Shown here: one piece after another, positions 1 to 64,000 of the stretch
How the letters are laid out: the number at the start of each line of letters is the position of its first letter
Numbering within the stretch: position 1 is the first letter of the stretch
Source of the DNA: Candidatus Magasanikiibacteriota bacterium
GTDB taxonomy: Bacteria; Patescibacteriota; Patescibacteriia; Magasanikbacterales; GWA2-37-8
Direction of reading: 5' to 3'
NCBI GenBank assembly: GCA_943359595.1
Contig: CALRIA010000002.1
Location: 10,417 to 74,416, forward strand
Length of the DNA: 64,000 nucleotides
Translations under genes and position numbers: made by a program
Notes under the pieces: model-generated
The model's database searches: none
What the model was told of the DNA's origin: nothing
The model's input: the letters and a program-made list of their open reading frames with translations, nothing else

Positions 1-349
1 ATTAATTTTACCAAAAATAAAAGAAGTAAATGAGTTAAGAGGTCAGTGTGGTTATCTGGGTAAAGTAAAAGGCGAAGTGTGTGTAGTAAATAGCTCTAAA
101 GAAATGTCCAAATTCAAAGATGGGCAGATTTTGGTTTCCGTAGTTACCGATCCATCACTTTTGCCAATTATGAAAAAAGCTGCCGCCTTTGTCACCAATC
201 AAGGCGGTCTGACCTGCCATGCGGCCATAGTAGCTCGCGAATTAAAAATACCCTGCGTTATCGGTACAAAAATTGCCACTCAAGTATTTAAAGATGGCGA
301 TATGATTGAGGTGGATGCTGAGAATGGTATTGTGAAAAAAATTATTTGA
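1..349 (+). CDS. Partial (5'-truncated at window edge) paralog P0: protein ending in a PEP-utilizing-enzyme mobile (phosphohistidine swivel) domain
   Basis: The reading frame is open from position 2 to the stop at 349. The C-terminus reads ...GGLTCHAAIVARELKIPCVIGTKIATQVFKDGDMIEVD, matching the catalytic-His motif of PpsA/PPDK/Rph swivel domains. It is collinear with six downstream paralogs. Confidence 0.75.
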   Translation, partial: LILPKIKEVNELRGQCGYLGKVKGEVCVVNSSKEMSKFKDGQILVSVVTDPSLLPIMKKAAAFVTNQGGLTCHAAIVARELKIPCVIGTKIATQVFKDGDMIEVDAENGIVKKII

Positions 350-352
350 ACT

Positions 353-1885
353 ATGAAACTCCAAAATTTAAATAATGGCGATCCGTGGATGTTGGGAGAA
401 GATATACCCAACGCTGATCTTTTTTTCTCCACTATTTGGCTCAATGGCTTTGTGAGTTTTTTTGATCAAAATACCGGTCGAGCTTACAATAAAATTCTTT
501 GTAAATATGAAGGTTATCACCTTTGGTTTTATTTTGGTGATAAAGACGCTCGTGAAGTGGCTGAACATCTGGCTGACAAAATAATAAATGAAGAAGGCTA
601 TGCCAAAGAAGTAAATAAAAATATTATTTTGGAGGCTGATAAACTTCGATCTTTTGCCGAAAAAATTCCTCAAATTAATTTAGCTAAATTATCCAATGAG
701 AATTTGTGGCAAATTTATTCTGACCACAATGGAATTCATGGTAAATATTATACTTGGGCCTGGATTCCGGTGGCAGTTGATATGTTTGGTAATAATTTAA
801 CTAAACGAGTAAAAGATTATTTGTTTCAAAAAGGTGTAGGAAATGATAATATAAACGAATTTTTAGTCATTTTGACCCAGCCAACTAAAAAGTCGCTCAT
901 ATTTATCGAACAAGAAAATTTACTAAAGATTGCGACAACTATAGCAGAAAAATATGAGTCCCTGATAAATATTTTTGAAAATAAGGAATCGGCTTACATT
1001 AAAGATAATTTACCTTTAGATATATTATCTCTAATCACAGAGCATCATGCCAAATATTATTATACAAAACATCTTTGGGTGAGCGGAGAATATAGTATAG
1101 AAGATTATCTGATTCAACTTAAAGATATTTTTAAGACTAAACAATCACCGAAAGTAATATTAGATAAACAATCACAGAAATTGGAAAAATCCAAACAGAA
1201 AAAAGAAAAGTTATTAGAGCATTTACAGATAGATCAGAAGTGGAAAGTGATATTTGAACAGTACGGTGATTTTATGGTCACCAAGATCTACCGTCGTTAT
1301 GCTCAGCTTTTGGCGGTCCATCATATGTCGGCCATACTCAAAGAGATTGCGCGGAGATTTTTTATCACTGAAAAACAGGTTCGTTTTATGAGAGTAAAGG
1401 AAGTAGAGAAAATGCTTTTGGAAAATAAATATAACGAGAGTGAATTATTGGAACGTACAAAGTATTGTGTTTATTACGCGGAGCGTGATGATGAAAAAAT
1501 TTTTATTGGGAATGAAGCCAAAGAAATAATGAAATCAATTGAGAAAGAAGTGGACATAAATATTTCAGAATTAAAAGGAGAAAGCGGTTGTGTTGGTTAT
1601 GCTAAGGGACGAGTGAAGATTATAATTCGTGCCGAAGATATGGCTAAAATGGAAGAAGGGGATATATTGGTCTCAATTGCTACTGATCCAGATATTGTGC
1701 CAGCGATGAAGAAAGCGGCTGGTATTATCACGGAACAAGGTGGGGTAACGTCTCACGCCGCGATTGTTTCGCGTGAATTAGGAATTCCCTGCGTTATCGG
1801 TACAAAAATTGCCACTCAAGTATTTAAAGATGGGGATATGGTTGAAGTGGATGCTAATCGTGGTATTGTTAAGAAAATTTTTTAA
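353..1885 (+). CDS. Paralog P1: variable N-terminal domain + C-terminal PEP-utilizer swivel phosphohistidine domain (Rph/PpsA-like without ATP-grasp)
   Basis: 510 aa. C-terminus GGVTSHAAIVSRELGIPCVIGTKIATQVFKDGDMVEVD. It starts 3 nt after the P0 stop. The N-terminal region shares blocks with the other paralogs (FYFGDKDAREVAEHLADKII; ...TEKQVRFMRVKEV). Confidence 0.75.
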   Translation: MKLQNLNNGDPWMLGEDIPNADLFFSTIWLNGFVSFFDQNTGRAYNKILCKYEGYHLWFYFGDKDAREVAEHLADKIINEEGYAKEVNKNIILEADKLRSFAEKIPQINLAKLSNENLWQIYSDHNGIHGKYYTWAWIPVAVDMFGNNLTKRVKDYLFQKGVGNDNINEFLVILTQPTKKSLIFIEQENLLKIATTIAEKYESLINIFENKESAYIKDNLPLDILSLITEHHAKYYYTKHLWVSGEYSIEDYLIQLKDIFKTKQSPKVILDKQSQKLEKSKQKKEKLLEHLQIDQKWKVIFEQYGDFMVTKIYRRYAQLLAVHHMSAILKEIARRFFITEKQVRFMRVKEVEKMLLENKYNESELLERTKYCVYYAERDDEKIFIGNEAKEIMKSIEKEVDINISELKGESGCVGYAKGRVKIIIRAEDMAKMEEGDILVSIATDPDIVPAMKKAAGIITEQGGVTSHAAIVSRELGIPCVIGTKIATQVFKDGDMVEVDANRGIVKKIF

Positions 1886-1891
1886 TTTTTT

Positions 1892-3181
1892 ATGAAACAG
1901 TCACCAAAAGAAAAAATAATAAAACAATTTTCTGCAATGCCTTGGCAACCTTGGTTGCATCGACGTTTTGATCCGTTAGTGACTTATCTCATTATGGTAG
2001 GTGGCACAAGAGAAATATTTAAAACTCAGGGGATAGATGGTGAGTTTCCAATTTCACTTTACGATACCAACGATTGGTATAGTACCCAAGAAATGCTTAG
2101 TTTAGCAAGCAATGAAGCCAAAAGTTTTTTGCAACAAAAAAATATTATTAATTTGACTCATCAATGTGACAATCTTCTTGAATTTAGTCGTACTGCAGTA
2201 GAACAATTATTATCAAATCCAGGTGATCCAAAAAAGGATTATGAACAAGTAATTAAAATTATCACACCATTAAATGTCTATGTTTGGGTAGCACATAGTT
2301 CGGAAGTTTATTATCATGATCTGATTAGCTCAGCTACTTCCGCTTTTGTCACCCCAGAAAAATTAGAAACTTTTATTGGTGACATTAGTTTTCCGGTTAG
2401 AAAAAATTCTCTCGCCTTAATGGAGAATGATATTCGCGCCGGTGAAACTACAAAAGTGCTTTATAAAAAATATGCTTGGATAAAAGCGCGTGGTGGTTTT
2501 AGGCCAGGTTATACGTTGGCAGAAATTCGAGATATTCAAAAGGAAATTTTAAATAAACCGCAAGATAAACATCGTCATGTAGAAGTTCCGCCAGCTTTAG
2601 AACAGGCTGTTGGCGAATTGCAAGAATTGGTATATTTGCGTACATTGCGCACCGATGCGCTTTGGGAATTATATTATCTAGCCCAGCCTATTTTTGATCG
2701 GGCAGCCAAAGCTTTTGGCGTTAGTTCCGTAAAAGATTATATTCCCGAAGAATTATTGAAAGGTAATATAAAGCCAGTGCCAAATAATTACGCTATTTTA
2801 AAAAATTATGACACTATTGTTGTTACTGATCCAATTATCAAATTAAAAAATTCAGAAGTTGCAAATAGTGTACGGGGTGTTGTGGCTTATCGCGGTATTG
2901 TTAGTGGGCCAGTAAAAATTATATTTACTCCTCAAGAAATCAGCAAGGTGGTGACCGGAGATATTCTTGTCACAAATATGACCATACCTGCTTATGTTTC
3001 CGCGATGTACCGCGCTGCCGCATTTGTAACTAACGAGGGAGGTATTACTTGTCATGCCGCTATTCTCGCCCGCGAGCTAAAAAAACCTTGCATCATAGGA
3101 ACCAGAGTAGCTACACAGATTTTTAAAGATGGTGATCTGGTGGAAGTGGACGCTGAAAAAGGAATTGTAAGAAAAATATAA
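1892..3181 (+). CDS. Paralog P2: variable domain + C-terminal PEP-utilizer swivel domain
   Basis: 429 aa. C-terminus GGITCHAAILARELKKPCIIGTRVATQIFKDGDLVEVD. It starts 6 nt after P1. Confidence 0.75.
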   Translation: MKQSPKEKIIKQFSAMPWQPWLHRRFDPLVTYLIMVGGTREIFKTQGIDGEFPISLYDTNDWYSTQEMLSLASNEAKSFLQQKNIINLTHQCDNLLEFSRTAVEQLLSNPGDPKKDYEQVIKIITPLNVYVWVAHSSEVYYHDLISSATSAFVTPEKLETFIGDISFPVRKNSLALMENDIRAGETTKVLYKKYAWIKARGGFRPGYTLAEIRDIQKEILNKPQDKHRHVEVPPALEQAVGELQELVYLRTLRTDALWELYYLAQPIFDRAAKAFGVSSVKDYIPEELLKGNIKPVPNNYAILKNYDTIVVTDPIIKLKNSEVANSVRGVVAYRGIVSGPVKIIFTPQEISKVVTGDILVTNMTIPAYVSAMYRAAAFVTNEGGITCHAAILARELKKPCIIGTRVATQIFKDGDLVEVDAEKGIVRKI

Positions 3182-3204
3182 AAAATAATTCTCTAAAAAG
3201 CAAG

Positions 3205-3229
3205 CACCACCGGATATTAACCGGTGGTG
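3205..3229 (+). terminator. Hairpin downstream of P2 (caccaccgg-atattaa-ccggtggtg), possible intrinsic terminator
   Basis: A 9-bp perfect stem immediately after the P2 stop. The following T-tract is weak, so it may just mark the island boundary. Confidence 0.3.
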
Positions 3230-3305
3230 TATGCACTTTTATGATTTTTCAGAAGGCGGTATGCTCAGGCGGAATGAAAAAACGGTTCCGTTTGAACTTC
3301 TTCAC

Positions 3306-3803
3306 CTAGTTGGTGCCAGTCGCGATGAATTCAATCTTGATCTCGTCGCCATCAACCTTGATCGCGTAGACTGATCCACTTTTGGCTTCCGAAAGTGGAA
3401 TGCCTAGAGCAAGCAGGACTTCGCGACCCGCGCAGATGACGGTCTCATTAGGGAGTTTTTTCAGCTTCGCCCTTAGCGATGGCCCAGCGTCTTCGCCGCT
3501 AGTGCAGGTTTCAAACGCCACCTTGATTCCGCTCGCCAGTACCAGCATCTTTTCGCCGTCGATCAACTCCAGACTGCCACAAGCACCGAAAACAGACGAA
3601 ATCTGCAACCGGACACCAGTGTCGGAATAGCCGAGCTCTTCAGCCACAGCAAAGTGCCGGAGAGCTTCGCCAATACAGACGAGCGGTGGATCGATTACGA
3701 GATGAATCCGCAACGATCGAACGCAGGTTTTGCCGGCAACGGTCATGTCTGGATCAGCACCAGTTTCCTTTTCTCCGTGGGTAACCAGATATAAGGTTTT
3801 CAT
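3306..3803 (-). CDS. SixA/PGAM-like (histidine-phosphatase-superfamily-like) small protein encoded inside GC-rich island A
   Basis: 165 aa from the ATG at 3803; the ORF track starts at a GTG at 3833. N-terminus MKTLYLVTHGEKETGADPDMTVAGKT resembles the RHG-x-x...T-x-x-G signature of SixA-type histidine phosphatases, with Thr in place of Arg. The region is about 57% GC against about 33% for the flanks. Confidence 0.35.
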   Translation of the reverse strand: MKTLYLVTHGEKETGADPDMTVAGKTCVRSLRIHLVIDPPLVCIGEALRHFAVAEELGYSDTGVRLQISSVFGACGSLELIDGEKMLVLASGIKVAFETCTSGEDAGPSLRAKLKKLPNETVICAGREVLLALGIPLSEAKSGSVYAIKVDGDEIKIEFIATGTN

Positions 3804-3995
3804 TTTTGGGCCCTTCTGTTGTATCTTAGACACCCATCATTTTCAAGCCACTCGACTTAAGTTTTTGGGATCTGTTGTAAAAGTGCATTTATTCTGGAAA
3901 GTTGCCTTAGTTAAGGCTTTTTTCACCATAAATAAACATTTTACCTTACCAAAAAATAGTCATTTTGTCAATGTCTGTGTAAATTTATGGCTAAG

Positions 3996-4018
3996 ATATA
4001 GACAAATTTTGTCTATAT
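3996..4018. promoter_or_regulatory. 23-nt perfect palindrome atatagacaaa-t-tttgtctatat about 35 nt upstream of the P3 start
   Basis: Read directly: two 11-nt arms are exact reverse complements around one central nucleotide. It lies in the intergenic gap created by island A, in front of paralog P3. Confidence 0.3.
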
Positions 4019-4049
4019 GATACTATTAAAGTAGTTAAATAAATCATTC

Positions 4050-5402
4050 ATGTTCAAAGCCAGTAAAATTTTTAAATACAGTTGGGAACTTTATGTTTCT
4101 CGTAACGTGTCTGTTTGGCACGATACTTTGCATTTGATAAGAAGTGATTCTGGTTATCATCATTACAAATTAGGTAAAATGTATGTTCAATTTAGAATTC
4201 ATCGTAATTTAGAATCGGATTTTTATTATGCACTTACTGGTAGTCGATCGGCAGAAGATTTTATTGGTCGATTAGAGAAAAATTTAGAAAAAAAAGAATA
4301 TGTTGATTTTCTTAAAAAGGAGTATCGAAAAGATTGCATAAAGTTTTTAGCTCGGTCTAAAAATTTAAAATCTACTACCAAAAGCTTAAAGTCATTTTTA
4401 AATAATTATGGCTATTGTAATGTTCTTTTAGATATAACTTCTCGAGCAAGTAAGATTTTGACCGATAAATTAATGTTTGATTTAAAGGATAATCGAAAGC
4501 GCGATGCTATTATTAGTTATTATGCTGTTCCAAAACAATTAGCACCGATTCAAAAATTAGAAAAAGAAGTGGCGAAATTATATCATGATAAAAATCTAGA
4601 TAAAATAGCTGAAAGATTATGGAAAAAATATTGCTGGATTCCGGTGAGTTTTGTAGGTGAACCTTGGAGTAAAGAATATTTTTTAAATTTGTTAAAAACA
4701 GCTAATAAAAAAGTTTTGAGAATTTCACAAAAACCAAGGGTAAAATTATCCGTTAATTTAAAACATCTTTTATGGGCACTGTCGCAGATAACCTATCTAA
4801 ACGAATATCGTAAGAGCATTTTTTGTCAGGTTAATTTGAATATCCGACCAGTTTTGAATGAAATAGCCAAACGGAGTGGTTTAAAAGATTGGAAGGAAGT
4901 TTCGTTATTGACCCATGAGGAATTAATTTTGGCTTCTGATGGTAAAAATTTTTCTAAGTTGGTGGCGCGTCGTCAAAAAGAAATTTTTGCTGTTCATAAT
5001 ATTGATAGTAATCAACTTCAGGTAGTATATGGATTACCGGTTAAAAAATTTGAAGATAATTTTAAGATAAAAAATACCAACGTATCTGAATTTAGTGGTG
5101 TTGTTGGAAATAAAGGAAAGATTATTGGTGTAGTAAAGATAATTTTAAAACACAGTGATTTTGATAAATTTAAAGATGGCGATATCCTAGTTGCCAACAT
5201 GACATCAGTAGATTATTTACCAATCATGAAAAAGGCCGGCGCGTTTGTCACCGATGAGGGTGGTCTAGCGTGTCATGCGGCGGTGGTAGCGCGCGAATTT
5301 AATTTACCCTGTATTATCGGCACCAAAATTGCTACAGTGGTTTTAAAAGATGGTGATATAGTGGACGTGGACGCCAACAATGGTATAATTAGAAAAATAT
5401 GA
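4050..5402 (+). CDS. Paralog P3: variable domain + C-terminal PEP-utilizer swivel domain
   Basis: 450 aa. C-terminus GGLACHAAVVAREFNLPCIIGTKIATVVLKDGDIVDVD. Shared N-terminal-domain block KIAERLWKKYCWIPVSF. Confidence 0.75.
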   Translation: MFKASKIFKYSWELYVSRNVSVWHDTLHLIRSDSGYHHYKLGKMYVQFRIHRNLESDFYYALTGSRSAEDFIGRLEKNLEKKEYVDFLKKEYRKDCIKFLARSKNLKSTTKSLKSFLNNYGYCNVLLDITSRASKILTDKLMFDLKDNRKRDAIISYYAVPKQLAPIQKLEKEVAKLYHDKNLDKIAERLWKKYCWIPVSFVGEPWSKEYFLNLLKTANKKVLRISQKPRVKLSVNLKHLLWALSQITYLNEYRKSIFCQVNLNIRPVLNEIAKRSGLKDWKEVSLLTHEELILASDGKNFSKLVARRQKEIFAVHNIDSNQLQVVYGLPVKKFEDNFKIKNTNVSEFSGVVGNKGKIIGVVKIILKHSDFDKFKDGDILVANMTSVDYLPIMKKAGAFVTDEGGLACHAAVVAREFNLPCIIGTKIATVVLKDGDIVDVDANNGIIRKI

Positions 5403-6472
5403 AAAAAATTTATTTAGTTTTCACTAGGGATAATAATCAGTGGGTGAATGAAATGGTAGATTTTGTTTTTGTTAATGAATTACCAAAAATTTTTGGCGCC
5501 GGTCTAACAACCCAAATTACCCGTTTTACAGGACGTACTTTTGAATGGTATCGTTTTGTTGAAGAAATGAATAAATTAAAAACGACTGTTATCAGTAAAA
5601 AATCGGTAGATCCTATTTTTCAGAAAAAAAATCAAGTTAAATTTTTAAAAGAAGTTGTCGAATTAAGAAAATTAATTTCTATAAATCCTAAGCGAGTAAA
5701 AAATGATCTTGATTTATTGCAAGAAATAAAAACTAGATTTTTGGATGTGTATCCATTGTATGTTCTAGCGGTTTTTTTGCCTGGGCCTTGGCGCGATGAT
5801 TTTATTGCAGTTCATGGCGGTGGTTCAAAACAAATTTTAAATTTATTATTTAAAAGTCGCGAAGACAGCGAAGGTCTTTTAAAGGAAATAACCAATTTTA
5901 TGCGGTCCTGGCTTGGGCCACAGTTGCAAAAGGTTGGCTACCAGGCTGATTATTTAAAGTTACTTTCCGTATCGGAAGTAGAGGAGTTTGTGAGGCTGAA
6001 AAAAATGCCTCCACATAAGGAGTTAGATCAACGTTTCAAAGGTTTTGTGTATATGTACAGCAGGCTTGTTAAGACCAAAGATTTTAAAGTTTTTCTTAAA
6101 GATGAAAATATTTCTATTGAGACAGAAAATATAGTACTAAATAAAAATAGTTTCACTGGATCAATAGCTTATGCGAGTAAAATTGTGCGCGGCAAAGTTA
6201 AAGTAGTTTTGAATTCAACAGAGATGTTTGGTTTTAAAGAAGATATGATTTTGGTTACTCCTATGACTGCTCCGGAATATTTAGCGATTATGAAAAAGGC
6301 GAAGGCAATTATTACCAACGAAGGTGGAATTACTTGCCATGCCGCGATTGTGGCCCGAGAATTAAAAAAGGCTTGTATTATCGGTACAAAAATCGCCACT
6401 TTTGTTCTAAAAGACGGAGATTTGGTGGAGGTGGATTCTCACAAAGGAATAATTAGAAAAATAAATATTTAA
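5399..6472 (+). CDS. Paralog P4 (short): variable domain + C-terminal PEP-utilizer swivel domain
   Basis: 357 aa. C-terminus GGITCHAAIVARELKKACIIGTKIATFVLKDGDLVEVD. Its ATG overlaps the P3 stop (ATGA), which suggests translational coupling. Confidence 0.7.
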   Translation: MKKIYLVFTRDNNQWVNEMVDFVFVNELPKIFGAGLTTQITRFTGRTFEWYRFVEEMNKLKTTVISKKSVDPIFQKKNQVKFLKEVVELRKLISINPKRVKNDLDLLQEIKTRFLDVYPLYVLAVFLPGPWRDDFIAVHGGGSKQILNLLFKSREDSEGLLKEITNFMRSWLGPQLQKVGYQADYLKLLSVSEVEEFVRLKKMPPHKELDQRFKGFVYMYSRLVKTKDFKVFLKDENISIETENIVLNKNSFTGSIAYASKIVRGKVKVVLNSTEMFGFKEDMILVTPMTAPEYLAIMKKAKAIITNEGGITCHAAIVARELKKACIIGTKIATFVLKDGDLVEVDSHKGIIRKINI

Positions 6473-6473
6473 T

Positions 6474-7936
6474 ATGTTTGAATATATCAAGTCTCACGAA
6501 GAACACTCGGTTACACCTTTGACTATTTCGCCCAATCACAATGCTTGGCCATCAAAGATTTTAAAAAAATTATTGGACGGTCATGAGGTAGGAGAGCAGA
6601 CTTTTTGTATTCACAGAGATCAAGGCCTGGAATTTTATGCCGATCATAATGCTTGGGATAGAGGATCGGATTATTTTTTGGAGAAATTAAAACGAGATAA
6701 AAAAATAGTAAAAGAGGTCTCTTTTAATTCTCACAGGATTGCCGATCAAATTTTAAAGAAAATCAGAAATTTTGAACGTCAAAATATAAAAAAATGGTCC
6801 AACAAAGAAATCACAAAATTTTTATCCAGTAGCTATAAGCTAGGCAATGATCTGTGTGCCTATGGTTTTATCCCGGTAATCTCCGATCATTTTTTTCATA
6901 AATTTACCGATCTCCTCAAATCTATCGTGAAAAATAAAGAAAAAAATATTTCAGTAAAAATGACCGTTCCGGAAATAATTTTTCTTTTGTGTTCTCATTA
7001 TAAACCCGTACCTTCTAAATTGGCTAGAATAAAATTATTAAAACTTTTAAAAAAAATACCAATCAAGAAAAGATAAATAATTATTACTCTGATTGGCATT
7101 GGGTAGGCTTTGGGCAGCTTGGTCCAGGAATTGAACCTCAAGAGTTTTTAGCCGGCGCCGACAGTCTCTTTAAAAATAAACATCTTATAGACAAGGAATT
7201 AAAAGAGTTGATAAATTCTCCAAAAATTTTACAGAAAAAACAAAAAGAATTAATCAACAAATTGCGTTTGAACACTCAAGAGATTTTTTTATTTTCTACC
7301 GCGCGTGAGTTTACTTATCTTAAAGGTTTAAGAATGGAAGTTCTGTTTGGTCTTTGCGCCGCTTGGAGTAAAGCGCTGGACGAAATTTCAATTCGATTAA
7401 AGATGGATAAAAAATTACTTTATTACGCTTCCATGGCGGAATTAAATTCCGCTTTGTCGGGACAACATAGTTTAAATAAAGAAATTTTAAAAGATAGAAG
7501 TAAATTTTGTGTTTGGGTAGCTAATACCGAAAGTACTCAGAAAATTTTAGCTGGCAAAGAAGCCAGAGAATTTTTGAAGACAGTTAAATTTAAAGAAGCT
7601 AAAAAAATTGAAAAAGTTTTGGTTATTCACGGTACGGTCGCGTCGGTGGGATATGCCAAAGGTACAGTGAGAATTGTGAATAAAACTTCAGAAATAAATA
7701 AAGTAAAAGAAGGCGATGTGCTGGTTTCGGTTGCCACTCATCCTGGATTACTTCCCGCCATGAAAAAGGCCTGTGCTTTTGTGACTGATGCCGGTGGTAT
7801 CACTTCGCACGCCGCCATAGTCGCGCGTGAGATGGGTAAGCCGTGTATTATAGGCACTAAAATAGCGACTAAAATTTTAAAAGATGGTGATTTGGTAGAG
7901 CTGGATACTAAGAGAGGGGATATTAAAAAAATATAA
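6474..7936 (+). pseudogene. Paralog P5, disrupted by a frameshift in an A8 homopolymer (7049-7056): N-terminal half 6474-7076 in frame 0, C-terminal half with swivel domain continuing in frame 2 to 7936
   Basis: Frame 2 is open from 7028 through 7936 with no ATG/GTG before the TTG at 7208. The combined length of about 486 aa matches the intact paralogs. Adding one A to the A8 run yields a continuous ORF (...LLKKNTNQEKINNYYSDWHW...). C-terminus GGITSHAAIVAREMGKPCIIGTKIATKILKDGDLVELD. Confidence 0.6.
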
Positions 7937-7946
7937 AAATAATTTT

Positions 7947-9455
7947 TTGAACAATATGACTAAGCACACACAAGGTGATTGGATGATGATGTCTCAGCGT
8001 CAACGCATGAGCCCGTTTCCAAACTATATGTCTATGGAATCGGTTTGCAAAGAGATGAAAAAATTTGTTGGAGTAAATTTAAAAGACGTACTTCTATTTT
8101 TTAAAGGTAACATGATGTTTGCCTTTCAAGATAGTAAAGCCCACGAACAAGCCGGACAAAAAATTGCCAGTAGGATAGAAAAAAATCCACTTATGTATAG
8201 GCGTTTGGTCAAGCAGGAAGAAATTTTTGGAAATAAATTGGTAAAATTTACCAAGTTGGCCGGACAGCAAACGAATAGTAAAACCAGCAATCGTCGTCTG
8301 TATGAGTGGTATACTCAGTATGAAAAAATGTATAAAAATGTTTATGCCACTTATGGCTCGGTTTGGACAATGGAAGATCATCTGGTAGCCAAACTTTATG
8401 ATATTGTTCACAAACGTTGGCAAGATGGCTCTAAAATTAGCAATACTTTGAATAGTTTGACCAAACAACCGCTCGCCATGGTGGCTACTATTGAGCGTCA
8501 AGCGATATTGAAAATGGCGGTAAAAATTTTGTCTTCATCCGGTTTATTAAAATTAGTTCAATCCGGGTCTTTGGAAAATATTAAAAAGAACAAGATATTG
8601 CATAAATTAATATCCACTCACGAAAAGAACTTCTTCTGGATTACCAGAGATTATGAAGATCCAATTTTAACTTATGATGATATTGTCAAAAAATTACAAA
8701 TCATTTTAAAGGAAGATCCTGTCAAACAACAAAAAGAATTAAATGATAGATTAAGTGGCGATTTACGTGAAAGAAAAAAATTGGAAAAAGAATTAAAACT
8801 CAACAAAAAAGAGTTGGCTTTGTTTGCTTCCATGCGCGATGCTGCCAATTTAAAAGAACAGCGTAAAAAATTTGTTTCTCAGTCTTTATATTATTTTGAT
8901 CCGGTTTTAAATGAGATTAGTAAAAGATTATTTTTAACTGTGAAACAGGTAAGATTTTTCCGTACTAGTGATGTTTATGAGGCTTTGGTAAAAAATAAAG
9001 ATTTGACTAGCGAATTAAATGAGCGTTTTAATTTATCAGTGTGGCATTCCAGTACCAATGGTACAAAAGTCACAGTTGGTAAGGAAGCGCAAAAAATATT
9101 TGATGAGTTTTGCCAAGTGGATAAAAATGCAAGCGAATTTACAGGCATGCCGGTGTCGCCAGGGGTGGCACGCGGTCCAGCCAAAATCGTTTTAAATCCA
9201 AATGAATGTGATAAGGTAAATAAAGGGGACATAATTGTAAGTGTTCAGGTGGTGCCAAGTTTTTCGACAGCGATTATTAAGTCAGCTGGTATAGTTTGTG
9301 ATGGTGGCCACGGTATTACTTCCCATCCGGCGACTTTGTCGCGAGAAGCGGGAGTACCGTGCGTGATTCAAACTAGATTTGTGCGCGAAGTGGTAAAAGA
9401 TGGTGATGTACTGGAAGTGGATGGATATAAAGGCATCGTAAAAATAATAAAATAA
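7947..9455 (+). CDS. Paralog P6 (most divergent): variable domain + C-terminal PEP-utilizer swivel domain
   Basis: 502 aa. C-terminus GGHGITSHPATLSREAGVPCVIQTRFVREVVKDGDVLEVD. Shared block LTVKQVRFFRTSDV. Confidence 0.7.
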   Translation: MNNMTKHTQGDWMMMSQRQRMSPFPNYMSMESVCKEMKKFVGVNLKDVLLFFKGNMMFAFQDSKAHEQAGQKIASRIEKNPLMYRRLVKQEEIFGNKLVKFTKLAGQQTNSKTSNRRLYEWYTQYEKMYKNVYATYGSVWTMEDHLVAKLYDIVHKRWQDGSKISNTLNSLTKQPLAMVATIERQAILKMAVKILSSSGLLKLVQSGSLENIKKNKILHKLISTHEKNFFWITRDYEDPILTYDDIVKKLQIILKEDPVKQQKELNDRLSGDLRERKKLEKELKLNKKELALFASMRDAANLKEQRKKFVSQSLYYFDPVLNEISKRLFLTVKQVRFFRTSDVYEALVKNKDLTSELNERFNLSVWHSSTNGTKVTVGKEAQKIFDEFCQVDKNASEFTGMPVSPGVARGPAKIVLNPNECDKVNKGDIIVSVQVVPSFSTAIIKSAGIVCDGGHGITSHPATLSREAGVPCVIQTRFVREVVKDGDVLEVDGYKGIVKIIK

Positions 9456-9469
9456 TTTATAAAAATAAA

Positions 9470-9497
9470 AACAACCTGATTAGTCAGGTTGTTTTTT
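9470..9497 (+). terminator. Rho-independent terminator of the paralog operon
   Basis: A 10-bp perfect stem aacaacctga / tcaggttgtt with loop ttag, followed by TTTT, 15 nt after the P6 stop. Confidence 0.6.
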
Positions 9498-9586
9498 AAA
9501 GCTCAATATTCTTTCGAGAAAAATATTAAGCTCTTGGGGACGCGAATTGCTTCGCGTCCCGTCGAGTGGGTGTACCCCAAAGCCCG

Positions 9587-10219
9587 TCAGTCCAACGGAA
9601 TCTTGAGCGGCTTGGCGCTGATGAAGGTCGCCTTGCCGTCCTTCACCTGGAACGTGGCCAGAACGGACTCGCCCCGGTCGACCAAGTTGTTGGCGATGTC
9701 GAGGACTTCGGCGGCGCTGCGATGGCCATTGAGCCACTGCATTGCCACTTCCATCCGCGCCACGCCGTGGCTGGTGACCAGGACGAACTTGCCGGGGTTG
9801 GCCACGGCGATTTCGGTCAGGGCGGTGGCACCTTCTTCCGCGCGCATCAGCATCAGCTCGTGCAATTCCGGCATCTCGGGCAGACACTTCGCCAGGCTCG
9901 AGTCGTCGTCGTTGCCGAACTGGGACTTCGCCATCTCCTTGAGACGATTCAGGCTGTCGGGTGCCGCGCGCTTGTCGGTCTTGAAGTCGCCCAGGCGGGT
10001 CTCGTTCTCGATCAGCAGCGAGATGCCAGCACCTTCGAGCATGCGTTCGGCAGTGCTGACCGCACGCGGAAGTGGCGAAGAGACGGCCGCTTCAATCTGT
10101 GCGGTCTTGCCCAGGACTTGACCACGCCGCCTGGCGCGGTCTGCGCCTTCGGTCGTGAGGACGTTGTTCTCGTGTTCCTCGTGTCGTGTTAACACGAGAA
10201 TGGTGGTTTTTGTGGGCAT
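9587..10219 (-). CDS. Histidine phosphatase superfamily (phosphoglycerate-mutase-like) protein inside GC-rich island B
   Basis: 210 aa from the ATG at 10219, which is preceded by the strong SD AAGGAGGTG. Motifs LVLTRHEEHE (RHG-like His1 region) and LVTSHGVARM (SHG His2 region). About 60-62% GC against a host value of about 33%. The ORF track start at 10255 is an upstream in-frame ATG. Confidence 0.6.
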   Translation of the reverse strand: MPTKTTILVLTRHEEHENNVLTTEGADRARRRGQVLGKTAQIEAAVSSPLPRAVSTAERMLEGAGISLLIENETRLGDFKTDKRAAPDSLNRLKEMAKSQFGNDDDSSLAKCLPEMPELHELMLMRAEEGATALTEIAVANPGKFVLVTSHGVARMEVAMQWLNGHRSAAEVLDIANNLVDRGESVLATFQVKDGKATFISAKPLKIPLD

Positions 10220-10309
10220 GGCCCACCTCCTTGGTTTAGCTAGAGACGCTAACATCTTCGCCGAAACCCTCGGACGAGAGATCCGGCTTGCCCGGTGACT
10301 GGTTATTCC

Positions 10310-10362
10310 CAGCTTAGTCAGTAACTAGGGATAAAATTTATCTATAGTTACTGACTAAGCTG
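10310..10362. promoter_or_regulatory. 17-bp perfect inverted repeat (cagcttagtcagtaact ...19 nt... agttactgactaagctg) at the right edge of GC island B
   Basis: Read directly. It sits in the divergent region between the island phosphatase gene (minus strand) and the AT-rich leader of the 10621 phosphatase gene. It could be an operator or a mobile-element/insertion boundary. Confidence 0.3.
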
Positions 10363-10620
10363 TGGGGTATTTAATTTTTCAAAGTACACTCACTCATTAT
10401 TGCTGTAGAACACCTATATTTACTGTTAGTAGATACGGTATGCCCATTTTGCAATAACAGTTGAGTATAGCATAAAATAGGGATTTTGTCAATATATTAA
10501 CTGCTTTTTTGGCTAAAGTTAGCTATTTAATTATTAAGGATAGCAATAATATTGGTGACTAGTGGATGGGTATGTTAAAATCCAATCTAAGTATGCTATA
10601 CTTATTATAAGTAATTTTTT

Positions 10621-11436
10621 ATGAGAGAATTTTTTGCCAGCCAAGATAGAGAATTTAATTCAGATATTGAAACAGAAAATGTTCGCGACTTACCAGTCGT
10701 GACGGCTTATATTATTCGTCATGGTGAGACCACGGAAGATAAATTAAATCCGAATCGTAGTTTGACCACAGAAGGCGAGAGTCAAGCCGACGACGCAGCC
10801 GAACAGCTAATCACCGAATTAAATCCACAGACAGACGTTATCCAAATTTTGGATAGCGGTAATCATCGCGCCAATGTGACCGTGGTGAGAATCGCGGAAA
10901 AATTAAAAGCCGCCGGTTTTAATTTTTTTGTTCCTGTACCTAGTGATAAATCCGGAAATCTGCAAGCAGAAAATATTCCTACTACTCCTGAACCAAAATC
11001 ACGTAGCTACAATAAAATTGCGGCCGCTAATATTCCAGATCAATTTAAAAAATTACTGGCTGATCCGGTATTGCACGCTGAGCTTGGACTTGGAAATGAT
11101 ATTCCGGATAAAAGAGTTATGACTTGGTTTATGATTCAAAGAGATGGTATGGAAACTCCACAGCAGGTATTGGAGAGGGTGCGCCAGGGTATGAATGATA
11201 CTCAAAAAAAATTACCTCAGTTAAATAAAGTTTTGTCGCCGGATCAACGCATTGTAGTGGTGGCGGCCGGCAATGCTTCTATGGTTGATTCGGTAGTCAC
11301 TGAAGCTTCCAAAGTTCACCCTAAAGACAGAGGTGGAGAAATTAGTAATTGTGAAGGATTTAAAGTTGATTTCAATTTAGGCGCTGATCCAAAGATTAAT
11401 TTATGGGGAGAAAATATTGAACAATATTCTAAATAA
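10621..11436 (+). CDS. Histidine phosphatase superfamily protein (host-like GC)
   Basis: 271 aa. N-terminal motif AYIIRHGETTED...SLTTEGESQA (RHG signature). Its stop is 8 nt upstream of the ATP-grasp gene, so the two are probably co-transcribed. Confidence 0.6.
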   Translation: MREFFASQDREFNSDIETENVRDLPVVTAYIIRHGETTEDKLNPNRSLTTEGESQADDAAEQLITELNPQTDVIQILDSGNHRANVTVVRIAEKLKAAGFNFFVPVPSDKSGNLQAENIPTTPEPKSRSYNKIAAANIPDQFKKLLADPVLHAELGLGNDIPDKRVMTWFMIQRDGMETPQQVLERVRQGMNDTQKKLPQLNKVLSPDQRIVVVAAGNASMVDSVVTEASKVHPKDRGGEISNCEGFKVDFNLGADPKINLWGENIEQYSK

Positions 11437-11444
11437 ATAAAATT

Positions 11445-12428
11445 ATGTCTCACATCAAATTTTTTAAACAACTTTCAAAAAGCAACGTCGATATCGCCGG
11501 TGGCAAAGGCGCCAGTCTTGGTGAGATGACGCAAGCCAAAATTTCGGTACCGCCTGGTTTTGTAGTTTTATCGGCTGCTTTTGATAGATTTTTACAAGAG
11601 ACTGGTTTAAAGGAAGATATTGTGGCGCAATTAAAAAAAGTTAATCCACAAGATACTAATTCAGTAGATAAAGCGAGTGCTGTAATTCGTGATATGATTC
11701 ACGATAAGTCGATGCCCAAAGATTTGGAAAAAGAAATTTTGGTTGCTTTTAAGAAATTAGATGCTAAATTTGTCGCAGTTCGTAGTAGTGCTACGGCAGA
11801 AGATTCAGCAATAGCTAGTTGGGCTGGTGAGTTGGAAACTTATCTTAATACCGAAAAGAAAGATGTACTAGAAAGAGTAAAACTTTGTTGGTCTTCATTA
11901 TTTACTCCACGGGCTATTTTTTACCGTCATGAAAAAAAATTGATCGATCACTATGTTTCGGTGGCAGTGGTTATCCAAAAAATGATTCAGAGCGAAATAT
12001 CCGGTGTGGCTTTTACCGTTCATCCAGTGACAGAAGATTATGACCAGATGATTATTGAAGCTGGGTTTGGTTTGGGTGAGGCAATAGTTTCAGGACAGAT
12101 TACTCCAGATAGTTATATAATTAGTAAAAGTGAAATGAGTATATTGGATATTAATATTAGTGAACAAAATAGAAAATTAATACGTAAGGTTGGTAAGAAA
12201 AAAGGAGAAGAAGATGAAGAGAATAAATCTAACCATTGGGTTAAGCTTGGCAAGGAAGGTAGTAAACAAAAACTCACTGGTAAACAAATTATTGCAGCAG
12301 CCGAGTTATTTAAAAAAATTGAAAAACACTATAATTTTCCATGTGATATTGAGTGGGCAATGGAAAAAAATAAAGTGTATATCACTCAAAGCCGTCCGAT
12401 TACAACATTAAAAAATAGCCAAATATAG
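11445..12428 (+). CDS. Stand-alone PEP synthase / pyruvate phosphate dikinase N-terminal ATP-grasp (nucleotide-binding) domain protein
   Basis: 327 aa collinear with PpsA residues about 1-340. Motifs IAGGKGASLGEM (PpsA VGGKNASLGEM), VRSSATAEDS (PpsA VRSSATAEDM) and DIEWA...ITQSRP (PpsA DIEWA...VQARP). It ends where PpsA/Rph would continue into the phosphohistidine domain. Confidence 0.85.
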   Translation: MSHIKFFKQLSKSNVDIAGGKGASLGEMTQAKISVPPGFVVLSAAFDRFLQETGLKEDIVAQLKKVNPQDTNSVDKASAVIRDMIHDKSMPKDLEKEILVAFKKLDAKFVAVRSSATAEDSAIASWAGELETYLNTEKKDVLERVKLCWSSLFTPRAIFYRHEKKLIDHYVSVAVVIQKMIQSEISGVAFTVHPVTEDYDQMIIEAGFGLGEAIVSGQITPDSYIISKSEMSILDINISEQNRKLIRKVGKKKGEEDEENKSNHWVKLGKEGSKQKLTGKQIIAAAELFKKIEKHYNFPCDIEWAMEKNKVYITQSRPITTLKNSQI

Positions 12429-12445
12429 CCAAAACAAGTTTAGAT

Positions 12446-12474
12446 TGACAAAAAGATAAAAAGGTGCTATTATA
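12446..12474 (+). promoter_or_regulatory. Sigma-70-type promoter (TTGACA-17nt-TATTAT) for the zinc-ribbon gene
   Basis: Consensus -35 at 12446-12451, a 17-nt spacer, and the -10 at 12469-12474. It is followed by a leader of about 105 nt before the ATG at 12585. Confidence 0.5.
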
Positions 12475-12584
12475 TCGCTAATAACTTGGGCAACAAGAGT
12501 AGGTCAAAAGGCCAAAATATGTTCCCAACTAGGTCGTTTATTTATTTTCCAAACAACATTTTGGAATATATAAGGAATAATATT

Positions 12585-12908
12585 ATGGCTTTTGGATCTG
12601 ATAGACAAATGTACGATGTAGACTTGACTTGCGCAAAATGCGGAGCTCACATCTCACAGTTGCCTTTCCAACCTTCAGGTGATCGCCCAGTTTACTGCTC
12701 CGACTGTAACCGTGCTTTCCGCAAGGATCGTCCAGCTACAGATCGTGGTGGACGCGCTGGCGGTTTTTCCCAAGCTCCTCGCCAGATGTACAGTGTCAAC
12801 TTGAACTGCGCATCTTGTGGTCAGCAGATTTCTGAGTTGCCTTTCCAACCAACTGGTGACAAACCAGTATATTGCCGAGACTGCATGCAGGCTCGTCGCA
12901 ATGGTTAA
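12585..12908 (+). CDS. Small protein with two tandem CxxC-x17-CxxC zinc-ribbon repeats joined by an Arg/Gly-rich linker
   Basis: 107 aa. The repeats are MYDVDLTCAKCGAHISQLPFQPSGDRPVYCSDC and MYSVNLNCASCGQQISELPFQPTGDKPVYCRDC. Linker RKDRPATDRGGRAGGFSQAPRQ. The RBS aaggaataa precedes the ATG. The ORF-track start at 12486 is an upstream in-frame ATG with no RBS. Confidence 0.6.
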   Translation: MAFGSDRQMYDVDLTCAKCGAHISQLPFQPSGDRPVYCSDCNRAFRKDRPATDRGGRAGGFSQAPRQMYSVNLNCASCGQQISELPFQPTGDKPVYCRDCMQARRNG

Positions 12909-12925
12909 TTGACAATCAACTTGAA

Positions 12926-12951
12926 CCCCTCGAATTTTCGGGGGGTTTTTT
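12926..12951 (+). terminator. Rho-independent terminator (cccctcg-aatttt-cgggggg + T6)
   Basis: A 7-bp GC-rich stem, 6-nt loop and T-run immediately after the zinc-ribbon gene. Confidence 0.7.
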
Positions 12952-12958
12952 GTTTGCC

Positions 12959-12986
12959 TTGAATTTTTGCTAATAAATGGTATAAT
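12959..12986 (+). promoter_or_regulatory. Promoter with extended -10 (TTGAAT-16nt-TGgTATAAT) for the HD-domain gene
   Basis: Read directly: tggtataat at 12978-12986, about 32 nt upstream of the ATG at 13019. Confidence 0.4.
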
Positions 12987-13018
12987 CAATCAAGTAATTA
13001 AGGTTTCCAATTATTGTT

Positions 13019-13636
13019 ATGTATACAAAAATTCAGCGTGAGATAATTAGTTATACGCGTGCCAAGATAAAATCTTATATGGAAAATAACCCTGCTGCTG
13101 GGCATGGGTCTGACCATGCTATACGTGTCGCAATGTGGGCGTTTGAAATTGCCAAAAAAGAAAAAGCCAACATATTTTTATGTGAGCTTGGAGGACTACT
13201 TCATGATGTTGGTCGCTCGTGGGAAAATACTGATGTTCAAAAACGTCGTCATCATGAATTGTCTTATGAAATTTGTCGGGATTGGTTTAAAAATGATAAA
13301 ATTTTATTTACTCTCACAAATCAAGAAAAATTAATTTTGTTGTATAGTATCCGCTATCATTGGAATAATGCAGCTGATAAATATTTTGAGGCGGTAGTTT
13401 TACGTGATGCCGATAAACTTGATGCTTTTGGTAAAATTGGTATAAAGCGAACGGAAGAATTTTTCAATTTTGATCGTGAAAAAACCATGGATAATTTACG
13501 ATTACGTGAACATGACATGTTTTGGTTGAGGACTGGTGCCGCACGAAGTTATTTTGAAAAACACAAAATGTTTGATCCGATTTTAAAATATATGATCAAA
13601 AAATTAAAAGAAGATATTCGTCCGGTGGAATTATAG
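13019..13636 (+). CDS. HD-domain phosphohydrolase
   Basis: 205 aa. Motif GHGSDHAIRV ... LGGLLHDVGR is the H...HD...D metal-binding signature of the HD superfamily. Confidence 0.7.
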   Translation: MYTKIQREIISYTRAKIKSYMENNPAAGHGSDHAIRVAMWAFEIAKKEKANIFLCELGGLLHDVGRSWENTDVQKRRHHELSYEICRDWFKNDKILFTLTNQEKLILLYSIRYHWNNAADKYFEAVVLRDADKLDAFGKIGIKRTEEFFNFDREKTMDNLRLREHDMFWLRTGAARSYFEKHKMFDPILKYMIKKLKEDIRPVEL

Positions 13637-13639
13637 ATT

Positions 13640-14707
13640 ATGTTAAAAAGGAAAAGTAAAATTAAAGTTTTGGTTTGTTTGTCAGGTGGTGTGGATTCGT
13701 CTGTGTCCGCTGCCTTATTGGTTAAAGCCGGATATAATGTCACAGCGGCTTTTATGGTGAACTATGAGGACCAATCTAGTGACCAATCTTGTTGGCGTGA
13801 TGATTATCATGATGCGTTGCGGGTTGCGGCTAAATTGGGCATTCAACTGTTGCGTTTGGATTTTGTGAAGGAATATAGTCGCGATGTGCTTAATTATATG
13901 TATAAAGAATACGAAACAGGACGCACGCCAAATCCAGATGTGTTATGTAATAAATTTGTAAAGTTTGGTGCTTGGTTGAATAAGGCTCGCTCCCTTGGTT
14001 TTGATTACATTGCTACCGGACATTATGCTCGGATAAAAAAGAGCGGTCGTAAATTTTTGTTGCAGGAAGCCAAAGACAAAAATAAAGATCAGACTTATTT
14101 TTTGCATCAGCTCAACCAAGAACAGTTGAAAGGTGTTTTATTTCCAATTGGGAACTATAACAAGGATCAAGTGCGTAAACTGGCAACCAAATTTGATTTA
14201 CCGACTGCACAAAAAGAAGAAAGTATGGGAATTTGTTTTGTGGGTGAAGTGCCAATGCGTGATTTTTTAAAAAATAAAATCAAAGTTAGTCCAGGAAAAA
14301 TTGTTGATGAAAATAAAAATATTTTAGGTCAACACGATGGTTTGGCCTATTATACTATAGGCCAGCGTAATTTAGGGTTAAATAGTAAAGATGGTAAACC
14401 GATGTTTGTAGTGGACAAAAATTTACAAGACAATGAATTGATTGTTGGTGGTGAATTTAGCCAGTTGTTGTTTAAAAATGAGATCTCGGTGGGAGAAGAA
14501 AATTGGGTGGCTGGTTTGGTGCAAAAATTACCTTTGAAATGCTATGTTAGATTACGCCATCGTCAAGAACTTCAATCTGCCAAAGTTTTTGTCGATAAAA
14601 AACAATTAAAAATTAAATTTGCCAAGGCACAAAGAGCTATAACCCCAGGTCAGTTTGCAGTAATCTACAAAAATGGCCTATGTTTAGGTGGGGGAGTAAT
14701 TTTATAA
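13640..14707 (+). CDS. mnmA: tRNA-specific 2-thiouridylase MnmA
   Basis: PP-loop VLVCLSGGVDSSV, and NPDVLCNKFVKFGAWL...IATGHYAR, typical of MnmA/TrmU. Confidence 0.9.
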   Translation: MLKRKSKIKVLVCLSGGVDSSVSAALLVKAGYNVTAAFMVNYEDQSSDQSCWRDDYHDALRVAAKLGIQLLRLDFVKEYSRDVLNYMYKEYETGRTPNPDVLCNKFVKFGAWLNKARSLGFDYIATGHYARIKKSGRKFLLQEAKDKNKDQTYFLHQLNQEQLKGVLFPIGNYNKDQVRKLATKFDLPTAQKEESMGICFVGEVPMRDFLKNKIKVSPGKIVDENKNILGQHDGLAYYTIGQRNLGLNSKDGKPMFVVDKNLQDNELIVGGEFSQLLFKNEISVGEENWVAGLVQKLPLKCYVRLRHRQELQSAKVFVDKKQLKIKFAKAQRAITPGQFAVIYKNGLCLGGGVIL

Positions 14708-14768
14708 AATTCAGCTTTTAGCTTTACATAAGTATTTTTTTTAGATAAAATCATAACATAATCTTTTA

Positions 14769-16634
14769 ATGTCTATTATGATCACCTCAAGAGAACTCCG
14801 TCAAAAATATTTGGAATTTTTCGCCAGCAAGGATCACAAAATCTTGCCGAGCGCTTCTTTAATTCCGGAAAATGATCCGACGGTTTTATTCACTACCGCT
14901 GGCATGCATCCGTTGGTACCCTATTTGCTGGGAGAAAAACATCCAGAAGGAAAGCGTCTTACAAATATTCAAAAATGTATTCGTACTCAAGATATCGATG
15001 AAGTGGGTGATGCTCGCCATGATACTTTTTTTGAGATGATGGGAAATTGGTCTCTAGGGGATTATTTTAAAAAAGAAGCGATTGAATGGAGTTGGGAATT
15101 TTTGACTTCACCAAAGTATTTAGGTTTGGATGCTAGCAAATTGGCAGTGTCAGTCTTTGTCGGTGAAGATGAAAATGGTATCCCACGCGATGAAGAAGCA
15201 GCTGACATATGGAAGAGTTTAGGGATGGCTGAAGAAAAAATTGTTTATCTACCACGCAAAAATAATTGGTGGGGTCCAGCTGGACAGACGGGTCCATGCG
15301 GGCCGGACACCGAAATGTTTTTTTGGAAAGGGGAGAGTGAATTTCCTCCAGTCGGTAGTAACCCTGGTACTGATGAAGATAATTGGTTGGAAATTTGGAA
15401 TGATGTTTTCATGCAATATAACAAAAGTGAAGATGGTCAATACAAGCCGTTGGTTCAGAAAAATGTAGATACGGGCATGGGCTTAGAAAGAACTTTGGTT
15501 ACTCTCAATGGTTTTATTGATGTATTTCAGATTGATACTTTTTGGCCATTGATTCAAAAAATTGAAGAACTATCTGGTCGTGAATATATCGAAAATTCTG
15601 AAGTGACCAAATCAATGCGTATCATTGCCGATCATTTGCGCACAGCTACAATGATTATGGGTGACGACAAACAAATCGCTCCTAGTAATGTAGATCGGGG
15701 ATATATTGTTCGTCGTTTAGTTCGTCGCGCGATACGTCATGGGCGCTTGCTCGGAATTCATGAAAATTTTTGTGATAAAATCGCAGTCGAAGTGATTGAA
15801 ATCTTTAAAGATGTATATTCGGAATTAGAGCGAAATCAGGAATTCGTAATGCTTGAATTGGCAAAAGAAGAAAGCAAATTTAGAAATACTATCGAACAGG
15901 GGATGAAAGAATTTGAAAAATTATTAAATGGTTTTAGAATTGCTTTTGAAAAAACAGGGAAAAATGTTACTGAAATTTCCGGCAAACAAGCTTTTAAATT
16001 ATTTGAAAGTTATGGTTTTCCTTTGGAGATGACTTTGGAGATGGCTCAAGAAAACAGTTTGACTGTAGATGTAAATAATTTCGAAGAATCTTATAAAATA
16101 CATCAAGGTCTATCACGTGCTGGCGCCGAACAAAAATTTAAAGGTGGCTTGGCTGATCATGGTGAGATGTCGGTAAAATATCATACCGCTACTCATCTGT
16201 TGCATGCTACTTTACGCCAGGTGCTTGGGTCACATGTTGAACAGCGTGGTAGTAATATTACTGCTGAACGTTTGCGTTTTGATTTTTCTCATCCGGAAAA
16301 AATGTCTGATGATCAAAAAAAACAAGTTGAAGATCTAATCAATTATGCCATTCAACAAAATTATAAAGTATCGTTTGCTGAAATGACGGTGGACGAAGCC
16401 AAAAATAAAGGCGCGATTGGGTTGTTCGAAGATAAATATGAAAATAAAGTAAAAGTATATTCAGTCGGCGAACCGGATGTGATGCCGTCTGCCACTATAA
16501 ATTCCCAAACATTTAGCAAAGAAATTTGTGGTGGTCCACATGTGGAGCATACTAATATTATGGGGAAATTTAAAATCCTAAAAGAAGAAGCGGTGTCCTC
16601 CGGTATTCGTCGCATAAAAGCTGTTCTTCAATAA
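14769..16634 (+). CDS. alaS: Alanyl-tRNA synthetase, short form lacking the C-terminal C-Ala domain
   Basis: Class II AlaRS catalytic core (FTTAGMHPLVPYL, FFEMMGNWSLGDYFK) plus editing-domain motifs (HTATHLLH...CGGPHV). It is 621 aa against about 875 for E. coli. Confidence 0.9.
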   Translation: MSIMITSRELRQKYLEFFASKDHKILPSASLIPENDPTVLFTTAGMHPLVPYLLGEKHPEGKRLTNIQKCIRTQDIDEVGDARHDTFFEMMGNWSLGDYFKKEAIEWSWEFLTSPKYLGLDASKLAVSVFVGEDENGIPRDEEAADIWKSLGMAEEKIVYLPRKNNWWGPAGQTGPCGPDTEMFFWKGESEFPPVGSNPGTDEDNWLEIWNDVFMQYNKSEDGQYKPLVQKNVDTGMGLERTLVTLNGFIDVFQIDTFWPLIQKIEELSGREYIENSEVTKSMRIIADHLRTATMIMGDDKQIAPSNVDRGYIVRRLVRRAIRHGRLLGIHENFCDKIAVEVIEIFKDVYSELERNQEFVMLELAKEESKFRNTIEQGMKEFEKLLNGFRIAFEKTGKNVTEISGKQAFKLFESYGFPLEMTLEMAQENSLTVDVNNFEESYKIHQGLSRAGAEQKFKGGLADHGEMSVKYHTATHLLHATLRQVLGSHVEQRGSNITAERLRFDFSHPEKMSDDQKKQVEDLINYAIQQNYKVSFAEMTVDEAKNKGAIGLFEDKYENKVKVYSVGEPDVMPSATINSQTFSKEICGGPHVEHTNIMGKFKILKEEAVSSGIRRIKAVLQ

Positions 16635-16645
16635 ATAATAGTTTT

Positions 16646-17125
16646 ATGCTTAAAATTGTTGCTCAAAAATTGTGGTCTATGCGTTTACAGTTCGCCAAAT
16701 ATTTTATTATTGGCGTTGGGGCAGTAATTTTGGATATTTGGTCATTACGTTTTTTGGTTGGTTTAAATATTAGTCCGATTATCTCCATAGTAATTAATCA
16801 GCTGGTGATAGTGAATTTTGTATTTTTCTTGAATAAATACTGGGTGTTTGGAGCTAAAGGCATCACCCATGAACAAGTTTTAAAATTTTATTTAGTGGCT
16901 GGTTTTAATTATTTTTTTGCTATTGGTTGGATGTGGTTTTTTACAAATTTAATAAATTTACATCAGTATATTAGTTATTTAGGTGTTTCTCAGGTGAATT
17001 ATTATTTAGTGGTGAGATTAGTAAATGTGGCCTTAGCCGTGTCCTGGAACTTCTTACTCTACAAATTTTTTGTTTATCGTCTTAAAATGGGGGTTGTTGA
17101 TAAGTTAAATCCAAATCAATTATAG
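16646..17125 (+). CDS. GtrA-family small membrane protein (polysaccharide-synthesis associated)
   Basis: 159 aa with four predicted TM helices. N-terminus FAKYFIIGVGAVILDIWSLRFLV is typical of GtrA-like proteins. Confidence 0.5.
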   Translation: MLKIVAQKLWSMRLQFAKYFIIGVGAVILDIWSLRFLVGLNISPIISIVINQLVIVNFVFFLNKYWVFGAKGITHEQVLKFYLVAGFNYFFAIGWMWFFTNLINLHQYISYLGVSQVNYYLVVRLVNVALAVSWNFLLYKFFVYRLKMGVVDKLNPNQL

Positions 17126-17248
17126 CATTATTTTTTGGCTAAATTAAGGTATTTTTTATTAATTTTAGAGATAAATAACTTGGTTAGCCTAGCCCCTTGA
17201 CTAAATTCATTTTTTTAGCTAAACTAATAGTAATTAATATTTTTCCAA

Positions 17249-17467
17249 ATGGTTAGCAAACAAGACGTAATCGAACTAAAGGGAACAATCGAAGAATTGT
17301 TACCGGCTGGCACTTTCCGCCTTAAGCTCGAAAGTGGTCAGACTATCATCGCTCATTTGTCTGGTAAAATGCGTCTAAACAAAATTCGTTTGAGTTTAGG
17401 TGACCAGGTAAAAGTAGAGATGACACCTTACGATTTAAGTAAAGGAAGAATCACTTTTCGTTTCTAA
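17249..17467 (+). CDS. infA: Translation initiation factor IF-1
   Basis: 72 aa S1-like OB protein: [31 protein letters not shown]...ITFRF. Confidence 0.9.
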
Positions 17468-17587
17468 ACAATTCAATCTTAAGAATATCAACCATTGCGG
17501 TGTAGTTCCTCACTTTTAGAGGGGCGTCGATATCGCGGCAGTGGTTGGTATTTTTGCTTTACTTAATTATTTATTTTTCAATACCAT

Positions 17588-17701
17588 ATGAAAGTACGCG
17601 CTTCCGTAAAGAAGATCTGTATGAAGTGTCAAACCGTACGTCGTAAAGGCCGCGTGTTTGTTATCTGTGAAAACGCTAAACATAAACAACGTCAGGGTTA
17701 A
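17588..17701 (+). CDS. rpmJ: 50S ribosomal protein L36
   Basis: [37 protein letters not shown] (37 aa). It is not in the ORF track because it is short. It has the zinc-ribbon C..C...C..H pattern and the classic position between infA and rpsM. Confidence 0.9.
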
Positions 17702-17729
17702 TTTATTTTTTTATTCACTCCCAGAAATT

Positions 17730-18116
17730 ATGAGAATTGCTAGTACCAATATCCCCAATGATAAGAAGATTGCCTACGCTTTACCGTATGTTTACGGTAT
17801 TGGCCCAACTTTGGCAACCAAAATCTTAAAAGATGCGGGTATCGATGGAAACATTCGTGCCAAAGATCTGACCGAAGCTCAGCAAGATAAATTGCGTGCT
17901 ATCGTAGAAAAAGATTACAAAACTGAAGGTGATTTGCGTCGTGAAATCATGAGTAATATCAAGCGCTTGAAAGATGTTAAATGTTATCGTGGTATTCGTC
18001 ATATGAAACATTTACCAGTTCGTGGCCAACGCACCAAGACTAACTCTCGTACTGTGCGCGGCAATGTTCGCAAGACTGCAGTTAGTGGCAAGAAGTTGGC
18101 TGGTCAGAAGACTTAA
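17730..18116 (+). CDS. rpsM: 30S ribosomal protein S13
   Basis: MRIASTNIPNDKKIAYALPYVYGIGPTLATKIL... The ORF-track start at 17658 is a spurious upstream extension that overlaps rpmJ. Confidence 0.9.
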   Translation: MRIASTNIPNDKKIAYALPYVYGIGPTLATKILKDAGIDGNIRAKDLTEAQQDKLRAIVEKDYKTEGDLRREIMSNIKRLKDVKCYRGIRHMKHLPVRGQRTKTNSRTVRGNVRKTAVSGKKLAGQKT

Positions 18117-18158
18117 AGTAGACGCTTGTTAATTTTAACTACCAGAGATTTATAAAAT

Positions 18159-18608
18159 ATGACAGAAAAAACAACAAATAAAACTGAAGAAGTTTCTGCT
18201 AAAGCTACCAAAGCTAAAGTAGGTTCTTCTAAAGCCAAGAAAAAGAAAGCTGTTGATCGTCAGGTTCCTCGCGCTAACGCTTATATCCAAGCTACTTACA
18301 ACAACACTATTATTACTATCTCTGATCCAAACGGCAACGTTTTGGGTTGGTCTAGTGCTGGTGTGGTTGGTTTCAAAGGTCCAAAAAAAGCTACTCCTTA
18401 TGCTGCTTCTCTAGTAACTAAAGATTTGATGGATAAGATTGCCGCTTATGCGGTAAAAGAAGTTAGTGTATTTGTGAAAGGCATTGGCGGTGGTCGTGAA
18501 GGTGCTATTCGCGCTCTTCATATCAATGGTTTGAATGTAGTGTCAATCAATGATGTAACTCCGATTCCACATAACGGTTGTCGTCAACCAAAGAGACGTA
18601 GAGTGTAA
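18159..18608 (+). CDS. rpsK: 30S ribosomal protein S11
   Basis: ...[13 protein letters not shown]...[15 protein letters not shown]... Confidence 0.9.
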
Positions 18609-18633
18609 TTTACCCTATTGTAATTAAAATATT

Positions 18634-19242
18634 ATGGCAAGACAAATTGGACCAAAACATAAATTATGTCGTAAGTACGGTGAAAAATTGTGCGATTCTC
18701 CAAAATGCCCATTGACCAAAAGAGCTTATCCAGCTGGTCAACATGGCCCAAGTAAGAAACGCCCAAAGATTTCCGGTTACGGCAAACAGCTTTTAGAAAA
18801 ACAGAAAGTAAAAAGAATTTACGGTATTTTGGAACGTCAATTTTCCAACTATGTTGCTGAAGCTTCTAAAAAAGTTGGTGATACTAGTAAAATTCTTTTA
18901 AATTATTTAGAATCCCGTTTAGATAACACTGTTTATCGTGCTGGTTTGGCATCTTCTCGTGCCGCCGCTCGTCAGATGGTTAATCATGGACATATTACTG
19001 TAAATGGTGAAAAGGTGGATATTGCATCTTATCGTGTTAAAGTTGGCCAAGTTATTGCTGCAAACGCAATATCAAAGAGTAAAAAATTATTCGAAGGTAT
19101 TACCGAGAAATTACAGAAAGTTGAAGCTCCTTCTTGGTTGGGTGTGGATAGCAAAGCTGTGGGTGCCAAGGTATTAAATGCACCAACAGTAGAAAATCCA
19201 AATTTTAATCCAAAAGTTATTATCGAGTTTTATTCTCGCTAA
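18634..19242 (+). CDS. rpsD: 30S ribosomal protein S4
   Basis: MARQIGPKHKLCRKYGEKLCDSPKCPL... plus S4 RNA-binding domain motifs. Confidence 0.9.
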   Translation: MARQIGPKHKLCRKYGEKLCDSPKCPLTKRAYPAGQHGPSKKRPKISGYGKQLLEKQKVKRIYGILERQFSNYVAEASKKVGDTSKILLNYLESRLDNTVYRAGLASSRAAARQMVNHGHITVNGEKVDIASYRVKVGQVIAANAISKSKKLFEGITEKLQKVEAPSWLGVDSKAVGAKVLNAPTVENPNFNPKVIIEFYSR

Positions 19243-19259
19243 TTATAAATTATTATCTT

Positions 19260-20051
19260 ATGGAGAACTTTCTTTTACCATCAAAAGTAGAATTTCAACC
19301 AGGCGAAACAGCACTTACTGGTGCTTTGGTAATTACCCCATGTTTTCATGGATACGGCACAACACTTGGCAACGCTTTGCGTCGTGTTCTGTTGTCCTCT
19401 TTGTCAGGTGGAGCAGTTGAAGCTTTCAAAATCAAAGGTACTCAACATGAATTTACAGCTGTCGAAGGTGTTCAGGAAGACATTGTAGAAGTAATGTTGA
19501 ATTTAAAACAATTGGCAGTGAAAGTTTATGGTGACGAATCTGTTACTTTGACTCTAACCAAAAAAGGACCAGGTCCAGTGACTGGAGCAGACATTGATAA
19601 AAATGCCAACGCCGAAGTGGTTAGTAAAGATTTGGTGATTTGTAATCTTACCAGCAATAAAACTTTAGAAATGGAAATTATTGTTGGCAAAGGACGCGGT
19701 TTTGTGCCAGTAGAAGAAAAAGATAAGAAAAACTATCCATTAGGTACAATTGTTATTGATTCTGTTTATACACCAGTAAAAGACGTTGGTTATAAAGTTG
19801 AATATACTCGTGTTGGTGATATCACTAATTATGAAAAATTAACTGTTAATATTGAAACGAACGGAACTATTTCTCCTGAAGATGCAGTTAATCAATCAGT
19901 AAAGATTTTGATCGATCACTTTTCAATTATTTTATCTAGTGTCGCTTCTTCACAACCTGAACCTGTTGCACAGGAGCCCGAAGCTGCTTTAGATGAACCA
20001 GTTGAAAAAGGAGAAGAAAAACCAAAAAAGAAAGTTTCTAAGAAAAAGTAA
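19260..20051 (+). CDS. rpoA: DNA-directed RNA polymerase alpha subunit, N-terminal domain only (no alpha-CTD)
   Basis: The RpoA NTD dimerisation/assembly region (GYGTTLGNALRRVLLSSL...). At 263 aa it ends in a Lys/Glu-rich tail rather than the roughly 80-aa CTD. Confidence 0.85.
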   Translation: MENFLLPSKVEFQPGETALTGALVITPCFHGYGTTLGNALRRVLLSSLSGGAVEAFKIKGTQHEFTAVEGVQEDIVEVMLNLKQLAVKVYGDESVTLTLTKKGPGPVTGADIDKNANAEVVSKDLVICNLTSNKTLEMEIIVGKGRGFVPVEEKDKKNYPLGTIVIDSVYTPVKDVGYKVEYTRVGDITNYEKLTVNIETNGTISPEDAVNQSVKILIDHFSIILSSVASSQPEPVAQEPEAALDEPVEKGEEKPKKKVSKKK

Positions 20052-20073
20052 ATTATTAAGGATTTTTATTGAT

Positions 20074-20424
20074 ATGCGACATTTAGTAAAAAAAGCCACA
20101 TTAGATCGTAAAACTGCGGCGCGTCGCTCGCTTTTGGCCAATTTAGCAGAAAGTTTGATTATCTATGAAAAAATCAAAACTACTAAAGCTAAAGCCAAAG
20201 CTTTGCGTTCGCTTATTGAAAGACTAATTACAAAATCCAAACCAAATGATTTGGCTGCCCGTCGTCAATTGATGCGTGTTCTTTATACCAACAATGCCAT
20301 CAAAAAAATGTTGGAAGTAATTGGTCCACGTTATATCACAAGACCAGGTGGTTATACTCGCATTACTTTATTAGGTATTCGCAAAGGCGATGCTGGTGAA
20401 GAGGCGATGATTGAGTTTGTTTAA
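20074..20424 (+). CDS. rplQ: 50S ribosomal protein L17
   Basis: MRHLVKKATLDRKTAARRSLLANLAESLIIYEKIKTTKAKAK... The ORF-track start at 19993 overlaps the rpoA 3' end and was rejected. Confidence 0.9.
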   Translation: MRHLVKKATLDRKTAARRSLLANLAESLIIYEKIKTTKAKAKALRSLIERLITKSKPNDLAARRQLMRVLYTNNAIKKMLEVIGPRYITRPGGYTRITLLGIRKGDAGEEAMIEFV

Positions 20425-20439
20425 TAGTTAATTGAAATT

Positions 20440-20799
20440 ATGTCTACAAATAGAAAAACCATTGAAATTGATGCTACTGGGCAAGCCCCAGGTCGCTTGG
20501 CAACTAAAATTGCTACATTTTTGATGGGCAAACACAAAGTTAAATATACTCCTCATATTGATGCTGGAGACAAGGTGGTGATTACAAATTATGACAAGAT
20601 TGTTTTTACTGGTAAGAAAATGGAACAAAAACTTTATCGTCATCACACCAATCATCCAGGTGGTTTAAAAGAAAAGCAAGCCAAAACCGTGATGGCTGAA
20701 GGCCCAGAAGAAGTCATCAGATTTGCGGTCGCTAAGATGTTGCCAAAAAATAAATTACGCGATCAACGTATGATTCGCTTGCATTTTAAAAAATCATAA
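20440..20799 (+). CDS. rplM: 50S ribosomal protein L13
   Basis: ...IDATGQAPGRLATKIATFLMGKHK... Confidence 0.9.
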   Translation: MSTNRKTIEIDATGQAPGRLATKIATFLMGKHKVKYTPHIDAGDKVVITNYDKIVFTGKKMEQKLYRHHTNHPGGLKEKQAKTVMAEGPEEVIRFAVAKMLPKNKLRDQRMIRLHFKKS

Positions 20800-20801
20800 T
20801 T

Positions 20802-21206
20802 ATGACAAAACTCAGCACAACTGAATCAAATCGCGCTGTCGGACGTCGCAAACGTGCTTCTGCCCGTGTTCGTATTTCAAAAGGTACTGGCAAGATCACT
20901 ATCAATGGCATGGATTTCAAAGCATTTTTACCATATTTTGAATATCAAGATATCGTAATGGCTCCTCTGAAAGCCTTGGCTAAAGAAAAAGATTTAGATG
21001 TTTCTTGCTTAGTTCAAGGTGGCGGGAAAAAAGGTCAGGCAACTGCAGTGCAATTGGGTATTGCTCGCGCTTTAGTTCTTTGGAATGAAGAACTTAGAAA
21101 GACTTTAAAAACTCAAGGATACTTGACTCGAGATCCTCGCATCAAGGAAAGAAAGAAATTTGGTTTGAAAAAAGCTCGTCGTGCCGCTCAGTGGTCAAAA
21201 CGTTAA
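20802..21206 (+). CDS. rpsI: 30S ribosomal protein S9
   Basis: ...VGRRKRASARVRI...GGGKKGQATAVQLGIARAL...ARRAAQWSKR. Confidence 0.9.
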   Translation: MTKLSTTESNRAVGRRKRASARVRISKGTGKITINGMDFKAFLPYFEYQDIVMAPLKALAKEKDLDVSCLVQGGGKKGQATAVQLGIARALVLWNEELRKTLKTQGYLTRDPRIKERKKFGLKKARRAAQWSKR

Positions 21207-21221
21207 TTTGTTTATCAAAAT

Positions 21222-21249
21222 CCTCCAATTCAATTGGGGGATTTTTTTT
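21222..21249 (+). terminator. Rho-independent terminator after rpsI
   Basis: cctccaatt-c-aattggggg followed by T8. Confidence 0.6.
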
Positions 21250-21314
21250 AGTTGTTATTGGTAAATTTTTGTGGTACTATTAAATTCAACCTATCTAGTT
21301 GGAGGGGAGCTGCC

Positions 21315-21530
21315 ATGCCAGATGAATTGGAAACGCCGCTTGAGACTGATCATTTTTTTTGTGTCAAACGCAAAAAAAATGTTTTATTGGGTGAATGTTT
21401 GGAAGAATATATGAATGTCAATGCATTCGTCGATAAAAAATCACCTTGTTATGATTGCCCACAAGGAAAGTCAAATCGGTATTGTTTTGGACACGGGCAA
21501 CCCTTGGAAAAAACTGCGCCAAGCAAATGA
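21315..21530 (+). CDS. Small Cys-rich hypothetical protein (72 aa)
   Basis: GGAGG lies 8 nt before the ATG at 21315. Five Cys residues (C..C...CxxC...C) and an intrinsic terminator downstream. No recognisable family. Confidence 0.35.
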   Translation: MPDELETPLETDHFFCVKRKKNVLLGECLEEYMNVNAFVDKKSPCYDCPQGKSNRYCFGHGQPLEKTAPSK

Positions 21531-21606
21531 GTCTATTTTGGCTCTTAACATTGGTAAGAATGGTAAATGGGTGACCACCACAAGTGTCGCCCCAATAAAC
21601 AAAATT

Positions 21607-21627
21607 CCCGATTTATTCGGGTTTTTT
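21607..21627 (+). terminator. Rho-independent terminator (cccga-tttat-tcggg + T6)
   Basis: Read directly downstream of the small Cys-rich ORF. Confidence 0.45.
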
Positions 21628-21676
21628 GTTTATTTTTTTATTTGATTTATGAGACGTTTTAGGGTAAAATAATATA

Positions 21677-23125
21677 ATGAAATCTTTTACTATTACGCAA
21701 AATACTTCTTTTTTAACGGCCGCTTCTGTTTTACAAAAAGTGATTTCTTTTGTATATTTTACGATTATTGCCAGAATTATTGGTGTGGAAAACACTGGTG
21801 TTTATTTTTTTGCAATCACTTTTACCACTATTTTTACTGTGGTAGCGGATTTTGGAATGGGACCGGTACTAACGAGGGAAGTAGCTCGTTATCCAGATAA
21901 AAGTGAACAATATTTACATACGGCTTTTTGGGCAAAAGTAATGTTTGGCATGGTTAGCTATGGTTTGGTGATTTTCTTTATCAATATTTTAGACTATCCT
22001 TATTTAACAAAATTATTGGTTAGTATTTCCGGTGTTACAATGTTTTTTGATAATTTACATGCGGCTTTTTATTCTATTTTTCGGGCTCGTAAAAATTTGA
22101 TCTATGAGTCGATTGGTATTGTGGCTTCACAGGCAATTACGTTAGTAGTTGGTTCTGTCGCTTTGTTTAATGGTTGGCCGTTGTATTGGTTGATTTTGGC
22201 CTATACTATTCCAGCATTTTTAAATTTTATTTTTTCAGCATTTTTTTTAAAAAAAATATATGGTTTAGTATATCGTTGGTCGTTTAATTTTAATATTTTT
22301 AAAATGTTTTTGGGATTTGCGTTGCCATTTGCACTGGCTGGTATTATCGGACGCTTATATTCCTATAGTGATTCTTTGCTGATGTCTAAAATGCTGTCGG
22401 CTCAGGAACTGGGGTGGTGGAGTGTACCTTATAAAATTACTTTTGCTTTTCAATTTATACCGATGGCTTTATCGGCTAGTGTTTATCCAGTGATGAGTGG
22501 GTTATTTTTAACTCAAAAAGATAAAATCGGTGATTTATTTTTAAAATCTTGGCGTTATTTGTTTACTATTGTTTTTCCAATATCTTTTGGTTTGATGGCG
22601 TTGGCTACTCCAATTATTATTAAATTATACAAATCACAGTTTGCACCCGCTATTCCGGTTCTAAGAATCTTATTGATTAGCCTAATTTTTGGTTATTTAA
22701 GTTTTATTACTGGTGCTACTTTAAATGCTAGTAATAGGCAAAAAACTCAAACTTTCTTATTAGCGTTTGCTTTGGTGGTAAATATTTTTTTGAATCTATT
22801 GTTGTTACCTAAAATAGGTATTATTGGAGCGGCTTATGCGGCACTGTTAAGTAATATTATTTTAAGTATTGGTGGTTTTTGGTTTTGTCGCAACATTATT
22901 TTGATTGATTTTGCTATGTTGTTTAAATATTTTAATCAAACTTTTTGGCCAGCAGTTTTAATGGCTATTTTAGCGTTTTATTTATCCACTAAAATTAGTT
23001 TTTTGATTATTATTCCTCTTGCCGCCATCATTTATGGATTGTTGTTGTTTATTTTTGGTGGAATTGATAGAGAACTAATTTTAAGATTTTATAATAAAAT
23101 TCTTGATTCTAAAAAAGTTGTATGA
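21677..23125 (+). CDS. Oligosaccharide/polysaccharide flippase (Wzx-like, MOP superfamily)
   Basis: 482 aa with 12-14 predicted TM helices. N-terminal motif typical of the Polysacc_synt/Wzx family. Confidence 0.65.
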   Translation: MKSFTITQNTSFLTAASVLQKVISFVYFTIIARIIGVENTGVYFFAITFTTIFTVVADFGMGPVLTREVARYPDKSEQYLHTAFWAKVMFGMVSYGLVIFFINILDYPYLTKLLVSISGVTMFFDNLHAAFYSIFRARKNLIYESIGIVASQAITLVVGSVALFNGWPLYWLILAYTIPAFLNFIFSAFFLKKIYGLVYRWSFNFNIFKMFLGFALPFALAGIIGRLYSYSDSLLMSKMLSAQELGWWSVPYKITFAFQFIPMALSASVYPVMSGLFLTQKDKIGDLFLKSWRYLFTIVFPISFGLMALATPIIIKLYKSQFAPAIPVLRILLISLIFGYLSFITGATLNASNRQKTQTFLLAFALVVNIFLNLLLLPKIGIIGAAYAALLSNIILSIGGFWFCRNIILIDFAMLFKYFNQTFWPAVLMAILAFYLSTKISFLIIIPLAAIIYGLLLFIFGGIDRELILRFYNKILDSKKVV

Positions 23126-24240
23126 GAAGATTAATTATCACTCTAGAATACCCTCCAGTAATTGGAGGCATAGCTACTTATGTTTTTAACTTGGCCTCTC
23201 ATTTGCCAGTGCAAGACACTGTAGTGTATGCCCCAACAAACAAAAAACAAGCCGAGTTTGATTTTAAAAATCCATGGAAAACTTATCGTTTAGATCCGTA
23301 TTGGGGTTTTATTTGGCCAAAATGGTTACGGTTATTTTTTCAGATTATCACCTTGATAAATCAAGAAAAAATTGAGATGTTATACATCAATCATATTCTA
23401 CCAGTTGGATATGTGGCCTATTTGGTGAAGAAATTTAAAAAAATTCCTTTTACTTTATTTTTACACGGTACGGATATTACCGTTGCCGTTGGAAACAAAA
23501 GTAAACGTAATAAATTTATTAAGCTTTGCAAAGAAGCAAAGACTGTAGTTGTAAATAGCGAGTTTTTAAAAAATAAATTATTAGACATAGTAGATAGTTT
23601 GAATGATGTTCGAGTACTTTATCCATGTCCGAGTGATTTATTTTTAGAAGTCCAAGTCGATAAGTTGGAGATTGCAGCTTTACGCTCACGCCTGGCTCTT
23701 GGTGGTAAAAAAGTAATTTTAACCGTGGCTCGCATGGTGGAGGGTAAAGGTTTTCCTCATATGATCAGAATGTTGCCGGAGATTTTAAAAAAAGTTCCCA
23801 ATATGGTTTGGCTCGTTATTGGTGACGGTCCTAAAAATAAAGAAATTTTTGAAATGGTTAAAAAAAATTCATTACAAAATGTTGTACGTTTTTTGGGCAA
23901 TGTTGATCCGCAGGAATTGTACAAATATTATCATTTGGCTGATTTGTTTGTACTGCTGACGCACAAAGATGAGACTCACGAAGAGGGATGGGGAACAGTA
24001 TTTCTGGAAGCGGCTGCCTGTGGTCTGCCGGTGGTGGCGGGAAGAGTGGGCGGTGTCGAAGAAGCGGTGCTGGACGGTCAAACTGGGACGGTGGTAGATG
24101 TTTATAATGATCAGAGTGTTATACCTGGTATTATAAACATTCTAACTCATCAAGATATTGCTCAGAAAATGGGCCAAGCCGGCAAAGAACGCGTAGTTAA
24201 TTATTTTCGTTGGAAAAGTGAGGTTTCAAAATTATTATGA
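23122..24240 (+). CDS. Glycosyltransferase family 4 (GT-B)
   Basis: EGWGTVFLEAAACGLPVVAGRVGGVEEAV is the E-x7-E GT4 signature. Confidence 0.8.
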   Translation: MRRLIITLEYPPVIGGIATYVFNLASHLPVQDTVVYAPTNKKQAEFDFKNPWKTYRLDPYWGFIWPKWLRLFFQIITLINQEKIEMLYINHILPVGYVAYLVKKFKKIPFTLFLHGTDITVAVGNKSKRNKFIKLCKEAKTVVVNSEFLKNKLLDIVDSLNDVRVLYPCPSDLFLEVQVDKLEIAALRSRLALGGKKVILTVARMVEGKGFPHMIRMLPEILKKVPNMVWLVIGDGPKNKEIFEMVKKNSLQNVVRFLGNVDPQELYKYYHLADLFVLLTHKDETHEEGWGTVFLEAAACGLPVVAGRVGGVEEAVLDGQTGTVVDVYNDQSVIPGIINILTHQDIAQKMGQAGKERVVNYFRWKSEVSKLL

Positions 24241-24956
24241 ATGATTTAGTTAGTATCATAATCCCAGTTTTTAACCATGCTCATACGCTTGAGGCTTGCT
24301 TGGGAACGGTGGTGTGGCAGGCTTACAAACAGCCTATTGAAGTTATTATAGTAAATGATGGTAGTACTGATAATTTTCAAGAAACATTGGAAAATATTTT
24401 CGATAAATATCCAGATATTAAAGCTTTAAATCCAATAGTGATTAATCAAGCAAATTTGGGTGCCCCAGCCGCTCGCAATCATGGGTTTAAAGAATCTCAT
24501 GGAGATTATATTATTTTTGTGGATGCCGATACTATTTGTTCTCCACATATGATTGAAACTATGAAGTTGGCTTTAGACCAAAACGCAAAGGCGAGTTATG
24601 CTTATAGTCAATTTAGATTTGGATGGAAAAAAATAAAGAGTCATATTTTTGATTCCGCTCTTTTGAAACAGATCAATTATATCGATGTAACCTCATTAAT
24701 TCGCACCAAAGATTTTGTGCCATTTGATGAATCTATAAAACGCTTTCAAGATTGGGATTTGTGGTTAACAATGTTAGAACAAGATAAAACTGGTATTTTT
24801 ATACCAGAAATACTATATAAAAAAATTGTTCGAGGACGAAAAGGTATCAGTAATTGGTTGCCAAGTTGGTTTTATAAATTACCTTGGAAAACAAACACAG
24901 TGATTGATTATGAACAGGCAAAAAGAATAATATTTAAAAAACACGGTCTTGCATAA
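24237..24956 (+). CDS. Glycosyltransferase family 2 (GT-A)
   Basis: VSIIIPVFN...VIIVNDGSTD...FVDADT is the GT2 DxD architecture. Confidence 0.8.
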   Translation: MNDLVSIIIPVFNHAHTLEACLGTVVWQAYKQPIEVIIVNDGSTDNFQETLENIFDKYPDIKALNPIVINQANLGAPAARNHGFKESHGDYIIFVDADTICSPHMIETMKLALDQNAKASYAYSQFRFGWKKIKSHIFDSALLKQINYIDVTSLIRTKDFVPFDESIKRFQDWDLWLTMLEQDKTGIFIPEILYKKIVRGRKGISNWLPSWFYKLPWKTNTVIDYEQAKRIIFKKHGLA

Positions 24957-24981
24957 GATCGTGTTTTTTTAGACAATTTTT

Positions 24982-26394
24982 TTAAACAGAATAATTAATC
25001 AAATTATTTTTTATTGACGAAAAAAGTGTTATAAAAAGTAAAATACCAAAGACATGGAATAGTCCTGGGCTGGTAATATTAATGATTAAAAAACTATATA
25101 AAATAGCTAAAAATATCTGAGAGTTATCTAAATATTTTGTTTTATAAATTTTATAATTGATGTAAATTATAAAAAATATCCAAGCTGTCAAACCATATAA
25201 TCCCATCTCTGCTAAAATCTCCAAATAACCCCAATCAAAATTTGGTGTAATAATATTAGTTTTAAAAATTGGACTATAAACCGTAATACTATCACCTAAG
25301 CCGCTACCTAAGATTGGGTGTAATTTAATTTCTTCCAAAATTTTTGGCAATAAAAGTAATCTGCTCAGTGAACTTTCCTCCATTTGTGGGCTAGCGATGC
25401 TTTGTAAACGTAATCCAAATATTTCCAAACCAAAGCTTTGACCACGACTGGCCAAAGTGTGAATAATAACAAAAATTAGCATAAAGCCAATAGTTGTCAG
25501 AATTGAAACAGCCAGCCAACGCTTCCATTTTTTAAATGAAAATAATGCAAGTGTTCCAACAGCCAAGGCAACTATGTAAATACGGGTTAGATTATTGGCC
25601 AAAATAAACAATAAACTAAACAAAACAGAAATATTAATTTTATTAATTTTATTTTTTATGATATCACCAAGAAAATAAAGTGCTAGAGGTATAAGCAAAA
25701 GGTGTTCGTTTAAAACTAAACGATAAAAATGGAAATTTAAATCAGTAATTTTTCCAAGAGCCACATCTCGGTACCAATGATAATAATTGTCCTGCAAAAT
25801 AAACAATCCTGATGATAAGCCGGTCTGCGTTATTAAAATCATTAGTGCGTTGCCAAAAATCGCTGCCACAATAGCATGTTTGCCTAGTTCGCGAAACCGG
25901 TCTAATAGCCACAATTCACAAAGTGGAAAATAGTATAATAAAAACAGATAAGGGATAAAATCAGAAAAGATAGCTGAACGTCCATGGTTCATATATAAGC
26001 CTCGCAAAGCGGCTAAACACGCCGCGCCAATTAGCGCTAAAATCAAACTGTGTTCTATCTTGATTTGTTTTAAAAGAGTAATTTTTGTTAATAATATTTT
26101 TTGAATAAAAAATATGGTAGTCGATACTAGCAACAAGGCTGTGCGTAATGAAATAAAACCAAGTTTTAAATAGCCGCCCGATCCGCCTAAAATAATTTCG
26201 AGAGCCACTATATACCAGCCGCGTTCGTCTTTTTTAAAAATCCAGTAAGTGGCCAAAGCTAAAATTAAAAAAGACACCAAGGTGTTTAGTGGATTTTGTA
26301 TTAGCAGTGGTGTGGCGGGGGTAAAAAAAAAGGAAAATAAACGAACTGCAAAATACAAAGCAACAAATTTAGTTATGGTATTTTTGGAGTTCAT
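24982..26394 (-). CDS. Polytopic membrane protein, O-antigen ligase/polymerase (Wzy)-like
   Basis: 470 aa with more than 10 TM helices. It sits beside the flippase/GT genes. Family assignment is tentative. Confidence 0.4.
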   Translation of the reverse strand: MNSKNTITKFVALYFAVRLFSFFFTPATPLLIQNPLNTLVSFLILALATYWIFKKDERGWYIVALEIILGGSGGYLKLGFISLRTALLLVSTTIFFIQKILLTKITLLKQIKIEHSLILALIGAACLAALRGLYMNHGRSAIFSDFIPYLFLLYYFPLCELWLLDRFRELGKHAIVAAIFGNALMILITQTGLSSGLFILQDNYYHWYRDVALGKITDLNFHFYRLVLNEHLLLIPLALYFLGDIIKNKINKINISVLFSLLFILANNLTRIYIVALAVGTLALFSFKKWKRWLAVSILTTIGFMLIFVIIHTLASRGQSFGLEIFGLRLQSIASPQMEESSLSRLLLLPKILEEIKLHPILGSGLGDSITVYSPIFKTNIITPNFDWGYLEILAEMGLYGLTAWIFFIIYINYKIYKTKYLDNSQIFLAILYSFLIINITSPGLFHVFGILLFITLFSSIKNNLINYSV

Positions 26395-26411
26395 TGGTCT
26401 AAAATTATTGG

Positions 26412-27311
26412 CTATAAAATATTTTTAAATCCATTTATAAATTCTTTTGCCTGCATCGGATTTTTTCCTTCAAGTTGTATTTTGATAATTTCAATTGAGG
26501 TATTTTGTGCGCAACCAGCAAATAATTTATCCTGTTGGGAAATAAGTTTACCTTGTTTAACTTTTTCGTGAGCAGGTTTGACTTCTAATAATTTTAAACG
26601 TTGACCGTTGTATTCGGTCCAAATTCCAGGCCATGGAGTAAGTCCACGATAGAGATTATAAATTTGTTCGCTAGTTTTGTCCCAGTCAATTTTACCATCA
26701 TCACGAGTAAATTCTTTACAAAAGGTGGCTTCATCGTGCAATTGTGTTTGTGAGGTTATTTTCCCTTCCACATAGTCACTGGCGGTCTTTATTAGTAGGT
26801 CAGGGGCGATTGCCAATAATTTATTATTTAGTTCTACAAAAGTGTCGTCTGAATCAATTGTAATTTTTTGTTGTTTTAATATATCGCCGTGATCCATTTT
26901 TTCGTCCATCAGCATTACAGTAATACCTGTTTCCTTTTCACCGTTGATTAAAGCTGATTGAATAGGGGAGGCACCACGATATTTTGGTAGTAAAGAAGTG
27001 TGAACGTTAATTGACGCGTGCTTGGCCGTATCTAGGATAACTTTAGGGATGATTAGCCCGTACTGGCAAGTGATGTTTAAATCTGCCGCTGTTGGAAGAA
27101 TGTAATTTTTTAAAGTTTCTGGTTGTTCAATTTTTAAGTTATATTTTTGAGCAATAATTTTTACTGGTGACTTTTGAATCTCTTTTTTTCTGCCAGCTGG
27201 ACGATCTGGTTGAGTAACAACTAATTTTATATCAAAAAGTTTACTATCAATTAGTGACTCTAAAATATGAGCAGAAAAATGATGGGTACCAAAATAAACA
27301 ACAGAAATCAT
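26412..27311 (-). CDS. fmt: Methionyl-tRNA formyltransferase
   Basis: Formyltransferase N-domain (VVTQPDRPAGRK, HTSLLPKYRGASPIQ) with a C-terminal domain. Adjacent to def. Confidence 0.85.
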   Translation of the reverse strand: MISVVYFGTHHFSAHILESLIDSKLFDIKLVVTQPDRPAGRKKEIQKSPVKIIAQKYNLKIEQPETLKNYILPTAADLNITCQYGLIIPKVILDTAKHASINVHTSLLPKYRGASPIQSALINGEKETGITVMLMDEKMDHGDILKQQKITIDSDDTFVELNNKLLAIAPDLLIKTASDYVEGKITSQTQLHDEATFCKEFTRDDGKIDWDKTSEQIYNLYRGLTPWPGIWTEYNGQRLKLLEVKPAHEKVKQGKLISQQDKLFAGCAQNTSIEIIKIQLEGKNPMQAKEFINGFKNIL

Positions 27312-27313
27312 AT

Positions 27314-27814
27314 TTATAATTCTTGTTCAGAAGATTTTATTTTTTGTAATTTTCTAGCTTTTTCGATAAATAATATGCCGTTGAGGTGGTCAACTTCATG
27401 TTGAACTATGCGAGCCGAAAAATCTCTAGCTTCAAATTCAATTTTCTCCCCTAACTGGTTTAGGGCCTGTACCTTAATTTTGGTATAGCGTTTTACTTCT
27501 CCATATACTAAAGGTACAGATAAACAACCTTCAGTGTCCCACGCTTTTAAAATTGAAATCTTTTTCCAAATCGGATTTATTAATATCAAATCTTCGTTTT
27601 TATTGAGTGGAGAAAATTTTTTGGCGATTACACATAGTTGTAAAGATTCTCCAACCTGAGGAGCGGCGATGCCGACGCCGTCTTTAAAATACATAGTTTC
27701 TACCATGTTTTTAATCAATTTTTTAATTTCTAGTGTAGCCAATTCAGCTACGGTGAGATCGCGGCCCTTTTTATGTAATATTGGATTTGGCTCTAAAGTG
27801 ACTTCTAAAAGCAT
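27314..27814 (-). CDS. def: Peptide deformylase
   Basis: Motifs GIAAPQVG, EGCLSVP and QHEVDHLNG. The start was chosen at the internal Met (MLLEV...) to avoid overlapping priA; the ORF-track start at 27850 is also possible. Confidence 0.8.
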   Translation of the reverse strand: MLLEVTLEPNPILHKKGRDLTVAELATLEIKKLIKNMVETMYFKDGVGIAAPQVGESLQLCVIAKKFSPLNKNEDLILINPIWKKISILKAWDTEGCLSVPLVYGEVKRYTKIKVQALNQLGEKIEFEARDFSARIVQHEVDHLNGILFIEKARKLQKIKSSEQEL

Positions 27815-27815
27815 A

Positions 27816-29669
27816 TTAAAAAGATAATAGATTATTTGGATTAGGGTCAAACTTCCAATTTTCTGGTATATTTTGAGCTAAAAATTTGGTGAGTTGTTTA
27901 TATTTTTCAAAGCTGATTTTTACCACTATTCCGTGCCAGTGTAGCCCCCGAGCGTAGCTAGGAGAAAACGGCAAAGGATTGGATATTATAATCTCATGAC
28001 GGTCTTTAGTCAATGTCTGCAAGTATTTAAAAAGATTATTGGCTGCCAACTTGGATACTTCCATGGTTTTTTCGCCGTTATATAGTCGGATTAGGTAGTT
28101 AAAAGGCGGATAATTAAATAATTTGCGTTCTTGTAGTTCTTTATCATAGAACCGCTGTGGATATGCTAGATTAGAAAAAATATGATGTTCTACATGCCCA
28201 GTCTGTATCAACAAACGGGCGGTTGGTAATAGGTGATATTGGGCATTGCGCAATTGCCCCCATAAATTTTCAGCCATTTTGTATTCAGGTATAAATAAAG
28301 AGCTATCAGCATCAATAAAAGCCATTAATTTAATTTTGCTCCAATCTATTTTATTCCAGGCAATTTGAGTACCGATGATAATTTTATCACCAATAAATTC
28401 TTTGTCATAAATGTCGGAAGTATCGCTATCAATTCGAATAATTTTTTTATTAAGATTATTATTTTTGGTCAACTCTTTTTCTAGCGATTGTGTTCCTACG
28501 CCATACATTACCATATTAGATCCCTGACATTTTGGGCAGGTTAAAAACATTTTATTTTTCAAATTACAGAAATGGCAATCTAGGGTAGCAGTATTTTCAT
28601 GATAAACTAAGCCACGAGAGCATTGAGCACATTTGGCCACATAACCACAGTCACGACAGCCAACATAGGCACTACTACCTTTGCGGTTTAAAAATAAGAA
28701 AATATCACCAGAATTATTTTGACTGATTGCATCTTCTAACTCTAAGCTCAAAAATCCATAATTGCGACCGCGGCGTTCTTCTTTCATATCTACAATTTCT
28801 GCATTGGTCTCAAATGACGGAATTTCTTGTTGGTTGGCATAAACATTGTGTTGGGCAAAATACCAACTTTCTACACTAGGGGTATGGGTAGTTAAGATAC
28901 ATTGTGCGCCATGCGCGTGAGCGAGCATCATCGCCGCTTCACGAGCTTGAATACGGGGGGCCATCTCAGAGTTTTTATGGTTTGGATTAGATTCATCATC
29001 TATGATGATTACTTGTAGATCACTCCATGGCATAAAAAGAGATCGGCGTGTGCCAATCACTACTTTTATTTCTTCAGTACGAATTTTAAACCACAAATCA
29101 AAAATTTCTTTTTCTGATAATTCAGCGCTGATAATAGTTGGTTGAAATTCAGCTAATAAATTTAGGTCTGTGGTTGCGTTGACTTCTGGCACCAAAATTA
29201 AAGTTTGTCCTGTACTAGATATTAATTTTTTAAATATTTCTTGGCGTTCTTTTTGATCGTGATACAATTTTATTTCTGGTTTTTTTCTAAAAGCTGGTTT
29301 TAATCGGTCGGCGTTAGAAATTTTAATTTTTTTAATTTTTGTTTTTTTTAGTGGTGGTAAGCAAGTTTGTAATATAAAACCAAGTGGTGTGTTATAAAAT
29401 TCACTTATTTCGATAGCAAAACTAAGTTGCTTTAAAGTAAGTGCTGAATTTTTCCAGACGATATTTTCGATTAATTTTAATTTTCCTCGAGCCTCTTCGC
29501 TTTCGTTTTCTGTAAATTCTGTTATCAGACCATACACTAGGCGATTGCGAAAAGGAACATTCACTAGCTGTCCAATGGTAACTTCTTTTTTTAATTGTGG
29601 TGGCACCAAATAATCCAATTCGGAAATTTTTTTAGGCATGCGGCGAATCAGTGCAACTTTAGCAATCAT
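27816..29669 (-). CDS. priA: Primosomal protein N' (PriA helicase), compact form
   Basis: DEAD/DEAH-like helicase motifs plus the PriA Cys-rich zinc-binding insert (CRDCGYVAKCAQCSRGLVYH...CHFCN...CPKCQG). Confidence 0.75.
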   Translation of the reverse strand: MIAKVALIRRMPKKISELDYLVPPQLKKEVTIGQLVNVPFRNRLVYGLITEFTENESEEARGKLKLIENIVWKNSALTLKQLSFAIEISEFYNTPLGFILQTCLPPLKKTKIKKIKISNADRLKPAFRKKPEIKLYHDQKERQEIFKKLISSTGQTLILVPEVNATTDLNLLAEFQPTIISAELSEKEIFDLWFKIRTEEIKVVIGTRRSLFMPWSDLQVIIIDDESNPNHKNSEMAPRIQAREAAMMLAHAHGAQCILTTHTPSVESWYFAQHNVYANQQEIPSFETNAEIVDMKEERRGRNYGFLSLELEDAISQNNSGDIFLFLNRKGSSAYVGCRDCGYVAKCAQCSRGLVYHENTATLDCHFCNLKNKMFLTCPKCQGSNMVMYGVGTQSLEKELTKNNNLNKKIIRIDSDTSDIYDKEFIGDKIIIGTQIAWNKIDWSKIKLMAFIDADSSLFIPEYKMAENLWGQLRNAQYHLLPTARLLIQTGHVEHHIFSNLAYPQRFYDKELQERKLFNYPPFNYLIRLYNGEKTMEVSKLAANNLFKYLQTLTKDRHEIIISNPLPFSPSYARGLHWHGIVVKISFEKYKQLTKFLAQNIPENWKFDPNPNNLLSF

Positions 29670-29675
29670 AACTTG

Positions 29676-30467
29676 TTAAATAATAAAATTGGCCGTTAAA
29701 TACCCGACCCCAAATGGCGCTTCATAAGAATGTTGACGATAAGTATAATCTACATTTTTTAATATGCCCATTAAAATTAAAAATGTCCTAAAACCACACT
29801 CTGAAGCATTATTTACAAAATCAGTGTCCAATTGTAACATGCCAGAAACATTTTTATGTGCCAATAATTCTTGAATCTTTTCGTCAAATTTAATACCGGC
29901 CGGATTAAAACCAGCGGGGGAGTTGGTAGTTAATGCGTGGGATAAGTCTCCTGAAGCGATAACCGCGACACGTTTGTTGCTATCAAGAAGTTTTTCTTTG
30001 ATCAAATACCCAAAATCTACATGAGTTTTCCAATCTAAATCACAAAAACTAATCGGAAGTATCTTTATATCTGGTAAATGTTGAGTAAGATAAAATAGTG
30101 GTACGGCGCTACCATGATCCAAAGTTGATTCTGTGATCATAGTGGTAGGAATTTTTTCTTTTTTGGTCTTCTCTCTTATTGCTGAAGATAAGTTCATTTC
30201 ACCTTTAAAATTTAATTTGGTAACAAGATCGCCAAATTCTTTTAGATCTGTATGATATTCAGGAGAAACATTGATAGTAAAAGCGTCAGGGAAATAACAG
30301 CCATGCGCGGAAAGAATAATTACTACATCTGGTTTAGCCAGATATAATTCTTCTTCCATTCTTTCCATAGCAATTTTGGTCTTATCCATTTTTTTTAAAG
30401 TATCTTTTCCGATGCTTGGGATAAGTAGTGGTGGATGTGGAGTGATAGCCGCGTAGACTAGCGACAT
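29676..30467 (-). CDS. LigB-superfamily protein (MEMO1 / AmmeMemoRadiSam-system protein B-like)
   Basis: LSAHG, DHGSAVPLFYL and ASGDLSHAL match the Memo-family HAG / DHS / SDLSH signatures. Confidence 0.5.
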   Translation of the reverse strand: MSLVYAAITPHPPLLIPSIGKDTLKKMDKTKIAMERMEEELYLAKPDVVIILSAHGCYFPDAFTINVSPEYHTDLKEFGDLVTKLNFKGEMNLSSAIREKTKKEKIPTTMITESTLDHGSAVPLFYLTQHLPDIKILPISFCDLDWKTHVDFGYLIKEKLLDSNKRVAVIASGDLSHALTTNSPAGFNPAGIKFDEKIQELLAHKNVSGMLQLDTDFVNNASECGFRTFLILMGILKNVDYTYRQHSYEAPFGVGYLTANFII

Positions 30468-30483
30468 ATGGTTTAATTAATAG

Positions 30484-32700
30484 TTAAGGTTTAATAGCAA
30501 GTATTGTTTTAGTAGAAGCGATCCATTCAGCCACTTTGTTTGGTTCAACAAAACGGTTCACATAATCTGGATTACCCATGGTGATGAGCACATATTGTTT
30601 TTTATCTTTATTGTTTTTAAACAACATGATTAAGTTCGATCCAGCTTCTTCTATGTAGCCAGTTTTGCTAGCAATAATTTGATAATTTTTACCTGTTTTT
30701 TCAATTAATTTGTTGGTATTCTTAATAGTGTGATTTTTGATTTTGTCTTTATTTAGTATTTCTTTAAAAGTGTAAGAAGTTAGACCGACAGAGGTTTTTA
30801 TTTTTTCGTCTTTAAAGGCTTTAACAAATATTTTTAAGAGATCGCGTGGGGTAGATTTATTTTTTTCATCAAGGCCGGTGACATCGGTGACACTAGTATT
30901 ATCCATGCCCCAAGTATCTAGATTTTTATTCATAAGTTTTATAAAGCTTGTTTCGTCGAGCCCAGTGGCTTGAGCCAACATGCGAGTTGTGTTGTTGGCC
31001 GATCCTACCAACATGGCATTAAAGGCATCTTTGGCTTTTATTTTTTCTCCGTCTTTGATATTTAAATTGCCACCTTCTACTGCGTATTTTCTTTTGCTGT
31101 AGGTAATGATGGATTCTGGTTTATATTTTTCATTAATTACTGAAAGGGCGGTGACTAATTTTGTTAATGAAGCCATTGAGCGCTGAATGTCTATATTTTT
31201 TCCAGAAATAATACGTCCGCTTGGATATTCGGCTAGCAAATAAGCTGGTAATTTTGAACCATATAAATCGCTAACGGCCATTTCAGAATCACCCAAAAAT
31301 TTATTTTTAGAATTGATTAAATTAGAATTTAAAAATATTTTTTCACCATCAGGAATTGTCATCAAAGTTTTAAAATTTACCGCAATTACATTCTCTTTTT
31401 TGTATCCCATCGCAACAAAAGTATCCGTGTCAGCTAAAAGACGCTTTTTTTCTTGTTCTATAACATATATTTGATCGCTATCCTCATCTTTTAATAATAA
31501 ACCATCCTTGATAATTGGCGCAGCATATACAATCGGAAATTCTGCTAGTTCTTTTTTCTTGTGTTTTTCAATAGGAATATTTTTGTAATTGGCGGCAAGT
31601 AGATTTTTTTCGGAAATTGGATAAAAGGTATTATCTTTAAGGAAATACAATTTATTATCCAGATCAGTGATTTGATAAATTACACCAGCTGGGGCAGTGG
31701 AGGAGACAGTAATCATTGGCCCACTGGAATAGCCGAGTAAATCCGTCGAAGAAACATCGATAGTTTCGTCTGGATAATAACCCAGTTGATGCACAGTAGC
31801 TTCTGATTCAAATGGTCGTAAAGTATCGTAATCCAATAAGAAATATTTATTTTCTTCAGTTTTTAAAATGGAATAATTGGCCAAGGAAATATCAAGTCCA
31901 GCTTCATAGTTGCTAAGTTCAGATTCTGGCACAGCCACCACCATTTTTGGATCAGCGCGAGAAATCAAAATGGCAAGATTTTTAAATCTACGTTTTTTCC
32001 CGTCTTGAATTAACCACACATCTGTGGAGGTGGAGGTAGAGTCAGCTATTTTTACCAAAGTACCATTTGGATAATTTTGACTAAACCATGTTTGCCAAAT
32101 ACGCCAGAAATTTTTGTTGCCATGTAGGTGAGGAGTATAAGTATATAAAAAAGCCGTTGCCCAACTTTGCGGGATTACCTCGGTGTTGTCGATAGATAAA
32201 AGAGAATCCTTCTTTTTGATTATTGAGTTGATTTCCTTGTTGTTGAAATACCAGCGCATAATGCCACCAGCATCATCTACCTGTTTGGCAAAGCCTTTGT
32301 GTTTGGCGACTTTTGGATCATTACGGTCGCAACTGTCACAAACAGCATAGCCAGTAGCCCAATCCAATTGTTTTTGAGCGGGCGCATCATCGGTAATGAG
32401 ACTTTGTTCTTTTTGAAGGGTAACTAATAAATATTTTGGGTTTACTTGGTTAAGTTGTGAAGAGTCAAAAATAATACCCGCCGCGGTGCGCATATTACCA
32501 ACCAGATCTTCCGCTTGATAAGTAGCCAAGTAACTGCCACGCGCTTCTAGAAAACCTTGGATATCAGAAATTGTCCAACCTTGATAGTCAAACATTTCGC
32601 TGTCAGAAATGATAAATTGAGGATTGAAATCGGCTTGAGCGGCAGCTAATTGCGGTAATAGCAACGTTAAAGCCAATAAAAAAACCGTTATTTTTCGCAT
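30484..32700 (-). CDS. Secreted serine-type D-Ala-D-Ala carboxypeptidase (PBP5/6, S11 family) with a large N-terminal extension of about 450 aa
   Basis: Signal peptide MRKITVFLLALTLLLPQLAAAQA. The C-terminal domain has SLTK (SxxK), SAN (SxN) and KTG motifs. The N-terminal two-thirds has no recognisable family. Confidence 0.65.
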   Translation of the reverse strand: MRKITVFLLALTLLLPQLAAAQADFNPQFIISDSEMFDYQGWTISDIQGFLEARGSYLATYQAEDLVGNMRTAAGIIFDSSQLNQVNPKYLLVTLQKEQSLITDDAPAQKQLDWATGYAVCDSCDRNDPKVAKHKGFAKQVDDAGGIMRWYFNNKEINSIIKKKDSLLSIDNTEVIPQSWATAFLYTYTPHLHGNKNFWRIWQTWFSQNYPNGTLVKIADSTSTSTDVWLIQDGKKRRFKNLAILISRADPKMVVAVPESELSNYEAGLDISLANYSILKTEENKYFLLDYDTLRPFESEATVHQLGYYPDETIDVSSTDLLGYSSGPMITVSSTAPAGVIYQITDLDNKLYFLKDNTFYPISEKNLLAANYKNIPIEKHKKKELAEFPIVYAAPIIKDGLLLKDEDSDQIYVIEQEKKRLLADTDTFVAMGYKKENVIAVNFKTLMTIPDGEKIFLNSNLINSKNKFLGDSEMAVSDLYGSKLPAYLLAEYPSGRIISGKNIDIQRSMASLTKLVTALSVINEKYKPESIITYSKRKYAVEGGNLNIKDGEKIKAKDAFNAMLVGSANNTTRMLAQATGLDETSFIKLMNKNLDTWGMDNTSVTDVTGLDEKNKSTPRDLLKIFVKAFKDEKIKTSVGLTSYTFKEILNKDKIKNHTIKNTNKLIEKTGKNYQIIASKTGYIEEAGSNLIMLFKNNKDKKQYVLITMGNPDYVNRFVEPNKVAEWIASTKTILAIKP

Positions 32701-32877
32701 AAATATTTTTTTAGTGCCTACTATATATATTATACGTAATTATATCATGCTTTTGTTTCACTGGTAAAGGTTTTCTACTTACTTTATTACTTCCATTATT
32801 TCACCAAAAATTTCAACTTCTACAATGTTTTACTATCGTGTGCTATGCTGATACTTTTTGGGCAGAGTTTCCGTACT

Positions 32878-33354
32878 TTACTGGTTTATCCTCTGTAAAA
32901 GTACTTCAAGTTTATCAAACATACCGTTCCATCCTTTTTTCATTTCCTCTAACATAGAATCATCATAGGGGTTGTCTCCGACCATTTTCATTGTAGTAAC
33001 GCCATTATTTACTGTTAAGCTGAATTCTACTAATGACTCTATTATTTCTTCTCCAGACATCTCATAGTGTGATGATGGAACGGGATTTCCTTGTGAATCA
33101 GTGAATGTATCCAGAAAGGATAGAAATTTTGGTTGTTCAATTGTTTGATAAACTCCTCGGCCCCAAAACTCTTTGCCATCTGAAGCTCTGTGACAATATC
33201 TAAATACTCCGCCTTTTTTTAAATCAACAGAGATATGTGATGACTCCATGCCTGTTGGAGACCACCATTTTTTCAGTTTATCTACATTAGTTAATGCTTC
33301 CCAAACCTTTTCTATTGGGGCCGATAATAAACGTTCTAAAGTTAATTTCTTCAT
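32878..33354 (-). CDS. SRPBCC (Aha1/START-like) domain protein
   Basis: 158 aa. LERLLSAPIEKVWEALTNVDKLKKWW is typical of the AHSA1/polyketide_cyc2 family. Confidence 0.6.
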   Translation of the reverse strand: MKKLTLERLLSAPIEKVWEALTNVDKLKKWWSPTGMESSHISVDLKKGGVFRYCHRASDGKEFWGRGVYQTIEQPKFLSFLDTFTDSQGNPVPSSHYEMSGEEIIESLVEFSLTVNNGVTTMKMVGDNPYDDSMLEEMKKGWNGMFDKLEVLLQRINQ

Positions 33355-33393
33355 ATTGCCTTGGTTAAGTGTTAGTAATTTTTTATTTCCGCA

Positions 33394-36027
33394 TTATTTA
33401 AACACAATTTTTCCTTTTTCCATCTGCAAATTCACTGTCTGTCCGTCTTTTATTTTCCCATCAATTATTTGTAGTGAGAGTTCATCCAATATTTCATTTT
33501 GAATTACTCGCTTAATAGGACGAGCCCCATAAGTCGGTTCATAACCGACAGTAGCAATATGTTTTTTAACTGCTGGATCAATTTCAAGGATGATTTTCTT
33601 TTCTTGAAGACGGATTTGAATCTTAGCTAGCTGTAATTCTACAATTTGAGCGACCTGTTTTTCATTTAAAGAATGAAAAATAATTATTTCATCCAAACGA
33701 TTCAAAAATTCCGGTTTGAAATGTTCATGTAACGTGTTCATGATTTTTTCTCGCATGTTTTTTTCTTTGGTTTTAACGGTTTTGGCTGTACCGATATCAA
33801 AACCAAATTCACCATGTTTGTTGAGATTCAAAATCATCTGACTGCCGATATTGCTAGTTAAAATAATAACTGTATTTTTAAAGTTAACTAGGCGGCCTTT
33901 GGCATCTTTAATATGGCCTTCGTCTAGAATTTGTAATAAGATGTTAAAAACATCTGGATGAGCTTTTTCAATTTCATCAAATAATAATACCGCATACGGA
34001 CGACGACGAACAATTTCGGTGAGTTGGCCACCTTCTTCATAGCCCACATAGCCAGGAGGGGAGCCGATCATTTTTGAAGTACTGTGTTTTTCCATGTATT
34101 CGCTCATATCAATGCGCACTAGGGCATCATCAGTATCAAACATAAATTCAGCTAGAGCTTTGGCGAGTTCAGTCTTGCCGACCCCAGTTGGTCCAAGGAA
34201 AATAAAGGATCCAATCGGACGGTTTGGTTCGGCAATTCCAGCACGCGAACGACGAATAGCGTTTGATACCGCTTTAACTGCCTCTTCTTGGCCAATAACG
34301 CGTTTGCTAAGGACGTCCTCCATTTTGGATAATCTTTCACTTTCACCTTGCAACATTTTGGAAGCTGGAATACCCGTCCAGCGGGCGACAATCGCGGCGA
34401 TGTCTTGATCCGTCACTTCTTCCTTCAAAATGCCGTGAGTTTTTTGGATATCAGCTAGTTTGCGTTCTTCATTTTTAATATCACCCTCGAGGTTAGGAAT
34501 ACGACCATAGCGAATCTCGGCGACTTTTTGCAAATCACCACGACGTTCTTCGATTTCGGCTTGTTGTTTCAGTTTATCAATTTCTTTTTTAGTGCCGTGT
34601 ATTTTGGTAATAATTTCTTTTTCGTTATTCCACTTGGCTTCCAATTCACCACTTTTTTCTTTTAATTCTGCTAAATCTTTTTCCAATTTAGTGAGGCGTT
34701 CTTTGGATTCCAAATCAGTTTCTTTTTTTAAAGCTCTTTTTTCAATTTCAAATTTGATCATCTGACGTTTCATTTTGTCCAATTCATCTGGCATGGAATT
34801 TATTTCCAAACGCAAAGCGCTAGCGGCTTCATCCATCAAGTCGATAGCTTTATCTGGCAAAAATCTATCGGTAATATAACGATCAGATAATTTAGCGGCC
34901 GCAATAATGGCGGCATCGGTAATGCGCACACCGTGATGGACTTCATATTTTTCTTTGATTCCACGCAAAATTGCAATGGCGTCATCAAGTGACGGTTCTT
35001 TCACTAATACTGGTTGGAAACGACGTTCTAACGCCGCATCTTTTTCTATATATTTTTGAAATTCTTTTAAAGTGGTGGCACCAATGGCATGTAATTCACC
35101 GCGAGCCAACATTGGTTTTAACATGTTGGAGGCGTCCATTGAACCCTCGGAAGCGCCCGCACCGACAATCGTATGTAGTTCATCAATAAATAAAATAAAT
35201 TTACCAGCGGAGGCGTCGATTTCTTTTAAGACGGCCTTAAGACGTTCTTCAAACTCACCACGGAATTTTGTTCCCGCTAAAAGAGACCCAATATCTAGAG
35301 CAATTATTTCTTTATTTTTGAGTGATTCGGGAATATCACCATTCACAATACGTTGAGCTAATCCCTCTACTACTGCAGTCTTGCCAGTGCCAGGTTCACC
35401 GATTAACACTGGGTTGTTTTTAGTACGACGAGTTAAAATTTGCATTACGCGACGAATTTCGTCATCGCGACCTATAACCGGATCGATTTTTTCTTTACGG
35501 GCAAGATCAGTTAAATTTTTGCCATATTTTTCCAAAGCATTGTATCGAACTTCTGGTTCTGGAGAATCCACTTTTTGAGTGCCACGAATCGCCGCTAAAG
35601 CTTTGAGAGCAGACTCATAAGAAACACCTTCTTTTTGCAGGATGTCACTGATAGGATTATGGGAAGCCATTAGAGCTAAAAACAAATGTTCGACGCTAAT
35701 GTACTCGTCTCCCATTTTTTGAGCTTCGTTTCCGGCGGTCTGAAAAACATGCATCATCGCTTGACCGAGCATAATCTGTCCGGTAAAGCTTGGGGCGGCA
35801 TTGGCCTGCTTAGGAAGTTGGTCGATTGATAGCTGAGCTTGGGCGCGTAGATTGATCAACCTTGCGCCAATTTTAAGCAAAACCGAGGCGGCGATACCTT
35901 CCTCATCTTCCAGCATAGCAAAAAATAGGTGAGATGGTTCTACCTGTGGTTGGCCATTTTGAGAGGCAATTTGAGCGGATTTTTGAATTAATTCTTGTGA
36001 TTTATTAGTAAAATTTTGAGGTATCAT
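33394..36027 (-). CDS. clpB: ATP-dependent chaperone ClpB
   Basis: Two AAA+ modules ([19 protein letters not shown]; [19 protein letters not shown]) with a long coiled-coil middle domain. The N-terminus aligns to E. coli ClpB from the ATG at 36027; the ORF-track GTG at 36048 lies inside the CIRCE element. Confidence 0.9.
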
Positions 36028-36041
36028 AGGATAAAGTATAG

Positions 36042-36068
36042 TTAGCACTCTAATATAGAGAGTGCTAA
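36042..36068. promoter_or_regulatory. CIRCE element (HrcA operator) TTAGCACTC-N9-GAGTGCTAA upstream of clpB
   Basis: Exact match to the CIRCE consensus with a 9-nt spacer (taatataga). It is preceded on the minus strand by TTGACA-N16-TATTAT (plus strand 36097-36092 and 36075-36070). Confidence 0.8.
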
Positions 36069-36212
36069 TATAATAACATATTATATAGAACTGTCAAGCG
36101 TTATTTTTGATCACTTAATGGTTAATATTTTATCACAATTTTTGATTTTACTCTAGTTATTATTTTTTAAAAATGATATTATTATGGTGTAAGCTATAAA
36201 ATTTTAATTATT

Positions 36213-37427
36213 ATGTCGAAAAATAAATTTTTCTGGATATTAATTATTTTAGTTATAATCGGGGTAATATGGCTTAGTCATTTTTATATTTTAAATTTAC
36301 GCGGTGTCTGGACGGCTTTAAAAAAGCCTACTGCCAATATTACAAATTTGGTAGCAGAAGATAAAACTCCGTTGCAATTACCACCTGGATTTAGTTTGTC
36401 TATCTATGCTAGTGGTCTAAAAGGTCCACGTGTTATAGTGCGTGATTCTAGACGCAATTTATTGGTGAGTTTGCCAGCAGACGGTAAGGTAGTGGCCCTG
36501 GTAGATGCCGATTTGGATGGTAAAGCCGAAGAAATCAAAACAGTAATTGCTGGTCTAAAAAATCCTCATGGTTTAGCGTTTGCTTGTCTGGATAGCTCCG
36601 TGGATAAATTTCCTTGCAAACTATATATTGCCGAGGAAAACCAAGTGAAAGTATATGATTACGATGGTGGAAAACTACAAGCCATAAATGTACATAAAAT
36701 AATTGAGTTACCAACAGGTGGTTTTCATACTACCCGTAGTTTGTTGTTGGTGGGAGATTCACTATATATATCGGTAGGTTCTTCTTGTAACGTCTGTCAT
36801 GAAAAAGATAATGAACGGGCGAGTGTTCTGGTAGTTGATTTAAAAACAAATAAAGTTCGTCCATTTGTTAAAGGGTTACGTAACTCGGTATTTTTGTCTA
36901 CTAATCCAAGCGATGGAAAAATTTGGGCAACCGAAATGGGCCGAGATTTATTGGGTGATGATTTGCCACCGGACGAAATCAATATTTTAGAGGAAGGAAA
37001 AAATTATGGTTGGCCGATTTGTTATGGACAAAATATTCATGATACAGATTTTGATAAAAATATTTATTTTCGTAACCCTTGTCAAACGCCATTTGAAACA
37101 TCCGCTCATATAGATATTCCGGCTCATTCCGCACCTCTTGGCTTGGCTTTTATTCCAAGAGAAGGTTGGCCACAAAATTTTCAAGGAGACCTGTTTGTGG
37201 CTTATCATGGTTCGTGGAATCGCAGTGTGCCAACTGGTTATAAAATTGTGAAATACCATCTGAATAAAGATGGAAAAGTATCAGGGGTGGAAGATTTTTT
37301 GACTGGTTTCTTGGATAATCATGGCAATCTATATGGCCGGCCGGTAGATATATTGGTAGAACCAAGCGGTGTGATGTTTGTTTCTGACGATAAAGCTGGC
37401 GTAATATATAAAATTATGGGTAATTAA
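36213..37427 (+). CDS. Membrane-anchored soluble-quinoprotein glucose/sorbosone dehydrogenase family protein (beta-propeller)
   Basis: N-terminal TM helix, and GSDH-family motifs (NPHGLAF, YGWPICYG, HSAPLGLAF). Confidence 0.6.
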   Translation: MSKNKFFWILIILVIIGVIWLSHFYILNLRGVWTALKKPTANITNLVAEDKTPLQLPPGFSLSIYASGLKGPRVIVRDSRRNLLVSLPADGKVVALVDADLDGKAEEIKTVIAGLKNPHGLAFACLDSSVDKFPCKLYIAEENQVKVYDYDGGKLQAINVHKIIELPTGGFHTTRSLLLVGDSLYISVGSSCNVCHEKDNERASVLVVDLKTNKVRPFVKGLRNSVFLSTNPSDGKIWATEMGRDLLGDDLPPDEINILEEGKNYGWPICYGQNIHDTDFDKNIYFRNPCQTPFETSAHIDIPAHSAPLGLAFIPREGWPQNFQGDLFVAYHGSWNRSVPTGYKIVKYHLNKDGKVSGVEDFLTGFLDNHGNLYGRPVDILVEPSGVMFVSDDKAGVIYKIMGN

Positions 37428-37438
37428 TTTTTTTATTT

Positions 37439-39163
37439 ATGTTTTTGTTGTTTGCATCATTTGTCGCTGGCGTTTTGACAGTCCTTGCACCTTGCGTACT
37501 GCCTGTTTTACCGATAATTATCGGTGGCGCGGTTCAAAATCGTGAACGACGTAATCCGTATATTATTACAGGTTCATTGGCCGTGGCAGTGGTATTGTTT
37601 ACTTTACTATTAAAATTTAGCACTTTATTTGTAAATATTCCTTCCCAAGTATGGAGCATTACCTCCGGTGTTATTATTATATTTTTTGGTTTTATTACTA
37701 TTTTTCCAAATTTTTGGGATAGATTTAATTTTAAATTTGCTTTAAGCGCAAATTCGGATAAATTGCTTTTGCAATCTACGCGTCAAAGTGGACATTTAGG
37801 AGATATGCTCATCGGGTTGTCTTTGGGACCTGTATTTTCCAGCTGTTCACCAACATATTTTTTAATTTTAGCGACTGTTTTGCCACAAAGTTTGTCTAAA
37901 GGGATCTTAGATCTGGTTGCCTATGCTTTTGGGTTATCTTTAGTACTTTTATTAATTAGTCTTTTGGGGCAGAGGTTTGTCACATATGCTCGTTTTGCAG
38001 CTGATCCACGCGGTATTTTTAAACGTTCTTTGGGTGTTATGTTTGTTGTGATTGGCCTGATTATTTTTACCGGTACAGATAAACAGATTCAAGTATTTTT
38101 GGCGAATCATGGATGGTCAGGAGTATCTTCTGTTGAAGAAAAATTATTAAATAAATTACAACCGGTACAACCTAGTCCAAGTATAAAAATGGTAAAAAAT
38201 TTACCGCGTTATCGTGAAATTACCAACCCATCCGGTTTTATAAACGCCGATCCTTTTAAAATCGAAAATCTTATCGGCAAAAAAATAATTGTCGTAGATT
38301 TTATGACTTATAGTTGTATTAATTGTATTCGCACTTTTCCATATCTTAATGCTTGGTATAATAAATATCGTGATCAAGGTTTAGAAATTATTGGTATTCA
38401 TACACCAGAATTTTCTTTTGAAAAAAATATTGACAATGTGCGTAAAGCAATGCAAGGATTTGGAATTAAATTTCCAATAGTGTTGGATAATGATTATGGT
38501 ACGTGGAGTGCTTATGGTAATAGTTATTGGCCACGTAAATATATTATTGATATTGATGGGTATATCGCTTATGACCATATTGGTGAAGGTGGTGATGAAG
38601 AAACTGAACAAAAAATTCAGGAGCTTTTGGCCGAAAAAATGGCACGTGAAAATTTGGCAACTAGTAATGTCCCTGGTGGAGTGGTAAAAGTTACTAGCAC
38701 CCAACCAATTGAAGTGGGAAGCCCAGAAACATATTTTGGTGCTACTAGAAATGATTTTCTAGTTAATGGATTAACCGGAAAAATAGGACAACAAAAATTA
38801 ATTTTCCCTAGTAATATTAATTTGAATGAATTAAATCTAATGGGGGATTGGAATTTTGAAAAGGAATACGCTCAGACAATGACTAGTAACAATAAAGTGT
38901 TATATCGTTATAGTGCCAAAAGTGTTCACTTGGTTGCAAGTGCTGATAAGTTTAATAAAGTAGAAGTATTACGTGATGGCGCATCACTTACTAAAAACAT
39001 AGCTGGTAGCGATATTATTTTTGAAAATGGTAGAAGTTATTTGTTGGTTCGCGATAGTAAGCTGTATAATGTAATTAGTGATCAAGCTGGTGCCGGTGAA
39101 CATACTTTACAATTTATTATTGAATCTCCTGGAATCAAAGTTTTTACTTTTACTTTTGGTTAA
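37439..39163 (+). CDS. DipZ-like fusion: CcdA/DsbD transmembrane thiol-disulfide transporter + periplasmic thioredoxin (CxxC) + C-terminal beta-sandwich domain
   Basis: N-terminus LAPCVLPVLP (DsbD_2 family) with 6-8 TM helices. Thioredoxin fold with SCINC (CxxC). C-terminal domain of about 170 aa, as in mycobacterial DipZ. Confidence 0.65.
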   Translation: MFLLFASFVAGVLTVLAPCVLPVLPIIIGGAVQNRERRNPYIITGSLAVAVVLFTLLLKFSTLFVNIPSQVWSITSGVIIIFFGFITIFPNFWDRFNFKFALSANSDKLLLQSTRQSGHLGDMLIGLSLGPVFSSCSPTYFLILATVLPQSLSKGILDLVAYAFGLSLVLLLISLLGQRFVTYARFAADPRGIFKRSLGVMFVVIGLIIFTGTDKQIQVFLANHGWSGVSSVEEKLLNKLQPVQPSPSIKMVKNLPRYREITNPSGFINADPFKIENLIGKKIIVVDFMTYSCINCIRTFPYLNAWYNKYRDQGLEIIGIHTPEFSFEKNIDNVRKAMQGFGIKFPIVLDNDYGTWSAYGNSYWPRKYIIDIDGYIAYDHIGEGGDEETEQKIQELLAEKMARENLATSNVPGGVVKVTSTQPIEVGSPETYFGATRNDFLVNGLTGKIGQQKLIFPSNINLNELNLMGDWNFEKEYAQTMTSNNKVLYRYSAKSVHLVASADKFNKVEVLRDGASLTKNIAGSDIIFENGRSYLLVRDSKLYNVISDQAGAGEHTLQFIIESPGIKVFTFTFG

Positions 39164-39169
39164 AAATTT

Positions 39170-39532
39170 ATGCAATTAAACAAACTTTCGCCTGCAGAAG
39201 AACACATAATCGTAAATAAAGGGACAGAGATGCCGTTTAGTGGTGAATACAATGATTTTTTTGTGGAAGGCACCTATGTTTGCCGCCGTTGTAATACGCC
39301 GCTTTATACTTCAGATGCCAAATTTCATTCCGACTGTGGTTGGCCAAGTTTTGACCAAGAAATTCCAAGAGCAGTGAAACACACGCCTGATGCTGATGAT
39401 ATGCGCACGGAAATTACTTGTAATACTTGCGGAGCACATTTGGGGCATGTGTTTGTTGGTGAACATTTTACCCCTAAAGATACTCGTCATTGTGTAAATT
39501 CGTTGTCGTTAAAATTTATTCTCAAAAAATAA
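39170..39532 (+). CDS. msrB: Peptide methionine-R-sulfoxide reductase
   Basis: SelR domain: CRRCNTPLY...CGWPSF...[17 protein letters not shown]. Confidence 0.9.
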
Positions 39533-39533
39533 T

Positions 39534-40073
39534 ATGTCAAATTTTCAATCAGTGGTATTGGGTGGAGGTTGTTTCTGGTGCACAGAGACGGTATTCAAAC
39601 AATTGCGTGGGGTAGTATCTGTGGTGCCAGGTTATGCAGGTGGAGCAAAAATAAACCCGATCTATGAAGATGTTTGTACAGGTGACACAGGTCATGCCGA
39701 AGTAATAAAAATAGATTTTGATAGTGAACATATTTCTTTTGAAACACTGCTTGAAGTATTTTTTTCGGTGCATAATCCAACCACACTCAATGCTCAGGGT
39801 CATGATATTGGTACGCAATATCGCTCGGTTATATTTTTTAATAATCCAGAGCAGGAAAAAATTGCGCGGGCTAAAATAGCGCAACTCACTACTGAAGAGA
39901 TATATGCCGATCCAATAGTTACTCAAATTGTGCCGCTAATAAAATTTTATGAAGCTGAGGAATATCATCATGATTATTTTGCCAAAAATCCAGATCAAAC
40001 TTATTGCCAATTGGTCATCAATCCTAAATTAAAAAAGTTTAAAGAGAAATGGATGAAACTAATCAAAAATTAA
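39534..40073 (+). CDS. msrA: Peptide methionine-S-sulfoxide reductase
   Basis: GGGCFWCTE active-site motif. Confidence 0.9.
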   Translation: MSNFQSVVLGGGCFWCTETVFKQLRGVVSVVPGYAGGAKINPIYEDVCTGDTGHAEVIKIDFDSEHISFETLLEVFFSVHNPTTLNAQGHDIGTQYRSVIFFNNPEQEKIARAKIAQLTTEEIYADPIVTQIVPLIKFYEAEEYHHDYFAKNPDQTYCQLVINPKLKKFKEKWMKLIKN

Positions 40074-40085
40074 TATAATGTTTTT

Positions 40086-40559
40086 ATGTCTACTCTCAAA
40101 GTTGGCGATAATGCCCCAGAATTTAATTTACCAGATCAAGATGGGAAGATGCATGCTCTCAAAGATTGTGTCGGTAAATGGGTGTTGTTGTATTTCTATC
40201 CAAAGGATGATACTCCAGGTTGTACGACTGAAGCTTGTTCGTTGCGCGATAATTTTTCTAAATTAAAAAAGTTTAAAGTTCAAGTATTTGGCGTCAGTAC
40301 GGACTCAATAAAAAGCCATCGAAAATTTGTTGATAAATTCGATCTGCCGTTCACTTTGTTGTCTGATGAGAATAAAGAGTTGGTTAAAGCCTACGATGTG
40401 TATAAACCTAAAAAATTTATGGGGCGTGAATTTATGGGTACGATGCGGGATTCATTTTTGATTGACACAAATGGTAAAATTGCTAAAATATATGAAGGAG
40501 TAAAGCCAGCTGATCATATTGATGAAGTGTTAGCGGATTTATCTAGTTTGCAAAAATGA
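40086..40559 (+). CDS. bcp: Thiol peroxidase / peroxiredoxin Bcp
   Basis: YFYPKDDTPGCTTEAC (peroxidatic Cys) within an AhpC/TSA fold. Confidence 0.85.
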   Translation: MSTLKVGDNAPEFNLPDQDGKMHALKDCVGKWVLLYFYPKDDTPGCTTEACSLRDNFSKLKKFKVQVFGVSTDSIKSHRKFVDKFDLPFTLLSDENKELVKAYDVYKPKKFMGREFMGTMRDSFLIDTNGKIAKIYEGVKPADHIDEVLADLSSLQK

Positions 40560-40565
40560 TTATTT

Positions 40566-40979
40566 ATGAAAAGGTTTTGGTTTATTGTTTATCACACTTT
40601 TAATTTTACCATTTTTTTAAAAGCGATTAATGGTATCTTAGAAGTGTCTGGTGGTTTTGTATTATTAATGTTTGGTCATTCAGTGGAACGTTTGGTTTTG
40701 TCTTTTACTCAATATGAAATAATTGATTCTAGTCGTTATTTTATCTCTATTTACCTCCTGTTTCATGGTTTAATGAATCTTTTTTTGGTGGTTGCGCTTT
40801 GGAAGCGGCGTCAGTGGGCGTTTCCAGTGGCGATTGTCCTTTTTTTAATTTTCGTAACTTACCAATACTATCGTTTTTATCATAACCACTCCATAAATTT
40901 ACTTTTGGTCAGTATCTTGGATTCCTTTATTATCGTTTTGACACTATTGGAATATAAAAGATTACGACAAGTTAAGTAG
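40566..40979 (+). CDS. Hypothetical small membrane protein (4 TM)
   Basis: Hydrophobic segments only. No assignable family. Confidence 0.4.
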   Translation: MKRFWFIVYHTFNFTIFLKAINGILEVSGGFVLLMFGHSVERLVLSFTQYEIIDSSRYFISIYLLFHGLMNLFLVVALWKRRQWAFPVAIVLFLIFVTYQYYRFYHNHSINLLLVSILDSFIIVLTLLEYKRLRQVK

Positions 40980-41058
40980 TTTATTAAAGTCGCCAATTTG
41001 GCGATTTTTTGTTATAATAAATACTGAACAAAAGATTGGAAAATTTAAAAAATAATTT

Positions 41059-41481
41059 ATGTGGTTAATCTTTTCTTTGTTATCGGCTGTCACTGCCGCC
41101 GCTGTGGCAATTTTTGCCAAATTAGGCTTAAAAAATATTGATACGATTTTGTCCACTACTATTCGTTCTATCATTATGGCGTTATTTTTAGTTTTAACCA
41201 GTGTGTTGTTTGGAAAATTTAGGGGTTTTAATTTCCAAGCATTAAATAATCGGGATTGGTTGTTAATAGTTTTGGCTGGTGTATCTGGAGCTTTGTCCTG
41301 GTTATTTTATTTCTTTGCTTTAAAAGTTGGATTGGCCTCCAGGGTAGCCACAATTGATCGTCTTAGTCTGGTCTTTGTGATTATTTTAGCTAGCTTATTT
41401 TTGGGTGAAGCACTGACTTGGCGTACTATAATAGGAGCTTTAGTTATGGTATCTGGAGCCATAATAATCAATATTAAATAG
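41059..41481 (+). CDS. EamA/DMT-family small transporter (single EamA domain)
   Basis: 140 aa with four TM helices. AIFAKLGLKNID and GALSWLFYFFALKVG are typical EamA helices. Confidence 0.55.
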   Translation: MWLIFSLLSAVTAAAVAIFAKLGLKNIDTILSTTIRSIIMALFLVLTSVLFGKFRGFNFQALNNRDWLLIVLAGVSGALSWLFYFFALKVGLASRVATIDRLSLVFVIILASLFLGEALTWRTIIGALVMVSGAIIINIK

Positions 41482-41566
41482 TGAAGAAGTAACATAAGGT
41501 CCTTTTTTTCGTCTACATTAGTGAACATGCCCAAAAAAGCATGTATAATGAGTTTTATCAACAAAT

Positions 41567-43327
41567 ATGAAACAACTAACGAGAGAAACCATACAAATTT
41601 ATTGGCAGCATGCTAAACAATATAAAATGCTATTATTTTTGACGATTATTGGTACTGTTTTTACGGCTATTACCAATACAATCGGACCTCTTTATATTAA
41701 ACAGATTTTGGATTTAGTAGCGGAAAATAATGTAAATCGAGTAGTTAGTCCTGAAATATTAACAGCATTATCGATGTTTGCTTTGGTGAGTTTTGGTCAG
41801 TGGTTGAGTTGGCGAGTGGCGACTACGGCAGTGATTCAATACGAATCTAAAGTTTTAAGCGATTTGGCAAATACTTGTTTTCAATATCTACACAAACATT
41901 CTTTTGGTTTTTTTAATGATAATTTTGTTGGTTCATTGGTAAGAAGGGTCGGCAGATTTGTGCGCGCCTTTGAAGATATCAATGATAAAATTATATTCAA
42001 TGTTTTGACACTTGTTTTAAATACCGCAATCGTCGTGGTGATTTTAGCTTTGCGCAATATAATTTTAGGATTGGTGATGTTCTTGTGGGTGATAGTTTTT
42101 GTGGTGATCAACATAGTAGTTGCTAAATATAAATTAAAATATGATGTTGAACGCAGTGAAGCTGATACTAAAATTGGTGCGCACTTGGCGGACACGATTA
42201 CTAACAATGTAAATATTAAATTGTTTGTTGGTTTTGACAAGGAAGTTAAAACGCATAAGGAGTTGAACAAAGACCTGTTGAAGAAAAGATTAAAAACATG
42301 GAACTTGAATAACATCTTTGAAGCTATTCAAGGTATTTTGGGTATTATTTTGGAAGTAATGCTTTTTTATATTGCGATAAAATTATGGAATCAGGGACGT
42401 TTGACAGTCGGTGATTTTGTATTGATTCAATCATATATCGTGGTTATTTTAAATCGAGTTTGGGATTTTGGTAATGTGGTGCGTAGAATTTATGAAAGTT
42501 TGGCTGACGCACAGGAAATGACTGAAATATTAAAAAAACCTCATGAAGTACAGGATGTTCTTATGGCCAAGGATTTGCGAGTCACTGCTGGGGAGGTTGA
42601 ATTTAAAGATGTAGTATTTAACTATCGGGCAACTAGAACAATTTTAAAGAAGTTCAATCTGCAAATACACAGTGGAGAAAAGGTAGCTTTGGTAGGGCCG
42701 TCCGGTGCTGGAAAATCTACTTTGGTAAAGTTGCTTTTGCGCATGCACGATGTCTCGGGCGGAAAAATTTTTATTGATGGACAGAATATTTCTAAAGTGT
42801 CTCAAGAAAGTTTGTGGAAAAATATTTCACTTGTTCCTCAAGATCCGATTCTATTTCACCGTACTTTGCGTGAAAATATTCGCTATGGACGACTTGACGC
42901 GACTGACGAAGAAGTGGAAAAAGCAGCGAAGCTGGCACACTGTCATGAATTTATATCTGATCTGGAAAAAGGGTATAATACCTTTGTGGGGGAGCGTGGT
43001 GTCAAATTGTCTGGTGGCGAGCGTCAACGCGTAGCGATTGCACGAGCAATATTGAAAAATGCTCCAATCCTATTTTTGGATGAGGCGACTTCTAGTCTGG
43101 ATTCACAATCCGAACACTTTATTCAAGAAGCCCTCAAAATTCTGATGACGGGAAAAACTGTGATTATGATTGCTCATCGTTTATCTACTATTATGAGCGC
43201 GGATAGAATATTAGTGATAGATCACGGTGTAGTAGTAGAAAATGGAAGCCATAAAGAGTTACTCAGAAAGAAGAGTGGACTGTACAAGAAACTTTGGGAT
43301 TTGCAGGCAGGTGGTTTTATAAAGTAA
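41567..43327 (+). CDS. ABC exporter, fused permease + ATPase (MsbA-like)
   Basis: Six-TM N-terminal domain, Walker A GPSGAGKST, signature LSGGERQRVAIARA and Walker B ILFLDEATSSLD. Confidence 0.85.
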   Translation: MKQLTRETIQIYWQHAKQYKMLLFLTIIGTVFTAITNTIGPLYIKQILDLVAENNVNRVVSPEILTALSMFALVSFGQWLSWRVATTAVIQYESKVLSDLANTCFQYLHKHSFGFFNDNFVGSLVRRVGRFVRAFEDINDKIIFNVLTLVLNTAIVVVILALRNIILGLVMFLWVIVFVVINIVVAKYKLKYDVERSEADTKIGAHLADTITNNVNIKLFVGFDKEVKTHKELNKDLLKKRLKTWNLNNIFEAIQGILGIILEVMLFYIAIKLWNQGRLTVGDFVLIQSYIVVILNRVWDFGNVVRRIYESLADAQEMTEILKKPHEVQDVLMAKDLRVTAGEVEFKDVVFNYRATRTILKKFNLQIHSGEKVALVGPSGAGKSTLVKLLLRMHDVSGGKIFIDGQNISKVSQESLWKNISLVPQDPILFHRTLRENIRYGRLDATDEEVEKAAKLAHCHEFISDLEKGYNTFVGERGVKLSGGERQRVAIARAILKNAPILFLDEATSSLDSQSEHFIQEALKILMTGKTVIMIAHRLSTIMSADRILVIDHGVVVENGSHKELLRKKSGLYKKLWDLQAGGFIK

Positions 43328-43346
43328 ATAAAAAAATTTAATCCAA

Positions 43347-44141
43347 ATGTTTACATCCGAAATATTGGGAGTAAAAATTGATAATTTGACTGCAGATGAA
43401 GCGGTGTTAAAAGCGCGTAATTTGTTGTATAACAATAAACAAAATTTTATTTTTACACCAAATCCAGAAATGCTGGTTGATGCTCAAGCAGATGAATATT
43501 TTAGAACAGTTTTAAATTCTGGAGATTTGAATATAAACGATGGCTTTGGAGTTAGTTTGGTAACACTAGGTAAAATCAAACGAATTACAGGAATAGATTT
43601 TGTATATCGACTTTGTGAATTGGCCCAAAAAGAAAATAAAAGTGTATATTTGCTTGGCTCTGGTTCGAAAGAAGTTTTAAAAAAAACCGTAGATAATCTA
43701 AAACTACAATTTCCTCAATTAAAAATAGCCGGTTTTAATCCAGGGCCACAAATAGATTTTTTAAAGGTAGAAGATAAAAAAACCATCATCCCAGAACAAA
43801 ATGCGAATGATCAAGCAATACATGAGATTATTATGTCCGCTCCGGATATTTTATTAGTAGCCTTTGGCCATAATAAGCAGGAAAAGTGGATCTATGAAAA
43901 TATTAAAAACCTGCCCTCAGTAAATATTGCTATGGGTGTAGGAGGATCTTTTGATTTTATTGCTGGATTTAACAATCTTGGACAAACGGTGAAACGAGCC
44001 CCTTGTTTTGTGCGTAAGATTGGGTTAGAATGGCTTTATCGTCTATTTAGGCAGCCAGGTCGTTTTTTTAGAATTTGGAAGGCGATCGTGGTATTTGTTA
44101 ATCTGTATATTTATAAGAAGTATAAAAATAAAGCTTTATGA
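43347..44141 (+). CDS. WecB/TagA/CpsF-family glycosyltransferase
   Basis: ILGVKIDNLTADEAV...IFTPNPEMLV...GFGVSLV is typical of the Glyco_tran_WecB family. Confidence 0.7.
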   Translation: MFTSEILGVKIDNLTADEAVLKARNLLYNNKQNFIFTPNPEMLVDAQADEYFRTVLNSGDLNINDGFGVSLVTLGKIKRITGIDFVYRLCELAQKENKSVYLLGSGSKEVLKKTVDNLKLQFPQLKIAGFNPGPQIDFLKVEDKKTIIPEQNANDQAIHEIIMSAPDILLVAFGHNKQEKWIYENIKNLPSVNIAMGVGGSFDFIAGFNNLGQTVKRAPCFVRKIGLEWLYRLFRQPGRFFRIWKAIVVFVNLYIYKKYKNKAL

Positions 44142-45616
44142 TGGTACGTACTCGTTTTGCCCCAAGCCCAACCGGTCATTTGCATGTTGGTGGTTTGAGA
44201 ACAGCTCTATATGCCTATTTAATAGCCAAACAAAATGGCGGTAAATTTTTGTTACGCATTGAAGATACTGATCAAAAAAGATTTGTAGAAGGTAGTATTG
44301 AAAATATCATAAATTCCTTAAAATGGGCTGGTTTGGATGTGGACGAGGGTGTTCAGCTAAACGCTGATGGTAAAGTAATACAAGTGGGGGATAAGGGGCC
44401 ATATATTCAATCTCAACGGTTGGGTATCTATAAAAAATATTCTAAACAGCTTTTGGACGATGGTCATGCCTATCATTGTTTTTGTACAGCGGAGCGCTTG
44501 GAAGATCTCAAAAATTATCAGCAAGCAAATAAATTACCAACTGGCTATGATAAGCAATGTCGCAGTCTAGATCAAGGTGAAGCACAAAATCGTGTTGAAG
44601 CTGGTGAGGTACATGTTTTGCGTTTAAAAATGCCTATAGCTGGTGAAACAACATTTGTTGATCTAATCCGTGGAGAAGTAACCTTTAAAAATGAACTGAT
44701 TGATGATCAAGTAATTATCAAAGCCGATGGTTTTCCTACTTATCATTTTGCGGTAGTAGTTGATGATCATTTTATGGAGATTACCAACGTAATTCGTGGA
44801 GATGAGTGGTTGAGTAGTACTCCAAAACATTTACAAATTTATAAATATTTTAATTGGGAAGCACCACAAATGACGCATCTTCCACTATTATTAAATCCAG
44901 ATAAAAGTAAGTTGAGTAAGCGTCAAGGTGATGTAGCGGTAGAGGATTATATTAACAAAGGTTACCTTCCAGAAGCGATGATTAACTTTGTGGCTTTTTT
45001 GGGTTGGAATCCTGGTACTGAACAAGAGATTTTTTCTTTAGAAGAACTAGTAAAAGAGTTCAAAATGGAAAAAATAAATAAATCCGGTGCCGTGTTTAAT
45101 TTAGAAAAGTTGGATTGGTATAATCAGCAATATTTAAAGAATTTGAAAAATGAAGAGTTGGTGGAGGTGTGTTTGCCATGGCTGGTTAAAGCTGGGTTGG
45201 TTACGGGTAATGAAGACAAACAGTGGTTAGCGGCCGCTTTAGAATTGGAAAAGGAGAGAGTTAAAACTTTGGCTGAATTGCCAGAGGCTTTGAAATTCTT
45301 ATTTGTTATTCCAGAATATGACGGCCAAATTTTGATTTGGAAGAAAGGTTCTGTGGATGAAGTTAAGAAAGTTTTGCCAGCATTAGCTGAATTTATGGAT
45401 ACAATAAGTGTCCAAGACTGGAATAAGGATAAAATGCAAATCTTGGTAGGGGGGTGGACTACAAAAAATGAATTCTCCAATGGTAGTGTGTTGTGGCCTT
45501 TGAGAGTCTCATTATCTGGCCAACAAAATTCTCCTGGACCATTTGAAATTGCTGAAGTTTTGGGTAAAGATAAATCAATTAAAAGAATTAAACTGGCAAT
45601 CGGTAAATTGTCATAA
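44138..45616 (+). CDS. gltX: Glutamyl-tRNA synthetase
   Basis: HIGH (PSPTGHLHVGG) and KMSKS-like (KLSKR) motifs of class I GluRS. Confidence 0.9.
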   Translation: MMVRTRFAPSPTGHLHVGGLRTALYAYLIAKQNGGKFLLRIEDTDQKRFVEGSIENIINSLKWAGLDVDEGVQLNADGKVIQVGDKGPYIQSQRLGIYKKYSKQLLDDGHAYHCFCTAERLEDLKNYQQANKLPTGYDKQCRSLDQGEAQNRVEAGEVHVLRLKMPIAGETTFVDLIRGEVTFKNELIDDQVIIKADGFPTYHFAVVVDDHFMEITNVIRGDEWLSSTPKHLQIYKYFNWEAPQMTHLPLLLNPDKSKLSKRQGDVAVEDYINKGYLPEAMINFVAFLGWNPGTEQEIFSLEELVKEFKMEKINKSGAVFNLEKLDWYNQQYLKNLKNEELVEVCLPWLVKAGLVTGNEDKQWLAAALELEKERVKTLAELPEALKFLFVIPEYDGQILIWKKGSVDEVKKVLPALAEFMDTISVQDWNKDKMQILVGGWTTKNEFSNGSVLWPLRVSLSGQQNSPGPFEIAEVLGKDKSIKRIKLAIGKLS

Positions 45617-45657
45617 ATAGCTCCGATGTATTTATTTTTTGGCCAGATTGATCTAAG

Positions 45658-45684
45658 TTGAACAGCAGATGTTCAACTTTTTTC
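45658..45684 (+). terminator. Rho-independent terminator after gltX
   Basis: gttgaaca-gcaga-tgttcaac followed by T6. Confidence 0.6.
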
Positions 45685-45706
45685 ATTTATATGATATAAT
45701 TTTAGC

Positions 45707-46930
45707 ATGCTAAAAATTTCAAAACTATTAATTTTATTGGTTATCTTTGGGTGTATTTTCTCTACCCATATTTTTGTATTGGCCGCTGATGTTGCCACTG
45801 AAATTGATCAGCTCAACAAACAGATCGATACACGTAAAGACAAAATCAAAGAATTAGAGAATACAATTGCTAAATATAAAATTAATATTGATAAAAAAAG
45901 TACTGAAGCAGTTTCTTTAAAAAATCAGATGAGTATTATCGACAATCGGATTGCTCAGGCAGAGGCTGATGTTAGTTTGACTACTGAAAAACTTGGTAAA
46001 ACAAAATTAGAAATTGAAGCATTAAATATTTCTATTGCTCAGAAGCAAGCAACAATTAATAAACAAAAGAAAATAGTTTCTAAAATTATCCAAAATTTAC
46101 ATGCTAACGACCAAAAGAATTTTTTAGAAATCATGTTAACCAATGATAATTTTGCTGATTTTTATAATCAGGCAAAATATTTAGAAAATATTTATACTGA
46201 TCTAGGCCGTTCTGTAAAACAGGTGAGATTAATCAAAGAAGATTTGGATAAGAAAAAATCTCAAGCCGAGGAGCGCCGTAAAATTTACGATGATTTATTG
46301 GTACAATTAGAAAATAAGAAGAAAGATTTAAATGAGCAGATGGGTAGCAAACAAACTTTATTGGTAGAAACAAAATCTTCAGAATTAAAATTTAGAACTC
46401 TTCTCGATAGTTTACGCCAACAATACAAAGCGGTAGAAAATGAAGTTTCTTCTTATGAAGATCAGGTGCGCAAGAAATTGGCCGATCAAGATCGTTTCAA
46501 AAATATGCCAGCTAAATTGGGCGAGTTTGATTGGCCGGTTGTAAGCCGGTACGTTACCGCACGTTTTCATGATCCAGATTATCCGTTTAGACGAGTTTTT
46601 GAACATAGTGGTACCGATATTCGTGCTTCGCAAGGATCGCCAGTGAGAGCGGCTAATTCTGGCTATGTGGGACGTGCTAAACGGTGTACTCTCGCTAGTT
46701 GTTATAGCTATATCTTATTGATTCATAATGGTAATTTATCGACTGTTTATGGTCATTTGAGTAAAATTTTGATAACTGAGGACCAATATGTAAATAAAGG
46801 AGACCTTATCGGTTTATCAGGTGGTACACCAGGAATGGTTGGCTCTGGCCCGTTTGTAACTGGTGCTCATTTGCATTTTGAGGTACGATTAAATGGTATT
46901 CCGGTTGATGGTATGAATTATTTACCTTAA
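45707..46930 (+). CDS. Secreted M23-family peptidoglycan endopeptidase with N-terminal coiled-coil (EnvC-like)
   Basis: Signal/TM N-terminus, a long heptad-rich region, and M23 motifs HSGTDIRA ... HLHFEVRLNG. Confidence 0.8.
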   Translation: MLKISKLLILLVIFGCIFSTHIFVLAADVATEIDQLNKQIDTRKDKIKELENTIAKYKINIDKKSTEAVSLKNQMSIIDNRIAQAEADVSLTTEKLGKTKLEIEALNISIAQKQATINKQKKIVSKIIQNLHANDQKNFLEIMLTNDNFADFYNQAKYLENIYTDLGRSVKQVRLIKEDLDKKKSQAEERRKIYDDLLVQLENKKKDLNEQMGSKQTLLVETKSSELKFRTLLDSLRQQYKAVENEVSSYEDQVRKKLADQDRFKNMPAKLGEFDWPVVSRYVTARFHDPDYPFRRVFEHSGTDIRASQGSPVRAANSGYVGRAKRCTLASCYSYILLIHNGNLSTVYGHLSKILITEDQYVNKGDLIGLSGGTPGMVGSGPFVTGAHLHFEVRLNGIPVDGMNYLP

Positions 46931-46950
46931 AAAGAAATAATATTATTTTT

Positions 46951-47931
46951 ATGAAAAAGATTAAAATTGGAGTTTTGTATGGTGGACCATCATCGGAACG
47001 TGAGATTTCTTTACTGACTGGTAAGGCGGTTTTTGACAATCTTGATCGTTCCAAATATGTACCGACCTTGATCGAAATGACTAAAGATAATAAATTTGTT
47101 TTAATAAGTAAAAATAAAAAACGAGTAGTAGATTTTATAAATAAAGATCATAAATTATTTGATTTAATTTTTATTGCTTTACACGGTTCGCCCGGTGAAG
47201 ATGGGGCGGTGCAGGGAATGTTTGAAACATTGGGTATAAAATATACTGGACCAAATACTTTGAGTAGCGCGTTGTGTATGAATAAAATATATTCTGGCTT
47301 AATGTATCAAGTATGGAAATTACCACATCCAGAATTCATTGACATTAGTGCCAAATATTGGAAAAAATATAAAAAAGAAATTTTACGAGCCATTAGTGAT
47401 AAAGTTGGTTATCCGTGTGTTGTAAAACCAGTGGATCAGGGCTCAGCGGTTGGCGTGTCTATTATAAAAACCGAAAATAATTTGGTAAAAGCAATAAACA
47501 AAACTATTAAAAAATTTCCTTGGCTTTTGGCTCAAAGATTTGTTAAAGGCCAAGAAGCTACTTGTGGAGTTTTGGAGAAAAAAGGTGAGGCGTTTGCTTT
47601 GTCACCAACTCATATTTTGCCACAAAAGGGGAAATTTTATGATTATAAATCAAAGTATTCAATAGGTGGATCCAAACATATTTGTCCGGCAGATTTTCCA
47701 GAAGAAATAAATAAACAGATGCAAGATTATGCAGTAAAGGCTCACTTGGCTTTAAGCTGTAGTGGTATGAGTCGTACAGATTTATTTTATGGTGATGATG
47801 GTAAAGTATATATCATTGAAACCAATACTATACCTGGCATGACGGCTACCAGCTTGTTTCCAGAGGCGGCGGCTAAAGATGGAATTACCTTTGTTAAGAT
47901 GTTGGATTTGATAATTGAATCTGTAAAATAA
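46951..47931 (+). CDS. ddl: D-alanine--D-alanine ligase
   Basis: IGVLYGGPSSEREISLLTG, IALHGSPGEDGAVQGMFE and an ATP-grasp C-terminus. Confidence 0.85.
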   Translation: MKKIKIGVLYGGPSSEREISLLTGKAVFDNLDRSKYVPTLIEMTKDNKFVLISKNKKRVVDFINKDHKLFDLIFIALHGSPGEDGAVQGMFETLGIKYTGPNTLSSALCMNKIYSGLMYQVWKLPHPEFIDISAKYWKKYKKEILRAISDKVGYPCVVKPVDQGSAVGVSIIKTENNLVKAINKTIKKFPWLLAQRFVKGQEATCGVLEKKGEAFALSPTHILPQKGKFYDYKSKYSIGGSKHICPADFPEEINKQMQDYAVKAHLALSCSGMSRTDLFYGDDGKVYIIETNTIPGMTATSLFPEAAAKDGITFVKMLDLIIESVK

Positions 47932-48018
47932 GAGCTGTTTTTATTGACTTTTTGGACAATATAAGCTACCATTTTGGAGGTTGTTTTCTTGGGCAATTAT
48001 GCCATTTTTAAGGAAGTC

Positions 48019-48135
48019 ATGTCAAAAAATAATGATCTTAATGGTCCAATTGCGCCAAACGTGTGGAAACCGCAGTTGGTTCCGCTTAATGAACCACTGC
48101 CCAAACCGAAGAAGAAGAAAAATAAAAAACGCTAG
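48019..48135 (+). CDS. Possible small Lys-rich ORF (38 aa; 48 aa if started from the TTG at 47989)
   Basis: MSKNNDLNGPIAPNVWKPQLVPLNEPLPKPKKKKNKKR. GGAGG is 8 nt before the TTG, and aaggaag precedes the ATG. This is speculative. Confidence 0.2.
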   Translation: MSKNNDLNGPIAPNVWKPQLVPLNEPLPKPKKKKNKKR

Positions 48136-48253
48136 ATTTGCGTTTTAAAGATGGACGAAGGGTTTGCTGCGCGCAGACCTCATCGTTCACTAATATTTAT
48201 TGTTGGAAAGTAACTATTAGTGAAATGAGGTCTGTTAAACAATCAAAATGAAA

Positions 48254-48274
48254 TACCCCGATTTATGCGGGGTA
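48254..48274. terminator. Bidirectional-looking hairpin (taccccg-atttatg-cggggta) flanked by A/T runs, immediately 3' of the recombinase gene
   Basis: A 7-bp stem with a T7 run on the plus side and tttcattt on the minus side. Confidence 0.45.
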
Positions 48275-48279
48275 TTTTT

Positions 48280-49227
48280 TTATTTGTCAAAAAGGGGATG
48301 AAATTCATGGTGTGTTTTTTCAGCATATCGATCTGATGCATGGACATACCTAGTAGTCGTATCTAGGGATTCGTGGCCTAAAAGTATTTGAATAGCCGCT
48401 GGATTAGCACCATTTTCTGCCAAAAATGTGGCAAAACTATGGCGTAAAGTATGAGCACTAATCGGAAGATTTATATCAAGTAGTTCTCGATATCTTTTAA
48501 TTTTATATTGCAAATAATTGGTAGATAATTTTTTATTTTTATCGTTATTATTTCGGCCACGATATGGCACGAACAGCATGTCGGATGTGCTATTTCTTTT
48601 TTCTAGATAGCTTTTTAAGTGGGTGAGTGCCCGCGGTGTCAGATAAACAAAACGTTGTTTTTTTCCTTTTCCCATCACATATATTTTACCAGTTTGGTCG
48701 ATTTGTACCACCTTTAATGATAATAGTTCGGAGATACGCATACCGGTGGCAAATAGGGTCTCGAGCATCGCTCGGTTACGCAAAGCTACTTGAATTTTTT
48801 CTTCATATTTTGTCGGTGCTTCAATCAATTTAATCAACTGTTCAAATTCTGGCACGCGTGCGTATTTTTTTTCTGTTTTAATTAATTTTATAGAAGATGC
48901 AGAAATCGAAATATTATTATACTCAATTTCCTCAAGGAACTTTAGATATGAGCGTAGGGAAGACAGAATACGGTTTACTGAGTAACTGCTTAGGCTTTGT
49001 TTAACATCATTTTCGTTGGCAGTTTTTCTATCGTTGGAATGTAAAAATGCTTTGTAGCGTAAAATATCTTTTTTATCCAATGTATCAAAAGGTTTTTTTA
49101 TATCAGTACTTATAAAATATTCAAAGGTTCGTAAATCACGCTCATAATTATAACAAGTTTCAGGTGAAAAATTGTCCGCTTTTAAATGGAGTAAATAATC
49201 GTCCAAGTTTGGTAGCTGTATAGTCAT
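48280..49227 (-). CDS. Tyrosine site-specific recombinase (XerC/XerD-like integrase)
   Basis: N-terminal SAM-like core-binding domain. The C-terminal catalytic box is HTLRHSFATFLAENGANPAAIQILLGHESLDTTTRYVH (R...H-x-x-R...Y). Confidence 0.85.
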   Translation of the reverse strand: MTIQLPNLDDYLLHLKADNFSPETCYNYERDLRTFEYFISTDIKKPFDTLDKKDILRYKAFLHSNDRKTANENDVKQSLSSYSVNRILSSLRSYLKFLEEIEYNNISISASSIKLIKTEKKYARVPEFEQLIKLIEAPTKYEEKIQVALRNRAMLETLFATGMRISELLSLKVVQIDQTGKIYVMGKGKKQRFVYLTPRALTHLKSYLEKRNSTSDMLFVPYRGRNNNDKNKKLSTNYLQYKIKRYRELLDINLPISAHTLRHSFATFLAENGANPAAIQILLGHESLDTTTRYVHASDRYAEKTHHEFHPLFDK

Positions 49228-49233
49228 AAAGAT

Positions 49234-49455
49234 TACTTTGCTATTATGTTTCTTTCTTCTAATAACATTTTACCCTTATTGCACTCTGAACACAATGTTC
49301 TGAGATTTTTTATTTCATTTGTACCACCAGCAACCACCGGCTTAATATGGTCGACCTCTAAACGGTCGTTTAAGGCGTCCTGGCCGCAAAGAACACATCT
49401 ATAGCCATCTCTTTGTAAAACTTCGTACCTGAGCTTAGGATAGATACCTTTTATT
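49234..49455 (-). pseudogene. HNH endonuclease domain remnant without an in-frame start codon
   Basis: The minus-strand frame reads ...YRCVLCGQDALNDRLEVDHIKPVVAGGTNEIKNLRTLCSECNKGK, a canonical HNH C-x2-C...DH...N...C-x2-C pattern. The open frame is only 73 codons and has no ATG/GTG/TTG. An ATG at 49466 is in a different frame. Its stop is 6 nt before the recombinase start. Confidence 0.5.
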
Positions 49456-49575
49456 TAAGCGCATATTTATATATCTTATTGAGTGTAAGAGTTATTATAC
49501 TCAATTATATAACAAGATAAATAAACTGTAAAGTATACTTTGTCCACATCAGATTTTTGCACTCCTCCTCCACCT

Positions 49576-50523
49576 TTATTTCCAGTACACTCGTTCGCCA
49601 AATCTCAAATCGATATACTCACTAGGATGATTTGCGGCTAAAATTATTTTTAAATTTCGTAGTTGGACTTGCCAATCAGAATCGGTATTTATTAATATAT
49701 ACCAAGGTTGTTTTACAAATAACTTTAAATTAAAATCAGTATCACCTATTTTAAAATACTGCACTTCCGCTACATTTTGTTCTTTTAAAAATTTACTCCA
49801 TTCGACGGCTGATTTGATTACTTTTGATGATAACAACTCCTTGTATTTATCTGTGGTCAATTTGTCATTGAAAACAACCGGGAAATACCCGTATGCAGTT
49901 TGGATTTGTTGATAAGTGTTTAGATGAGTATTTGGTGCAGTTACACTACTAGTAGCGACAGTATTAGCATTTGTGATTGGAATGTTGATGAATTCATTAA
50001 GCTGTTTGATAGTTTTTCCATCAGCGTCTAACAAATAATAATTTGTATTATCATCATAGATTACACTAGCCGGTTTTTCGTTCACTACTATTTGAACAGT
50101 ATCTGGAAAAACTTTTTTAATCTGAACATTTTCATATAAAAATGTTTGTTTGATTTTTTCTGCTATAGATTTGTCTGGAAATAAAAAATAATTATTTTTT
50201 GAAAAATTAAACTCACGAACGTAATTTTCCACTTCGGTTGCTTTGGTTATTTTATTGCCAGTAATAATAATTTTGGTAATTTTAAAATAAGAAAGTGTTA
50301 AAATTAATACTATCCAAATTAAAATAAGTATTATTAAAAATATCCACACTAGTTTTGTTTTGCTCTTAGATGCTGGTATTTCCTTTTTAAAAGGATTTTT
50401 TAGGGCTGATTGTTGAATGTCCCCCGCTACTTCTTTTTTTTGACGTTTAGTTTTAATTTTTTGCCAAAAAGATTGATGTGGTTTGTATTGATTAAAACTT
50501 TTATTGGAATGAAAATATTGCAT
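49576..50523 (-). CDS. ftsQ: Cell division protein FtsQ/DivIB-like
   Basis: Cytoplasmic N-terminus, a single TM helix (LVWIFLIILILIWIVLILTL), and POTRA-like ITGNKITKATEVENYV. Confidence 0.6.
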   Translation of the reverse strand: MQYFHSNKSFNQYKPHQSFWQKIKTKRQKKEVAGDIQQSALKNPFKKEIPASKSKTKLVWIFLIILILIWIVLILTLSYFKITKIIITGNKITKATEVENYVREFNFSKNNYFLFPDKSIAEKIKQTFLYENVQIKKVFPDTVQIVVNEKPASVIYDDNTNYYLLDADGKTIKQLNEFINIPITNANTVATSSVTAPNTHLNTYQQIQTAYGYFPVVFNDKLTTDKYKELLSSKVIKSAVEWSKFLKEQNVAEVQYFKIGDTDFNLKLFVKQPWYILINTDSDWQVQLRNLKIILAANHPSEYIDLRFGERVYWK

Positions 50524-50525
50524 AA

Positions 50526-51638
50526 TTAAACAATAATTCTTGGAAGTAATGGGTTAATTCTGTCTATCACTTCATAGTTTATCGTGCCAATTTGTTTGGC
50601 TAAATCATCAGCACTGATAGCGCTGTTACCTTGCTTACCGATAATTATTACTTCGTCATTGATTTTAATTTTTTTAATTTTTGTTACATCAACCATCGTT
50701 AGATTCATACAAATACGACCACGAATTGGACATTTAACCCCTCTTATTATTACTTGGCCAATATTTGATAACTTTCGATCCAGCCCGTCCCAATAACCAA
50801 TTGGTAGTATGGCAATTTTTGATTTTGTTTTGGTAGTATAACTTCCACCATACCCTATTTTTGTATTTGGTTCAATATTTTTGAGTTGAATAATTTTTGT
50901 TTTCCAACTTAAAGCTGGCTGGAGTATTATATTTTTTTTACTTTTTTCATTTGGATATAATCCATACAAACTTAGGCCCAACCGAGTCGCGCTAAAGTGT
51001 GTGTCTTTATGAAAAATAGTAGCGGCCGAACAGGCAAAATGTTTGATTGGGATATAAATATTATTTTTTTCCAATTCGTCAATTACCTTTTTAAAAGTAT
51101 TTTTTTGTTTTTTGGTATATTCAAAATCATCTTCGCTGGACGCAAAATGGCTCCAGATACCCTCTAGCTGTAGATTTTTTAGTTCAGTGATATCTTTGGC
51201 AATTTTCAAAGCTTCATTTGGCATTACTCCAATTCTAGTGGTACCAGTATCTATTTTTAAATGAACCTTCACTCCCCCGTCCAAATTTTTTGCTAAATTA
51301 TTTAAAAAATAAATTTGTTCTGATAAATAAACAGGGAAAATGACCCCGTGTTTAATGGCGGTTTTAATTTTCTTGATATCTAGCTCATAGAAACTTAAAA
51401 TCATTATCGGTTTTTTGATACCGTTGTTTATCAAGCTGAGCGCTTCATCCAGATTTACCACACAAATACGGCTAACAAAAGAATTGAGGTCACAAATTTT
51501 TGCAACCTCAACCATTCCGTGTCCGTAGGCATTAGATTTTACTACTGGCATCAGCAATACATCTTTACCAACTAACTTTTTAAATTGTTTTAAGTTAAAT
51601 TCAATCGCTTTCTTATTGATTACGATTTGCGTAAACAT
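50526..51638 (-). CDS. alr: Alanine racemase
   Basis: PLP-Lys motif VVKSNAYGHG, and the C-terminal beta-domain. Confidence 0.85.
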   Translation of the reverse strand: MFTQIVINKKAIEFNLKQFKKLVGKDVLLMPVVKSNAYGHGMVEVAKICDLNSFVSRICVVNLDEALSLINNGIKKPIMILSFYELDIKKIKTAIKHGVIFPVYLSEQIYFLNNLAKNLDGGVKVHLKIDTGTTRIGVMPNEALKIAKDITELKNLQLEGIWSHFASSEDDFEYTKKQKNTFKKVIDELEKNNIYIPIKHFACSAATIFHKDTHFSATRLGLSLYGLYPNEKSKKNIILQPALSWKTKIIQLKNIEPNTKIGYGGSYTTKTKSKIAILPIGYWDGLDRKLSNIGQVIIRGVKCPIRGRICMNLTMVDVTKIKKIKINDEVIIIGKQGNSAISADDLAKQIGTINYEVIDRINPLLPRIIV

Positions 51639-51639
51639 A

Positions 51640-53451
51640 TTATTTGATGCCCATCATTTTTTTACGAGCTTCATTTTCATTCAATATTTGTTTACGGATG
51701 CGGATATTTTTTGGAGTGATTTCTACCAATTCATCATCACCGATATATTCCAAAGCATCTTCAAGATCCATAGTTTTTGGCGCGTTGAAATGTTCGGACA
51801 CACCATCACCTTTGGAGCGCATGTTAGAAAGTGCTTTTGTTTTGCAAACATTCACACGTAAATCCCCATTGCGAGCATGTTGTCCTACTACCTGACCAGC
51901 ATATACTTCTACAGCTGGGCCAAGAAACAACAAACCTCGATCTTGAGAATTTAATAAACCATATAAATTGGTAATGCCAGTTTCGTGGGCCACAAGTGAT
52001 CCCTGATCGCGTTCTTTCCAATCTCCTGGATCTGGGTAATAACCATTGAAAATAGTATTAACGATTCCCATACCTTTAGTATCGGTTAAGAACTCAGTAC
52101 GATATCCAAACAAACCACGAGTTGGAATCAAGAATTCAGCAAAGAAAATACCGTTTTCAATATTCATGTGTTGCATCAAGCCGTGGCGTGATCCCATTTT
52201 TTGAATAACAGAACCAGAAGCAAATTCAGGCGCTTCAACATAGATAGTTTCAAAAGGTACCATTCTTTTTCCATCAATTTCTTTTACGATTACTTGAGGG
52301 CGAGAAACTTGAATTTCATAACCTTCACGACGTAAGCGTTCAATCAAAATTGCTAAGTGTAACTCACCACGACCAGAAACAACCCAATCATTGTTTTGAC
52401 CATTTTCAACACGTAAGGCCATGTCGGTTTCAAGTTCTTTGTACAATCTTTCGTTGATTTGACGAGAAGTGGTAAATTGACCTTCTTTTCCAGCAAATGG
52501 AGAATCGTTAACCATAAAAGTCATCTTAACGGTCGGTTCTTCAATTTTCAAAACTGGTAAAGCGATTGGGTTAATTGGATCAGCAATAGTTTCACCAATC
52601 ATACCATCAAGTATGCCAGCTACAGCCACGATATCCCCGGCTTCAGCATCTTCAGTGGTACAGCGATCTAAACCTTCAAAGGTCATCAAAGCGACGATAC
52701 GATGTTTGGAGATTGTTCCGTCACGGCGAATGCGAGCAACTTCTTGGTTGGCTTTCATTCTACCATTTAACAACTTACCAGTAGCAATACGGCCTTTGTA
52801 GTTATCTGCAGACAAAGTTGTAATTAACATCTGTAAAGGCTGATCGGCATCACCACTTGGTTCTGGAATATAACTAATAACAGTATCAAACAATGGGCTG
52901 ACATCAGTCATTTTGGATAAATCTGGTTCAAGACCAGCTAAGCCTTGTTTGGCACTAGCATAAATAACTGGGAAATTGGCAGTTTCGTCGTCTGCCCCAA
53001 GTTCTAAGAATAGATCAAAAGTTTTGTCCAAAGCAAAAGCTGGACGAGCATCTGGTTTGTCAATTTTATTTACAACTACAATTACTTTTAATTTCATTTC
53101 TAAAGCTTTTTTCAATACAAAGCGAGTCTGAGGCATCGGACCTTCCTTAGCATCAACCAAAAGCAAACAACCGTCGGCCATGGTCAAAACGCGCTCCACT
53201 TCCCCACCAAAATCGGCATGGCCTGGAGTATCGATAATATTTACCTTATGGTCACCCCAACGCACTGAAGCGTTTTTGGAAAAAATAGTAATACCGCGTT
53301 CCTTTTCTAGATCGTTACTATCCATGACACAAATTTGATCAACGGTGTCTTTGCTAAATTTAGTTTTTGCCTGACGCAAAAGTGCATCCACGAGAGTAGT
53401 TTTTCCATGATCAACGTGAGCGATAATGGCAATATTTCGAATCTTCTGCAT
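51640..53451 (-). CDS. typA: Translational GTPase TypA/BipA
   Basis: RNIAIIAHVDHGKTTL, DTPGHADF, NKIDK, and the BipA-type domain order. Confidence 0.9.
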   Translation of the reverse strand: MQKIRNIAIIAHVDHGKTTLVDALLRQAKTKFSKDTVDQICVMDSNDLEKERGITIFSKNASVRWGDHKVNIIDTPGHADFGGEVERVLTMADGCLLLVDAKEGPMPQTRFVLKKALEMKLKVIVVVNKIDKPDARPAFALDKTFDLFLELGADDETANFPVIYASAKQGLAGLEPDLSKMTDVSPLFDTVISYIPEPSGDADQPLQMLITTLSADNYKGRIATGKLLNGRMKANQEVARIRRDGTISKHRIVALMTFEGLDRCTTEDAEAGDIVAVAGILDGMIGETIADPINPIALPVLKIEEPTVKMTFMVNDSPFAGKEGQFTTSRQINERLYKELETDMALRVENGQNNDWVVSGRGELHLAILIERLRREGYEIQVSRPQVIVKEIDGKRMVPFETIYVEAPEFASGSVIQKMGSRHGLMQHMNIENGIFFAEFLIPTRGLFGYRTEFLTDTKGMGIVNTIFNGYYPDPGDWKERDQGSLVAHETGITNLYGLLNSQDRGLLFLGPAVEVYAGQVVGQHARNGDLRVNVCKTKALSNMRSKGDGVSEHFNAPKTMDLEDALEYIGDDELVEITPKNIRIRKQILNENEARKKMMGIK

Positions 53452-53457
53452 ATTTAA

Positions 53458-54693
53458 TTATAGTTTTTCTAGACCGCAATAAGGCTGCAGTACTTTTGGA
53501 ATTAAAATCGATCCATCCGCTTGCTGATATTGTTCCACAATCGCTAGAGGAAAACGACTGAGCACTACGGCGGTACCATTGAGCGTGTGCAACAGCTCGG
53601 TCTCGCCATTTTCTTTGCGGTATTTAATGTTTAAACGTCTTGATTGATAATCAGTACAATTGCTACAGCTGGTAATCTCGCCATATCCGTTATTCATGGT
53701 CATCCAGGCCTCCAGATCGTATTTACGATAAGCCGGTCCACCCAAGTCTCCTGAAGGGATATCTATCACGCGGTAGTTTAATTTCAGCCCATCGATAATC
53801 TCTTTTTCGATAGTTAAAATTTCTTGGTGCAATTTTTCACTTTCTTCCGGTTTACAATAAACAAACATTTCTAGCTTGGTGAATTGATGCACGCGGTACA
53901 AACCTTTGTTGGTACGTCCGTATGCACCAGCTTCAGTGCGGAAACAGTGTGATATAGCTATATATTTTTTTGGGCCATTAGTCAAGTCTAAGACTTCATC
54001 GGAATGATAGCCACCCATCGTAATTTCAGCGGTTCCGATAAGGCTTAAGTCGGTATTTTCAATGGAATATGTTTGTGTTTCATTACCTCTTGGATTAAAA
54101 CCAATCCCAGTCAATATTTCATTTTTAGCGACATCTGGTGTTTCCATTAAAGTATAACCATGTTTGGTTACTACGTCGATGCCGTAATTAATTAATGCTT
54201 GATTTAAGCGTACTAGATTATTTTTGGTAAAATAGAATTTGGTTCCAGCTACTTTTGTTCCCCGCTCAAAATCTATTAAGTCATTTTGAATCATCAGTTC
54301 CTCATGATCTTTTGGAGAAAAATCTAGCTTAAATGTTTTAGGGCTCTGAAAAACTATTTTATAATCATCCTCTCCTCCAATTGGACTATTAGGGTGTGTC
54401 AGGTTTGGAACTTGCATTAGATAATTTTTGTATTCAACCTCAACACTTTCCAGTTTTGATTCCAGTTGTTTGATCTCTTCCCCAACATCGCGCATCTTGG
54501 CTATTTCTTCATCGGTTGGTTTTCCTTTGGACTTTTGATTGCGAGTAGCACGTAATTCTTCTACCTGTTTAAGTATAATACGGCGCTCTTCATCTAATTG
54601 TAGTAATTTATCTAAATCCAATTTAACATGGCGATCAATACAATTTTGTTTTATTAATTCAATGTTTTTACGAATAAATTTAATATCTATCAT
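53458..54693 (-). CDS. serS: Seryl-tRNA synthetase
   Basis: N-terminal coiled-coil arm and a class II core (motif 2/3 region ...FRTEAGAYGRTNKGLYRVHQF...). Confidence 0.9.
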   Translation of the reverse strand: MIDIKFIRKNIELIKQNCIDRHVKLDLDKLLQLDEERRIILKQVEELRATRNQKSKGKPTDEEIAKMRDVGEEIKQLESKLESVEVEYKNYLMQVPNLTHPNSPIGGEDDYKIVFQSPKTFKLDFSPKDHEELMIQNDLIDFERGTKVAGTKFYFTKNNLVRLNQALINYGIDVVTKHGYTLMETPDVAKNEILTGIGFNPRGNETQTYSIENTDLSLIGTAEITMGGYHSDEVLDLTNGPKKYIAISHCFRTEAGAYGRTNKGLYRVHQFTKLEMFVYCKPEESEKLHQEILTIEKEIIDGLKLNYRVIDIPSGDLGGPAYRKYDLEAWMTMNNGYGEITSCSNCTDYQSRRLNIKYRKENGETELLHTLNGTAVVLSRFPLAIVEQYQQADGSILIPKVLQPYCGLEKL

Positions 54694-54697
54694 ATAA

Positions 54698-55717
54698 TTA
54701 ATCTATATATTTTTTCAAAATATTTTTATTTTGTTGGATAATTTCTTTATTCAATGGTAAAAAATCTAGTTTCAAAGCTTTCTTCATAGTAAACCAGCCA
54801 TAGTCACACGTTTCATTATCAGCAATATTTATTTTACCGGATTTAATTTTACAAATGTAAATTATCAAAAATACTTGGTAGCTATATTTCTTTTCTGTTT
54901 TGGTTAAAATTTTTTGTAATAGTTCGATTGGTTCCACACTGAATCCAGTCTCTTCTTTTACTTCACGTTTTAAACTGGAAATGATTTCTTCGCCATTTTC
55001 CACTCCTCCACCTGGGAATTCCCATTTGTTGTTAAATTCCGAACGGGTGTCACGACGTAAAGTAAAAAACATTTTTCTATCTTTTACAATTATGGCCGCT
55101 GGCACTATAATTTGTTTGAAAGCAAATTGTTTGGATAAATAATGACCAACTTTTACAATTGCTTGTCCACGATGGCTGATAGTATTTTTCTCTGGAATAG
55201 TTAATTCGGAAAAATTCTTTTTTAGTGGTGGATAATAAAAAATACAATCGTAATTCATGCCATGACGAAAATCTGAGACGCTTTTTTCAGAAATAATTCC
55301 GTCTACTCGCCCTGGAAACATAGCAAATACATCGGTGTCAGGATGATACACGCAGGCATGGGTTTCAAAATAAGATTGACGTTTGGAAGCTGGTACTCCT
55401 TTTAAAAATTTGAGTATTTTTAAATTGCGCTGTTCGGCCGTTGAGGCAAACCGCTTGGCCTTTATCCCTGGCTGTCCCTTTAGATGGTTTACATAAAAAG
55501 CAGTATCTTCAGCCACGGTCAATAGTCCGCTTTTTTTGGCATAAAATTTGGCTTTGTTTAAAGCGTTTTCCCAGGTAGTTTCAAACGGTTCTTCAGCTTC
55601 TACTTTGTCTAGCCCGAGATCTTTTAAATTTACAAATTTAAAATTTAAATCACCAAAAAAATTAACGATTTCGTTAAATTTTCCTGGATTAGTAGTGGCA
55701 ATTAAAATTTTTTGCAT
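54698..55717 (-). CDS. Fusion of non-canonical purine NTP pyrophosphatase (RdgB/Ham1) and a NUDIX hydrolase
   Basis: N-terminal ILIATTNPGKFNEI (Ham1 signature). C-terminal NUDIX box GGGVENGEEIISSLKREVKEETG (G-x5-E-x7-REUxEExGU). Confidence 0.75.
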   Translation of the reverse strand: MQKILIATTNPGKFNEIVNFFGDLNFKFVNLKDLGLDKVEAEEPFETTWENALNKAKFYAKKSGLLTVAEDTAFYVNHLKGQPGIKAKRFASTAEQRNLKILKFLKGVPASKRQSYFETHACVYHPDTDVFAMFPGRVDGIISEKSVSDFRHGMNYDCIFYYPPLKKNFSELTIPEKNTISHRGQAIVKVGHYLSKQFAFKQIIVPAAIIVKDRKMFFTLRRDTRSEFNNKWEFPGGGVENGEEIISSLKREVKEETGFSVEPIELLQKILTKTEKKYSYQVFLIIYICKIKSGKINIADNETCDYGWFTMKKALKLDFLPLNKEIIQQNKNILKKYID

Positions 55718-55718
55718 T

Positions 55719-56114
55719 TTAATTTTTATCTCTAAATTTGGAGCTTTTATAAATATATTCTTTGTAAGGTGGCAAACGTACGATTTTTATATTAGGAAAA
55801 ACTTTTTCTAAATTATCAGTAAAAGCTGTCTGATCATATCCCAGAGCAATTGTATCTGGATTTTCTTCTCTAATGACTTGATATTTATCATCGATATTTC
55901 CCAAAATAACTTTATCAGCAATATTTAAATCAACTATATTTTTTAATCTTGTTTTTTCGTTATTTTGTATTTGAATATTTTTTACTGTTTGCACAGTTGT
56001 ATCACGAGCTACTATCACTACAAGGCTGTCTCCCAACTTCTTCGCTTCAGTAAAAAGAAACAAATGCCCGGGATGTAAAATATCAAAAGTTCCAAACACC
56101 ATTACCTTGGACAT
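55719..56114 (-). CDS. Cytidylyltransferase-family nucleotidyltransferase, archaeal RibL (FAD synthase)-like
   Basis: VMVFGTFDILHPGHLFLFTEAKKLGDSLVVIVARDTTV closely matches the RibL/CTP-transferase HxGH core. Confidence 0.55.
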   Translation of the reverse strand: MSKVMVFGTFDILHPGHLFLFTEAKKLGDSLVVIVARDTTVQTVKNIQIQNNEKTRLKNIVDLNIADKVILGNIDDKYQVIREENPDTIALGYDQTAFTDNLEKVFPNIKIVRLPPYKEYIYKSSKFRDKN

Positions 56115-56115
56115 A

Positions 56116-58023
56116 TTATTGCATCATTTCAAAATCTTTGGTGATATTTTCTACTTCTTTTTTCTTTCCAAAAATTAAAACACCAAGGAAATTAATTTGT
56201 TCGCTACTTTTACTCTCTTGTTTTTCTTTTACTTTTTTATAATTGGTGGAATCACGCATTTCTTCAGTGAAGCAAGTAACGATCATTTCACCTTTTTCAG
56301 CCGCTCTTTTTAATTTTAATAAATTTTCTTTTTTATCAGTCTGTTTCATCATGATGGCGTGTTGGATGTTCATTGGAATTTTTTCGCCATCGGTGGTGGT
56401 CGTACTGTCAATAAAAATAAGTTTTTTACCTTCACGAGCAGCAAGCGCCGCGGCTAAGTGAGCGGCGGCATTTAGTTTGCTCCACTGTGGAACTTCAGCA
56501 GTATTTAATAATACTGCGTGAGCCACCATAGTTTCTTTGCCTTTACCGACTTCACTTTGTCGGACGGATTCCGGTCGCATCGTTGGAAACAAGATTACTT
56601 CTTTGAGATTGTCGACATCTACCAATAATTTAATCAATCGATCTATTCCCATTCCTAGCCCGGCAGTCGGTGGCATGCCATGTTTTAATGCAGTAACAAA
56701 ATCTTCGTCATAAGGCATACTTTCTTCATCACCAGCTTCTTCAAGACGGGTTTGTTCTTTAAAACGTTCTTCCTGATCAAGCGGATCGTTTAGCTCAGAA
56801 AAGGCATTACAGAGTTCATTGCCGCCAACGCACAATAATTGAAAGCGTTCTACATAGCGTGGATCGGAAGTTTTTTTCTTGGCCAGAGGAGAAAGCTCGA
56901 CTGGGTGATCAATCATAAAAATAGGATTGATAATATGAGGTCGGGCGTATACTTTATAAATTTCATCGATCAATTTTCCACGACCGGTGCCCGGTTTGAT
57001 GTCATCAATTTTTAGTTCAATCGCTTTTTCGAACATGGCTTCATCCGTAGGAAGATCTTCAATATCAAATTTGGCATATTGTTTAATAAGATCACGCATA
57101 GAAACGCGTGGATATGGTGTAGTAAAATCAACTTCTTTACCACCAATATTTAATTTTAATTCTTTACCGGCAGCCTTGATTAATTTTGGTAATAGATCCT
57201 CCATCAAATCCATCAGCTTGGTATAATCAGCATAAGCCCAGTAAAACTCAATTTGGGTAAACTCCGGATTGTGGTTATGGTCAATCCCCTCGTTGCGAAA
57301 ACATTTGGCGATTTCATAAACTTTTTCAAAACCACCAACAATTAAACGTTTTAAATATAATTCAGGCGCAACACGTAAAAATAAAGGAATATCTAAAGCG
57401 TTGTGATGAGTGACAAAAGGTTTGGCCAAAGCACCGCCGTATAAAGTTTGTAAAACGGGAGTTTCCACTTCATAAAAACCAAGATCATCAAAATAATTGC
57501 GAATTTCTTTTACAACATTACTGCGAATTTTGGCGATTGCCATAGAATCGTCATTGGCTAATAGATCCAAATAACGTTTGCGGTAGCGTTGTTCAACATC
57601 CGTTAGGCCGTGAAATTTTTCTGGTAATGGTAAGAGTGTTTTGGAAAGTAAAGTATAATCTTTTACCAAAATTGAAGTTTCGCCGGCGTGAGTCACAAAA
57701 ATTGTGCCTTCAACCGAAATAAAATCACCTAAATCAAAATTTTTGACAAAAAATTTGTATTTTTCTTTTCCAAGTTCTTTTTCCGATACGGCTAACTGCA
57801 TCTTTCCAGAAGCGTCTTTAAGATGAGAAAAGCAAAGTCTACCCATTTCTCGAATAGCCACAAGACGGCCACTTGTTTGGATTGGTGTGTCTGTTGCCAT
57901 AGTTTTGGCCTGTTCAAGCGGAACCCCCTTTTCGCTTTTGGCTGGATATGGTTCAACGTCAGCGTCTTTGATAGTTTTTAAACGCCCTAAACGGGTTTCA
58001 AATTCGTTGATTTCTTCGGACAT
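56116..58023 (-). CDS. lysS: Lysyl-tRNA synthetase (class II) with a C-terminal extension of about 140 aa
   Basis: OB anticodon-binding domain plus the class II core (GGNELCNAFSELNDP; GLGMGIDRL). Residues after about 495 (MVAHAVLLNTAEVPQWSKLNAAAHLAAALAARE...) have no counterpart in canonical LysRS. Confidence 0.85.
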   Translation of the reverse strand: MSEEINEFETRLGRLKTIKDADVEPYPAKSEKGVPLEQAKTMATDTPIQTSGRLVAIREMGRLCFSHLKDASGKMQLAVSEKELGKEKYKFFVKNFDLGDFISVEGTIFVTHAGETSILVKDYTLLSKTLLPLPEKFHGLTDVEQRYRKRYLDLLANDDSMAIAKIRSNVVKEIRNYFDDLGFYEVETPVLQTLYGGALAKPFVTHHNALDIPLFLRVAPELYLKRLIVGGFEKVYEIAKCFRNEGIDHNHNPEFTQIEFYWAYADYTKLMDLMEDLLPKLIKAAGKELKLNIGGKEVDFTTPYPRVSMRDLIKQYAKFDIEDLPTDEAMFEKAIELKIDDIKPGTGRGKLIDEIYKVYARPHIINPIFMIDHPVELSPLAKKKTSDPRYVERFQLLCVGGNELCNAFSELNDPLDQEERFKEQTRLEEAGDEESMPYDEDFVTALKHGMPPTAGLGMGIDRLIKLLVDVDNLKEVILFPTMRPESVRQSEVGKGKETMVAHAVLLNTAEVPQWSKLNAAAHLAAALAAREGKKLIFIDSTTTTDGEKIPMNIQHAIMMKQTDKKENLLKLKRAAEKGEMIVTCFTEEMRDSTNYKKVKEKQESKSSEQINFLGVLIFGKKKEVENITKDFEMMQ

Positions 58024-58073
58024 AAAAATTGAATAATAATTGGATTATTATACCAGTTATTGCATAAAAAGTC

Positions 58074-58098
58074 AAAAAACCCCAGATGTTATCCGGGG
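58074..58098 (-). terminator. Rho-independent terminator after greA (minus strand)
   Basis: The minus strand reads ccccggat-aac-atctgggg + T6, and the stem pairs better on the minus strand (G-U wobble against A-C on plus). An extended -10 (tggtataat) for lysS follows on the minus strand. Confidence 0.5.
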
Positions 58099-58105
58099 TA
58101 ATATT

Positions 58106-58567
58106 TTATTTAATAGCGATGATCTCGTAGACCTGTTTTCCAGCTGGGGTTATAACCTCGACTTTGTCTTTTACCTCGTGTCTTAGAAAGGCTTGGCCTA
58201 GTGGTGATTCATTGGAAATAAAGCCTTTGACTGGGTCTATTTCTTGCGGCCCAACGATTGTATAATCTTTGGTTTTCCCATTGACAATTACCGTTACAGT
58301 ACAGCCGATAGTTACCACATCATTATTTGCGCTTTTATGAATAATTTCAGCATTTTGTAATAGTTGTTCTAGATCTTTGACTCGTCCTTGTGTCCAAGAC
58401 ATATCTTCTCTGGCTTGATGATATTCAGCATTTTCTGACAAATCCCCTTGTTGCTTGGCTTCATCAATACGTCTGGCGATATCTGGGATGGTTTTATCGC
58501 GAATAGTTGCCAATTCAATCTTTAGATTTTTTAAACTAGCTTCTGTTAAATATTGTATATTTTGCAT
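58106..58567 (-). CDS. greA: Transcription elongation factor GreA
   Basis: N-terminal coiled-coil finger and C-terminal FKBP-like domain (…DLSENAEYHQARE…). Confidence 0.9.
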   Translation of the reverse strand: MQNIQYLTEASLKNLKIELATIRDKTIPDIARRIDEAKQQGDLSENAEYHQAREDMSWTQGRVKDLEQLLQNAEIIHKSANNDVVTIGCTVTVIVNGKTKDYTIVGPQEIDPVKGFISNESPLGQAFLRHEVKDKVEVITPAGKQVYEIIAIK

Positions 58568-58625
58568 ATAAAAAAATAAAATAAACTCGGAAGGAGTTTG
58601 TAAAACAATGATACCAGATTTAATA

Positions 58626-60605
58626 TTAATGTGTCAAATATTGTTTTCCCCACCAGCTCAAAAAATCTCGTGCTATCGGCATACTTACCACCGACCCTTG
58701 TCCACCTTCTTCGATTAAAACTGTAATTACGATTTGTGGATTTTCATATGGAGCAAAGGCGGTAAACCAGGCATGTTCGGGTTTGGTACTATTCCATTGA
58801 GCGGTACCTGTTTTGCCGGCTGATGTAAATGGTAAAGTTTGGAGTAACTTACAACTTCCGGTCAAAACACATTCACGCATTCCTTGACGAACAATGTCGA
58901 TAGTTTTGGATGAGACGACATTGGTGCTATTAGGTGGAAAAGAAAATTGTTCAACGTCAGTACCTTTGGATGAAACTTTCATGGCGACATGTGGTTTTAC
59001 TATTGTTCCACCGTTGGCAAAAGCCGCTGTCCAGACAGCCGCTTGAAGTGGAGTCACTAGCAAATCTCCCTGTCCAATAGATAGGTTATAAGTGTCGCCA
59101 ACATACCACGATTCACCCTTGTTAGTTTTTTTCCATTCTTTGCTTGGCAAAAATCCAGCTGATTCACTTGGTAAATCAATTCCAGTTTTTTTAGCCAAAT
59201 TAAATTTACGCATATATTCCAAAATTTTGTCTACTCCTAATCCAGTAAAATTGTCGTACCCGCCACCGATATAGTAAAAAAAAGTATTGACTGACCAAGC
59301 CAATGCCTTGGTCACATTGGTCGTGCCGTGTCCTCCTGCTTTCCAATCTTTGAAATACCATTTGCCTACATGTAAACCACCATTACTTAAAAATGTTTTG
59401 TTGACGTCAATAATATTTTCTTCCAATGCCGCGGCGGCTATAATTGGTTTGACGATAGAACCAGATGGAATATTTCCACTAATTGCTCTATTAAATAATG
59501 GCTTGTCTGGATTGTTAATATAATTTTGGTAGGCCTCTTGGGTGATTCCACTAGAAAAAAGATTATTATCAAAACTTGGCCAGCTTACGAGTGCAATAAT
59601 TTCACCATTTCTAGGGTCAAGTGCAATCGCTGAGATGCGGTGGTCACCTTTAGTGGCAACAAAGTTTTTTATTAGTTGTTCCAGTTTTTTTTGTGCTTCT
59701 AAATCGATAGTTAACCATAGATTCTTACCAGGAGTTGGCGGTTCTTCAGCTACTACATTTTGTTCTCTACCGCTAGAATTCACCTCGATTTTTTTTCGTC
59801 CATATATGCCACGGAGATTATTTTCATAGATTTTTTCTATACCAGATTTTCCAATATTGTCAGAGACTAGATATCCTTTAGAATGATTTTCTTCCAGCTC
59901 ATCATCGTTTAGTTTGCCTAAATATCCTAAAACATGAGATAGGGACATGGTACTGCTAGCTAAATTTTGATTATTAGAAAATATATAATTACGTTTGGTC
60001 CCACCTTCTATTAGTACTCCTGGCATTTGAGAACTTTCGATATATATTTTTAGTGAAGTGTCATAATCCAAATTATCTTTTAAGACTAGAGATTCGTAGC
60101 TATAATTTTTATATTTTAAAAGTAGATGTTGAATATAATCTTCGGTTACGTCAGATATAGATGCGAGTTTAAAAATTACTTCTTGTCTTTTATTTTTATC
60201 TATTGGTAAATCTTGAGGTATGATAGACAGGGAAAAATTTGGAACATTTTGCACTAGTTGTTTTCCGAAGCGATCAAAAATAATTCCTCTTTCAGCGATG
60301 ATTGGTCTAATTCGTATACGATTATTCTCGGCTAAATTATGGTAATAATCCCCTTTTAAAATTTGAGCATAAAAACTTCTCAATAGTATTATTATTAATC
60401 CTATTGATAAGATTAATATAAAAAATATTAAGCGTTTATTTAATATACTTTTGCCCAAATATTTACGTGTTCCGGCAACCGTGGCATGTTTGGAAGATAA
60501 ATTTTCTATATGGAGATTGTCTTCTACCCAATTATGTTTAAATTTACCATCTAATTTTTGCCAGTCACGATTGTCAGACTGGATTTCAAATAATTCCTCA
60601 CTCAT
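58626..60605 (-). CDS. mrdA: Penicillin-binding protein 2 (elongasome transpeptidase)
   Basis: N-terminal TM helix and dimerisation domain. Transpeptidase motifs SIVKP (SxxK), SxN and KTGTA. Located directly downstream of mreBCD. Confidence 0.85.
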   Translation of the reverse strand: MSEELFEIQSDNRDWQKLDGKFKHNWVEDNLHIENLSSKHATVAGTRKYLGKSILNKRLIFFILILSIGLIIILLRSFYAQILKGDYYHNLAENNRIRIRPIIAERGIIFDRFGKQLVQNVPNFSLSIIPQDLPIDKNKRQEVIFKLASISDVTEDYIQHLLLKYKNYSYESLVLKDNLDYDTSLKIYIESSQMPGVLIEGGTKRNYIFSNNQNLASSTMSLSHVLGYLGKLNDDELEENHSKGYLVSDNIGKSGIEKIYENNLRGIYGRKKIEVNSSGREQNVVAEEPPTPGKNLWLTIDLEAQKKLEQLIKNFVATKGDHRISAIALDPRNGEIIALVSWPSFDNNLFSSGITQEAYQNYINNPDKPLFNRAISGNIPSGSIVKPIIAAAALEENIIDVNKTFLSNGGLHVGKWYFKDWKAGGHGTTNVTKALAWSVNTFFYYIGGGYDNFTGLGVDKILEYMRKFNLAKKTGIDLPSESAGFLPSKEWKKTNKGESWYVGDTYNLSIGQGDLLVTPLQAAVWTAAFANGGTIVKPHVAMKVSSKGTDVEQFSFPPNSTNVVSSKTIDIVRQGMRECVLTGSCKLLQTLPFTSAGKTGTAQWNSTKPEHAWFTAFAPYENPQIVITVLIEEGGQGSVVSMPIARDFLSWWGKQYLTH

Positions 60606-61177
60606 ATAATTCGTGAAGTTTCCAATATATATTCTGGACGTAAACGTTTTATAAACAAAGAGGAAATTAAATAAAATAATGATAAAGTAATAGCTGTAAT
60701 CAAAGCTTCATTTAAGAAAATTTTAATTAACGCCAGTGGTATCACGGAAGAATTTTTTTGAATTAATGAATTGCAGTATATTAATAATATAAATAATATA
60801 CGATAAATAATCATTGTTATTAAGCCGGTAAAAAAAATAATTATTAAAGATCGGTTTGTAAAAACATTGAGCAATAGCCAGTTGGCTAACAAAAGAGCAG
60901 ATATTTGAGAGAAACTTTCTAGACCAAATGGTGAGGTATAAAATAATTCACACACTAGCAAGGTATATGTGGCTATTAAAATATATTGTTGTCGAGGATT
61001 AAAAACAATCAACCAAAGAAAAACAGTCATGACAATGTTTAGCAGGTTGATTGGTTGATGAAAAATCATGCGCCAAGATAGATGCAATAATATTAATAAA
61101 TTAGCTAAACAGAAAGCGGATATTTTTTTAATAATATTATTAAAATGCATATTATTGGGTTGACAATATTCCGACAA
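60602..61177 (-). CDS. mreD: Rod shape-determining protein MreD
   Basis: Small polytopic membrane protein in the conserved position between mreC and pbp2. Confidence 0.6.
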   Translation of the reverse strand: MSEYCQPNNMHFNNIIKKISAFCLANLLILLHLSWRMIFHQPINLLNIVMTVFLWLIVFNPRQQYILIATYTLLVCELFYTSPFGLESFSQISALLLANWLLLNVFTNRSLIIIFFTGLITMIIYRILFILLIYCNSLIQKNSSVIPLALIKIFLNEALITAITLSLFYLISSLFIKRLRPEYILETSRII

Positions 61178-61919
61178 AATTTATCTTTTCATAATCTACG
61201 GCTGGAGTGATAACTGCTTGTTGAAAAGGTTGATACGATTCATTCTCGATAACGGCTACTTTTCCGATAATTAAACCACGTGGCATTCCAAATTCCAAAC
61301 CGGAGGTAATAATTTCATCACCGGTAATAATATTTTCATTACGTGGTATAAAACTCATTTTTATACTCAATCCAAAACCTCCCTCGACTATTCCTAGACT
61401 ATGATCGGTATTTAAAATTGTGCCGGCAATTTTACTTTGATTATCGCTTAATACTCTGGCAAATGAAATATTTTCTTCCACTTTAATAATTTTCCCTACC
61501 AATATTCCATCACCGTAGATAACCGGCTGATCAATTTTTATATTGTCATTTGTTCCACGATTTAAAACGATGACTTGATCGGCTGTATCTAAGTTTTTGG
61601 CGACAATCTCTGCCGTTGCTAGAGTGGATGTACTATGTTTTTTAAAATTTAATTGATTTTTTAGATCAAAATTTTCTTGTTCAAGAATTTTATTTTTGAT
61701 TGTTATTTGGTCAGAACTGGATAGAGTGGCTATGTTCTGGCAAAGATCAGAATTGGAGATTTTTTGGATTTTAGTAGTGATTGGTTTTAAAACAAAAATT
61801 AAAGTATTTCTTAATTTATTTTCAAGAAAATTTAAGGCGCCTAAGTAATGAACAAAAATTATTAAAAAAAACATCCCTATCACCATTAAATAGGTTTTTT
61901 TTAACGAGTAATACCTCAT
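61152..61919 (-). CDS. mreC: Rod shape-determining protein MreC
   Basis: N-terminal TM helix, coiled-coil, then beta-rich domains (…GDGILVGKII…GLIIGKV…). Conserved position after mreB. Confidence 0.75.
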   Translation of the reverse strand: MRYYSLKKTYLMVIGMFFLIIFVHYLGALNFLENKLRNTLIFVLKPITTKIQKISNSDLCQNIATLSSSDQITIKNKILEQENFDLKNQLNFKKHSTSTLATAEIVAKNLDTADQVIVLNRGTNDNIKIDQPVIYGDGILVGKIIKVEENISFARVLSDNQSKIAGTILNTDHSLGIVEGGFGLSIKMSFIPRNENIITGDEIITSGLEFGMPRGLIIGKVAVIENESYQPFQQAVITPAVDYEKINFVGILSTQ

Positions 61920-61922
61920 AGT

Positions 61923-62969
61923 TTATGGTCTATGAAGTGGCGAATAGATAGCCACTTCTTTTAATAATTCTAAATCATCCAGCAACATTCCATTGCCGCG
62001 TACAACTGAAGTAAGTGGATCATCGGCGATTCTGACTGGGATCTCAGCAGCTCTGGCAATGAGACGATCAATTCCGCGCAAAAGAGCCCCACCGCCAGAA
62101 ATCAAAATTCCACGCTCATGAATATCTGCTACTAATTCTGGAGGTGAAGTTTCTAAAGTGGCTTTGACATTGTCTACAATCATTCTCAATGATTTGATTA
62201 TGGCTTCACGCACTTGAGAGTCATTGATCATTATTTCTTTTGGTAATCCAGTCAGTAGATCGCGACCACGCATTGGATACTGAAGTGCTTCTGAGAGTTC
62301 TATGGCTGAACCAATTTTCATTTTTATATCTTCCGCTTGACGTTCGCCTAATAATAAATTGAATTCATCACGGGCATATTGGACAATATTTCGATTCAAT
62401 TCGTCGCCCGCAATTTTGATTGATTTCCAACTCACTACACCGCTAAGTGATATTAAAGCGATTTCAGAAGTACCACCGCCAATTTCAACAATAAGATTGC
62501 CGACCGGTTCACGCACTGGCATACGAGCGCCGATAGCCGCCGCCATAGGTTCTTCTACAACCCATACTTCTTTGGCTCCGGCATTGGTGGTAGCATCAGC
62601 CACTGCTTTTCTTTCTACCTCAGTAATTTCTAGAGGTACGCCGATTACAACTTTTGGGCGTGAAAGAAAATTCTTTTCATCTTCATTAATTTTATCCAAA
62701 AAATAGCGCAACATTTTTTCAGTCACTTCAAAATCAGAAATAATGCCACCAATTAGGGGGCGTGGAGTGATGATGTGAGGAGGGGTTTTACCAACCATTT
62801 CTTTGGCTTGGTTGCCGACAGCTAGAATTTGTTCTGTACGAGTATTTATAGCCACTACGCTTGGTTCGTTGATAACAATGCCGCGATTTTTTACATATAT
62901 CAAAGTATTGGCTGTTCCCAAGTCAATTCCAAGATCTTTCCTAAAACGATTGAATAGAGAATCAAACAT
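61923..62969 (-). CDS. mreB: Rod shape-determining actin homolog MreB
   Basis: MFDSLFNRFRKDLGIDLGTANTLIYVKNRGIVINEPSVVA aligns with the E. coli MreB N-terminus. The ORF-track start at 63002 is an upstream extension. Confidence 0.9.
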   Translation of the reverse strand: MFDSLFNRFRKDLGIDLGTANTLIYVKNRGIVINEPSVVAINTRTEQILAVGNQAKEMVGKTPPHIITPRPLIGGIISDFEVTEKMLRYFLDKINEDEKNFLSRPKVVIGVPLEITEVERKAVADATTNAGAKEVWVVEEPMAAAIGARMPVREPVGNLIVEIGGGTSEIALISLSGVVSWKSIKIAGDELNRNIVQYARDEFNLLLGERQAEDIKMKIGSAIELSEALQYPMRGRDLLTGLPKEIMINDSQVREAIIKSLRMIVDNVKATLETSPPELVADIHERGILISGGGALLRGIDRLIARAAEIPVRIADDPLTSVVRGNGMLLDDLELLKEVAIYSPLHRP

Positions 62970-63360
62970 AATCACGATTGTTGTATTTGCGTCCGGTAAC
63001 AATGGCTCCTTCTAACACTATGTAGAGCAAAGCCAATAAAATAGCGTTCCACCAAAATAACAGATTAAATTGCAAAAGCAGCAATGATAGAATCACGAAT
63101 GCTCCAAATAAAATCCCTTGCTTAAAAGTTCTTTTAACTTGACGAAAAATTATTTCATCTTTGTCGGTTTTTTGTTTTTTTAAAAGCAGTCCAATTACTG
63201 AGAAAATTCCTACTGTTCCCAAAAATAAACTGGTATAGAAAAATAAAAACCCAATCAAGCCAGCTTGCTCTGGGGAGATATTTAACAAAATGAATAACCA
63301 GGCTACCCAGCACATGATAGTGCCGGTGGCCATTAACAGTAGATATTGTTTGAGGGTCAT
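62962..63360 (-). CDS. Hypothetical membrane protein (3-4 TM)
   Basis: Hydrophobic profile only. Confidence 0.35.
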   Translation of the reverse strand: MTLKQYLLLMATGTIMCWVAWLFILLNISPEQAGLIGFLFFYTSLFLGTVGIFSVIGLLLKKQKTDKDEIIFRQVKRTFKQGILFGAFVILSLLLLQFNLLFWWNAILLALLYIVLEGAIVTGRKYNNRDYV

Positions 63361-63417
63361 AACTTATTAAGTATAAACTAAAAAAAAAGGTTTGACAAGC
63401 AATTTTTTTTGGCTAAT

Positions 63418-63711
63418 TTAAGATAAATACCTTATATTTTGTACCATCGAACTACCACATTTGGCGTTCACTTTAGCCAATAGCTCCGCTTCTCTCATTC
63501 TTAGCTCTTGAGCCATAATTGAGCTTAGACAAGCAATGACCAGATTTCCATTTTTAATATATACAGCTTTGGCTAGTTTTTTGCCATTTTCTCCCCAATA
63601 TTCTTCAATAAAAATATTGGCCATGTCCACCGCGGCCGCCGATAAGACACCTTGCATAAAAGCGGATTTTCTTCCTTTAGATTTTAGGATGTCACCCATT
63701 GATTTCATCAT
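63418..63711 (-). CDS. DUF721/DciA-like small protein
   Basis: 97 aa. LGDILKS...AAVDMANIFIEEYWGENGKKLAKAVYIKNGNLVIACLSSIMAQEL matches the DciA-family pattern. Confidence 0.5.
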   Translation of the reverse strand: MMKSMGDILKSKGRKSAFMQGVLSAAAVDMANIFIEEYWGENGKKLAKAVYIKNGNLVIACLSSIMAQELRMREAELLAKVNAKCGSSMVQNIRYLS

Positions 63712-64000
63712 ATGCGAAAGTCACAAATATCTCTAAAGTCACAATGTTTACAATTTTCAATACTTGGTTTTGGAGTAAAATTTTGTTTTTTTATTTCGGA
63801 GATTGTTTCGATCAATTTCTCTTTTTCCTTTTCAATCTCTTTGTCGCTACCTTTGAAAGCGATTGAGCTGTTATCGGTAAGGAAATAATAACGCAATTCC
63901 CCCACCTCGCCCAATTCACGTAATTCCATCACACTTTCATTGGCGATTTGGTAAATCAATAGTTGGCGTTTATCATCTGGTTTTAATTTATCTTTTGGTT
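63708..64000 (-). CDS. Partial (5'-truncated at window edge) protein with a C-terminal Cys cluster, possibly a PD-(D/E)xK Cas4/RecB-type nuclease domain
   Basis: The frame is open to position 64000. The C-terminus ...NCKHCDFRDICDFRI (C-x2-C-x5-C) resembles the Fe-S Cys cluster of Cas4/AddB-type nucleases. Confidence 0.3.
   Translation of the reverse strand, partial: PKDKLKPDDKRQLLIYQIANESVMELRELGEVGELRYYFLTDNSSIAFKGSDKEIEKEKEKLIETISEIKKQNFTPKPSIENCKHCDFRDICDFRI

Follow-up and report, generated by a model that had tools for sequence, protein, structure and literature searches.

Two-component dikinases acting on small molecules have been characterised previously, namely PpsAB(C) from Thauera aromatica, CreHI from Corynebacterium glutamicum and HpeHI from Rhodococcus rhodochrous (PMC12167813; PMC9618137). 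In HpeHI, CreHI and PpsAB the phosphoryl donor and the acceptor were on separate polypeptides, the HpeHI complex was merely transient, and in the Hpe pathway HpeHI was paired with the HAD phosphatase HpeD. The locus described here lies in a 64-kb stretch of DNA (the window) of an ultra-small bacterium of the candidate phyla radiation (CPR) and had the same division of labour: a separate ATP-grasp-only subunit and acceptors with a predicted substrate domain like that of rifampin phosphotransferase (Rph) followed by a C-terminal swivel-His domain, with the genes located together and, as in the Hpe pathway, a phosphatase included. Thus, the split arrangement itself, which a preliminary description of this DNA took to be undescribed, already had precedents. 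What differed was the stoichiometry, since the characterised systems had one acceptor per ATP-grasp whereas there were seven or more here and up to 10 elsewhere. We found no paper on this one-to-many stoichiometry or on its distribution in CPR and DPANN, and both were apparently still new. In our opinion, the gene products are likely to make up a two-component dikinase with multiple acceptors, of the kind represented by Rph, PpsAB, CreHI and HpeHI.

The ORF coordinates given in the preliminary description were all reproduced. Its seven swivel-His paralogs were also recovered by profile searches, with a PF00391 domain at the C-terminus of each of seven acceptor genes on the same strand (E 1e-13 to 7e-28), and the window contained seven His-domain ORFs and one PPDK_N domain in total. 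Across the paralogs, the GG-x-T-[CS]-H motif was invariant at G463, G464 and H468. W0 (1-349, + strand) was the 3' end of an acceptor subunit with its swivel-His domain (E 9e-28); in a sister assembly (GCA_964734745.1, locus L001) this gene occupied positions 1-1278, ended at the contig edge and encoded at least 425 aa. W1 (353-1885, +) encoded a 510-aa acceptor with an N-domain of the predicted Rph-like substrate-binding type and the C-terminal swivel His (H468). W2 (1892-3181, +; 429 aa; PF00391 E 7e-24) and W3 (4050-5402, +; 450 aa; E 2e-24) belonged to rare divergent subfamilies, and W4 (5399-6472, +; 357 aa; E 3e-24) was a short acceptor with an N-domain of about 265 aa. It was followed, after a gap of 1 nt rather than the 2 nt reported earlier, by W5 (6474-7936, +), an acceptor broken by deletion of a 10-bp repeat, with the PF00391 match (E 1e-24) on its 3' part. 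The last acceptor, W6 (7947-9455, +; 502 aa), had the most divergent His domain (GGHGITSHPA; E 1e-13).

The N-domains of these acceptors were mutually homologous, as seen from BLAST links, and 292 of the 298 N-domains from 82 loci formed one component at E<1e-5. In NCBIfam alignments, homology to the Rph, PRK06241 and PigC models reached up to ~170 residues upstream of the His domain; the PRK08296 models matched the acceptors in the His domain only and not in the N-domains. The AlphaFold model of W1 (pLDDT 92) gave a 415-residue alignment solely with rifampin phosphotransferase, so the N-domain of W1 is predicted to have the Rph substrate-binding fold, as had been expected from the letters of the sequence. 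For W2-W6 the Rph-like fold is suggested by sequence links. The phosphate-binding helix of Rph (Y-R666-E-Y-P-K670-Y), at the second active site, aligned with an invariant T-K311-I-Y-R314-R315-Y.

The free-standing ATP-grasp (PPDK_N) subunit, the proposed ATP-binding phosphoryl donor, was encoded at 11445-12428 (+; 327 aa; PF01326 E 3e-96). In agreement with the preliminary description, PF01326 was its sole domain (profile positions 2-315 of 328), and the protein stopped at the point at which the His domain begins in PpsA and Rph (PRK06464 positions 5-341; Rph 6-313). The ATP-grasp residues needed in Rph according to mutagenesis were conserved, with K22, R117, T136 and E297 of Rph corresponding to K21, R113, T132 and the Glu of DIEW. 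The HpeI structure 9goj matched the protein at E 8e-44. Its orthologs at two other loci were 84% (L002) and 59% (L004) identical, and the differences from the L002 ortholog were mostly at third codon positions (0.14/0.08/0.51), a sign of selection.

According to the mechanism that we propose, ATP would be bound by the free ATP-grasp protein, on which an acceptor would dock through its C-terminal swivel domain. The conserved acceptor His would attack the beta-phosphate, with the gamma-phosphate leaving as Pi, and the phospho-His domain would swing back to the acceptor's own Rph-like N-terminal domain, where the phosphate would move to a bound hydroxyl substrate (ATP + X-OH + H2O -> AMP + X-O-P + Pi). 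One ATP-grasp would serve all seven or more acceptors in trans; a donor visiting several acceptors is compatible with the known systems because the HpeHI complex is only transient. The divergent N-domains may confer differing substrate specificities, most likely for small molecules, and the phospho-esters may be substrates of the embedded phosphatases, which are PhoE-like in this locus and HAD-like in other genomes, similar to the role of HpeD in the Hpe pathway. Phosphorylation could then serve to trap or activate metabolites transiently while they are scavenged from the host or the environment.

The multi-acceptor arrangement was conserved across ultra-small bacteria and archaea. Our survey of Patescibacteria and DPANN covered 78 species-level genomes at the level of loci, and the counts of ATP-grasp genes apply to these loci. 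About 300 acceptors fell into 70-100 orthologous groups, and nearly all groups at 35% identity had at most one member per locus. The window paralogs were 68-89% identical to their orthologs at the closely related locus L002: W0 89% (over the 89 aa present in the window), W4 82%, W5 76-82% and W6 68%, the last having 12 other orthologs. For W2, full-length N-domain relatives were just 27-30% identical (L087, L008), and the best full-length relative of the W3 N-domain was 35% identical (L065).

With the same enzymology, the acceptors might instead be Rph-like inactivating kinases directed against different antibiotics, toxins or xenobiotics on the host surface, and the locus would then serve resistance or an arms race rather than the salvage of nutrients. 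Consistent with this, Rph was the closest solved structure, the repertoire of acceptors was highly diverse and variable, with 72-117 groups among the 82 loci, W2 and W3 were present here yet missing from L002, and in L008 the N-domain encoded in the slot after W1 was only 27% identical whereas that of W1 was 79% identical. However, W1 was the universal and most conserved family member, with 43-81% identity from Magasanikbacteria to Nanoarchaeota, which fits a core function better, and the embedded phosphatases would reverse inactivation. Moreover, PADLOC gave no match, leaving the defence role suggested earlier without support, and the surroundings were chromosomal housekeeping genes with no mobile-element signature beside the array. 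We therefore consider resistance unlikely, if the best of the alternatives.

The multi-acceptor dikinase reading was further supported by the stoichiometry of the loci. In those of at least 15 kb (n=43), the number of acceptors had a median of 5 and a maximum of 10, and there was never more than one free ATP-grasp. The position of the ATP-grasp was downstream in 32 of 37 loci. Natural fusions within the same N-domain superfamily occurred in both orders, ATP-grasp+N+His (P0274, P0391) and N+His+ATP-grasp (P0322, P0325, P0367); the fused P0274 was followed by one more free acceptor gene. A single ORF (P0305) contained four His domains and one ATP-grasp, and P0299 was an N+His+HAD fusion. Thus, the uncoupling of one ATP-grasp from an acceptor family, proposed in the preliminary description, was borne out by fusion proteins and by the synteny seen across dozens of genomes. 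The acceptors might nevertheless be independent of the ATP-grasp, moving phosphate between phospho-metabolites or from another donor, with the ATP-grasp serving one acceptor or something else. HpeH by itself transfers phosphate from 4-phosphoacetophenone to acetovanillone, two fully visible arrays (L056, L062) had no ATP-grasp within 10 kb, and the same was true of most W1-type genes that stood alone, many of which were from archaea. Against such independence, exactly one ATP-grasp, as an orphan PPDK_N, accompanied 9 of the 11 fully visible multi-acceptor arrays, the fusions joined the two modules, and the window ORFs of at least 200 aa gave no match to the PEP-binding TIM barrel (PF02896); we regard it as rather improbable.

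The seven acceptor genes were on one strand as reported, but not strictly consecutive, because an antisense GC-rich ORF (3306-3833, -; GC 0.525; 165-175 aa) stood between the third and the fourth. The sister assembly called this putative member as 165 aa at 3306-3803. It had no Pfam match, and its likeness to the RH[SG]xKDG family was not significant (E 0.065). Its N-terminal LYLVTHGEK resembled a degenerate RHG phosphatase motif. The ATP-grasp gene was indeed 2 kb downstream of the array, and the gap held two overlooked genes. WHP1 (9587-10219, -; 210 aa; GC 0.62) belonged to the histidine-phosphatase superfamily, with a PhoE/CobC/RosC-like small-molecule phosphatase fold and an intact catalytic core. 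The antisense phosphatase genes were strikingly GC-rich (0.62 vs 0.34), and this bias was conserved. WHP2 (10621-11436, +; RHGE motif; PF00300 E 2e-6), of the same superfamily, ended 8 nt before the ATP-grasp gene and was missing from L002. HAD-like genes were inside the arrays of 19 loci. A palindromic terminator-like hairpin (9467-9496; 13-pair stem between an A-run and a T-run) separated the convergent W6 and WHP1, a further terminator-like hairpin was at 3229-3205 (-), and a promoter-like site (10575-10602) preceded WHP2. Judged by these sites, several transcription units are suggested instead of the single operon proposed before; WHP2 and the ATP-grasp gene were probably co-transcribed, in a unit separate from the array, which, like the 2-kb distance, speaks against the multi-acceptor reading.

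A regulatory role, as a protein kinase or phosphorelay in the manner of VadK or of PTS Enzyme I supplying many carriers, with N-domains binding proteins instead of small molecules, would agree with the hub-and-spoke layout and with a weak match of WHP2 to the SixA phosphohistidine phosphatase (TIGR00249, E 3e-7, below the cut-off), and VadK shows that ATP-grasp and swivel-His modules can evolve regulatory roles; we give this explanation little weight.

The W5 frameshift, present in this assembly, arose where a 10-bp direct repeat (TTATTAAAAC) had lost one of its copies, at about 7034/7035. Since W5 was intact (490 aa) in GCA_964734745.1, otherwise with 0 mismatches over 8,862 nt, the frameshift is not decay but either a variant within the population or an error of assembly. 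Thus, although one gene was frameshifted, relatives were named 'phosphoenolpyruvate synthase' and PRK06464 was the best NCBIfam model for the ATP-grasp and His domains, decaying PEP synthase or Rph fragments, or a split genuine PEP synthase for gluconeogenesis, were highly improbable and rejected, as the scores (337 and 132 bits) were far under the equivalog cut-off of 598, the TIM barrel was missing from window ORFs of at least 200 aa, and orthologs were kept in dozens of species with at most one copy per group.

In comparison to PpsAB, CreHI and HpeHI, whose substrates are phenolics and whose genes sit in catabolic clusters of free-living bacteria, the present system belonged to CPR bacteria and DPANN archaea, and its locus had no carboxylase or other catabolic partner. 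The residue at His-2 was Thr, as in true PEP synthase, but Met in HpeH, CreH, PpsA (of PpsAB) and Rph, so that the His domain belongs to another lineage than that of the two-component enzymes characterised so far. Rph (5hv1, 5fbs) and the PRK06241, PigC and RedH group were single-chain, whereas here the modules were separate proteins; N-domain identity to Rph was only ~15%, scores were far below NF041857 (80 vs 999 bits), and the counterpart of the essential Rph Glu667 was not conserved, being Ile in W1 and variable among the paralogs, which counts against the dikinase reading. In sequence, PEP synthase (PpsA, EC 2.7.9.2) was the closest for the ATP-grasp and swivel domains (8a8e: E 3e-68 and 1e-29), and the GG-x-T-[CS]-H-AAI motif contained the Thr of the PpsA regulatory site. 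Relatives were often named 'pyruvate, water dikinase' or 'phosphoenolpyruvate synthase' in databases. In contrast to PEP synthase and PPDK, there was no PEP/pyruvate-binding TIM barrel here, the modules were on separate proteins, and the predicted Rph-like substrate domain was N-terminal to the His domain. The layout resembled the PTS (Enzyme I -> HPr -> many Enzymes II), but the donor here would be ATP via the ATP-grasp and not PEP, with no HPr/EII and no evident membrane transport component. VadK (Rv1127c; PMC13400623), an autophosphorylating His kinase that derives from PPDK, likewise had an ATP-grasp and swivel-His module without a PEP/pyruvate domain, but it was a single chain with a regulatory role and without the Rph-like substrate domain.

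An ORF map of the window agreed with the gene coordinates of the preliminary description. Seven acceptor genes, W0 to W6, lay on the same strand at positions 1-349 (partial), 353-1885, 1892-3181, 4050-5402, 5399-6472, 6474-7936 (interrupted), and 7947-9455, with one intergenic spacing corrected from 2 to 1 nt. These genes had been described as consecutive, but an antisense ORF (3306-3833(-)) separated the third from the fourth. As expected, all seven products ended in the PEP-utilizers mobile domain of Pfam (PF00391; E from 1e-13 to 7e-28), with no other significant Pfam domain in any of them. The 2-kb stretch ahead of the ATP-grasp gene held two genes of the histidine phosphatase superfamily, WHP1 (9587-10219(-)) and WHP2 (10621-11436(+)). 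A single operon had also been proposed; consensus promoter and terminator sites instead suggested several transcription units, and the ATP-grasp gene was probably transcribed apart from the acceptor array. The final 112 nt of W0 and W1 (236-347 and 1772-1883) were 87.5% identical at the DNA level, compared with about 66% protein identity for the His domains overall, and gene conversion between these adjacent paralogs may have acted at the extreme C-terminus.

As is characteristic of two-component dikinases, the acceptors began with an Rph-type substrate-binding domain and ended in a swivel domain. Homology of the N-domain beyond the His domain was evident from NCBIfam alignments to the rifampin phosphotransferase (Rph), PRK06241, and PigC/RedH models, which extended well upstream; for example, W1 residues 266-507 aligned with positions 634-866 of NF004877. 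The AlphaFold model of W1, built from an alignment of 36 orthologs of this paralog, had a pLDDT of 92.4 and a pTM of 0.89. Its strong structural matches other than Rph were confined to the swivel domain of about 100 residues, and the same outcome of a fold search was reported for HpeH (PMC12167813). The catalytic His was located in a T/S-x-x-G-G-x-x-x-H motif, about 50 residues or fewer from the C-terminus, and G463, G464, and H468 were invariant in all seven paralogs and the 36 W1 orthologs. Two positions before this His every paralog had a Thr, giving GG-x-T-[CS]-H (W1 residues 463-468). In PEP synthase and PPDK, the DUF299 regulatory kinase/phosphatase acts on the Thr at this position; no DUF299 protein was present among the window ORFs of at least 200 aa. 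In Rph, the Arg666-Glu667 pair is needed for the second phosphotransfer. A profile alignment, of low confidence in this stretch, set the Rph helix Y-R666-E667-Y-P-K670-Y opposite the invariant T-K311-I-Y-R314-R315-Y of W1, so that K311-I312 faced R666-E667 and R315 faced K670. By this low-confidence alignment the basic residues were kept but the Glu was not; R314 was invariant across the paralogs.

The gene proposed to supply the other half of such an enzyme was located at 11445-12428. It had been described as a stand-alone ATP-grasp domain, and indeed PF01326 (PPDK_N) was the sole domain of its 327-aa product (E 3e-96), within the length of about 320-390 aa typical of the separate ATP-grasp polypeptide in two-component dikinases. 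It matched the 387-aa ATP-grasp-only chain 9goj, which we take to be HpeI, with E 8e-44. Lys22, Arg117, and Thr136 of Rph are essential, and mutagenesis has shown their role in positioning ATP. A pairwise alignment with 5fbs placed these residues at K21, R113, and T132 of the window protein, and Glu297 at the Glu of its DIEW motif. Within the window, one ATP-grasp protein stood against seven acceptors. A gene with two treble-clef zinc-finger repeats (zf_Tbcl_2) followed the ATP-grasp gene in the window (12486-12908(+)) and in its closest relative, L002 (17824-18147). In the window it had a strong promoter-like site of its own (12445-12473) as well as a terminator-like site (12923-12948), and its GC content was raised, at 0.46. 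The rest of the window contained ordinary chromosomal housekeeping genes of a Patescibacteria (Magasanikbacteria-like) genome. It also encoded a class II (D/K/N-type) aminoacyl-tRNA synthetase fused to DUF2000 (56116-58023(-)), a Ham1-NUDIX fusion (54698-55717(-)), a short AlaRS of 621 aa that ended at the second additional domain (14769-16634(+)), and a tyrosine recombinase (48280-49227(-)).

Other identities for these proteins were considered. In databases, the acceptor and ATP-grasp proteins often bear the names "PEP synthase", "phosphoenolpyruvate synthase", or "pyruvate, water dikinase", which may introduce false gluconeogenesis steps into CPR reconstructions. The PEP synthase model PRK06464 did return 337 and 132 bits (cut-off 598 bits), and the Rph model NF041857 (cut-off 999 bits) gave 79.6 bits for W1 and 262.9 bits for the ATP-grasp protein. 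These scores were far under the equivalog cut-offs, and the PEP/pyruvate TIM barrel PF02896 was absent from the locus and from every window ORF of at least 200 aa; the locus does not encode a PEP synthase. A relationship to PTS Enzyme I was limited to its swivel subdomain of about 100 aa, the only part that the acceptors matched, whereas Enzyme I also binds HPr through a further subdomain and PEP through its C-terminal domain; the score with TIGR01417 was 43 bits (cut-off 342). The preliminary description had also raised the possibility that the genes were merely decaying fragments, and the sixth gene (W5) was interrupted in the window. In L001, a second public assembly of the same region (GCA_964734745.1), this gene was intact and encoded 490 aa, and the window lacked one copy of a 10-bp direct repeat, TTATTAAAAC. 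This was the single gap in 8,862 aligned bases with 0 mismatches, so the interruption was slippage heterogeneity or an assembly error rather than decay. The same assembly showed that the partial gene at the window edge also encoded an acceptor, with a length of at least 425 aa. No full-length PpsA, PPDK, or Rph was encoded in the window, where an 884-aa ORF proved to be ClpB, and no PPDK_N, PF00391, or PF02896 domain was found in window ORFs outside the locus. The proposed defence function was dismissed, as PADLOC returned 0 matches for the 10 locus proteins.

The organization seen in the window was found to recur. We retrieved 80 loci (78 after removal of duplicates) from species-representative genomes with a W1 relative, covering many Patescibacteria classes as well as Nanoarchaeota and Woesearchaeota, and searched them using HMMs that we built. 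"Uncultured Gammaproteobacteria" was the deposited name of many related genomes, while their gene content was Patescibacteria-like. The co-occurrence anticipated in the preliminary description, a lone ATP-grasp protein beside arrays of PF00391-terminal acceptors, was a repeated feature. Among the 43 loci of at least 15 kb, the median number of acceptor ORFs was 5 (maximum 10), nearly always on a single strand, and free ATP-grasp ORFs numbered one or none, never two. Exactly one was present in 9 of the 11 multi-acceptor arrays flanked on each side by 3 kb or more of other sequence; for some arrays and solo acceptor genes it was not in view. In 32 of 37 loci its position was downstream of the acceptors. 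In 15 related loci of Magasanikbacteria type, a gene for a TrwB/VirD4-like coupling protein was found just upstream of the array (e.g., L002 6313-8487 and L017 8030-9985), and such a gene probably also lies just past the left edge of the window.

The 298 acceptor N-domains formed 72-117 groups at 30-40% identity. In all but one of the 16 largest groups (35% identity), no locus contributed more than one member, although 292 of the 298 domains were linked at E<1e-5. The acceptors are therefore an old and diversified family of orthologous groups rather than the result of recent tandem duplication. W0, W1, W4, W5, and W6 had orthologs in L002 at 68-89% identity, whereas W2 and W3 were extra and had only distant full-length relatives elsewhere. 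An exhaustive HMMER scan found about 1,150 representatives of the W1-type N-domain (50% clusters).

Pfam analysis of these representatives revealed natural fusions. Two database proteins (P0274 and P0391) had the order ATP-grasp, N-domain, His domain, the former being followed by a further free acceptor. Three others (P0322, P0325, and P0367) carried the ATP-grasp domain after the N-domain and His domain, which corresponds to the usual gene order. In P0299, the N-domain and His domain were joined to a HAD phosphatase (HAD_2). Longer ORFs were either polyproteins or merged gene calls: P0305 (2,309 aa, L089 2012-8941) with four His domains and one ATP-grasp, P0268 (1,500 aa) with three fused acceptors, and a giant ORF of 1,390 aa with several acceptor units in L042 (4371-8540). 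The genomic context of L089 looked archaeal. The fusions are independent evidence of a functional link between the ATP-grasp, the acceptors, and a phosphatase.

Phosphatase-like genes accompanied many arrays. A HAD-like gene of about 205 aa lay inside the array and on its strand in 19 loci (e.g., L043 15689-16318, L020 15464-16165, and L049 13073-13690), usually abutting an acceptor gene, although its match to Pfam HAD Hydrolase was weak (E 0.06); it was not present in the window. The Hpe pathway offers a precedent, in which the phosphate is taken off by the HAD phosphatase HpeD once an intermediate step has occurred. About 17 loci carried histidine-phosphatase-like genes on the opposite strand. 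WHP1 had the complete set of residues of branch 1 of the superfamily, namely the RHG-type nucleophile His, two Arg, the second His, and the acidic proton donor. A SixA-type phosphohistidine phosphatase was a poorer description of it than the cap-domain small-molecule phosphatases. The 175-aa antisense ORF at 3306-3833(-) had a similar N-terminal motif, but its Pfam and home-made HMM matches were not significant, and it was rejected as a histidine phosphatase.

The antisense phosphatase-like genes of the arrays had a GC content of 0.50-0.65 vs 0.33-0.44 for the loci. GC-rich antisense genes were located at 9587-10255(-) and 3306-3833(-) in the window, at 15734-16363(-) in L002, and in the related loci L011, L014, L022, L025, L027, L031, L040, L074, and L086. 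The codon-position pattern confirmed WHP1 as a coding ORF. Its GC3 was 0.79, that of its 70%-identical L002 ortholog was 0.85, and synonymous sites differed by 34% between the two, compared with 47% for the neighbouring ATP-grasp gene. One idea is that the GC richness represents codon de-optimisation that throttles the phosphatase. Recent transfer from a GC-rich donor was rejected because the WHP1 family had 16 members, all of about 210 aa, and the 70%-identity ortholog was equally GC-rich; neither close relatives outside this family nor a GC-rich donor lineage were seen. As for a structured RNA, the whole window had no match to an Rfam family, and folding of the GC-rich segment gave modest z-scores (-2.8 and -3.7, with 20 shuffles). 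The conserved GC-rich antisense phosphatase genes represented a separate puzzle of gene-level base composition.

In the mechanism that we propose, the swivel His of each acceptor would be charged in trans by the single ATP-grasp protein, and each acceptor would then hand the phosphate to its own substrate, presumably a small molecule, with the net reaction ATP + X-OH + H2O -> AMP + X-O-P + Pi. The resulting phospho-esters would be turned over by phosphatases, and the system might serve in scavenging or activation. The analysis established the domain identities, the fold, the residues, the synteny, and the fusions on which this proposal builds. Patescibacteria and DPANN have a little-known metabolism and must live on scavenged compounds. 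We tentatively offer a joint reading, with more doubt than confidence, in which the locus would be a CPR/DPANN hub-and-spoke kinase platform where one ATP-grasp charges in trans up to ten swivel-His substrate modules. The genome would pay for the ATP-binding domain once, each new substrate specificity would cost about 1.3 kb, and the array, occupying some 1% of a genome of about 1 Mb, would serve these symbionts as the principal route for trapping or activating scavenged metabolites, with the antisense GC-rich, codon-deoptimised phosphatases catalyzing the opposing, tightly throttled reaction. If it is true that one ATP-grasp serves many acceptors, this would be a modular kinase design, and the arrays would indicate which compounds the symbionts obtain from their hosts.

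It was not until 2025 that two-component dikinases were recognised as a subfamily, and then solely in aromatic catabolism. Phenylphosphate synthase (PpsAB), CreHI, and HpeHI each pair an ATP-grasp protein with a protein that has a substrate domain and a swivel His. Enzymes of this kind use ATP to phosphorylate a hydroxyl substrate by way of phospho-His, yielding AMP + Pi. The arrangement had been thought undescribed, and this claim of novelty failed because the split was already established in these systems; the uncoupled acceptor family and its domains stood. Our search of open-access PMC and bioRxiv found no literature describing CPR arrays. Overall, the preliminary observation was confirmed and its interpretation partly supported, and the locus is best read as a many-acceptor, CPR/DPANN-wide form of two-component dikinases. 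The known systems have one acceptor gene per ATP-grasp gene compared with seven in the window, while Rph combines the ATP-grasp, the RIF-binding domain, and the His domain in a single chain, unlike the split modules here. HpeH requires its His, can alone move phosphate between substrates, and forms only a transient complex with HpeI (PMC12167813). HpeH, CreH, PpsA of PpsAB, and Rph have Met two before the catalytic His (PMC12167813), in contrast to the Thr found here, and this Thr together with the non-conserved Glu667 position set the CPR/DPANN branch apart from the characterised enzymes. The split itself was known, but here it was multiplied into large, ancient, and highly diversified arrays in ultra-small Patescibacteria and DPANN; what was surprising was the scale, the conservation, and the probable hub-and-spoke logic, given that hardly any metabolism is known for these organisms.

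Follow-up and report, generated by a model that had tools for sequence, protein, structure and literature searches.

A conserved, antisense and GC-rich phosphatase-fold gene accompanies clusters of split PPDK_N and swivel-histidine genes

Catalysis by histidine phosphatases normally requires the arginine of the RHG motif and a second histidine. The E. coli member SixA takes phosphate off the phosphohistidines of carrier and catalytic proteins, as described for NPr (PMC7948535) and Ndk (PMC12934123). Rifampin phosphotransferase (RPH), PEP synthase and PigC/RedH are single-polypeptide enzymes made of three modules, an ATP-grasp domain, a substrate domain and a histidine swivel domain; the domain logic has been set out for RPH (PMC4844700). 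We compared with these systems a 64-kb stretch of DNA (the window) from a Candidatus Magasanikiibacteriota bacterium, in which a GC-rich gene on the minus strand, gene A, lies within a cluster of swivel-domain paralogs. Our overall reading, whose probability we would put at roughly 0.55, is that gene A is a conserved antisense, GC-rich, phosphatase-fold accessory of split PPDK_N/swivel-His clusters, and that its product may act as a SixA-like brake. Leaving the brake aside, the reading comprises the gene, its clade, the association with the clusters, the antisense orientation and elevated GC3, a second GC-rich island (island B) and a unit P2-A-P3, and for this part our confidence is high.

Judging from domain matches, clusters with one stand-alone PPDK_N gene and several swivel-His paralogs look like split PEP synthase, rifampin phosphotransferase or PigC-type enzymes. 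The PPDK_N ATP-grasp protein of the window (11445-12428, plus strand), which presumably donates phosphoryl groups to all the swivel-domain paralogs, matches the PpsA, RPH and PigC models over their N-terminal 310-340 residues. The 450-aa paralog P3 (4050-5402, plus strand), with its C-terminal PEP-utilizers swivel-His domain, matches the C-terminal 130-215 residues, including the swivel histidine. P2 (1892-3181, plus strand) is a 429-aa swivel-domain paralog, and the GC-rich island that holds gene A, island A, does physically part P0-P2 from P3-P6. Another plus-strand gene of the window (10621-11436), normal in GC, is a third member of the histidine phosphatase superfamily, with a weak N-terminal SixA/His_Phos_1 match; it is missing from the related locus L006. 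Our literature search found neither such a cluster nor conserved GC-rich genes in CPR described.

Sliding windows confirmed the jump in GC content at 3190-3840 that had been noted in the preliminary description, and the minus-strand gene at 3306-3803 coincides with it. The figure of about 57% given there is a peak and not a mean, because GC reaches 0.56 in 200-nt windows but is 0.507 across 3190-3840; over the ORF it is 0.530. The adjacent sequence has GC of 0.387 (2500-3189) and 0.284 (3841-4540), and the mean of the whole window is 0.357. Measured in 651-nt windows across the 64 kb, island A has a z of 3.4 for GC, and the 14 of 1267 such windows that are as GC-rich all come from island A or from about 9250-10500. 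So abrupt a change in metagenome-derived sequence might signal an assembly chimera or contamination, with a GC-rich piece foreign to the genome, but the sequence at both junctions is the same in four assemblies (the ENA 217-kb contig, NCBI GCA_964734745.1, Logan ERR5863107 and a second ENA assembly) and homologous arrangements are found in unrelated samples. We give this explanation practically no weight.

Island A encodes a protein, from a gene at 3306-3803 on the minus strand. The longest ORF in the island is on that strand and is under purifying selection (dN/dS 0.24), with a third-position excess as a further coding signal, so the opposite-strand ORF pointed out earlier is a real gene. It extends over 3306-3833 with a GTG start or 3306-3803 with an ATG start; the N-termini of the homologs align at the ATG (3803), and a Shine-Dalgarno-like GAAGGG (3811-3816, minus strand), read from the sequence, precedes the ATG by a 7-nt spacer. 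The gene has GC of 0.53, and its GC at the three codon positions is 0.59/0.43/0.57, compared with 0.47/0.32/0.28 for the host (standard deviation of host GC3, 0.03). Its codon usage is unlike that of the host (codon-adaptation z = -6.5), and among the approximately 66 genes of the window gene A and gene B are the only GC3 outliers. GC-rich islands within AT-rich genomes are often structured RNAs, and the folding z-scores of the two strands (-2.7 and -2.5) might suggest that island A is a structured RNA or other non-coding element with a fortuitous ORF. However, these scores, from 20 shuffles, differ little between the strands and were computed with the terminator hairpin included, an Rfam scan of the window at the gathering threshold gave no match, and the reading frame under purifying selection encodes a member of a large protein family with a model pLDDT of 97. 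A non-coding island is therefore next to impossible in our judgment.

The 165-aa product, protein A, escapes sequence-based annotation. It had no match in Pfam at E<=1, the gathering threshold not being reached, and none in NCBIfam, including TIGR00249, at E<=0.01; single-sequence searches of PADLOC and PDB returned nothing. Its family contains 178 clusters at E<=1e-3, and 9 of 78 relatives weakly match PF00300 (best E 1.5e-5). The structural model is confident (pLDDT 97.4, pTM 0.92; a two-sequence AlphaFold run with pLDDT 58 was set aside) and has the alpha/beta fold with a central mixed beta-sheet that characterizes branch 1 histidine phosphatases (dPGM, SixA, PhoE, F26BPase). In Foldseek the best 50 matches were all histidine phosphatases, which bears out at the level of the fold the likeness to SixA/PGAM proposed from the sequence; together with the coding signal, these neighbors set aside the possibility of a non-coding ORF lacking phosphatase-fold homologs. 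Protein A belongs to a divergent clade, so far without annotation, within branch 1 of the histidine phosphatase superfamily, and has a PGAM/SixA-like fold.

The active site of this structurally confident clade is rearranged (THG ... GxGxR ... CxGR). The N-terminal motif reported earlier, MKTLYLVTHGEKE...MTVAGKT, is present, and the family profile aligns it to the RHG/LSxxG region of fructose-2,6-bisphosphatase. H9 aligns to the RHG histidine of that enzyme and is kept in 85% of 185 family members (91% of non-gap residues), while the position of the RHG arginine is a threonine (T8), again in 85% of the 185. R49, which aligns to R307 of F26BPase (R55 in SixA), is found in 97%. After the strand at 122-125 comes VICAGRE, without the second catalytic histidine (G126 in 88% and R127 in 69% of the 185 members); this segment was equated with the SHG segment (H108 in SixA) by secondary-structure position, not by residue-level superposition. 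With neither the arginine of RHG nor the second histidine, protein A is of uncertain activity. It may be a catalytically dead pseudo-phosphatase with a regulatory role, binding either a phospho-ligand or the phospho-swivel domain: the superfamily has a precedent in the acid-phosphatase-like proteins of fleas (PMC10728186), and threonine for the RHG arginine in most of the family and Gly-Arg for the second histidine would fit. We consider this improbable, since the nucleophilic histidine and R49 are so strongly conserved and the conserved R127 could replace the missing positive charge.

Homologs of gene A, at 25-59% identity, were found antisense to their neighbors in 15 other loci, all of them low-GC contigs; the named lineages are Moraniibacteriota and Buchananbacteria. 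Among the loci, which were gathered by way of the phosphatase gene itself, 12 were informative, and in 10 of these PEP-utilizers genes adjoin the A-like gene. The other two are L013, with an APH kinase and phosphoribosyltransferases, and L018, with a serine recombinase. Only 4 of approximately 98 neighboring ORFs run in the same direction as the A-like gene. Gene A is thus a conserved accessory of PPDK_N/swivel-His paralog clusters, on the strand opposite to its neighbors. It is also co-inherited with them: in locus L005, A and P3 are arranged as they are in the window, and identities to the window are 59% for A, 71% for P3 and 85% for PPDK_N. Across six loci the divergence of A tracks that of the linked PPDK_N (Mantel r 0.64, reached in 14 of 720 permutations), with L022 discordant.

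Comparison with a sister genome for an empty site gave a mixed answer. Gene A is indeed missing from the syntenic locus L006, but the indel is not the island alone: what L006 lacks is a 3.5-kb block, P2-A-P3 (about 1886-5398). Chimeric recombination as the origin of this indel was ruled out, the C-terminus of the 508-aa protein of L006 being 95% identical to P1 and not to P3. What close relatives have gained or lost is the whole unit P2-A-P3; within it A and P3, which are divergent partners, have a control region in common. The perfect palindrome described in front of P3 is present there (3996-4018; ATATAGACAAA T TTTGTCTATAT), with 11-nt arms free of mismatches; it is unique in the window at zero mismatches and is a putative operator. 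A sigma-70-like promoter-like site lies at 3999-4026 (TAGACA-16-TG-TACTAT), 24 nt before the ATG of P3, and the palindrome overlaps its -35 box and spacer. At the other end of the gene, a putative bidirectional intrinsic terminator (3205-3229) would end both P2 on the plus strand and gene A on the minus strand; it is a GC-rich hairpin between an A-run and a T-run, with a 9-bp stem containing 7 GC pairs, a T-tail on the minus strand and AAAAA upstream on the plus strand. Given this predicted terminator and the promoter-like site before P3, the locus would split transcription, in agreement with the earlier suggestion that island A may re-wire the operon.

Island B holds a second histidine-phosphatase family with the same properties as A and a stronger GC effect. 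Gene B (9587-10222, minus strand; GC 0.63, GC3 0.81) encodes a canonical His_Phos_1 phosphatase (RHE...SPLPRA...SHG), and upstream of it lies a palindrome with 26-nt arms (10310-10362) that is kept in L006 (9863-9915). The two families share superfamily, cluster type, antisense orientation and a conserved GC3 excess, and B appears to fill the same slot by PPDK_N in clusters without A (L006, L008). They differ in that hhalign aligns A with B over the N-terminal 56 columns only, at a probability of 3%, and in that the product of gene B, at 210 aa with a cap-like insertion, retains all the canonical catalytic residues. A long plus-strand ORF over island B, which is a gene call in L001, was rejected as an artefact because it is the exact reverse-complement frame of gene B and is open solely through the rarity of A-ending codons. 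Public gene calls overlook such genes or put them on the wrong strand, as at island B in the ENA contig.

How the GC-richness should be read depends on its history. In low-GC genomes the GC3 of gene A is usually much above that of the host: the excess averages +0.23 and is above +0.1 in 12 of 15 A-family genes, being almost nil in the other three, and it averages +0.48 in B-family genes (4 of 4). Fourfold sites of A and B orthologs differ at 0.54-0.73, near saturation, yet their GC4 is 0.57-0.95; that of linked PPDK_N and P3 genes is 0.26-0.45 (window, L005, P3 copies), rising to 0.53-0.71 in the PPDK_N genes of L006 and L008. The GC-richness of gene A is maintained and does not represent the vanishing remnant of a recent transfer. 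The preliminary description had instead taken island A for a recent arrival, a segment of about 600 bp that came from a high-GC donor and landed precisely, in antisense, within an existing paralog operon. Composition atypical at all three codon positions, the codon-adaptation score given above and absence from syntenic L006 are what such an event might leave, but the old antisense family in 15 other low-GC loci, its co-divergence with the linked PPDK_N, and synonymous sites that are near saturation relative to L005 and L017 and still GC-rich do not fit a recent arrival. Nor does the L006 indel, in which P2 and P3 are host-like in GC. The tRNA scan of the window found none, the ORFs beside island A are all cluster genes with no integrase among them, only hairpins and palindromes, and no flanking direct repeats, turned up around the island, and no donor-like relatives appeared among 5.8 billion proteins, viral contigs, plasmids and phages. 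We therefore regard the recent acquisition as very improbable.

Several simpler causes of the GC-richness were also tried. Orientation was ruled out by the remaining minus-strand genes of the window, approximately 30, all with GC3 of 0.21-0.38, amino-acid composition as the sole cause by the GC3 and GC4 values, and high expression by the ribosomal-protein genes at 17.2-21.2 kb, with GC3 of 0.22-0.38. No shared DNA motif was found in 4-mer enrichment against synonymous-codon shuffles (mean z at most 1.1). In a bolder version of the maintained state, high GC and atypical codons would be actively maintained by selection or a gene-specific biased process in two independent histidine-phosphatase families, always antisense within the split PPDK_N/swivel-histidine clusters of CPR-type bacteria, and the composition would be part of the regulation of the antagonist, for example as a rare-codon throttle on translation or a GC-stabilized mRNA insulated from the AT-rich genes around it. 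On that view the cluster would be a phosphotransfer system of many paralogs, not described before, that comes with phosphohistidine phosphatases of its own. This version is speculative, and we think it unlikely.

The brake in our overall reading can be pictured as follows. PPDK_N would load phosphate from ATP onto the swivel histidine of each paralog, and from the paralogs it would go to acceptors that differ from one to another. Protein A, acting like SixA, would strip the phosphohistidine phosphate from its partner swivel domain or domains, so that flux is reset or limited. With a promoter of its own, an antisense position and GC-rich codons atypical of the host, gene A would be expressed separately from the kinase paralogs and probably below them. 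By analogy with SixA, we offer the phosphohistidine-phosphatase mechanism of protein A as a tentative proposal, to which we give somewhat less than even odds. Alternatively, A (and B) may be small-molecule phosphatases that act on the acceptor products of the swivel paralogs, in recycling or in a kinase-then-phosphatase pathway, and not on protein phosphohistidine. The structural neighbors are mostly metabolite phosphatases (CobC, PhoE, fructose-2,6-bisphosphatase, phosphoserine phosphatase), the insertion in B is longer, as is typical of a cap region, and the A-like gene of L013 adjoins an APH-type small-molecule kinase. Protein A, however, is SixA-sized and has no helical cap, and it goes with swivel-His clusters as such and with no particular paralog type; we judge the small-molecule role unlikely, if well short of negligible.

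The locus is a counter-example to the rule that a compositional island means recent horizontal transfer, since the GC and codon anomaly here has long been passed down within a gene family. It links the protein A clade and the canonical B family to a gene arrangement that is widespread in small uncultivated bacteria but has not been described, and in which many swivel-histidine paralogs appear to share a single ATP-grasp protein. It also offers a testable hypothesis of phosphohistidine control beyond two-component and PTS systems.

Gene A resembles a classical horizontally acquired genomic islet in its atypical GC and codon usage and its patchy presence between close relatives. It differs in that its position and orientation are kept across deep divergence and its composition shows no decay toward the host, GC4 being 0.57-0.85 where 4-fold sites differ at 0.54-0.69; mobility genes and tRNA are absent. 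With CobC, PhoE and fructose-2,6-bisphosphatase (PF00300), protein A shares a profile alignment of the N-terminal half that covers the catalytic histidine and arginine, but it is shorter, lacks the helical cap, falls below the Pfam threshold and is missing two of the four canonical residues of the phosphate pocket.

The cluster supplies the same three modules as rifampin phosphotransferase, PEP synthase and PigC/RedH. Unlike in those enzymes, the ATP-grasp module is a gene of its own, at least 9 paralogs carry differing N-terminal domains, and phosphatase-fold genes are embedded in the cluster. SixA (PDB 1UJC; TIGR00249) has the same fold as protein A and nearly the same length (161 and 165 aa); the model of protein A is equally compact (SixA is approximately 160 aa), with a short beta-hairpin region at residues 77-96 in place of a cap. 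In both, an N-terminal beta-strand leads into xHG, which holds the nucleophilic histidine, both keep the arginine after strand 2, and the dephosphorylation of phosphohistidine by SixA is the activity that protein A may exert on swivel-domain His~P. In contrast to SixA, protein A has THG for RHG and Gly-Arg for the second catalytic histidine (H108 in SixA), is only about 14% identical to it and matches neither TIGR00249 nor Pfam, and its antisense, GC-rich gene is tied to split PpsA/RPH-like clusters instead of two-component or PTS-Ntr proteins.

The GC-rich island A lies between P2 (1892-3181) and P3 (4050-5402), two of the plus-strand swivel-domain paralogs P0-P6, and is a protein-coding gene. 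Across 3190-3840 the GC content averages 50.7%, rising to 53.0% within the open reading frame (ORF) at 3306-3803, compared with 35.7% for the window overall, 38.7% to the left (2500-3189) and 28.4% to the right (3841-4540). The 57% given in the preliminary description holds as a peak (a maximum of 56% in 200-nt windows), not as a mean. Measured in 651-nt windows, the island is 3.4 sd over the mean, and the 14 of 1267 windows that are as GC-rich are confined to it and to a second island at about 9.25-10.5 kb. The minus strand carries its longest ORF. Because GAAGGG precedes the ATG at 3803 with a 7-nt spacer, and the N-termini of homologs agree with this start, we place gene A at 3306-3803 (165 aa), as originally described. 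Compared with a homolog of 59% amino acid identity in contig L005 (Logan SRR11476867), it differs at 46, 39 and 93 sites in codon positions 1, 2 and 3, with dN 0.33 and dS 1.41. When 1.84 billion cluster representatives were searched with a profile, 178 relatives passed E<=1e-3 and 81 of these E<=1e-10; almost all are 150-185 aa long.

An assembly artefact is ruled out as the source of the island, since four assemblies encode the exact protein with unbroken junctions on both sides: an ENA 217-kb contig (L001), GCA_964734745.1 (L002), Logan ERR5863107 and another ENA assembly. Of these, the two shorter contigs (L003 and L004) have no mismatches to the window, and the longer L001 and L002 are identical to it from its start up to 7046. 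Past this point L001 is identical again to at least 13000, save for a 10-nt copy-number difference at 7037-7046; for L002 the identity stated covers the stretch to 7046. The repeated unit, ATTAAAACTT, lies in P5 (6474-7946) and is present once in the window but in two tandem copies in L001 and L002. The single copy frameshifts P5, leaving ORFs of 200 and 242 aa in place of 490 aa; the difference may be on/off variation of this paralog between strains or may stem from assembly.

Single-sequence searches with protein A returned no Pfam, NCBIfam, PADLOC or PDB sequence match. An AlphaFold model built with a 78-sequence alignment (pLDDT 97.4, pTM 0.92) had as its top Foldseek matches only branch 1 histidine phosphatases, among them CobC (E 2e-8, TM 0.69), fructose-2,6-bisphosphatase, PhoE and TTHB049. 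In the profile alignment to fructose-2,6-bisphosphatase, 'IYiVTHGek' falls on 'IYLCRHGES' and 'GtGrRhldvAeaLG' on 'TSHMKRTIQTAEALG'. The model and alignments thus support the earlier likening to SixA/PGAM as far as the predicted fold is concerned; membership on the terms of PF00300 and TIGR00249 is unsupported, as A falls below both thresholds. Among 185 family members, conservation is high at T8 (85%), H9 (85%), G10 (78%), P18 (92%) and G24 (92%), at G45 (98%), R49 (97%), G73 (99%) and G92 (90%), and at G126 (88%), R127 (69%) and Y146 (85%). On this pattern the family retains the nucleophilic His as well as the second catalytic Arg. A conserved Thr stands for the arginine of the RHG motif, and the segment after strand 3 reads Gly-Arg where SixA has Ser-His. 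Because the pocket keeps just two of its four canonical residues, phosphatase activity is putative, and the missing Arg and His favor the alternative that A is an inactive phospho-binding regulator, which we consider less likely than the enzymatic role proposed below.

The island is confirmed and its fold assignment supported, but the evolutionary interpretation offered with them, a recent acquisition from a high-GC donor, is not. In 15 further A-family genes at 14 loci (25-59% identity), including metagenome-assembled genomes named Candidatus Moraniibacteriota and Candidatus Buchananbacteria, the gene is oriented opposite to its neighbors; only 4 of about 98 neighboring long ORFs share its strand. 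One contig (L023) carries tandem paralogs at 833-1288 and 1442-1900 (GC3, the GC at third codon positions, 0.76 and 0.56), both against the strand of their neighbors. Of 12 informative loci, 10 have a PEP-utilizers gene adjoining the A-family gene, and PPDK_N usually lies close by. The exceptions are L018, with a serine recombinase, and L013 (Candidatus Buchananbacteria), where the gene at 7001-7498 is antisense to an APH-type kinase and three phosphoribosyltransferase genes and has a GC3 excess near nil. That APH context, along with the metabolite phosphatases among the structural neighbors of A, favors a second alternative, also less likely in our view, in which A acts on a phosphorylated product.

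Descent points the same way. Between the window and L005, identity is 59% for A, 71% for its divergent partner P3 and 85% for PPDK_N, and over six loci the pairwise identities of A and the linked PPDK_N are correlated (Mantel r 0.64, reached by 14 of 720 permutations), with L022 discordant. The syntenic relative GCA_964355175.1 (L006; identity 84% for PPDK_N, 76% for alaS and 70% for B, the gene in the second island) had the potential to reveal an empty site. There P4 directly follows P1, whose ortholog is not chimeric, so that the whole P2-A-P3 block is missing, not the island alone. Thus, the unit of gain or loss is a 3.5-kb module, whose large genes P2 and P3 have host-like composition (GC3 0.24-0.25). 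Within the block we found no tRNA or recombinase, only hairpins and palindromes. The contigs of all these related loci are low in GC (34-45%), no relative was found among viral contigs, plasmids or phages, and in 5.8 billion proteins word-based searching turned up solely protein A and its L005 homolog. On its position, co-inheritance, indel unit, the lack of a donor in these searches and maintained composition, we consider recent acquisition of A very unlikely.

The compositional anomaly appears to be maintained, and is shared by a second phosphatase family. Gene B, on the minus strand at 9587-10222, encodes a canonical His_Phos_1 member (E 2e-11) with RHE, SPLPRA and SHG motifs; its island (9500-10310) is stronger than A, reaching 65% GC, with GC raised as well in the 100 nt on either side. 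Homologs of B on low-GC contigs, one named Candidatus Magasanikbacteria, are antisense too, next to PPDK_N or PEP-utilizers genes, and their GC3 is 0.82-0.90; over four lineages at 42-74% identity the range, with B itself at 0.81, is 0.81-0.90 and the mean excess +0.48. In public annotation, the gene called over island B (L001 3602-4228, plus strand, corresponding to window 9566-10192; 208 aa, without a Pfam match) is on the wrong strand: it is the exact reverse-complement frame of B and is kept open solely by the rarity of A-ending codons.

For A, GC3 is 0.57 compared with 0.28 (sd 0.03) for 14 host ORFs, and its closest relatives reach 0.77 (L005) and 0.84 (L017) on contigs whose other genes have 0.28-0.30. 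The excess over the host is greater than 0.10 in 12 of 15 family genes (mean +0.23, range +0.02 to +0.53). Four-fold sites differ between orthologs by 0.54-0.69 in A and up to 0.73 in B, at or near saturation, yet their GC content (GC4) is still 0.57-0.95; in the linked P3 and PPDK_N of the window and L005 lineages these sites are equally saturated (0.61-0.75) with GC4 of 0.26-0.45. Simple amelioration would have wiped out the excess across such divergence, and we therefore treat GC-richness as a stationary property of both families. Also raised are GC1, GC2 and the ratio Arg/(Arg+Lys), and in all 13 genes examined GC3 is lower over the first 20 codons than over the remainder. Of about 66 window genes, only A and B are GC3 outliers, other minus-strand and ribosomal-protein genes being normal, and both are poorly adapted to the window's own codon usage (z = -6.5 and -9.8). 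Candidate causes are selection for poorly adapted codons that throttle translation of an antagonist, selection on mRNA or DNA GC content, and biased gene conversion with frequent exchange between related bacteria; no DNA motif shared among the GC-rich genes was found. In L019, an M20 peptidase gene (3450-4655; GC 0.58, GC3 0.71) adjoining an A-like gene is also GC-rich, on a contig whose other genes have 36-46% GC, so the property is not restricted to phosphatases in every lineage. Lesser GC peaks of 0.44-0.47 lie over the 3' swivel-domain part of each paralog (1601-1800, 2901-3100, 5201-5400, 7701-7900 and 9101-9400).

A GC-rich hairpin of 9 bp (3205-3229) is preceded by an A-run and followed by a T-run, an arrangement that fits bidirectional termination of P2 and A. 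The palindrome at 3996-4018 is perfect, as reported earlier. It has 11-nt arms and overlaps a promoter-like site (TAGACA, 16 nt, TG-TACTAT) at the -35 box and spacer, 24 nt ahead of the P3 start. Given these predictions, which are consensus matches only, the suggestion that the operon is split here is reasonable. Longer palindromes (22-26-nt arms) lie upstream of antisense phosphatase genes at window 10310-10362, L006 9863-9915 and L005 2573-2622; the first two precede gene B, whose palindrome is conserved between the window and L006, and the last precedes an A-like gene. The L006 center (TATAGACAA...TTGTCTCTA) is similar to the A/P3 palindrome TAGACAAA-TTTGTCTA, and a common regulator is possible.

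Each of P0-P6 ends in a PEP-utilizers swivel-histidine domain, while the PPDK_N ATP-grasp protein is encoded separately at 11445-12428 (E 3e-96). Just before it, a third histidine-phosphatase-superfamily gene (10621-11436, plus strand, 271 aa, weak N-terminal SixA/His_Phos_1 match) has ordinary GC, follows the operon strand and is missing from L006. Immediately 3' of PPDK_N, in L006 as well, is a gene whose small product carries two zf_Tbcl_2 treble-clef zinc-finger repeats (12486-12908, plus strand; E 5e-28; local GC peak 0.51). A TrwB/VirD4-like type IV coupling ATPase lies beside the paralog cluster in three lineages (L001 16493-18406, L006 17877-20051, L008 17878-18310). Literature searches found no published description of the A/PPDK_N/swivel arrangement or of its compositional anomaly.

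A is a divergent, previously undescribed form within a known enzyme superfamily and has a conserved genomic setting, and we infer that it most likely acts as a phosphohistidine phosphatase resetting transfer between PPDK_N and the swivel domains. PPDK_N would move phosphate from ATP onto the swivel His of every paralog, the N-terminal domain of each presenting a distinct acceptor, and A (B analogously) would strip it off again, serving as a reset or brake; a separate promoter, opposite strand and atypical codons may uncouple its level from that of the kinases. Such activity would resemble that of SixA, which dephosphorylates NPr and the catalytic phosphohistidine of Ndk (PMC7948535, PMC12934123). 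Against the NCBIfam models for PEP synthase, rifampin phosphotransferase (RPH) and PigC/RedH, PPDK_N covers the N-terminal 310-340 residues and P3 the C-terminal 130-215, and the cluster therefore resembles the three-module enzyme described for RPH (PMC4844700), except that its modules are split and a single ATP-grasp module would serve many substrate-plus-swivel paralogs.

Follow-up and report, generated by a model that had tools for sequence, protein, structure and literature searches.

Introduction

Histidine phosphatases of branch 1 of the superfamily share a catalytic core of Arg-His, a second Arg and a C-terminal His. Among them, the His_Phos_1 enzyme SixA removes phosphate from phospho-histidine carriers and catalytic intermediates: NPr of a PTS whose first enzyme carries a PEP-utilizers swivel domain, and Ndk (PMC7948535, PMC6282199, PMC12934123). 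PhoE and dPGM-like phosphatases (1h2e, 3kkk, 4pza, 6m1x) have the same fold. Rifampin phosphotransferase and PEP synthase-type dikinases combine a PPDK_N ATP-grasp domain with a C-terminal swivel His domain. At the RNA level, 5'-3' closure of the hok and aapA1 type I toxin mRNAs gives stable, translationally inert transcripts that are activated by processing. In Shine-Dalgarno (SD)-blind Bacteroidia, one strongly SD-bearing gene, rpsU (as in Flavobacterium johnsoniae), is translated conditionally, which confines its translation to a particular ribosome state (PMC7797042, PMC13000453).

We examined a GC-rich gene in a 64,000-nucleotide stretch (hereafter the window; contig CALRIA010000002.1, positions 10,417 to 74,416, assembly GCA_943359595.1) from a Candidatus Magasanikiibacteriota bacterium. 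An initial annotation, made from the sequence alone, had described a GC-rich island (island B) carrying a PGAM-like histidine phosphatase gene with a strong SD and hairpins at both edges. It read the island as a second, independent foreign insertion carrying the same enzyme class as another GC-rich island (island A) and as the native gene at 10621, and it argued that phosphatase function is selected in this neighbourhood.

A GC-rich island encodes a predicted histidine phosphatase

Every feature described in the initial annotation is present, and its observation is confirmed. The stretch at 9530-10309 is about 62% GC in a window of 35.7% GC, with GC rising sharply at 9530 and falling at 10309. 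The 30-base blocks inside the island are 0.43-0.73 GC and those outside are 0.00-0.40; 300-base windows reach 0.64 against a window mean of 0.357. This is the strongest GC island in the 64 kb.

The minus-strand coding sequence, with its ATG at 10219 and its stop at 9587, encodes a predicted divergent branch-1 histidine phosphatase of 210 aa and contains both motifs that had been named for it, LVLTRHEEHE and LVTSHGVARM. A profile search matched it to Pfam His_Phos_1 (PF00300) with 44.3 bits against a gathering cut-off of 21.7 (E 2.1e-11), covering profile positions 16-173 of 194. In 16 aligned sequences, R52 (in SPLPRA) and H151 (in SHGVAR) are invariant and R12 and H13 are at least 90% conserved, although the glycine of the RHG motif is usually glutamate (RHE). 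The AlphaFold model has a pLDDT of 93.9. Foldseek matched it to PGAM, PhoE, PSP and GpgP with E about 1e-8 and TM 0.5-0.65; 273 PDB matches reached E of 0.001 or better, and all 50 listed are histidine-phosphatase-fold enzymes. The coding sequence is 62.4% GC with a GC3 of 0.81, against about 0.27 otherwise.

We considered whether this is an ordinary metabolic phosphoglycerate mutase or broad-specificity phosphatase that merely happens to lie here. Its best structural and sequence neighbours are PGAM, PhoE, PSP and GpgP, and JGI labels two members "broad specificity phosphatase PhoE". However, the protein scores far below every NCBIfam equivalog cut-off: for cofactor-dependent phosphoglycerate mutase (dPGM; NF038349, PRK03482), 26.9 bits against 225, and 17.3 bits against 261; and for SixA (TIGR00249), 18.3 bits against 74.5, although a function like that of SixA remains possible. 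Only 253 representatives in 1.84 billion reached E of 1e-3 or better, and every located member, including the distant P0027, sits against a swivel-paralog gene. We thus consider this reading very unlikely.

The long plus-strand ORFs overlapping the gene are by-products of composition. Antisense stop counts equalled those of synonymous-codon shuffles, and the frames are interrupted in relatives and not consistently open, which led us to reject an overlapping antisense gene. The SD, AAGGAGGTG, lies at 10224-10232 on the minus strand; of 38 surveyed genes in the window, only two others have a match of 5 bases or more. The GC-rich hairpin at 9537-9560 and the inverted repeat at 10310-10362, described as a 17-bp repeat, are both present.

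To determine whether the island's junctions could be an assembly artefact, we compared two other assemblies of the same organism (L003 from Logan and L004 from NCBI; L numbers denote fetched loci and assemblies). Both are identical to the window over 1041 bases spanning both junctions, although they may derive from the same reads; this identity left no polymorphism with which to polarise recent substitutions. Homologous junctions also occur in different organisms, in at least 10 other loci from different samples and assemblers. Apart from the sharp change in composition, nothing supports a chimera of GC-rich foreign reads and an AT-rich contig, and we regard one as extremely unlikely.

Conserved position and composition of the gene

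The interpretation offered in the initial annotation is only partly supported. A recent or independent foreign insertion is not supported, because homologues at 41-70% identity occupy the same position and orientation in all 11 distinct loci examined, including a Magasanikbacteria MAG. They lie on the opposite strand next to an array of swivel-domain (PEP-utilizers) paralogs, and beside a stand-alone PPDK_N gene wherever that flank was recovered (8 of the 11). In the window, the array, whose paralogs are the presumed functional partners of the phosphatase, spans 353..9455 (+), with Pfam PF00391 at the C-termini; the swivel matches PEP synthase and the C-terminal swivel of 5fbs/5hv1. The PPDK_N (ATP-grasp nucleotide-binding) protein lies at 11445..12428 (+) (PF01326, E 3e-96).

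Every copy is more GC-rich than its genome. Gene GC is 62-68% against 36-46% for the genomes in nine loci, and 51-52% in two distant loci; nine copies have a GC3 of 0.81-0.92. The flanking PPDK_N and PEP-utilizers genes are saturated at synonymous sites (pS 0.7-0.8). By contrast, 4-fold sites in the phosphatase gene are 83-98% G/C, against 28% in PPDK_N, even though 38-73% of shared 4-fold sites differ between the window and its relatives. Some force, selective or conversion-like, must therefore be holding the gene about 25-30 GC points above its genome, long after neutral drift should have erased the difference.

The composition (GC3 0.81), amino-acid usage, strong SD and sharp GC boundaries all look like those of a gene from a GC-rich, SD-using donor. 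However, the divergence of the gene tracks that of the adjacent PPDK_N gene (Spearman rho 0.80 over 21 non-independent pairs), and it has a host-type AT-rich promoter and leader that are conserved with it. No homologue in a GC-rich context was found among 5.8 billion clusters or 1.84 billion representatives, and none was found in viral contigs. The window has no tRNA gene, and the flanking repeats that we saw are inverted and behave as conserved RNA helices, not insertion scars; no integrase or direct repeats were seen next to the island, albeit without a dedicated scan. Taking these results together, we consider a recent foreign insertion very unlikely and the gene an old, conserved one.

Horizontal exchange is partly supported. 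Loci L001 and L010 have flanks 93-98% identical but a coding body only 54-79% identical, with breakpoints at the start codon and the 3' arm described below. This is an allele swap between homologous loci, not an import from a GC-rich donor. We also considered recurrent replacement, in which the coding body is repeatedly re-imported from an unsampled GC-rich reservoir, such as a host organism or mobile element, with the conserved UTRs as landing pads, and so never has time to drift toward host composition. Besides the swap, this agrees with the observations that phosphatase divergence does not track PPDK_N divergence within the close group and that different cargo genes use the same module. However, every homologue located has AT-rich flanks and the same locus context, there were no viral hits, deep divergences do track the host locus, and a reservoir would need the same AT-rich UTR handles. 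This possibility is therefore unlikely, although less so than a single recent insertion.

A neutral GC-favouring process local to the module, such as GC-biased gene conversion from frequent recombination between modules or alleles or a local mutational bias, would require no selection on the RNA. In its favour are the evidence of allele exchange, the presence of tandem homologous modules that could convert each other, the spread of GC enrichment over all three codon positions and parts of the UTRs, and the lack of a conserved coding-region fold. However, the gene-conversion effects reported in bacteria amount to a few percent of GC3, not a shift from 0.27 to 0.85, and the AT-rich parts of the same module (promoter, first half of the leader and AT palindrome), which would be equally exposed to conversion, stay AT-rich. 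We consider this explanation unlikely as well.

The proposed tie between phosphatase function and this neighbourhood is supported. The family always accompanies the swivel-paralog array. The ordinary-GC gene at 10621..11436 (+), transcribed divergently, encodes a 271-aa SixA-like histidine phosphatase (His_Phos_1 E 2.3e-6; TIGR00249 E 2.6e-7, below its cut-off) and has an ortholog in L011 at 55% identity. HAD-type hydrolase genes sit inside the arrays of L011 and L023. As for island A, it gave no Pfam, NCBIfam or hhalign signal, and its structure model was too poor to use (pLDDT 51). None of eight proteins from the locus matched an anti-phage defence profile in PADLOC-DB, and neither the protein nor the 3' element described below has viral relatives; we rejected a phage origin or defence system.

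Features of the predicted transcription unit

Further investigation indicated that the edge hairpins belong to a conserved transcription unit on the minus strand, comprising a promoter, a structured leader, the coding sequence and a 3' UTR. A sigma-70-type promoter at 10464..10492, TTGACA-17 nt-TATACT with a TG extension, matches 11 of 12 consensus positions. The motif TTGACAAA-N12-TGNTATANT lies upstream of the phosphatase gene in 13 fetched loci and is visible in L013, L016 and L024.

The 5' leader of about 240 nt (10220..10457) folds at -87.2 kcal/mol, with z = -6.24 against 200 shuffles. RNAalifold on six relatives gave 56 pairs, 12 of them with compensatory changes; none of 500 shuffles reached this, and slid controls gave 0-2. 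There were no Rfam 15 matches at the gathering score in the window, and a permissive scan of 9400-10650 gave only sub-threshold hits that look like chance. A covariance model of the leader found it upstream of the orthologs in L015 and L016 (36-38 bits) and upstream of a second GC-rich gene in L007 (60 bits). The module carries a different GC-rich gene in relatives, and probably island A here. For island A and the 167-aa L007 cargo, hhalign probabilities of relatedness to the phosphatase family were below 1%, and there was no Pfam hit.

The inverted repeat forms a long leader hairpin (10309..10363), which is helix 5 of the consensus structure, with 22 pairs, 8 with changes on both sides, and 97.7% of cells paired. 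It is also kept with different sequence in L011 and L016. Two small GC-rich leader hairpins and a candidate anti-SD (AUCUCU, 10277-10282) lie at 10260..10295. The hairpin stems change between relatives while their complementarity is kept (CACCGG..CCGG becomes CCAAG..CUUGG in the alignment). The candidate anti-SD is consensus helix 6, with 1 compensatory and 4 one-sided changes, although its partner is not consistent in full-length folds. The SD, AAGGAGGUG (10224-10232), is conserved in relatives and lies beside a hairpin that holds the start codon in its loop (10212-10226), the two together spanning 10212..10232. Relatives have GUGGCC-CAU-GGCCAC, whereas the window has GUGGGC-CAU-GCCCAC, a compensatory flip that changes codon 2 from Ala to Pro. 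The SD is mostly paired in full-length folds, but its pairing partner differs between sequences.

To assess pairing between the transcript ends, we first used RNAduplex with unrestricted internal loops, which was uninformative because shuffles scored as well, and then a contiguous-duplex test and full-length partition-function folds. The 5' arm GAGUGAGUGUACUUU (10381..10395) and the 3' arm GGGGUACACCCACUCGA (9562..9578) form the best 5'/3' duplex in six relatives; no shuffle reached it in five of them, and 1 of 60 did in L009. The pairing is in the MFE of six of six full-length transcripts, with probability 0.74-0.91 (mean probability 0.74 in the 961-nt transcript). The 3' arm is invariant in six relatives and unique in the window, although the six close relatives are not independent samples. 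The arms of L007 module 1 (GAGCGAAUGUACUU / AAGUACAUCGCUC) differ from the HP arms by compensatory changes. In the distant loci L011, L015 and L016, candidates exist at the equivalent positions but are not individually significant.

The edge hairpin at 9537..9560 is a GC-rich 3' UTR hairpin whose stem sequence differs between relatives while complementarity is kept. It is followed at 9501..9535 by a conserved AT-rich imperfect palindrome, AAGAGCUKAAUAUUUUU...AAGAAUAUUGAGC, which is invariant across alleles. This element is present once per module in 13 loci and twice in L005 to L008, L018 and L019, and it is absent from viral contigs. A terminator scan identified a bidirectional intrinsic terminator at 9467..9496, shared with the convergent paralog operon, with a 13-pair stem and T and A runs on either side.

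By contrast, we found no conserved specific fold in the coding region. RNAalifold on a nine-sequence codon alignment, compared with codon-column shuffles, gave z(E) of 0.14 and z(compensatory) of 0.82. Extra stability of single sequences over synonymous shuffles was modest and uneven (z from +0.6 to -3.5).

Discussion

We favour, with moderate confidence, the view that island B is one conserved transcription unit of a Patescibacteria-type "split dikinase" locus, which holds one PPDK_N ATP-grasp protein and many swivel-domain paralogs. From sequence, conservation and predicted folding, we take as shown that the unit has a strong promoter of its own for a transcript of about 1 kb, a highly structured 240-nt leader and a 15-bp helix that joins the leader to the start of the 3' UTR and closes the mRNA, that the start codon sits in a conserved hairpin beside a strong SD in a genome that otherwise hardly uses them, and that the coding sequence is held at a GC3 of about 0.8-0.9 although its synonymous sites have turned over. 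The rest is inference, including transcription itself, mRNA half-life and enzyme activity. We infer that the GC-rich coding sequence, closing helix and 3' hairpins make a compact, long-lived, poorly translated mRNA whose translation is gated at the leader and SD; this purpose of the GC-richness is not shown. We likewise infer from sequence and fold that the protein is a catalytically competent branch-1 histidine phosphatase that removes phosphate from the phospho-histidine of the swivel domains, or from their phosphorylated products, and so resets or limits the relay, although a small-molecule phosphatase or mutase is equally compatible with the fold. In this view, the conserved UTRs also act as recombination handles, allowing the coding body to be swapped between lineages.

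A bolder and on balance unlikely possibility is that AT-rich, SD-poor Patescibacteria keep a small class of "compositionally orthogonal" genes, in which a conserved expression module (strong promoter, structured leader, 5'-3' closing helix, 3' hairpins and rare strong SD) carries interchangeable cargo ORFs recoded to a GC3 of 0.6-0.9: the phosphatase, a 167-202-aa protein without detected relatedness to it, and probably island A. On this reading, the GC-richness would be selected and would make a closed, nuclease-resistant, translationally silent stored mRNA released on a signal. That would be a previously undescribed mode of post-transcriptional control and a counter-example to the rule that atypical GC marks recent transfer.

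Atypical GC content and codon usage are routinely read as evidence of recent horizontal transfer. Here the same anomaly persists at one locus across lineages that are saturated at synonymous sites, and composition-based island callers would therefore mislabel it. The reuse of the unit for different cargo genes, with a covariation-supported leader and an mRNA-closing helix, gives a concrete, testable handle on gene regulation in uncultivated Patescibacteria. The locus also links a dedicated histidine phosphatase to an uncharacterised split dikinase system, suggesting a phospho-histidine relay with a built-in reset. Our literature searches found no description of this locus or of maintained GC-rich genes in Patescibacteria.

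The protein shares its superfamily and catalytic core with SixA, whose action on phospho-histidine is the role proposed here, but it is about 50 residues longer, with an extra helical insert and a C-terminal beta-hairpin in the model, and its genomic partner is different. PhoE and dPGM-like phosphatases are the best fold matches, at 15-21% identity, whereas the present family is tiny and bound to this locus. As in hok-type mRNAs, a predicted helix between the 5' leader and the 3' end closes the whole mRNA and the translation start region is structured; however, the cargo is a 210-aa enzyme rather than a small hydrophobic toxin, and we identified no antisense RNA gene. As with rpsU of F. johnsoniae, a rare strong SD occurs in a genome that otherwise lacks them, but in a different phylum and gene, and no 16S rRNA lies in the window to indicate masking of the anti-SD. 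Relative to rifampin phosphotransferase and PEP synthase-type dikinases, which combine the ATP-grasp and swivel domains, the ATP-grasp here is a separate protein, and 5-8 paralogs each carry a different, unannotated N-terminal domain.

A GC-rich island encoding a predicted histidine phosphatase

To determine whether the GC-rich island held up as initially annotated, we first examined base composition across the window, which is 35.7% GC overall. Between positions 9530 and 10309, the GC content jumps to about 62%, with 300-base windows reaching 0.64. Both edges are sharp, as 30-base blocks are 0.00-0.40 GC outside the island and 0.43-0.73 inside. The only coherent gene lies on the minus strand at 9587-10219 (210 aa, ATG start) and matches Pfam His_Phos_1 with an E-value of 2.1e-11 (44.3 bits against a cut-off of 21.7). 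By contrast, the two long plus-strand ORFs are side effects of a GC3 of 0.81: the number of antisense stop codons equals that in synonymous-codon shuffles, and the antisense frames are interrupted in relatives. The Shine-Dalgarno (SD) sequence AAGGAGGTG is real and unusual; the genome almost lacks such motifs. Of 38 genes surveyed in the window, only three, including this one, have a match of 5 bases or more to AAGGAGGTGA in the 20 bases upstream, and the matches of the other two are of 5-6 bases. No rRNA or tRNA gene lies in the 64 kb. Both of the hairpins that had been described at the island edges are present, and two other assemblies of the same organism are identical over 1041 bases spanning both junctions. 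Thus, what the initial annotation described in the sequence was confirmed.

Conserved position and maintained composition

The initial annotation interpreted the island as a second, independent foreign insertion carrying a phosphatase whose function is selected in this neighborhood. This interpretation was only partly supported: our data did not support the foreign insertion, whereas they did support the functional linkage of phosphatases to this locus. The protein family is tiny, with 16 clusters found among 5.8 billion and 253 representatives at an E-value of 1e-3 or better among 1.84 billion. Every member whose DNA we could fetch lies in the same place, convergent with the last gene of an array of PEP-utilizers (swivel-domain) paralogs, and the stand-alone PPDK_N gene lies on the other side in the 8 of 11 loci where that flank was recovered. 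These loci (numbered with the prefix L) include a Patescibacteria MAG (L015), a Magasanikbacteria MAG (L016) and the locus of a distant family member, P0027 (L024). Two public MAG records titled Gammaproteobacteria (L014 and L017) also carry this Patescibacteria-type locus; over the region compared, the L017 sequence matches that of the Magasanikbacteria record L016, and these bins are probably mislabelled or contaminated.

In nine of the eleven distinct loci, the gene is 62-68% GC, with GC3 of 0.81-0.92, inside genomes of 36-46% GC, while the two most divergent copies are 51-52% GC against 35-37%. The flanking PPDK_N and PEP-utilizers genes are saturated at synonymous sites between these lineages (pS 0.7-0.8); a neutral import would therefore have reached host composition long ago. 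In the phosphatase gene, 4-fold sites are 83-98% G or C, against 28% in the neighboring PPDK_N gene. Yet 38-73% of shared 4-fold sites differ between the window and its relatives, and we calculated from the composition of these sites that about 60% would differ at saturation. The sites have turned over while staying G or C, indicating that something actively maintains the composition. An unseen GC-rich reservoir, or a process like biased gene conversion, cannot be excluded as an explanation, although both have evidence against them: all contexts found are AT-rich, and the AT-rich parts of the same module stay AT-rich. Nonsynonymous divergence of the phosphatase tracks that of PPDK_N overall (rho 0.80 over 21 non-independent pairs) and runs about twice as fast.

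Further investigation revealed that local exchange does occur. Loci L001 (10030-10725) and L010 (400-1090) have flanks that are 93-98% identical, but the coding body is only 54-79% identical at the nucleotide level and 54% at the protein level, with breakpoints at the start codon and just before a conserved 3' arm. Similarly, locus L009 shares a 97% identical PEP-utilizers gene with L001 but has a 59% identical phosphatase. Alleles are therefore swapped between homologous loci, which is the part of the transfer idea in the initial annotation that survives.

Phosphatases of a second superfamily are also recruited to this locus, as HAD-superfamily hydrolase genes sit inside the swivel-paralog arrays of two relatives (L011 5516-6127 and L023 4475-5083). 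In the window itself, one swivel-domain paralog (6474-7936) appears split into two ORFs, 6474-7076 with no domain hit and 7208-7936 carrying the swivel, separated by a 131-base gap; it may be a disrupted gene or a two-part protein. The zf_Tbcl_2 (treble-clef zinc finger) gene at 12445-12908, which is conserved next to PPDK_N in relatives, is GC-elevated at about 49-51% and has a promoter nearly identical in form to the phosphatase promoter (TTGACAAAA-N12-TGCTATTAT at 12445-12473).

Conserved flanks and predicted RNA structure

The non-coding flanks are better conserved than the protein. Read on the minus strand, the unit begins with a promoter, TTGACA-17-TATACT with a TG extension (10492-10464), which matches 11 of 12 consensus positions and was found upstream of the gene in 13 loci. 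It is followed by a leader of about 240 nt (10457-10220), the SD together with a hairpin that presents the start codon in its loop (10232-10212), and the coding sequence. Downstream of the coding sequence lie a 17-base invariant 3' arm (9578-9562), the GC hairpin (9560-9537), whose stem varies between relatives while its complementarity is kept, a conserved AT-rich palindrome (9535-9501) and the bidirectional terminator shared with the paralog operon (9496-9467). The start-codon hairpin (10212-10226) is GUGGGC-CAU-GCCCAC in the window and GUGGCC-CAU-GGCCAC in relatives, a compensatory flip that changes codon 2 from Ala to Pro; the RNA helix appears to be preserved at the cost of an amino-acid change.

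The window leader folds at -87.2 kcal/mol (z = -6.24). The consensus structure of six sequences has 56 pairs, 12 of them with compensatory changes; none of 500 shuffles reached this, and slid controls gave 0-2. The inverted repeat that had been taken to mark one edge of the island is helix 5 of that structure, with 22 pairs, 8 of them compensatory. A search of Rfam returned no match.

The leader segment GAGUGAGUGUACUUU (10395-10381) is complementary to the 3' arm GGGGUACACCCACUC. It is the best 5'/3' duplex in six relatives, with no shuffle reaching it in five of them and 1 of 60 doing so in L009. In partition-function folds of the full transcripts of about 960 nt, this helix spans about 820 nt and is part of the minimum-energy structure in all five phosphatase transcripts tested, with a mean pairing probability of 0.74-0.91. 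The G-U pairs favor the sense RNA over the antisense strand, which argues for an RNA-level feature rather than a DNA-level one. In the distant loci L011, L015 and L016, candidate pairings exist but are not individually significant.

Reuse of the module with other genes

To search for further copies of the leader, we built a covariance model (R1). The model found the leaders of the orthologs in L015 and L016 at 36-38 bits, as well as a second full-length copy in loci L007, L008, L019 and L020 at 60 bits (E 2.5e-13). That copy precedes a different gene (L007 4060-4563, 167 aa), which is 65-70% GC, has no family match and lies in the same orientation. This second unit (L007 3800-4700) lies in tandem upstream of the phosphatase module and has the same promoter type, GC hairpin, AT palindrome and terminator. 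Its arms, GAGCGAAUGUACUU and AAGUACAUCGCUC, differ from the phosphatase arms by compensatory changes and are predicted to pair with probability 0.87. Locus L005 has an equivalent tandem unit (6900-7700). Taken together, these second modules carry an apparently unrelated 167-202-aa protein of unknown function at 62-70% GC.

Another GC-rich stretch of the window, island A (3306-3803), appears to be a more diverged example of the module (3205-3971, minus strand). It has a TTGACAAAA promoter (TTGACA at 3971-3966), a 5' arm AUGCACUUUU at 3888-3879, a 3' arm AAAAGUGCAU at 3240-3231, and a GC hairpin at 3229-3205 followed by a T-run, and it occupies an opposite-strand position inside a paralog array, with a GC content of 53-57% against 36%. 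The arm pair is kept in its only known relative (P0018, locus L023), which is 57% GC in a 36% GC contig and also lies opposite-strand inside a swivel-paralog array, although the arm pairing of island A is not significant by itself.

Predicted structure and family of the protein

The AlphaFold model of the protein is confident (pLDDT 93.9) and matches structures of PGAM, PhoE, phosphoserine phosphatase and glucosyl-3-phosphoglycerate phosphatase, with E-values of about 1e-8, TM of 0.5-0.65 and 15-21% identity. R52 and H151 are invariant, and R12 and H13 nearly so. However, the protein falls far below every NCBIfam equivalog cut-off, including those for dPGM, GpmB and SixA. It is a divergent, locus-bound clade of branch-1 histidine phosphatases, not a conventional mutase.

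Discussion

The island is a conserved, reusable, compositionally deviant gene module with a predicted regulatory RNA architecture that is supported by covariation and matches no Rfam family. Our analysis established the conserved unit, its maintained composition, the structured leader, the closing helix as a computed fold, the rare SD and a catalytic core that is competent as judged from sequence and model. The way in which the module most likely works, including the catalytic activity itself, is inferred. In this view, the GC-rich body, the closing helix and the 3' hairpins would give a compact, long-lived mRNA whose translation start is masked. SD nucleotides are mostly paired in full-length folds, although the partner varies, and the coding region has no conserved specific fold and only modest extra stability over synonymous shuffles. 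The enzyme, for its part, would remove phosphate from the swivel phospho-histidine or from the products of the relay.

This putative activity has a precedent in SixA, which does this for NPr and for the Ndk intermediate (PMC7948535, PMC6282199, PMC12934123). The lone strong SD recalls rpsU in SD-blind Bacteroidia (PMC7797042, PMC13000453). The predicted closed mRNA, in turn, recalls hok-type transcripts.
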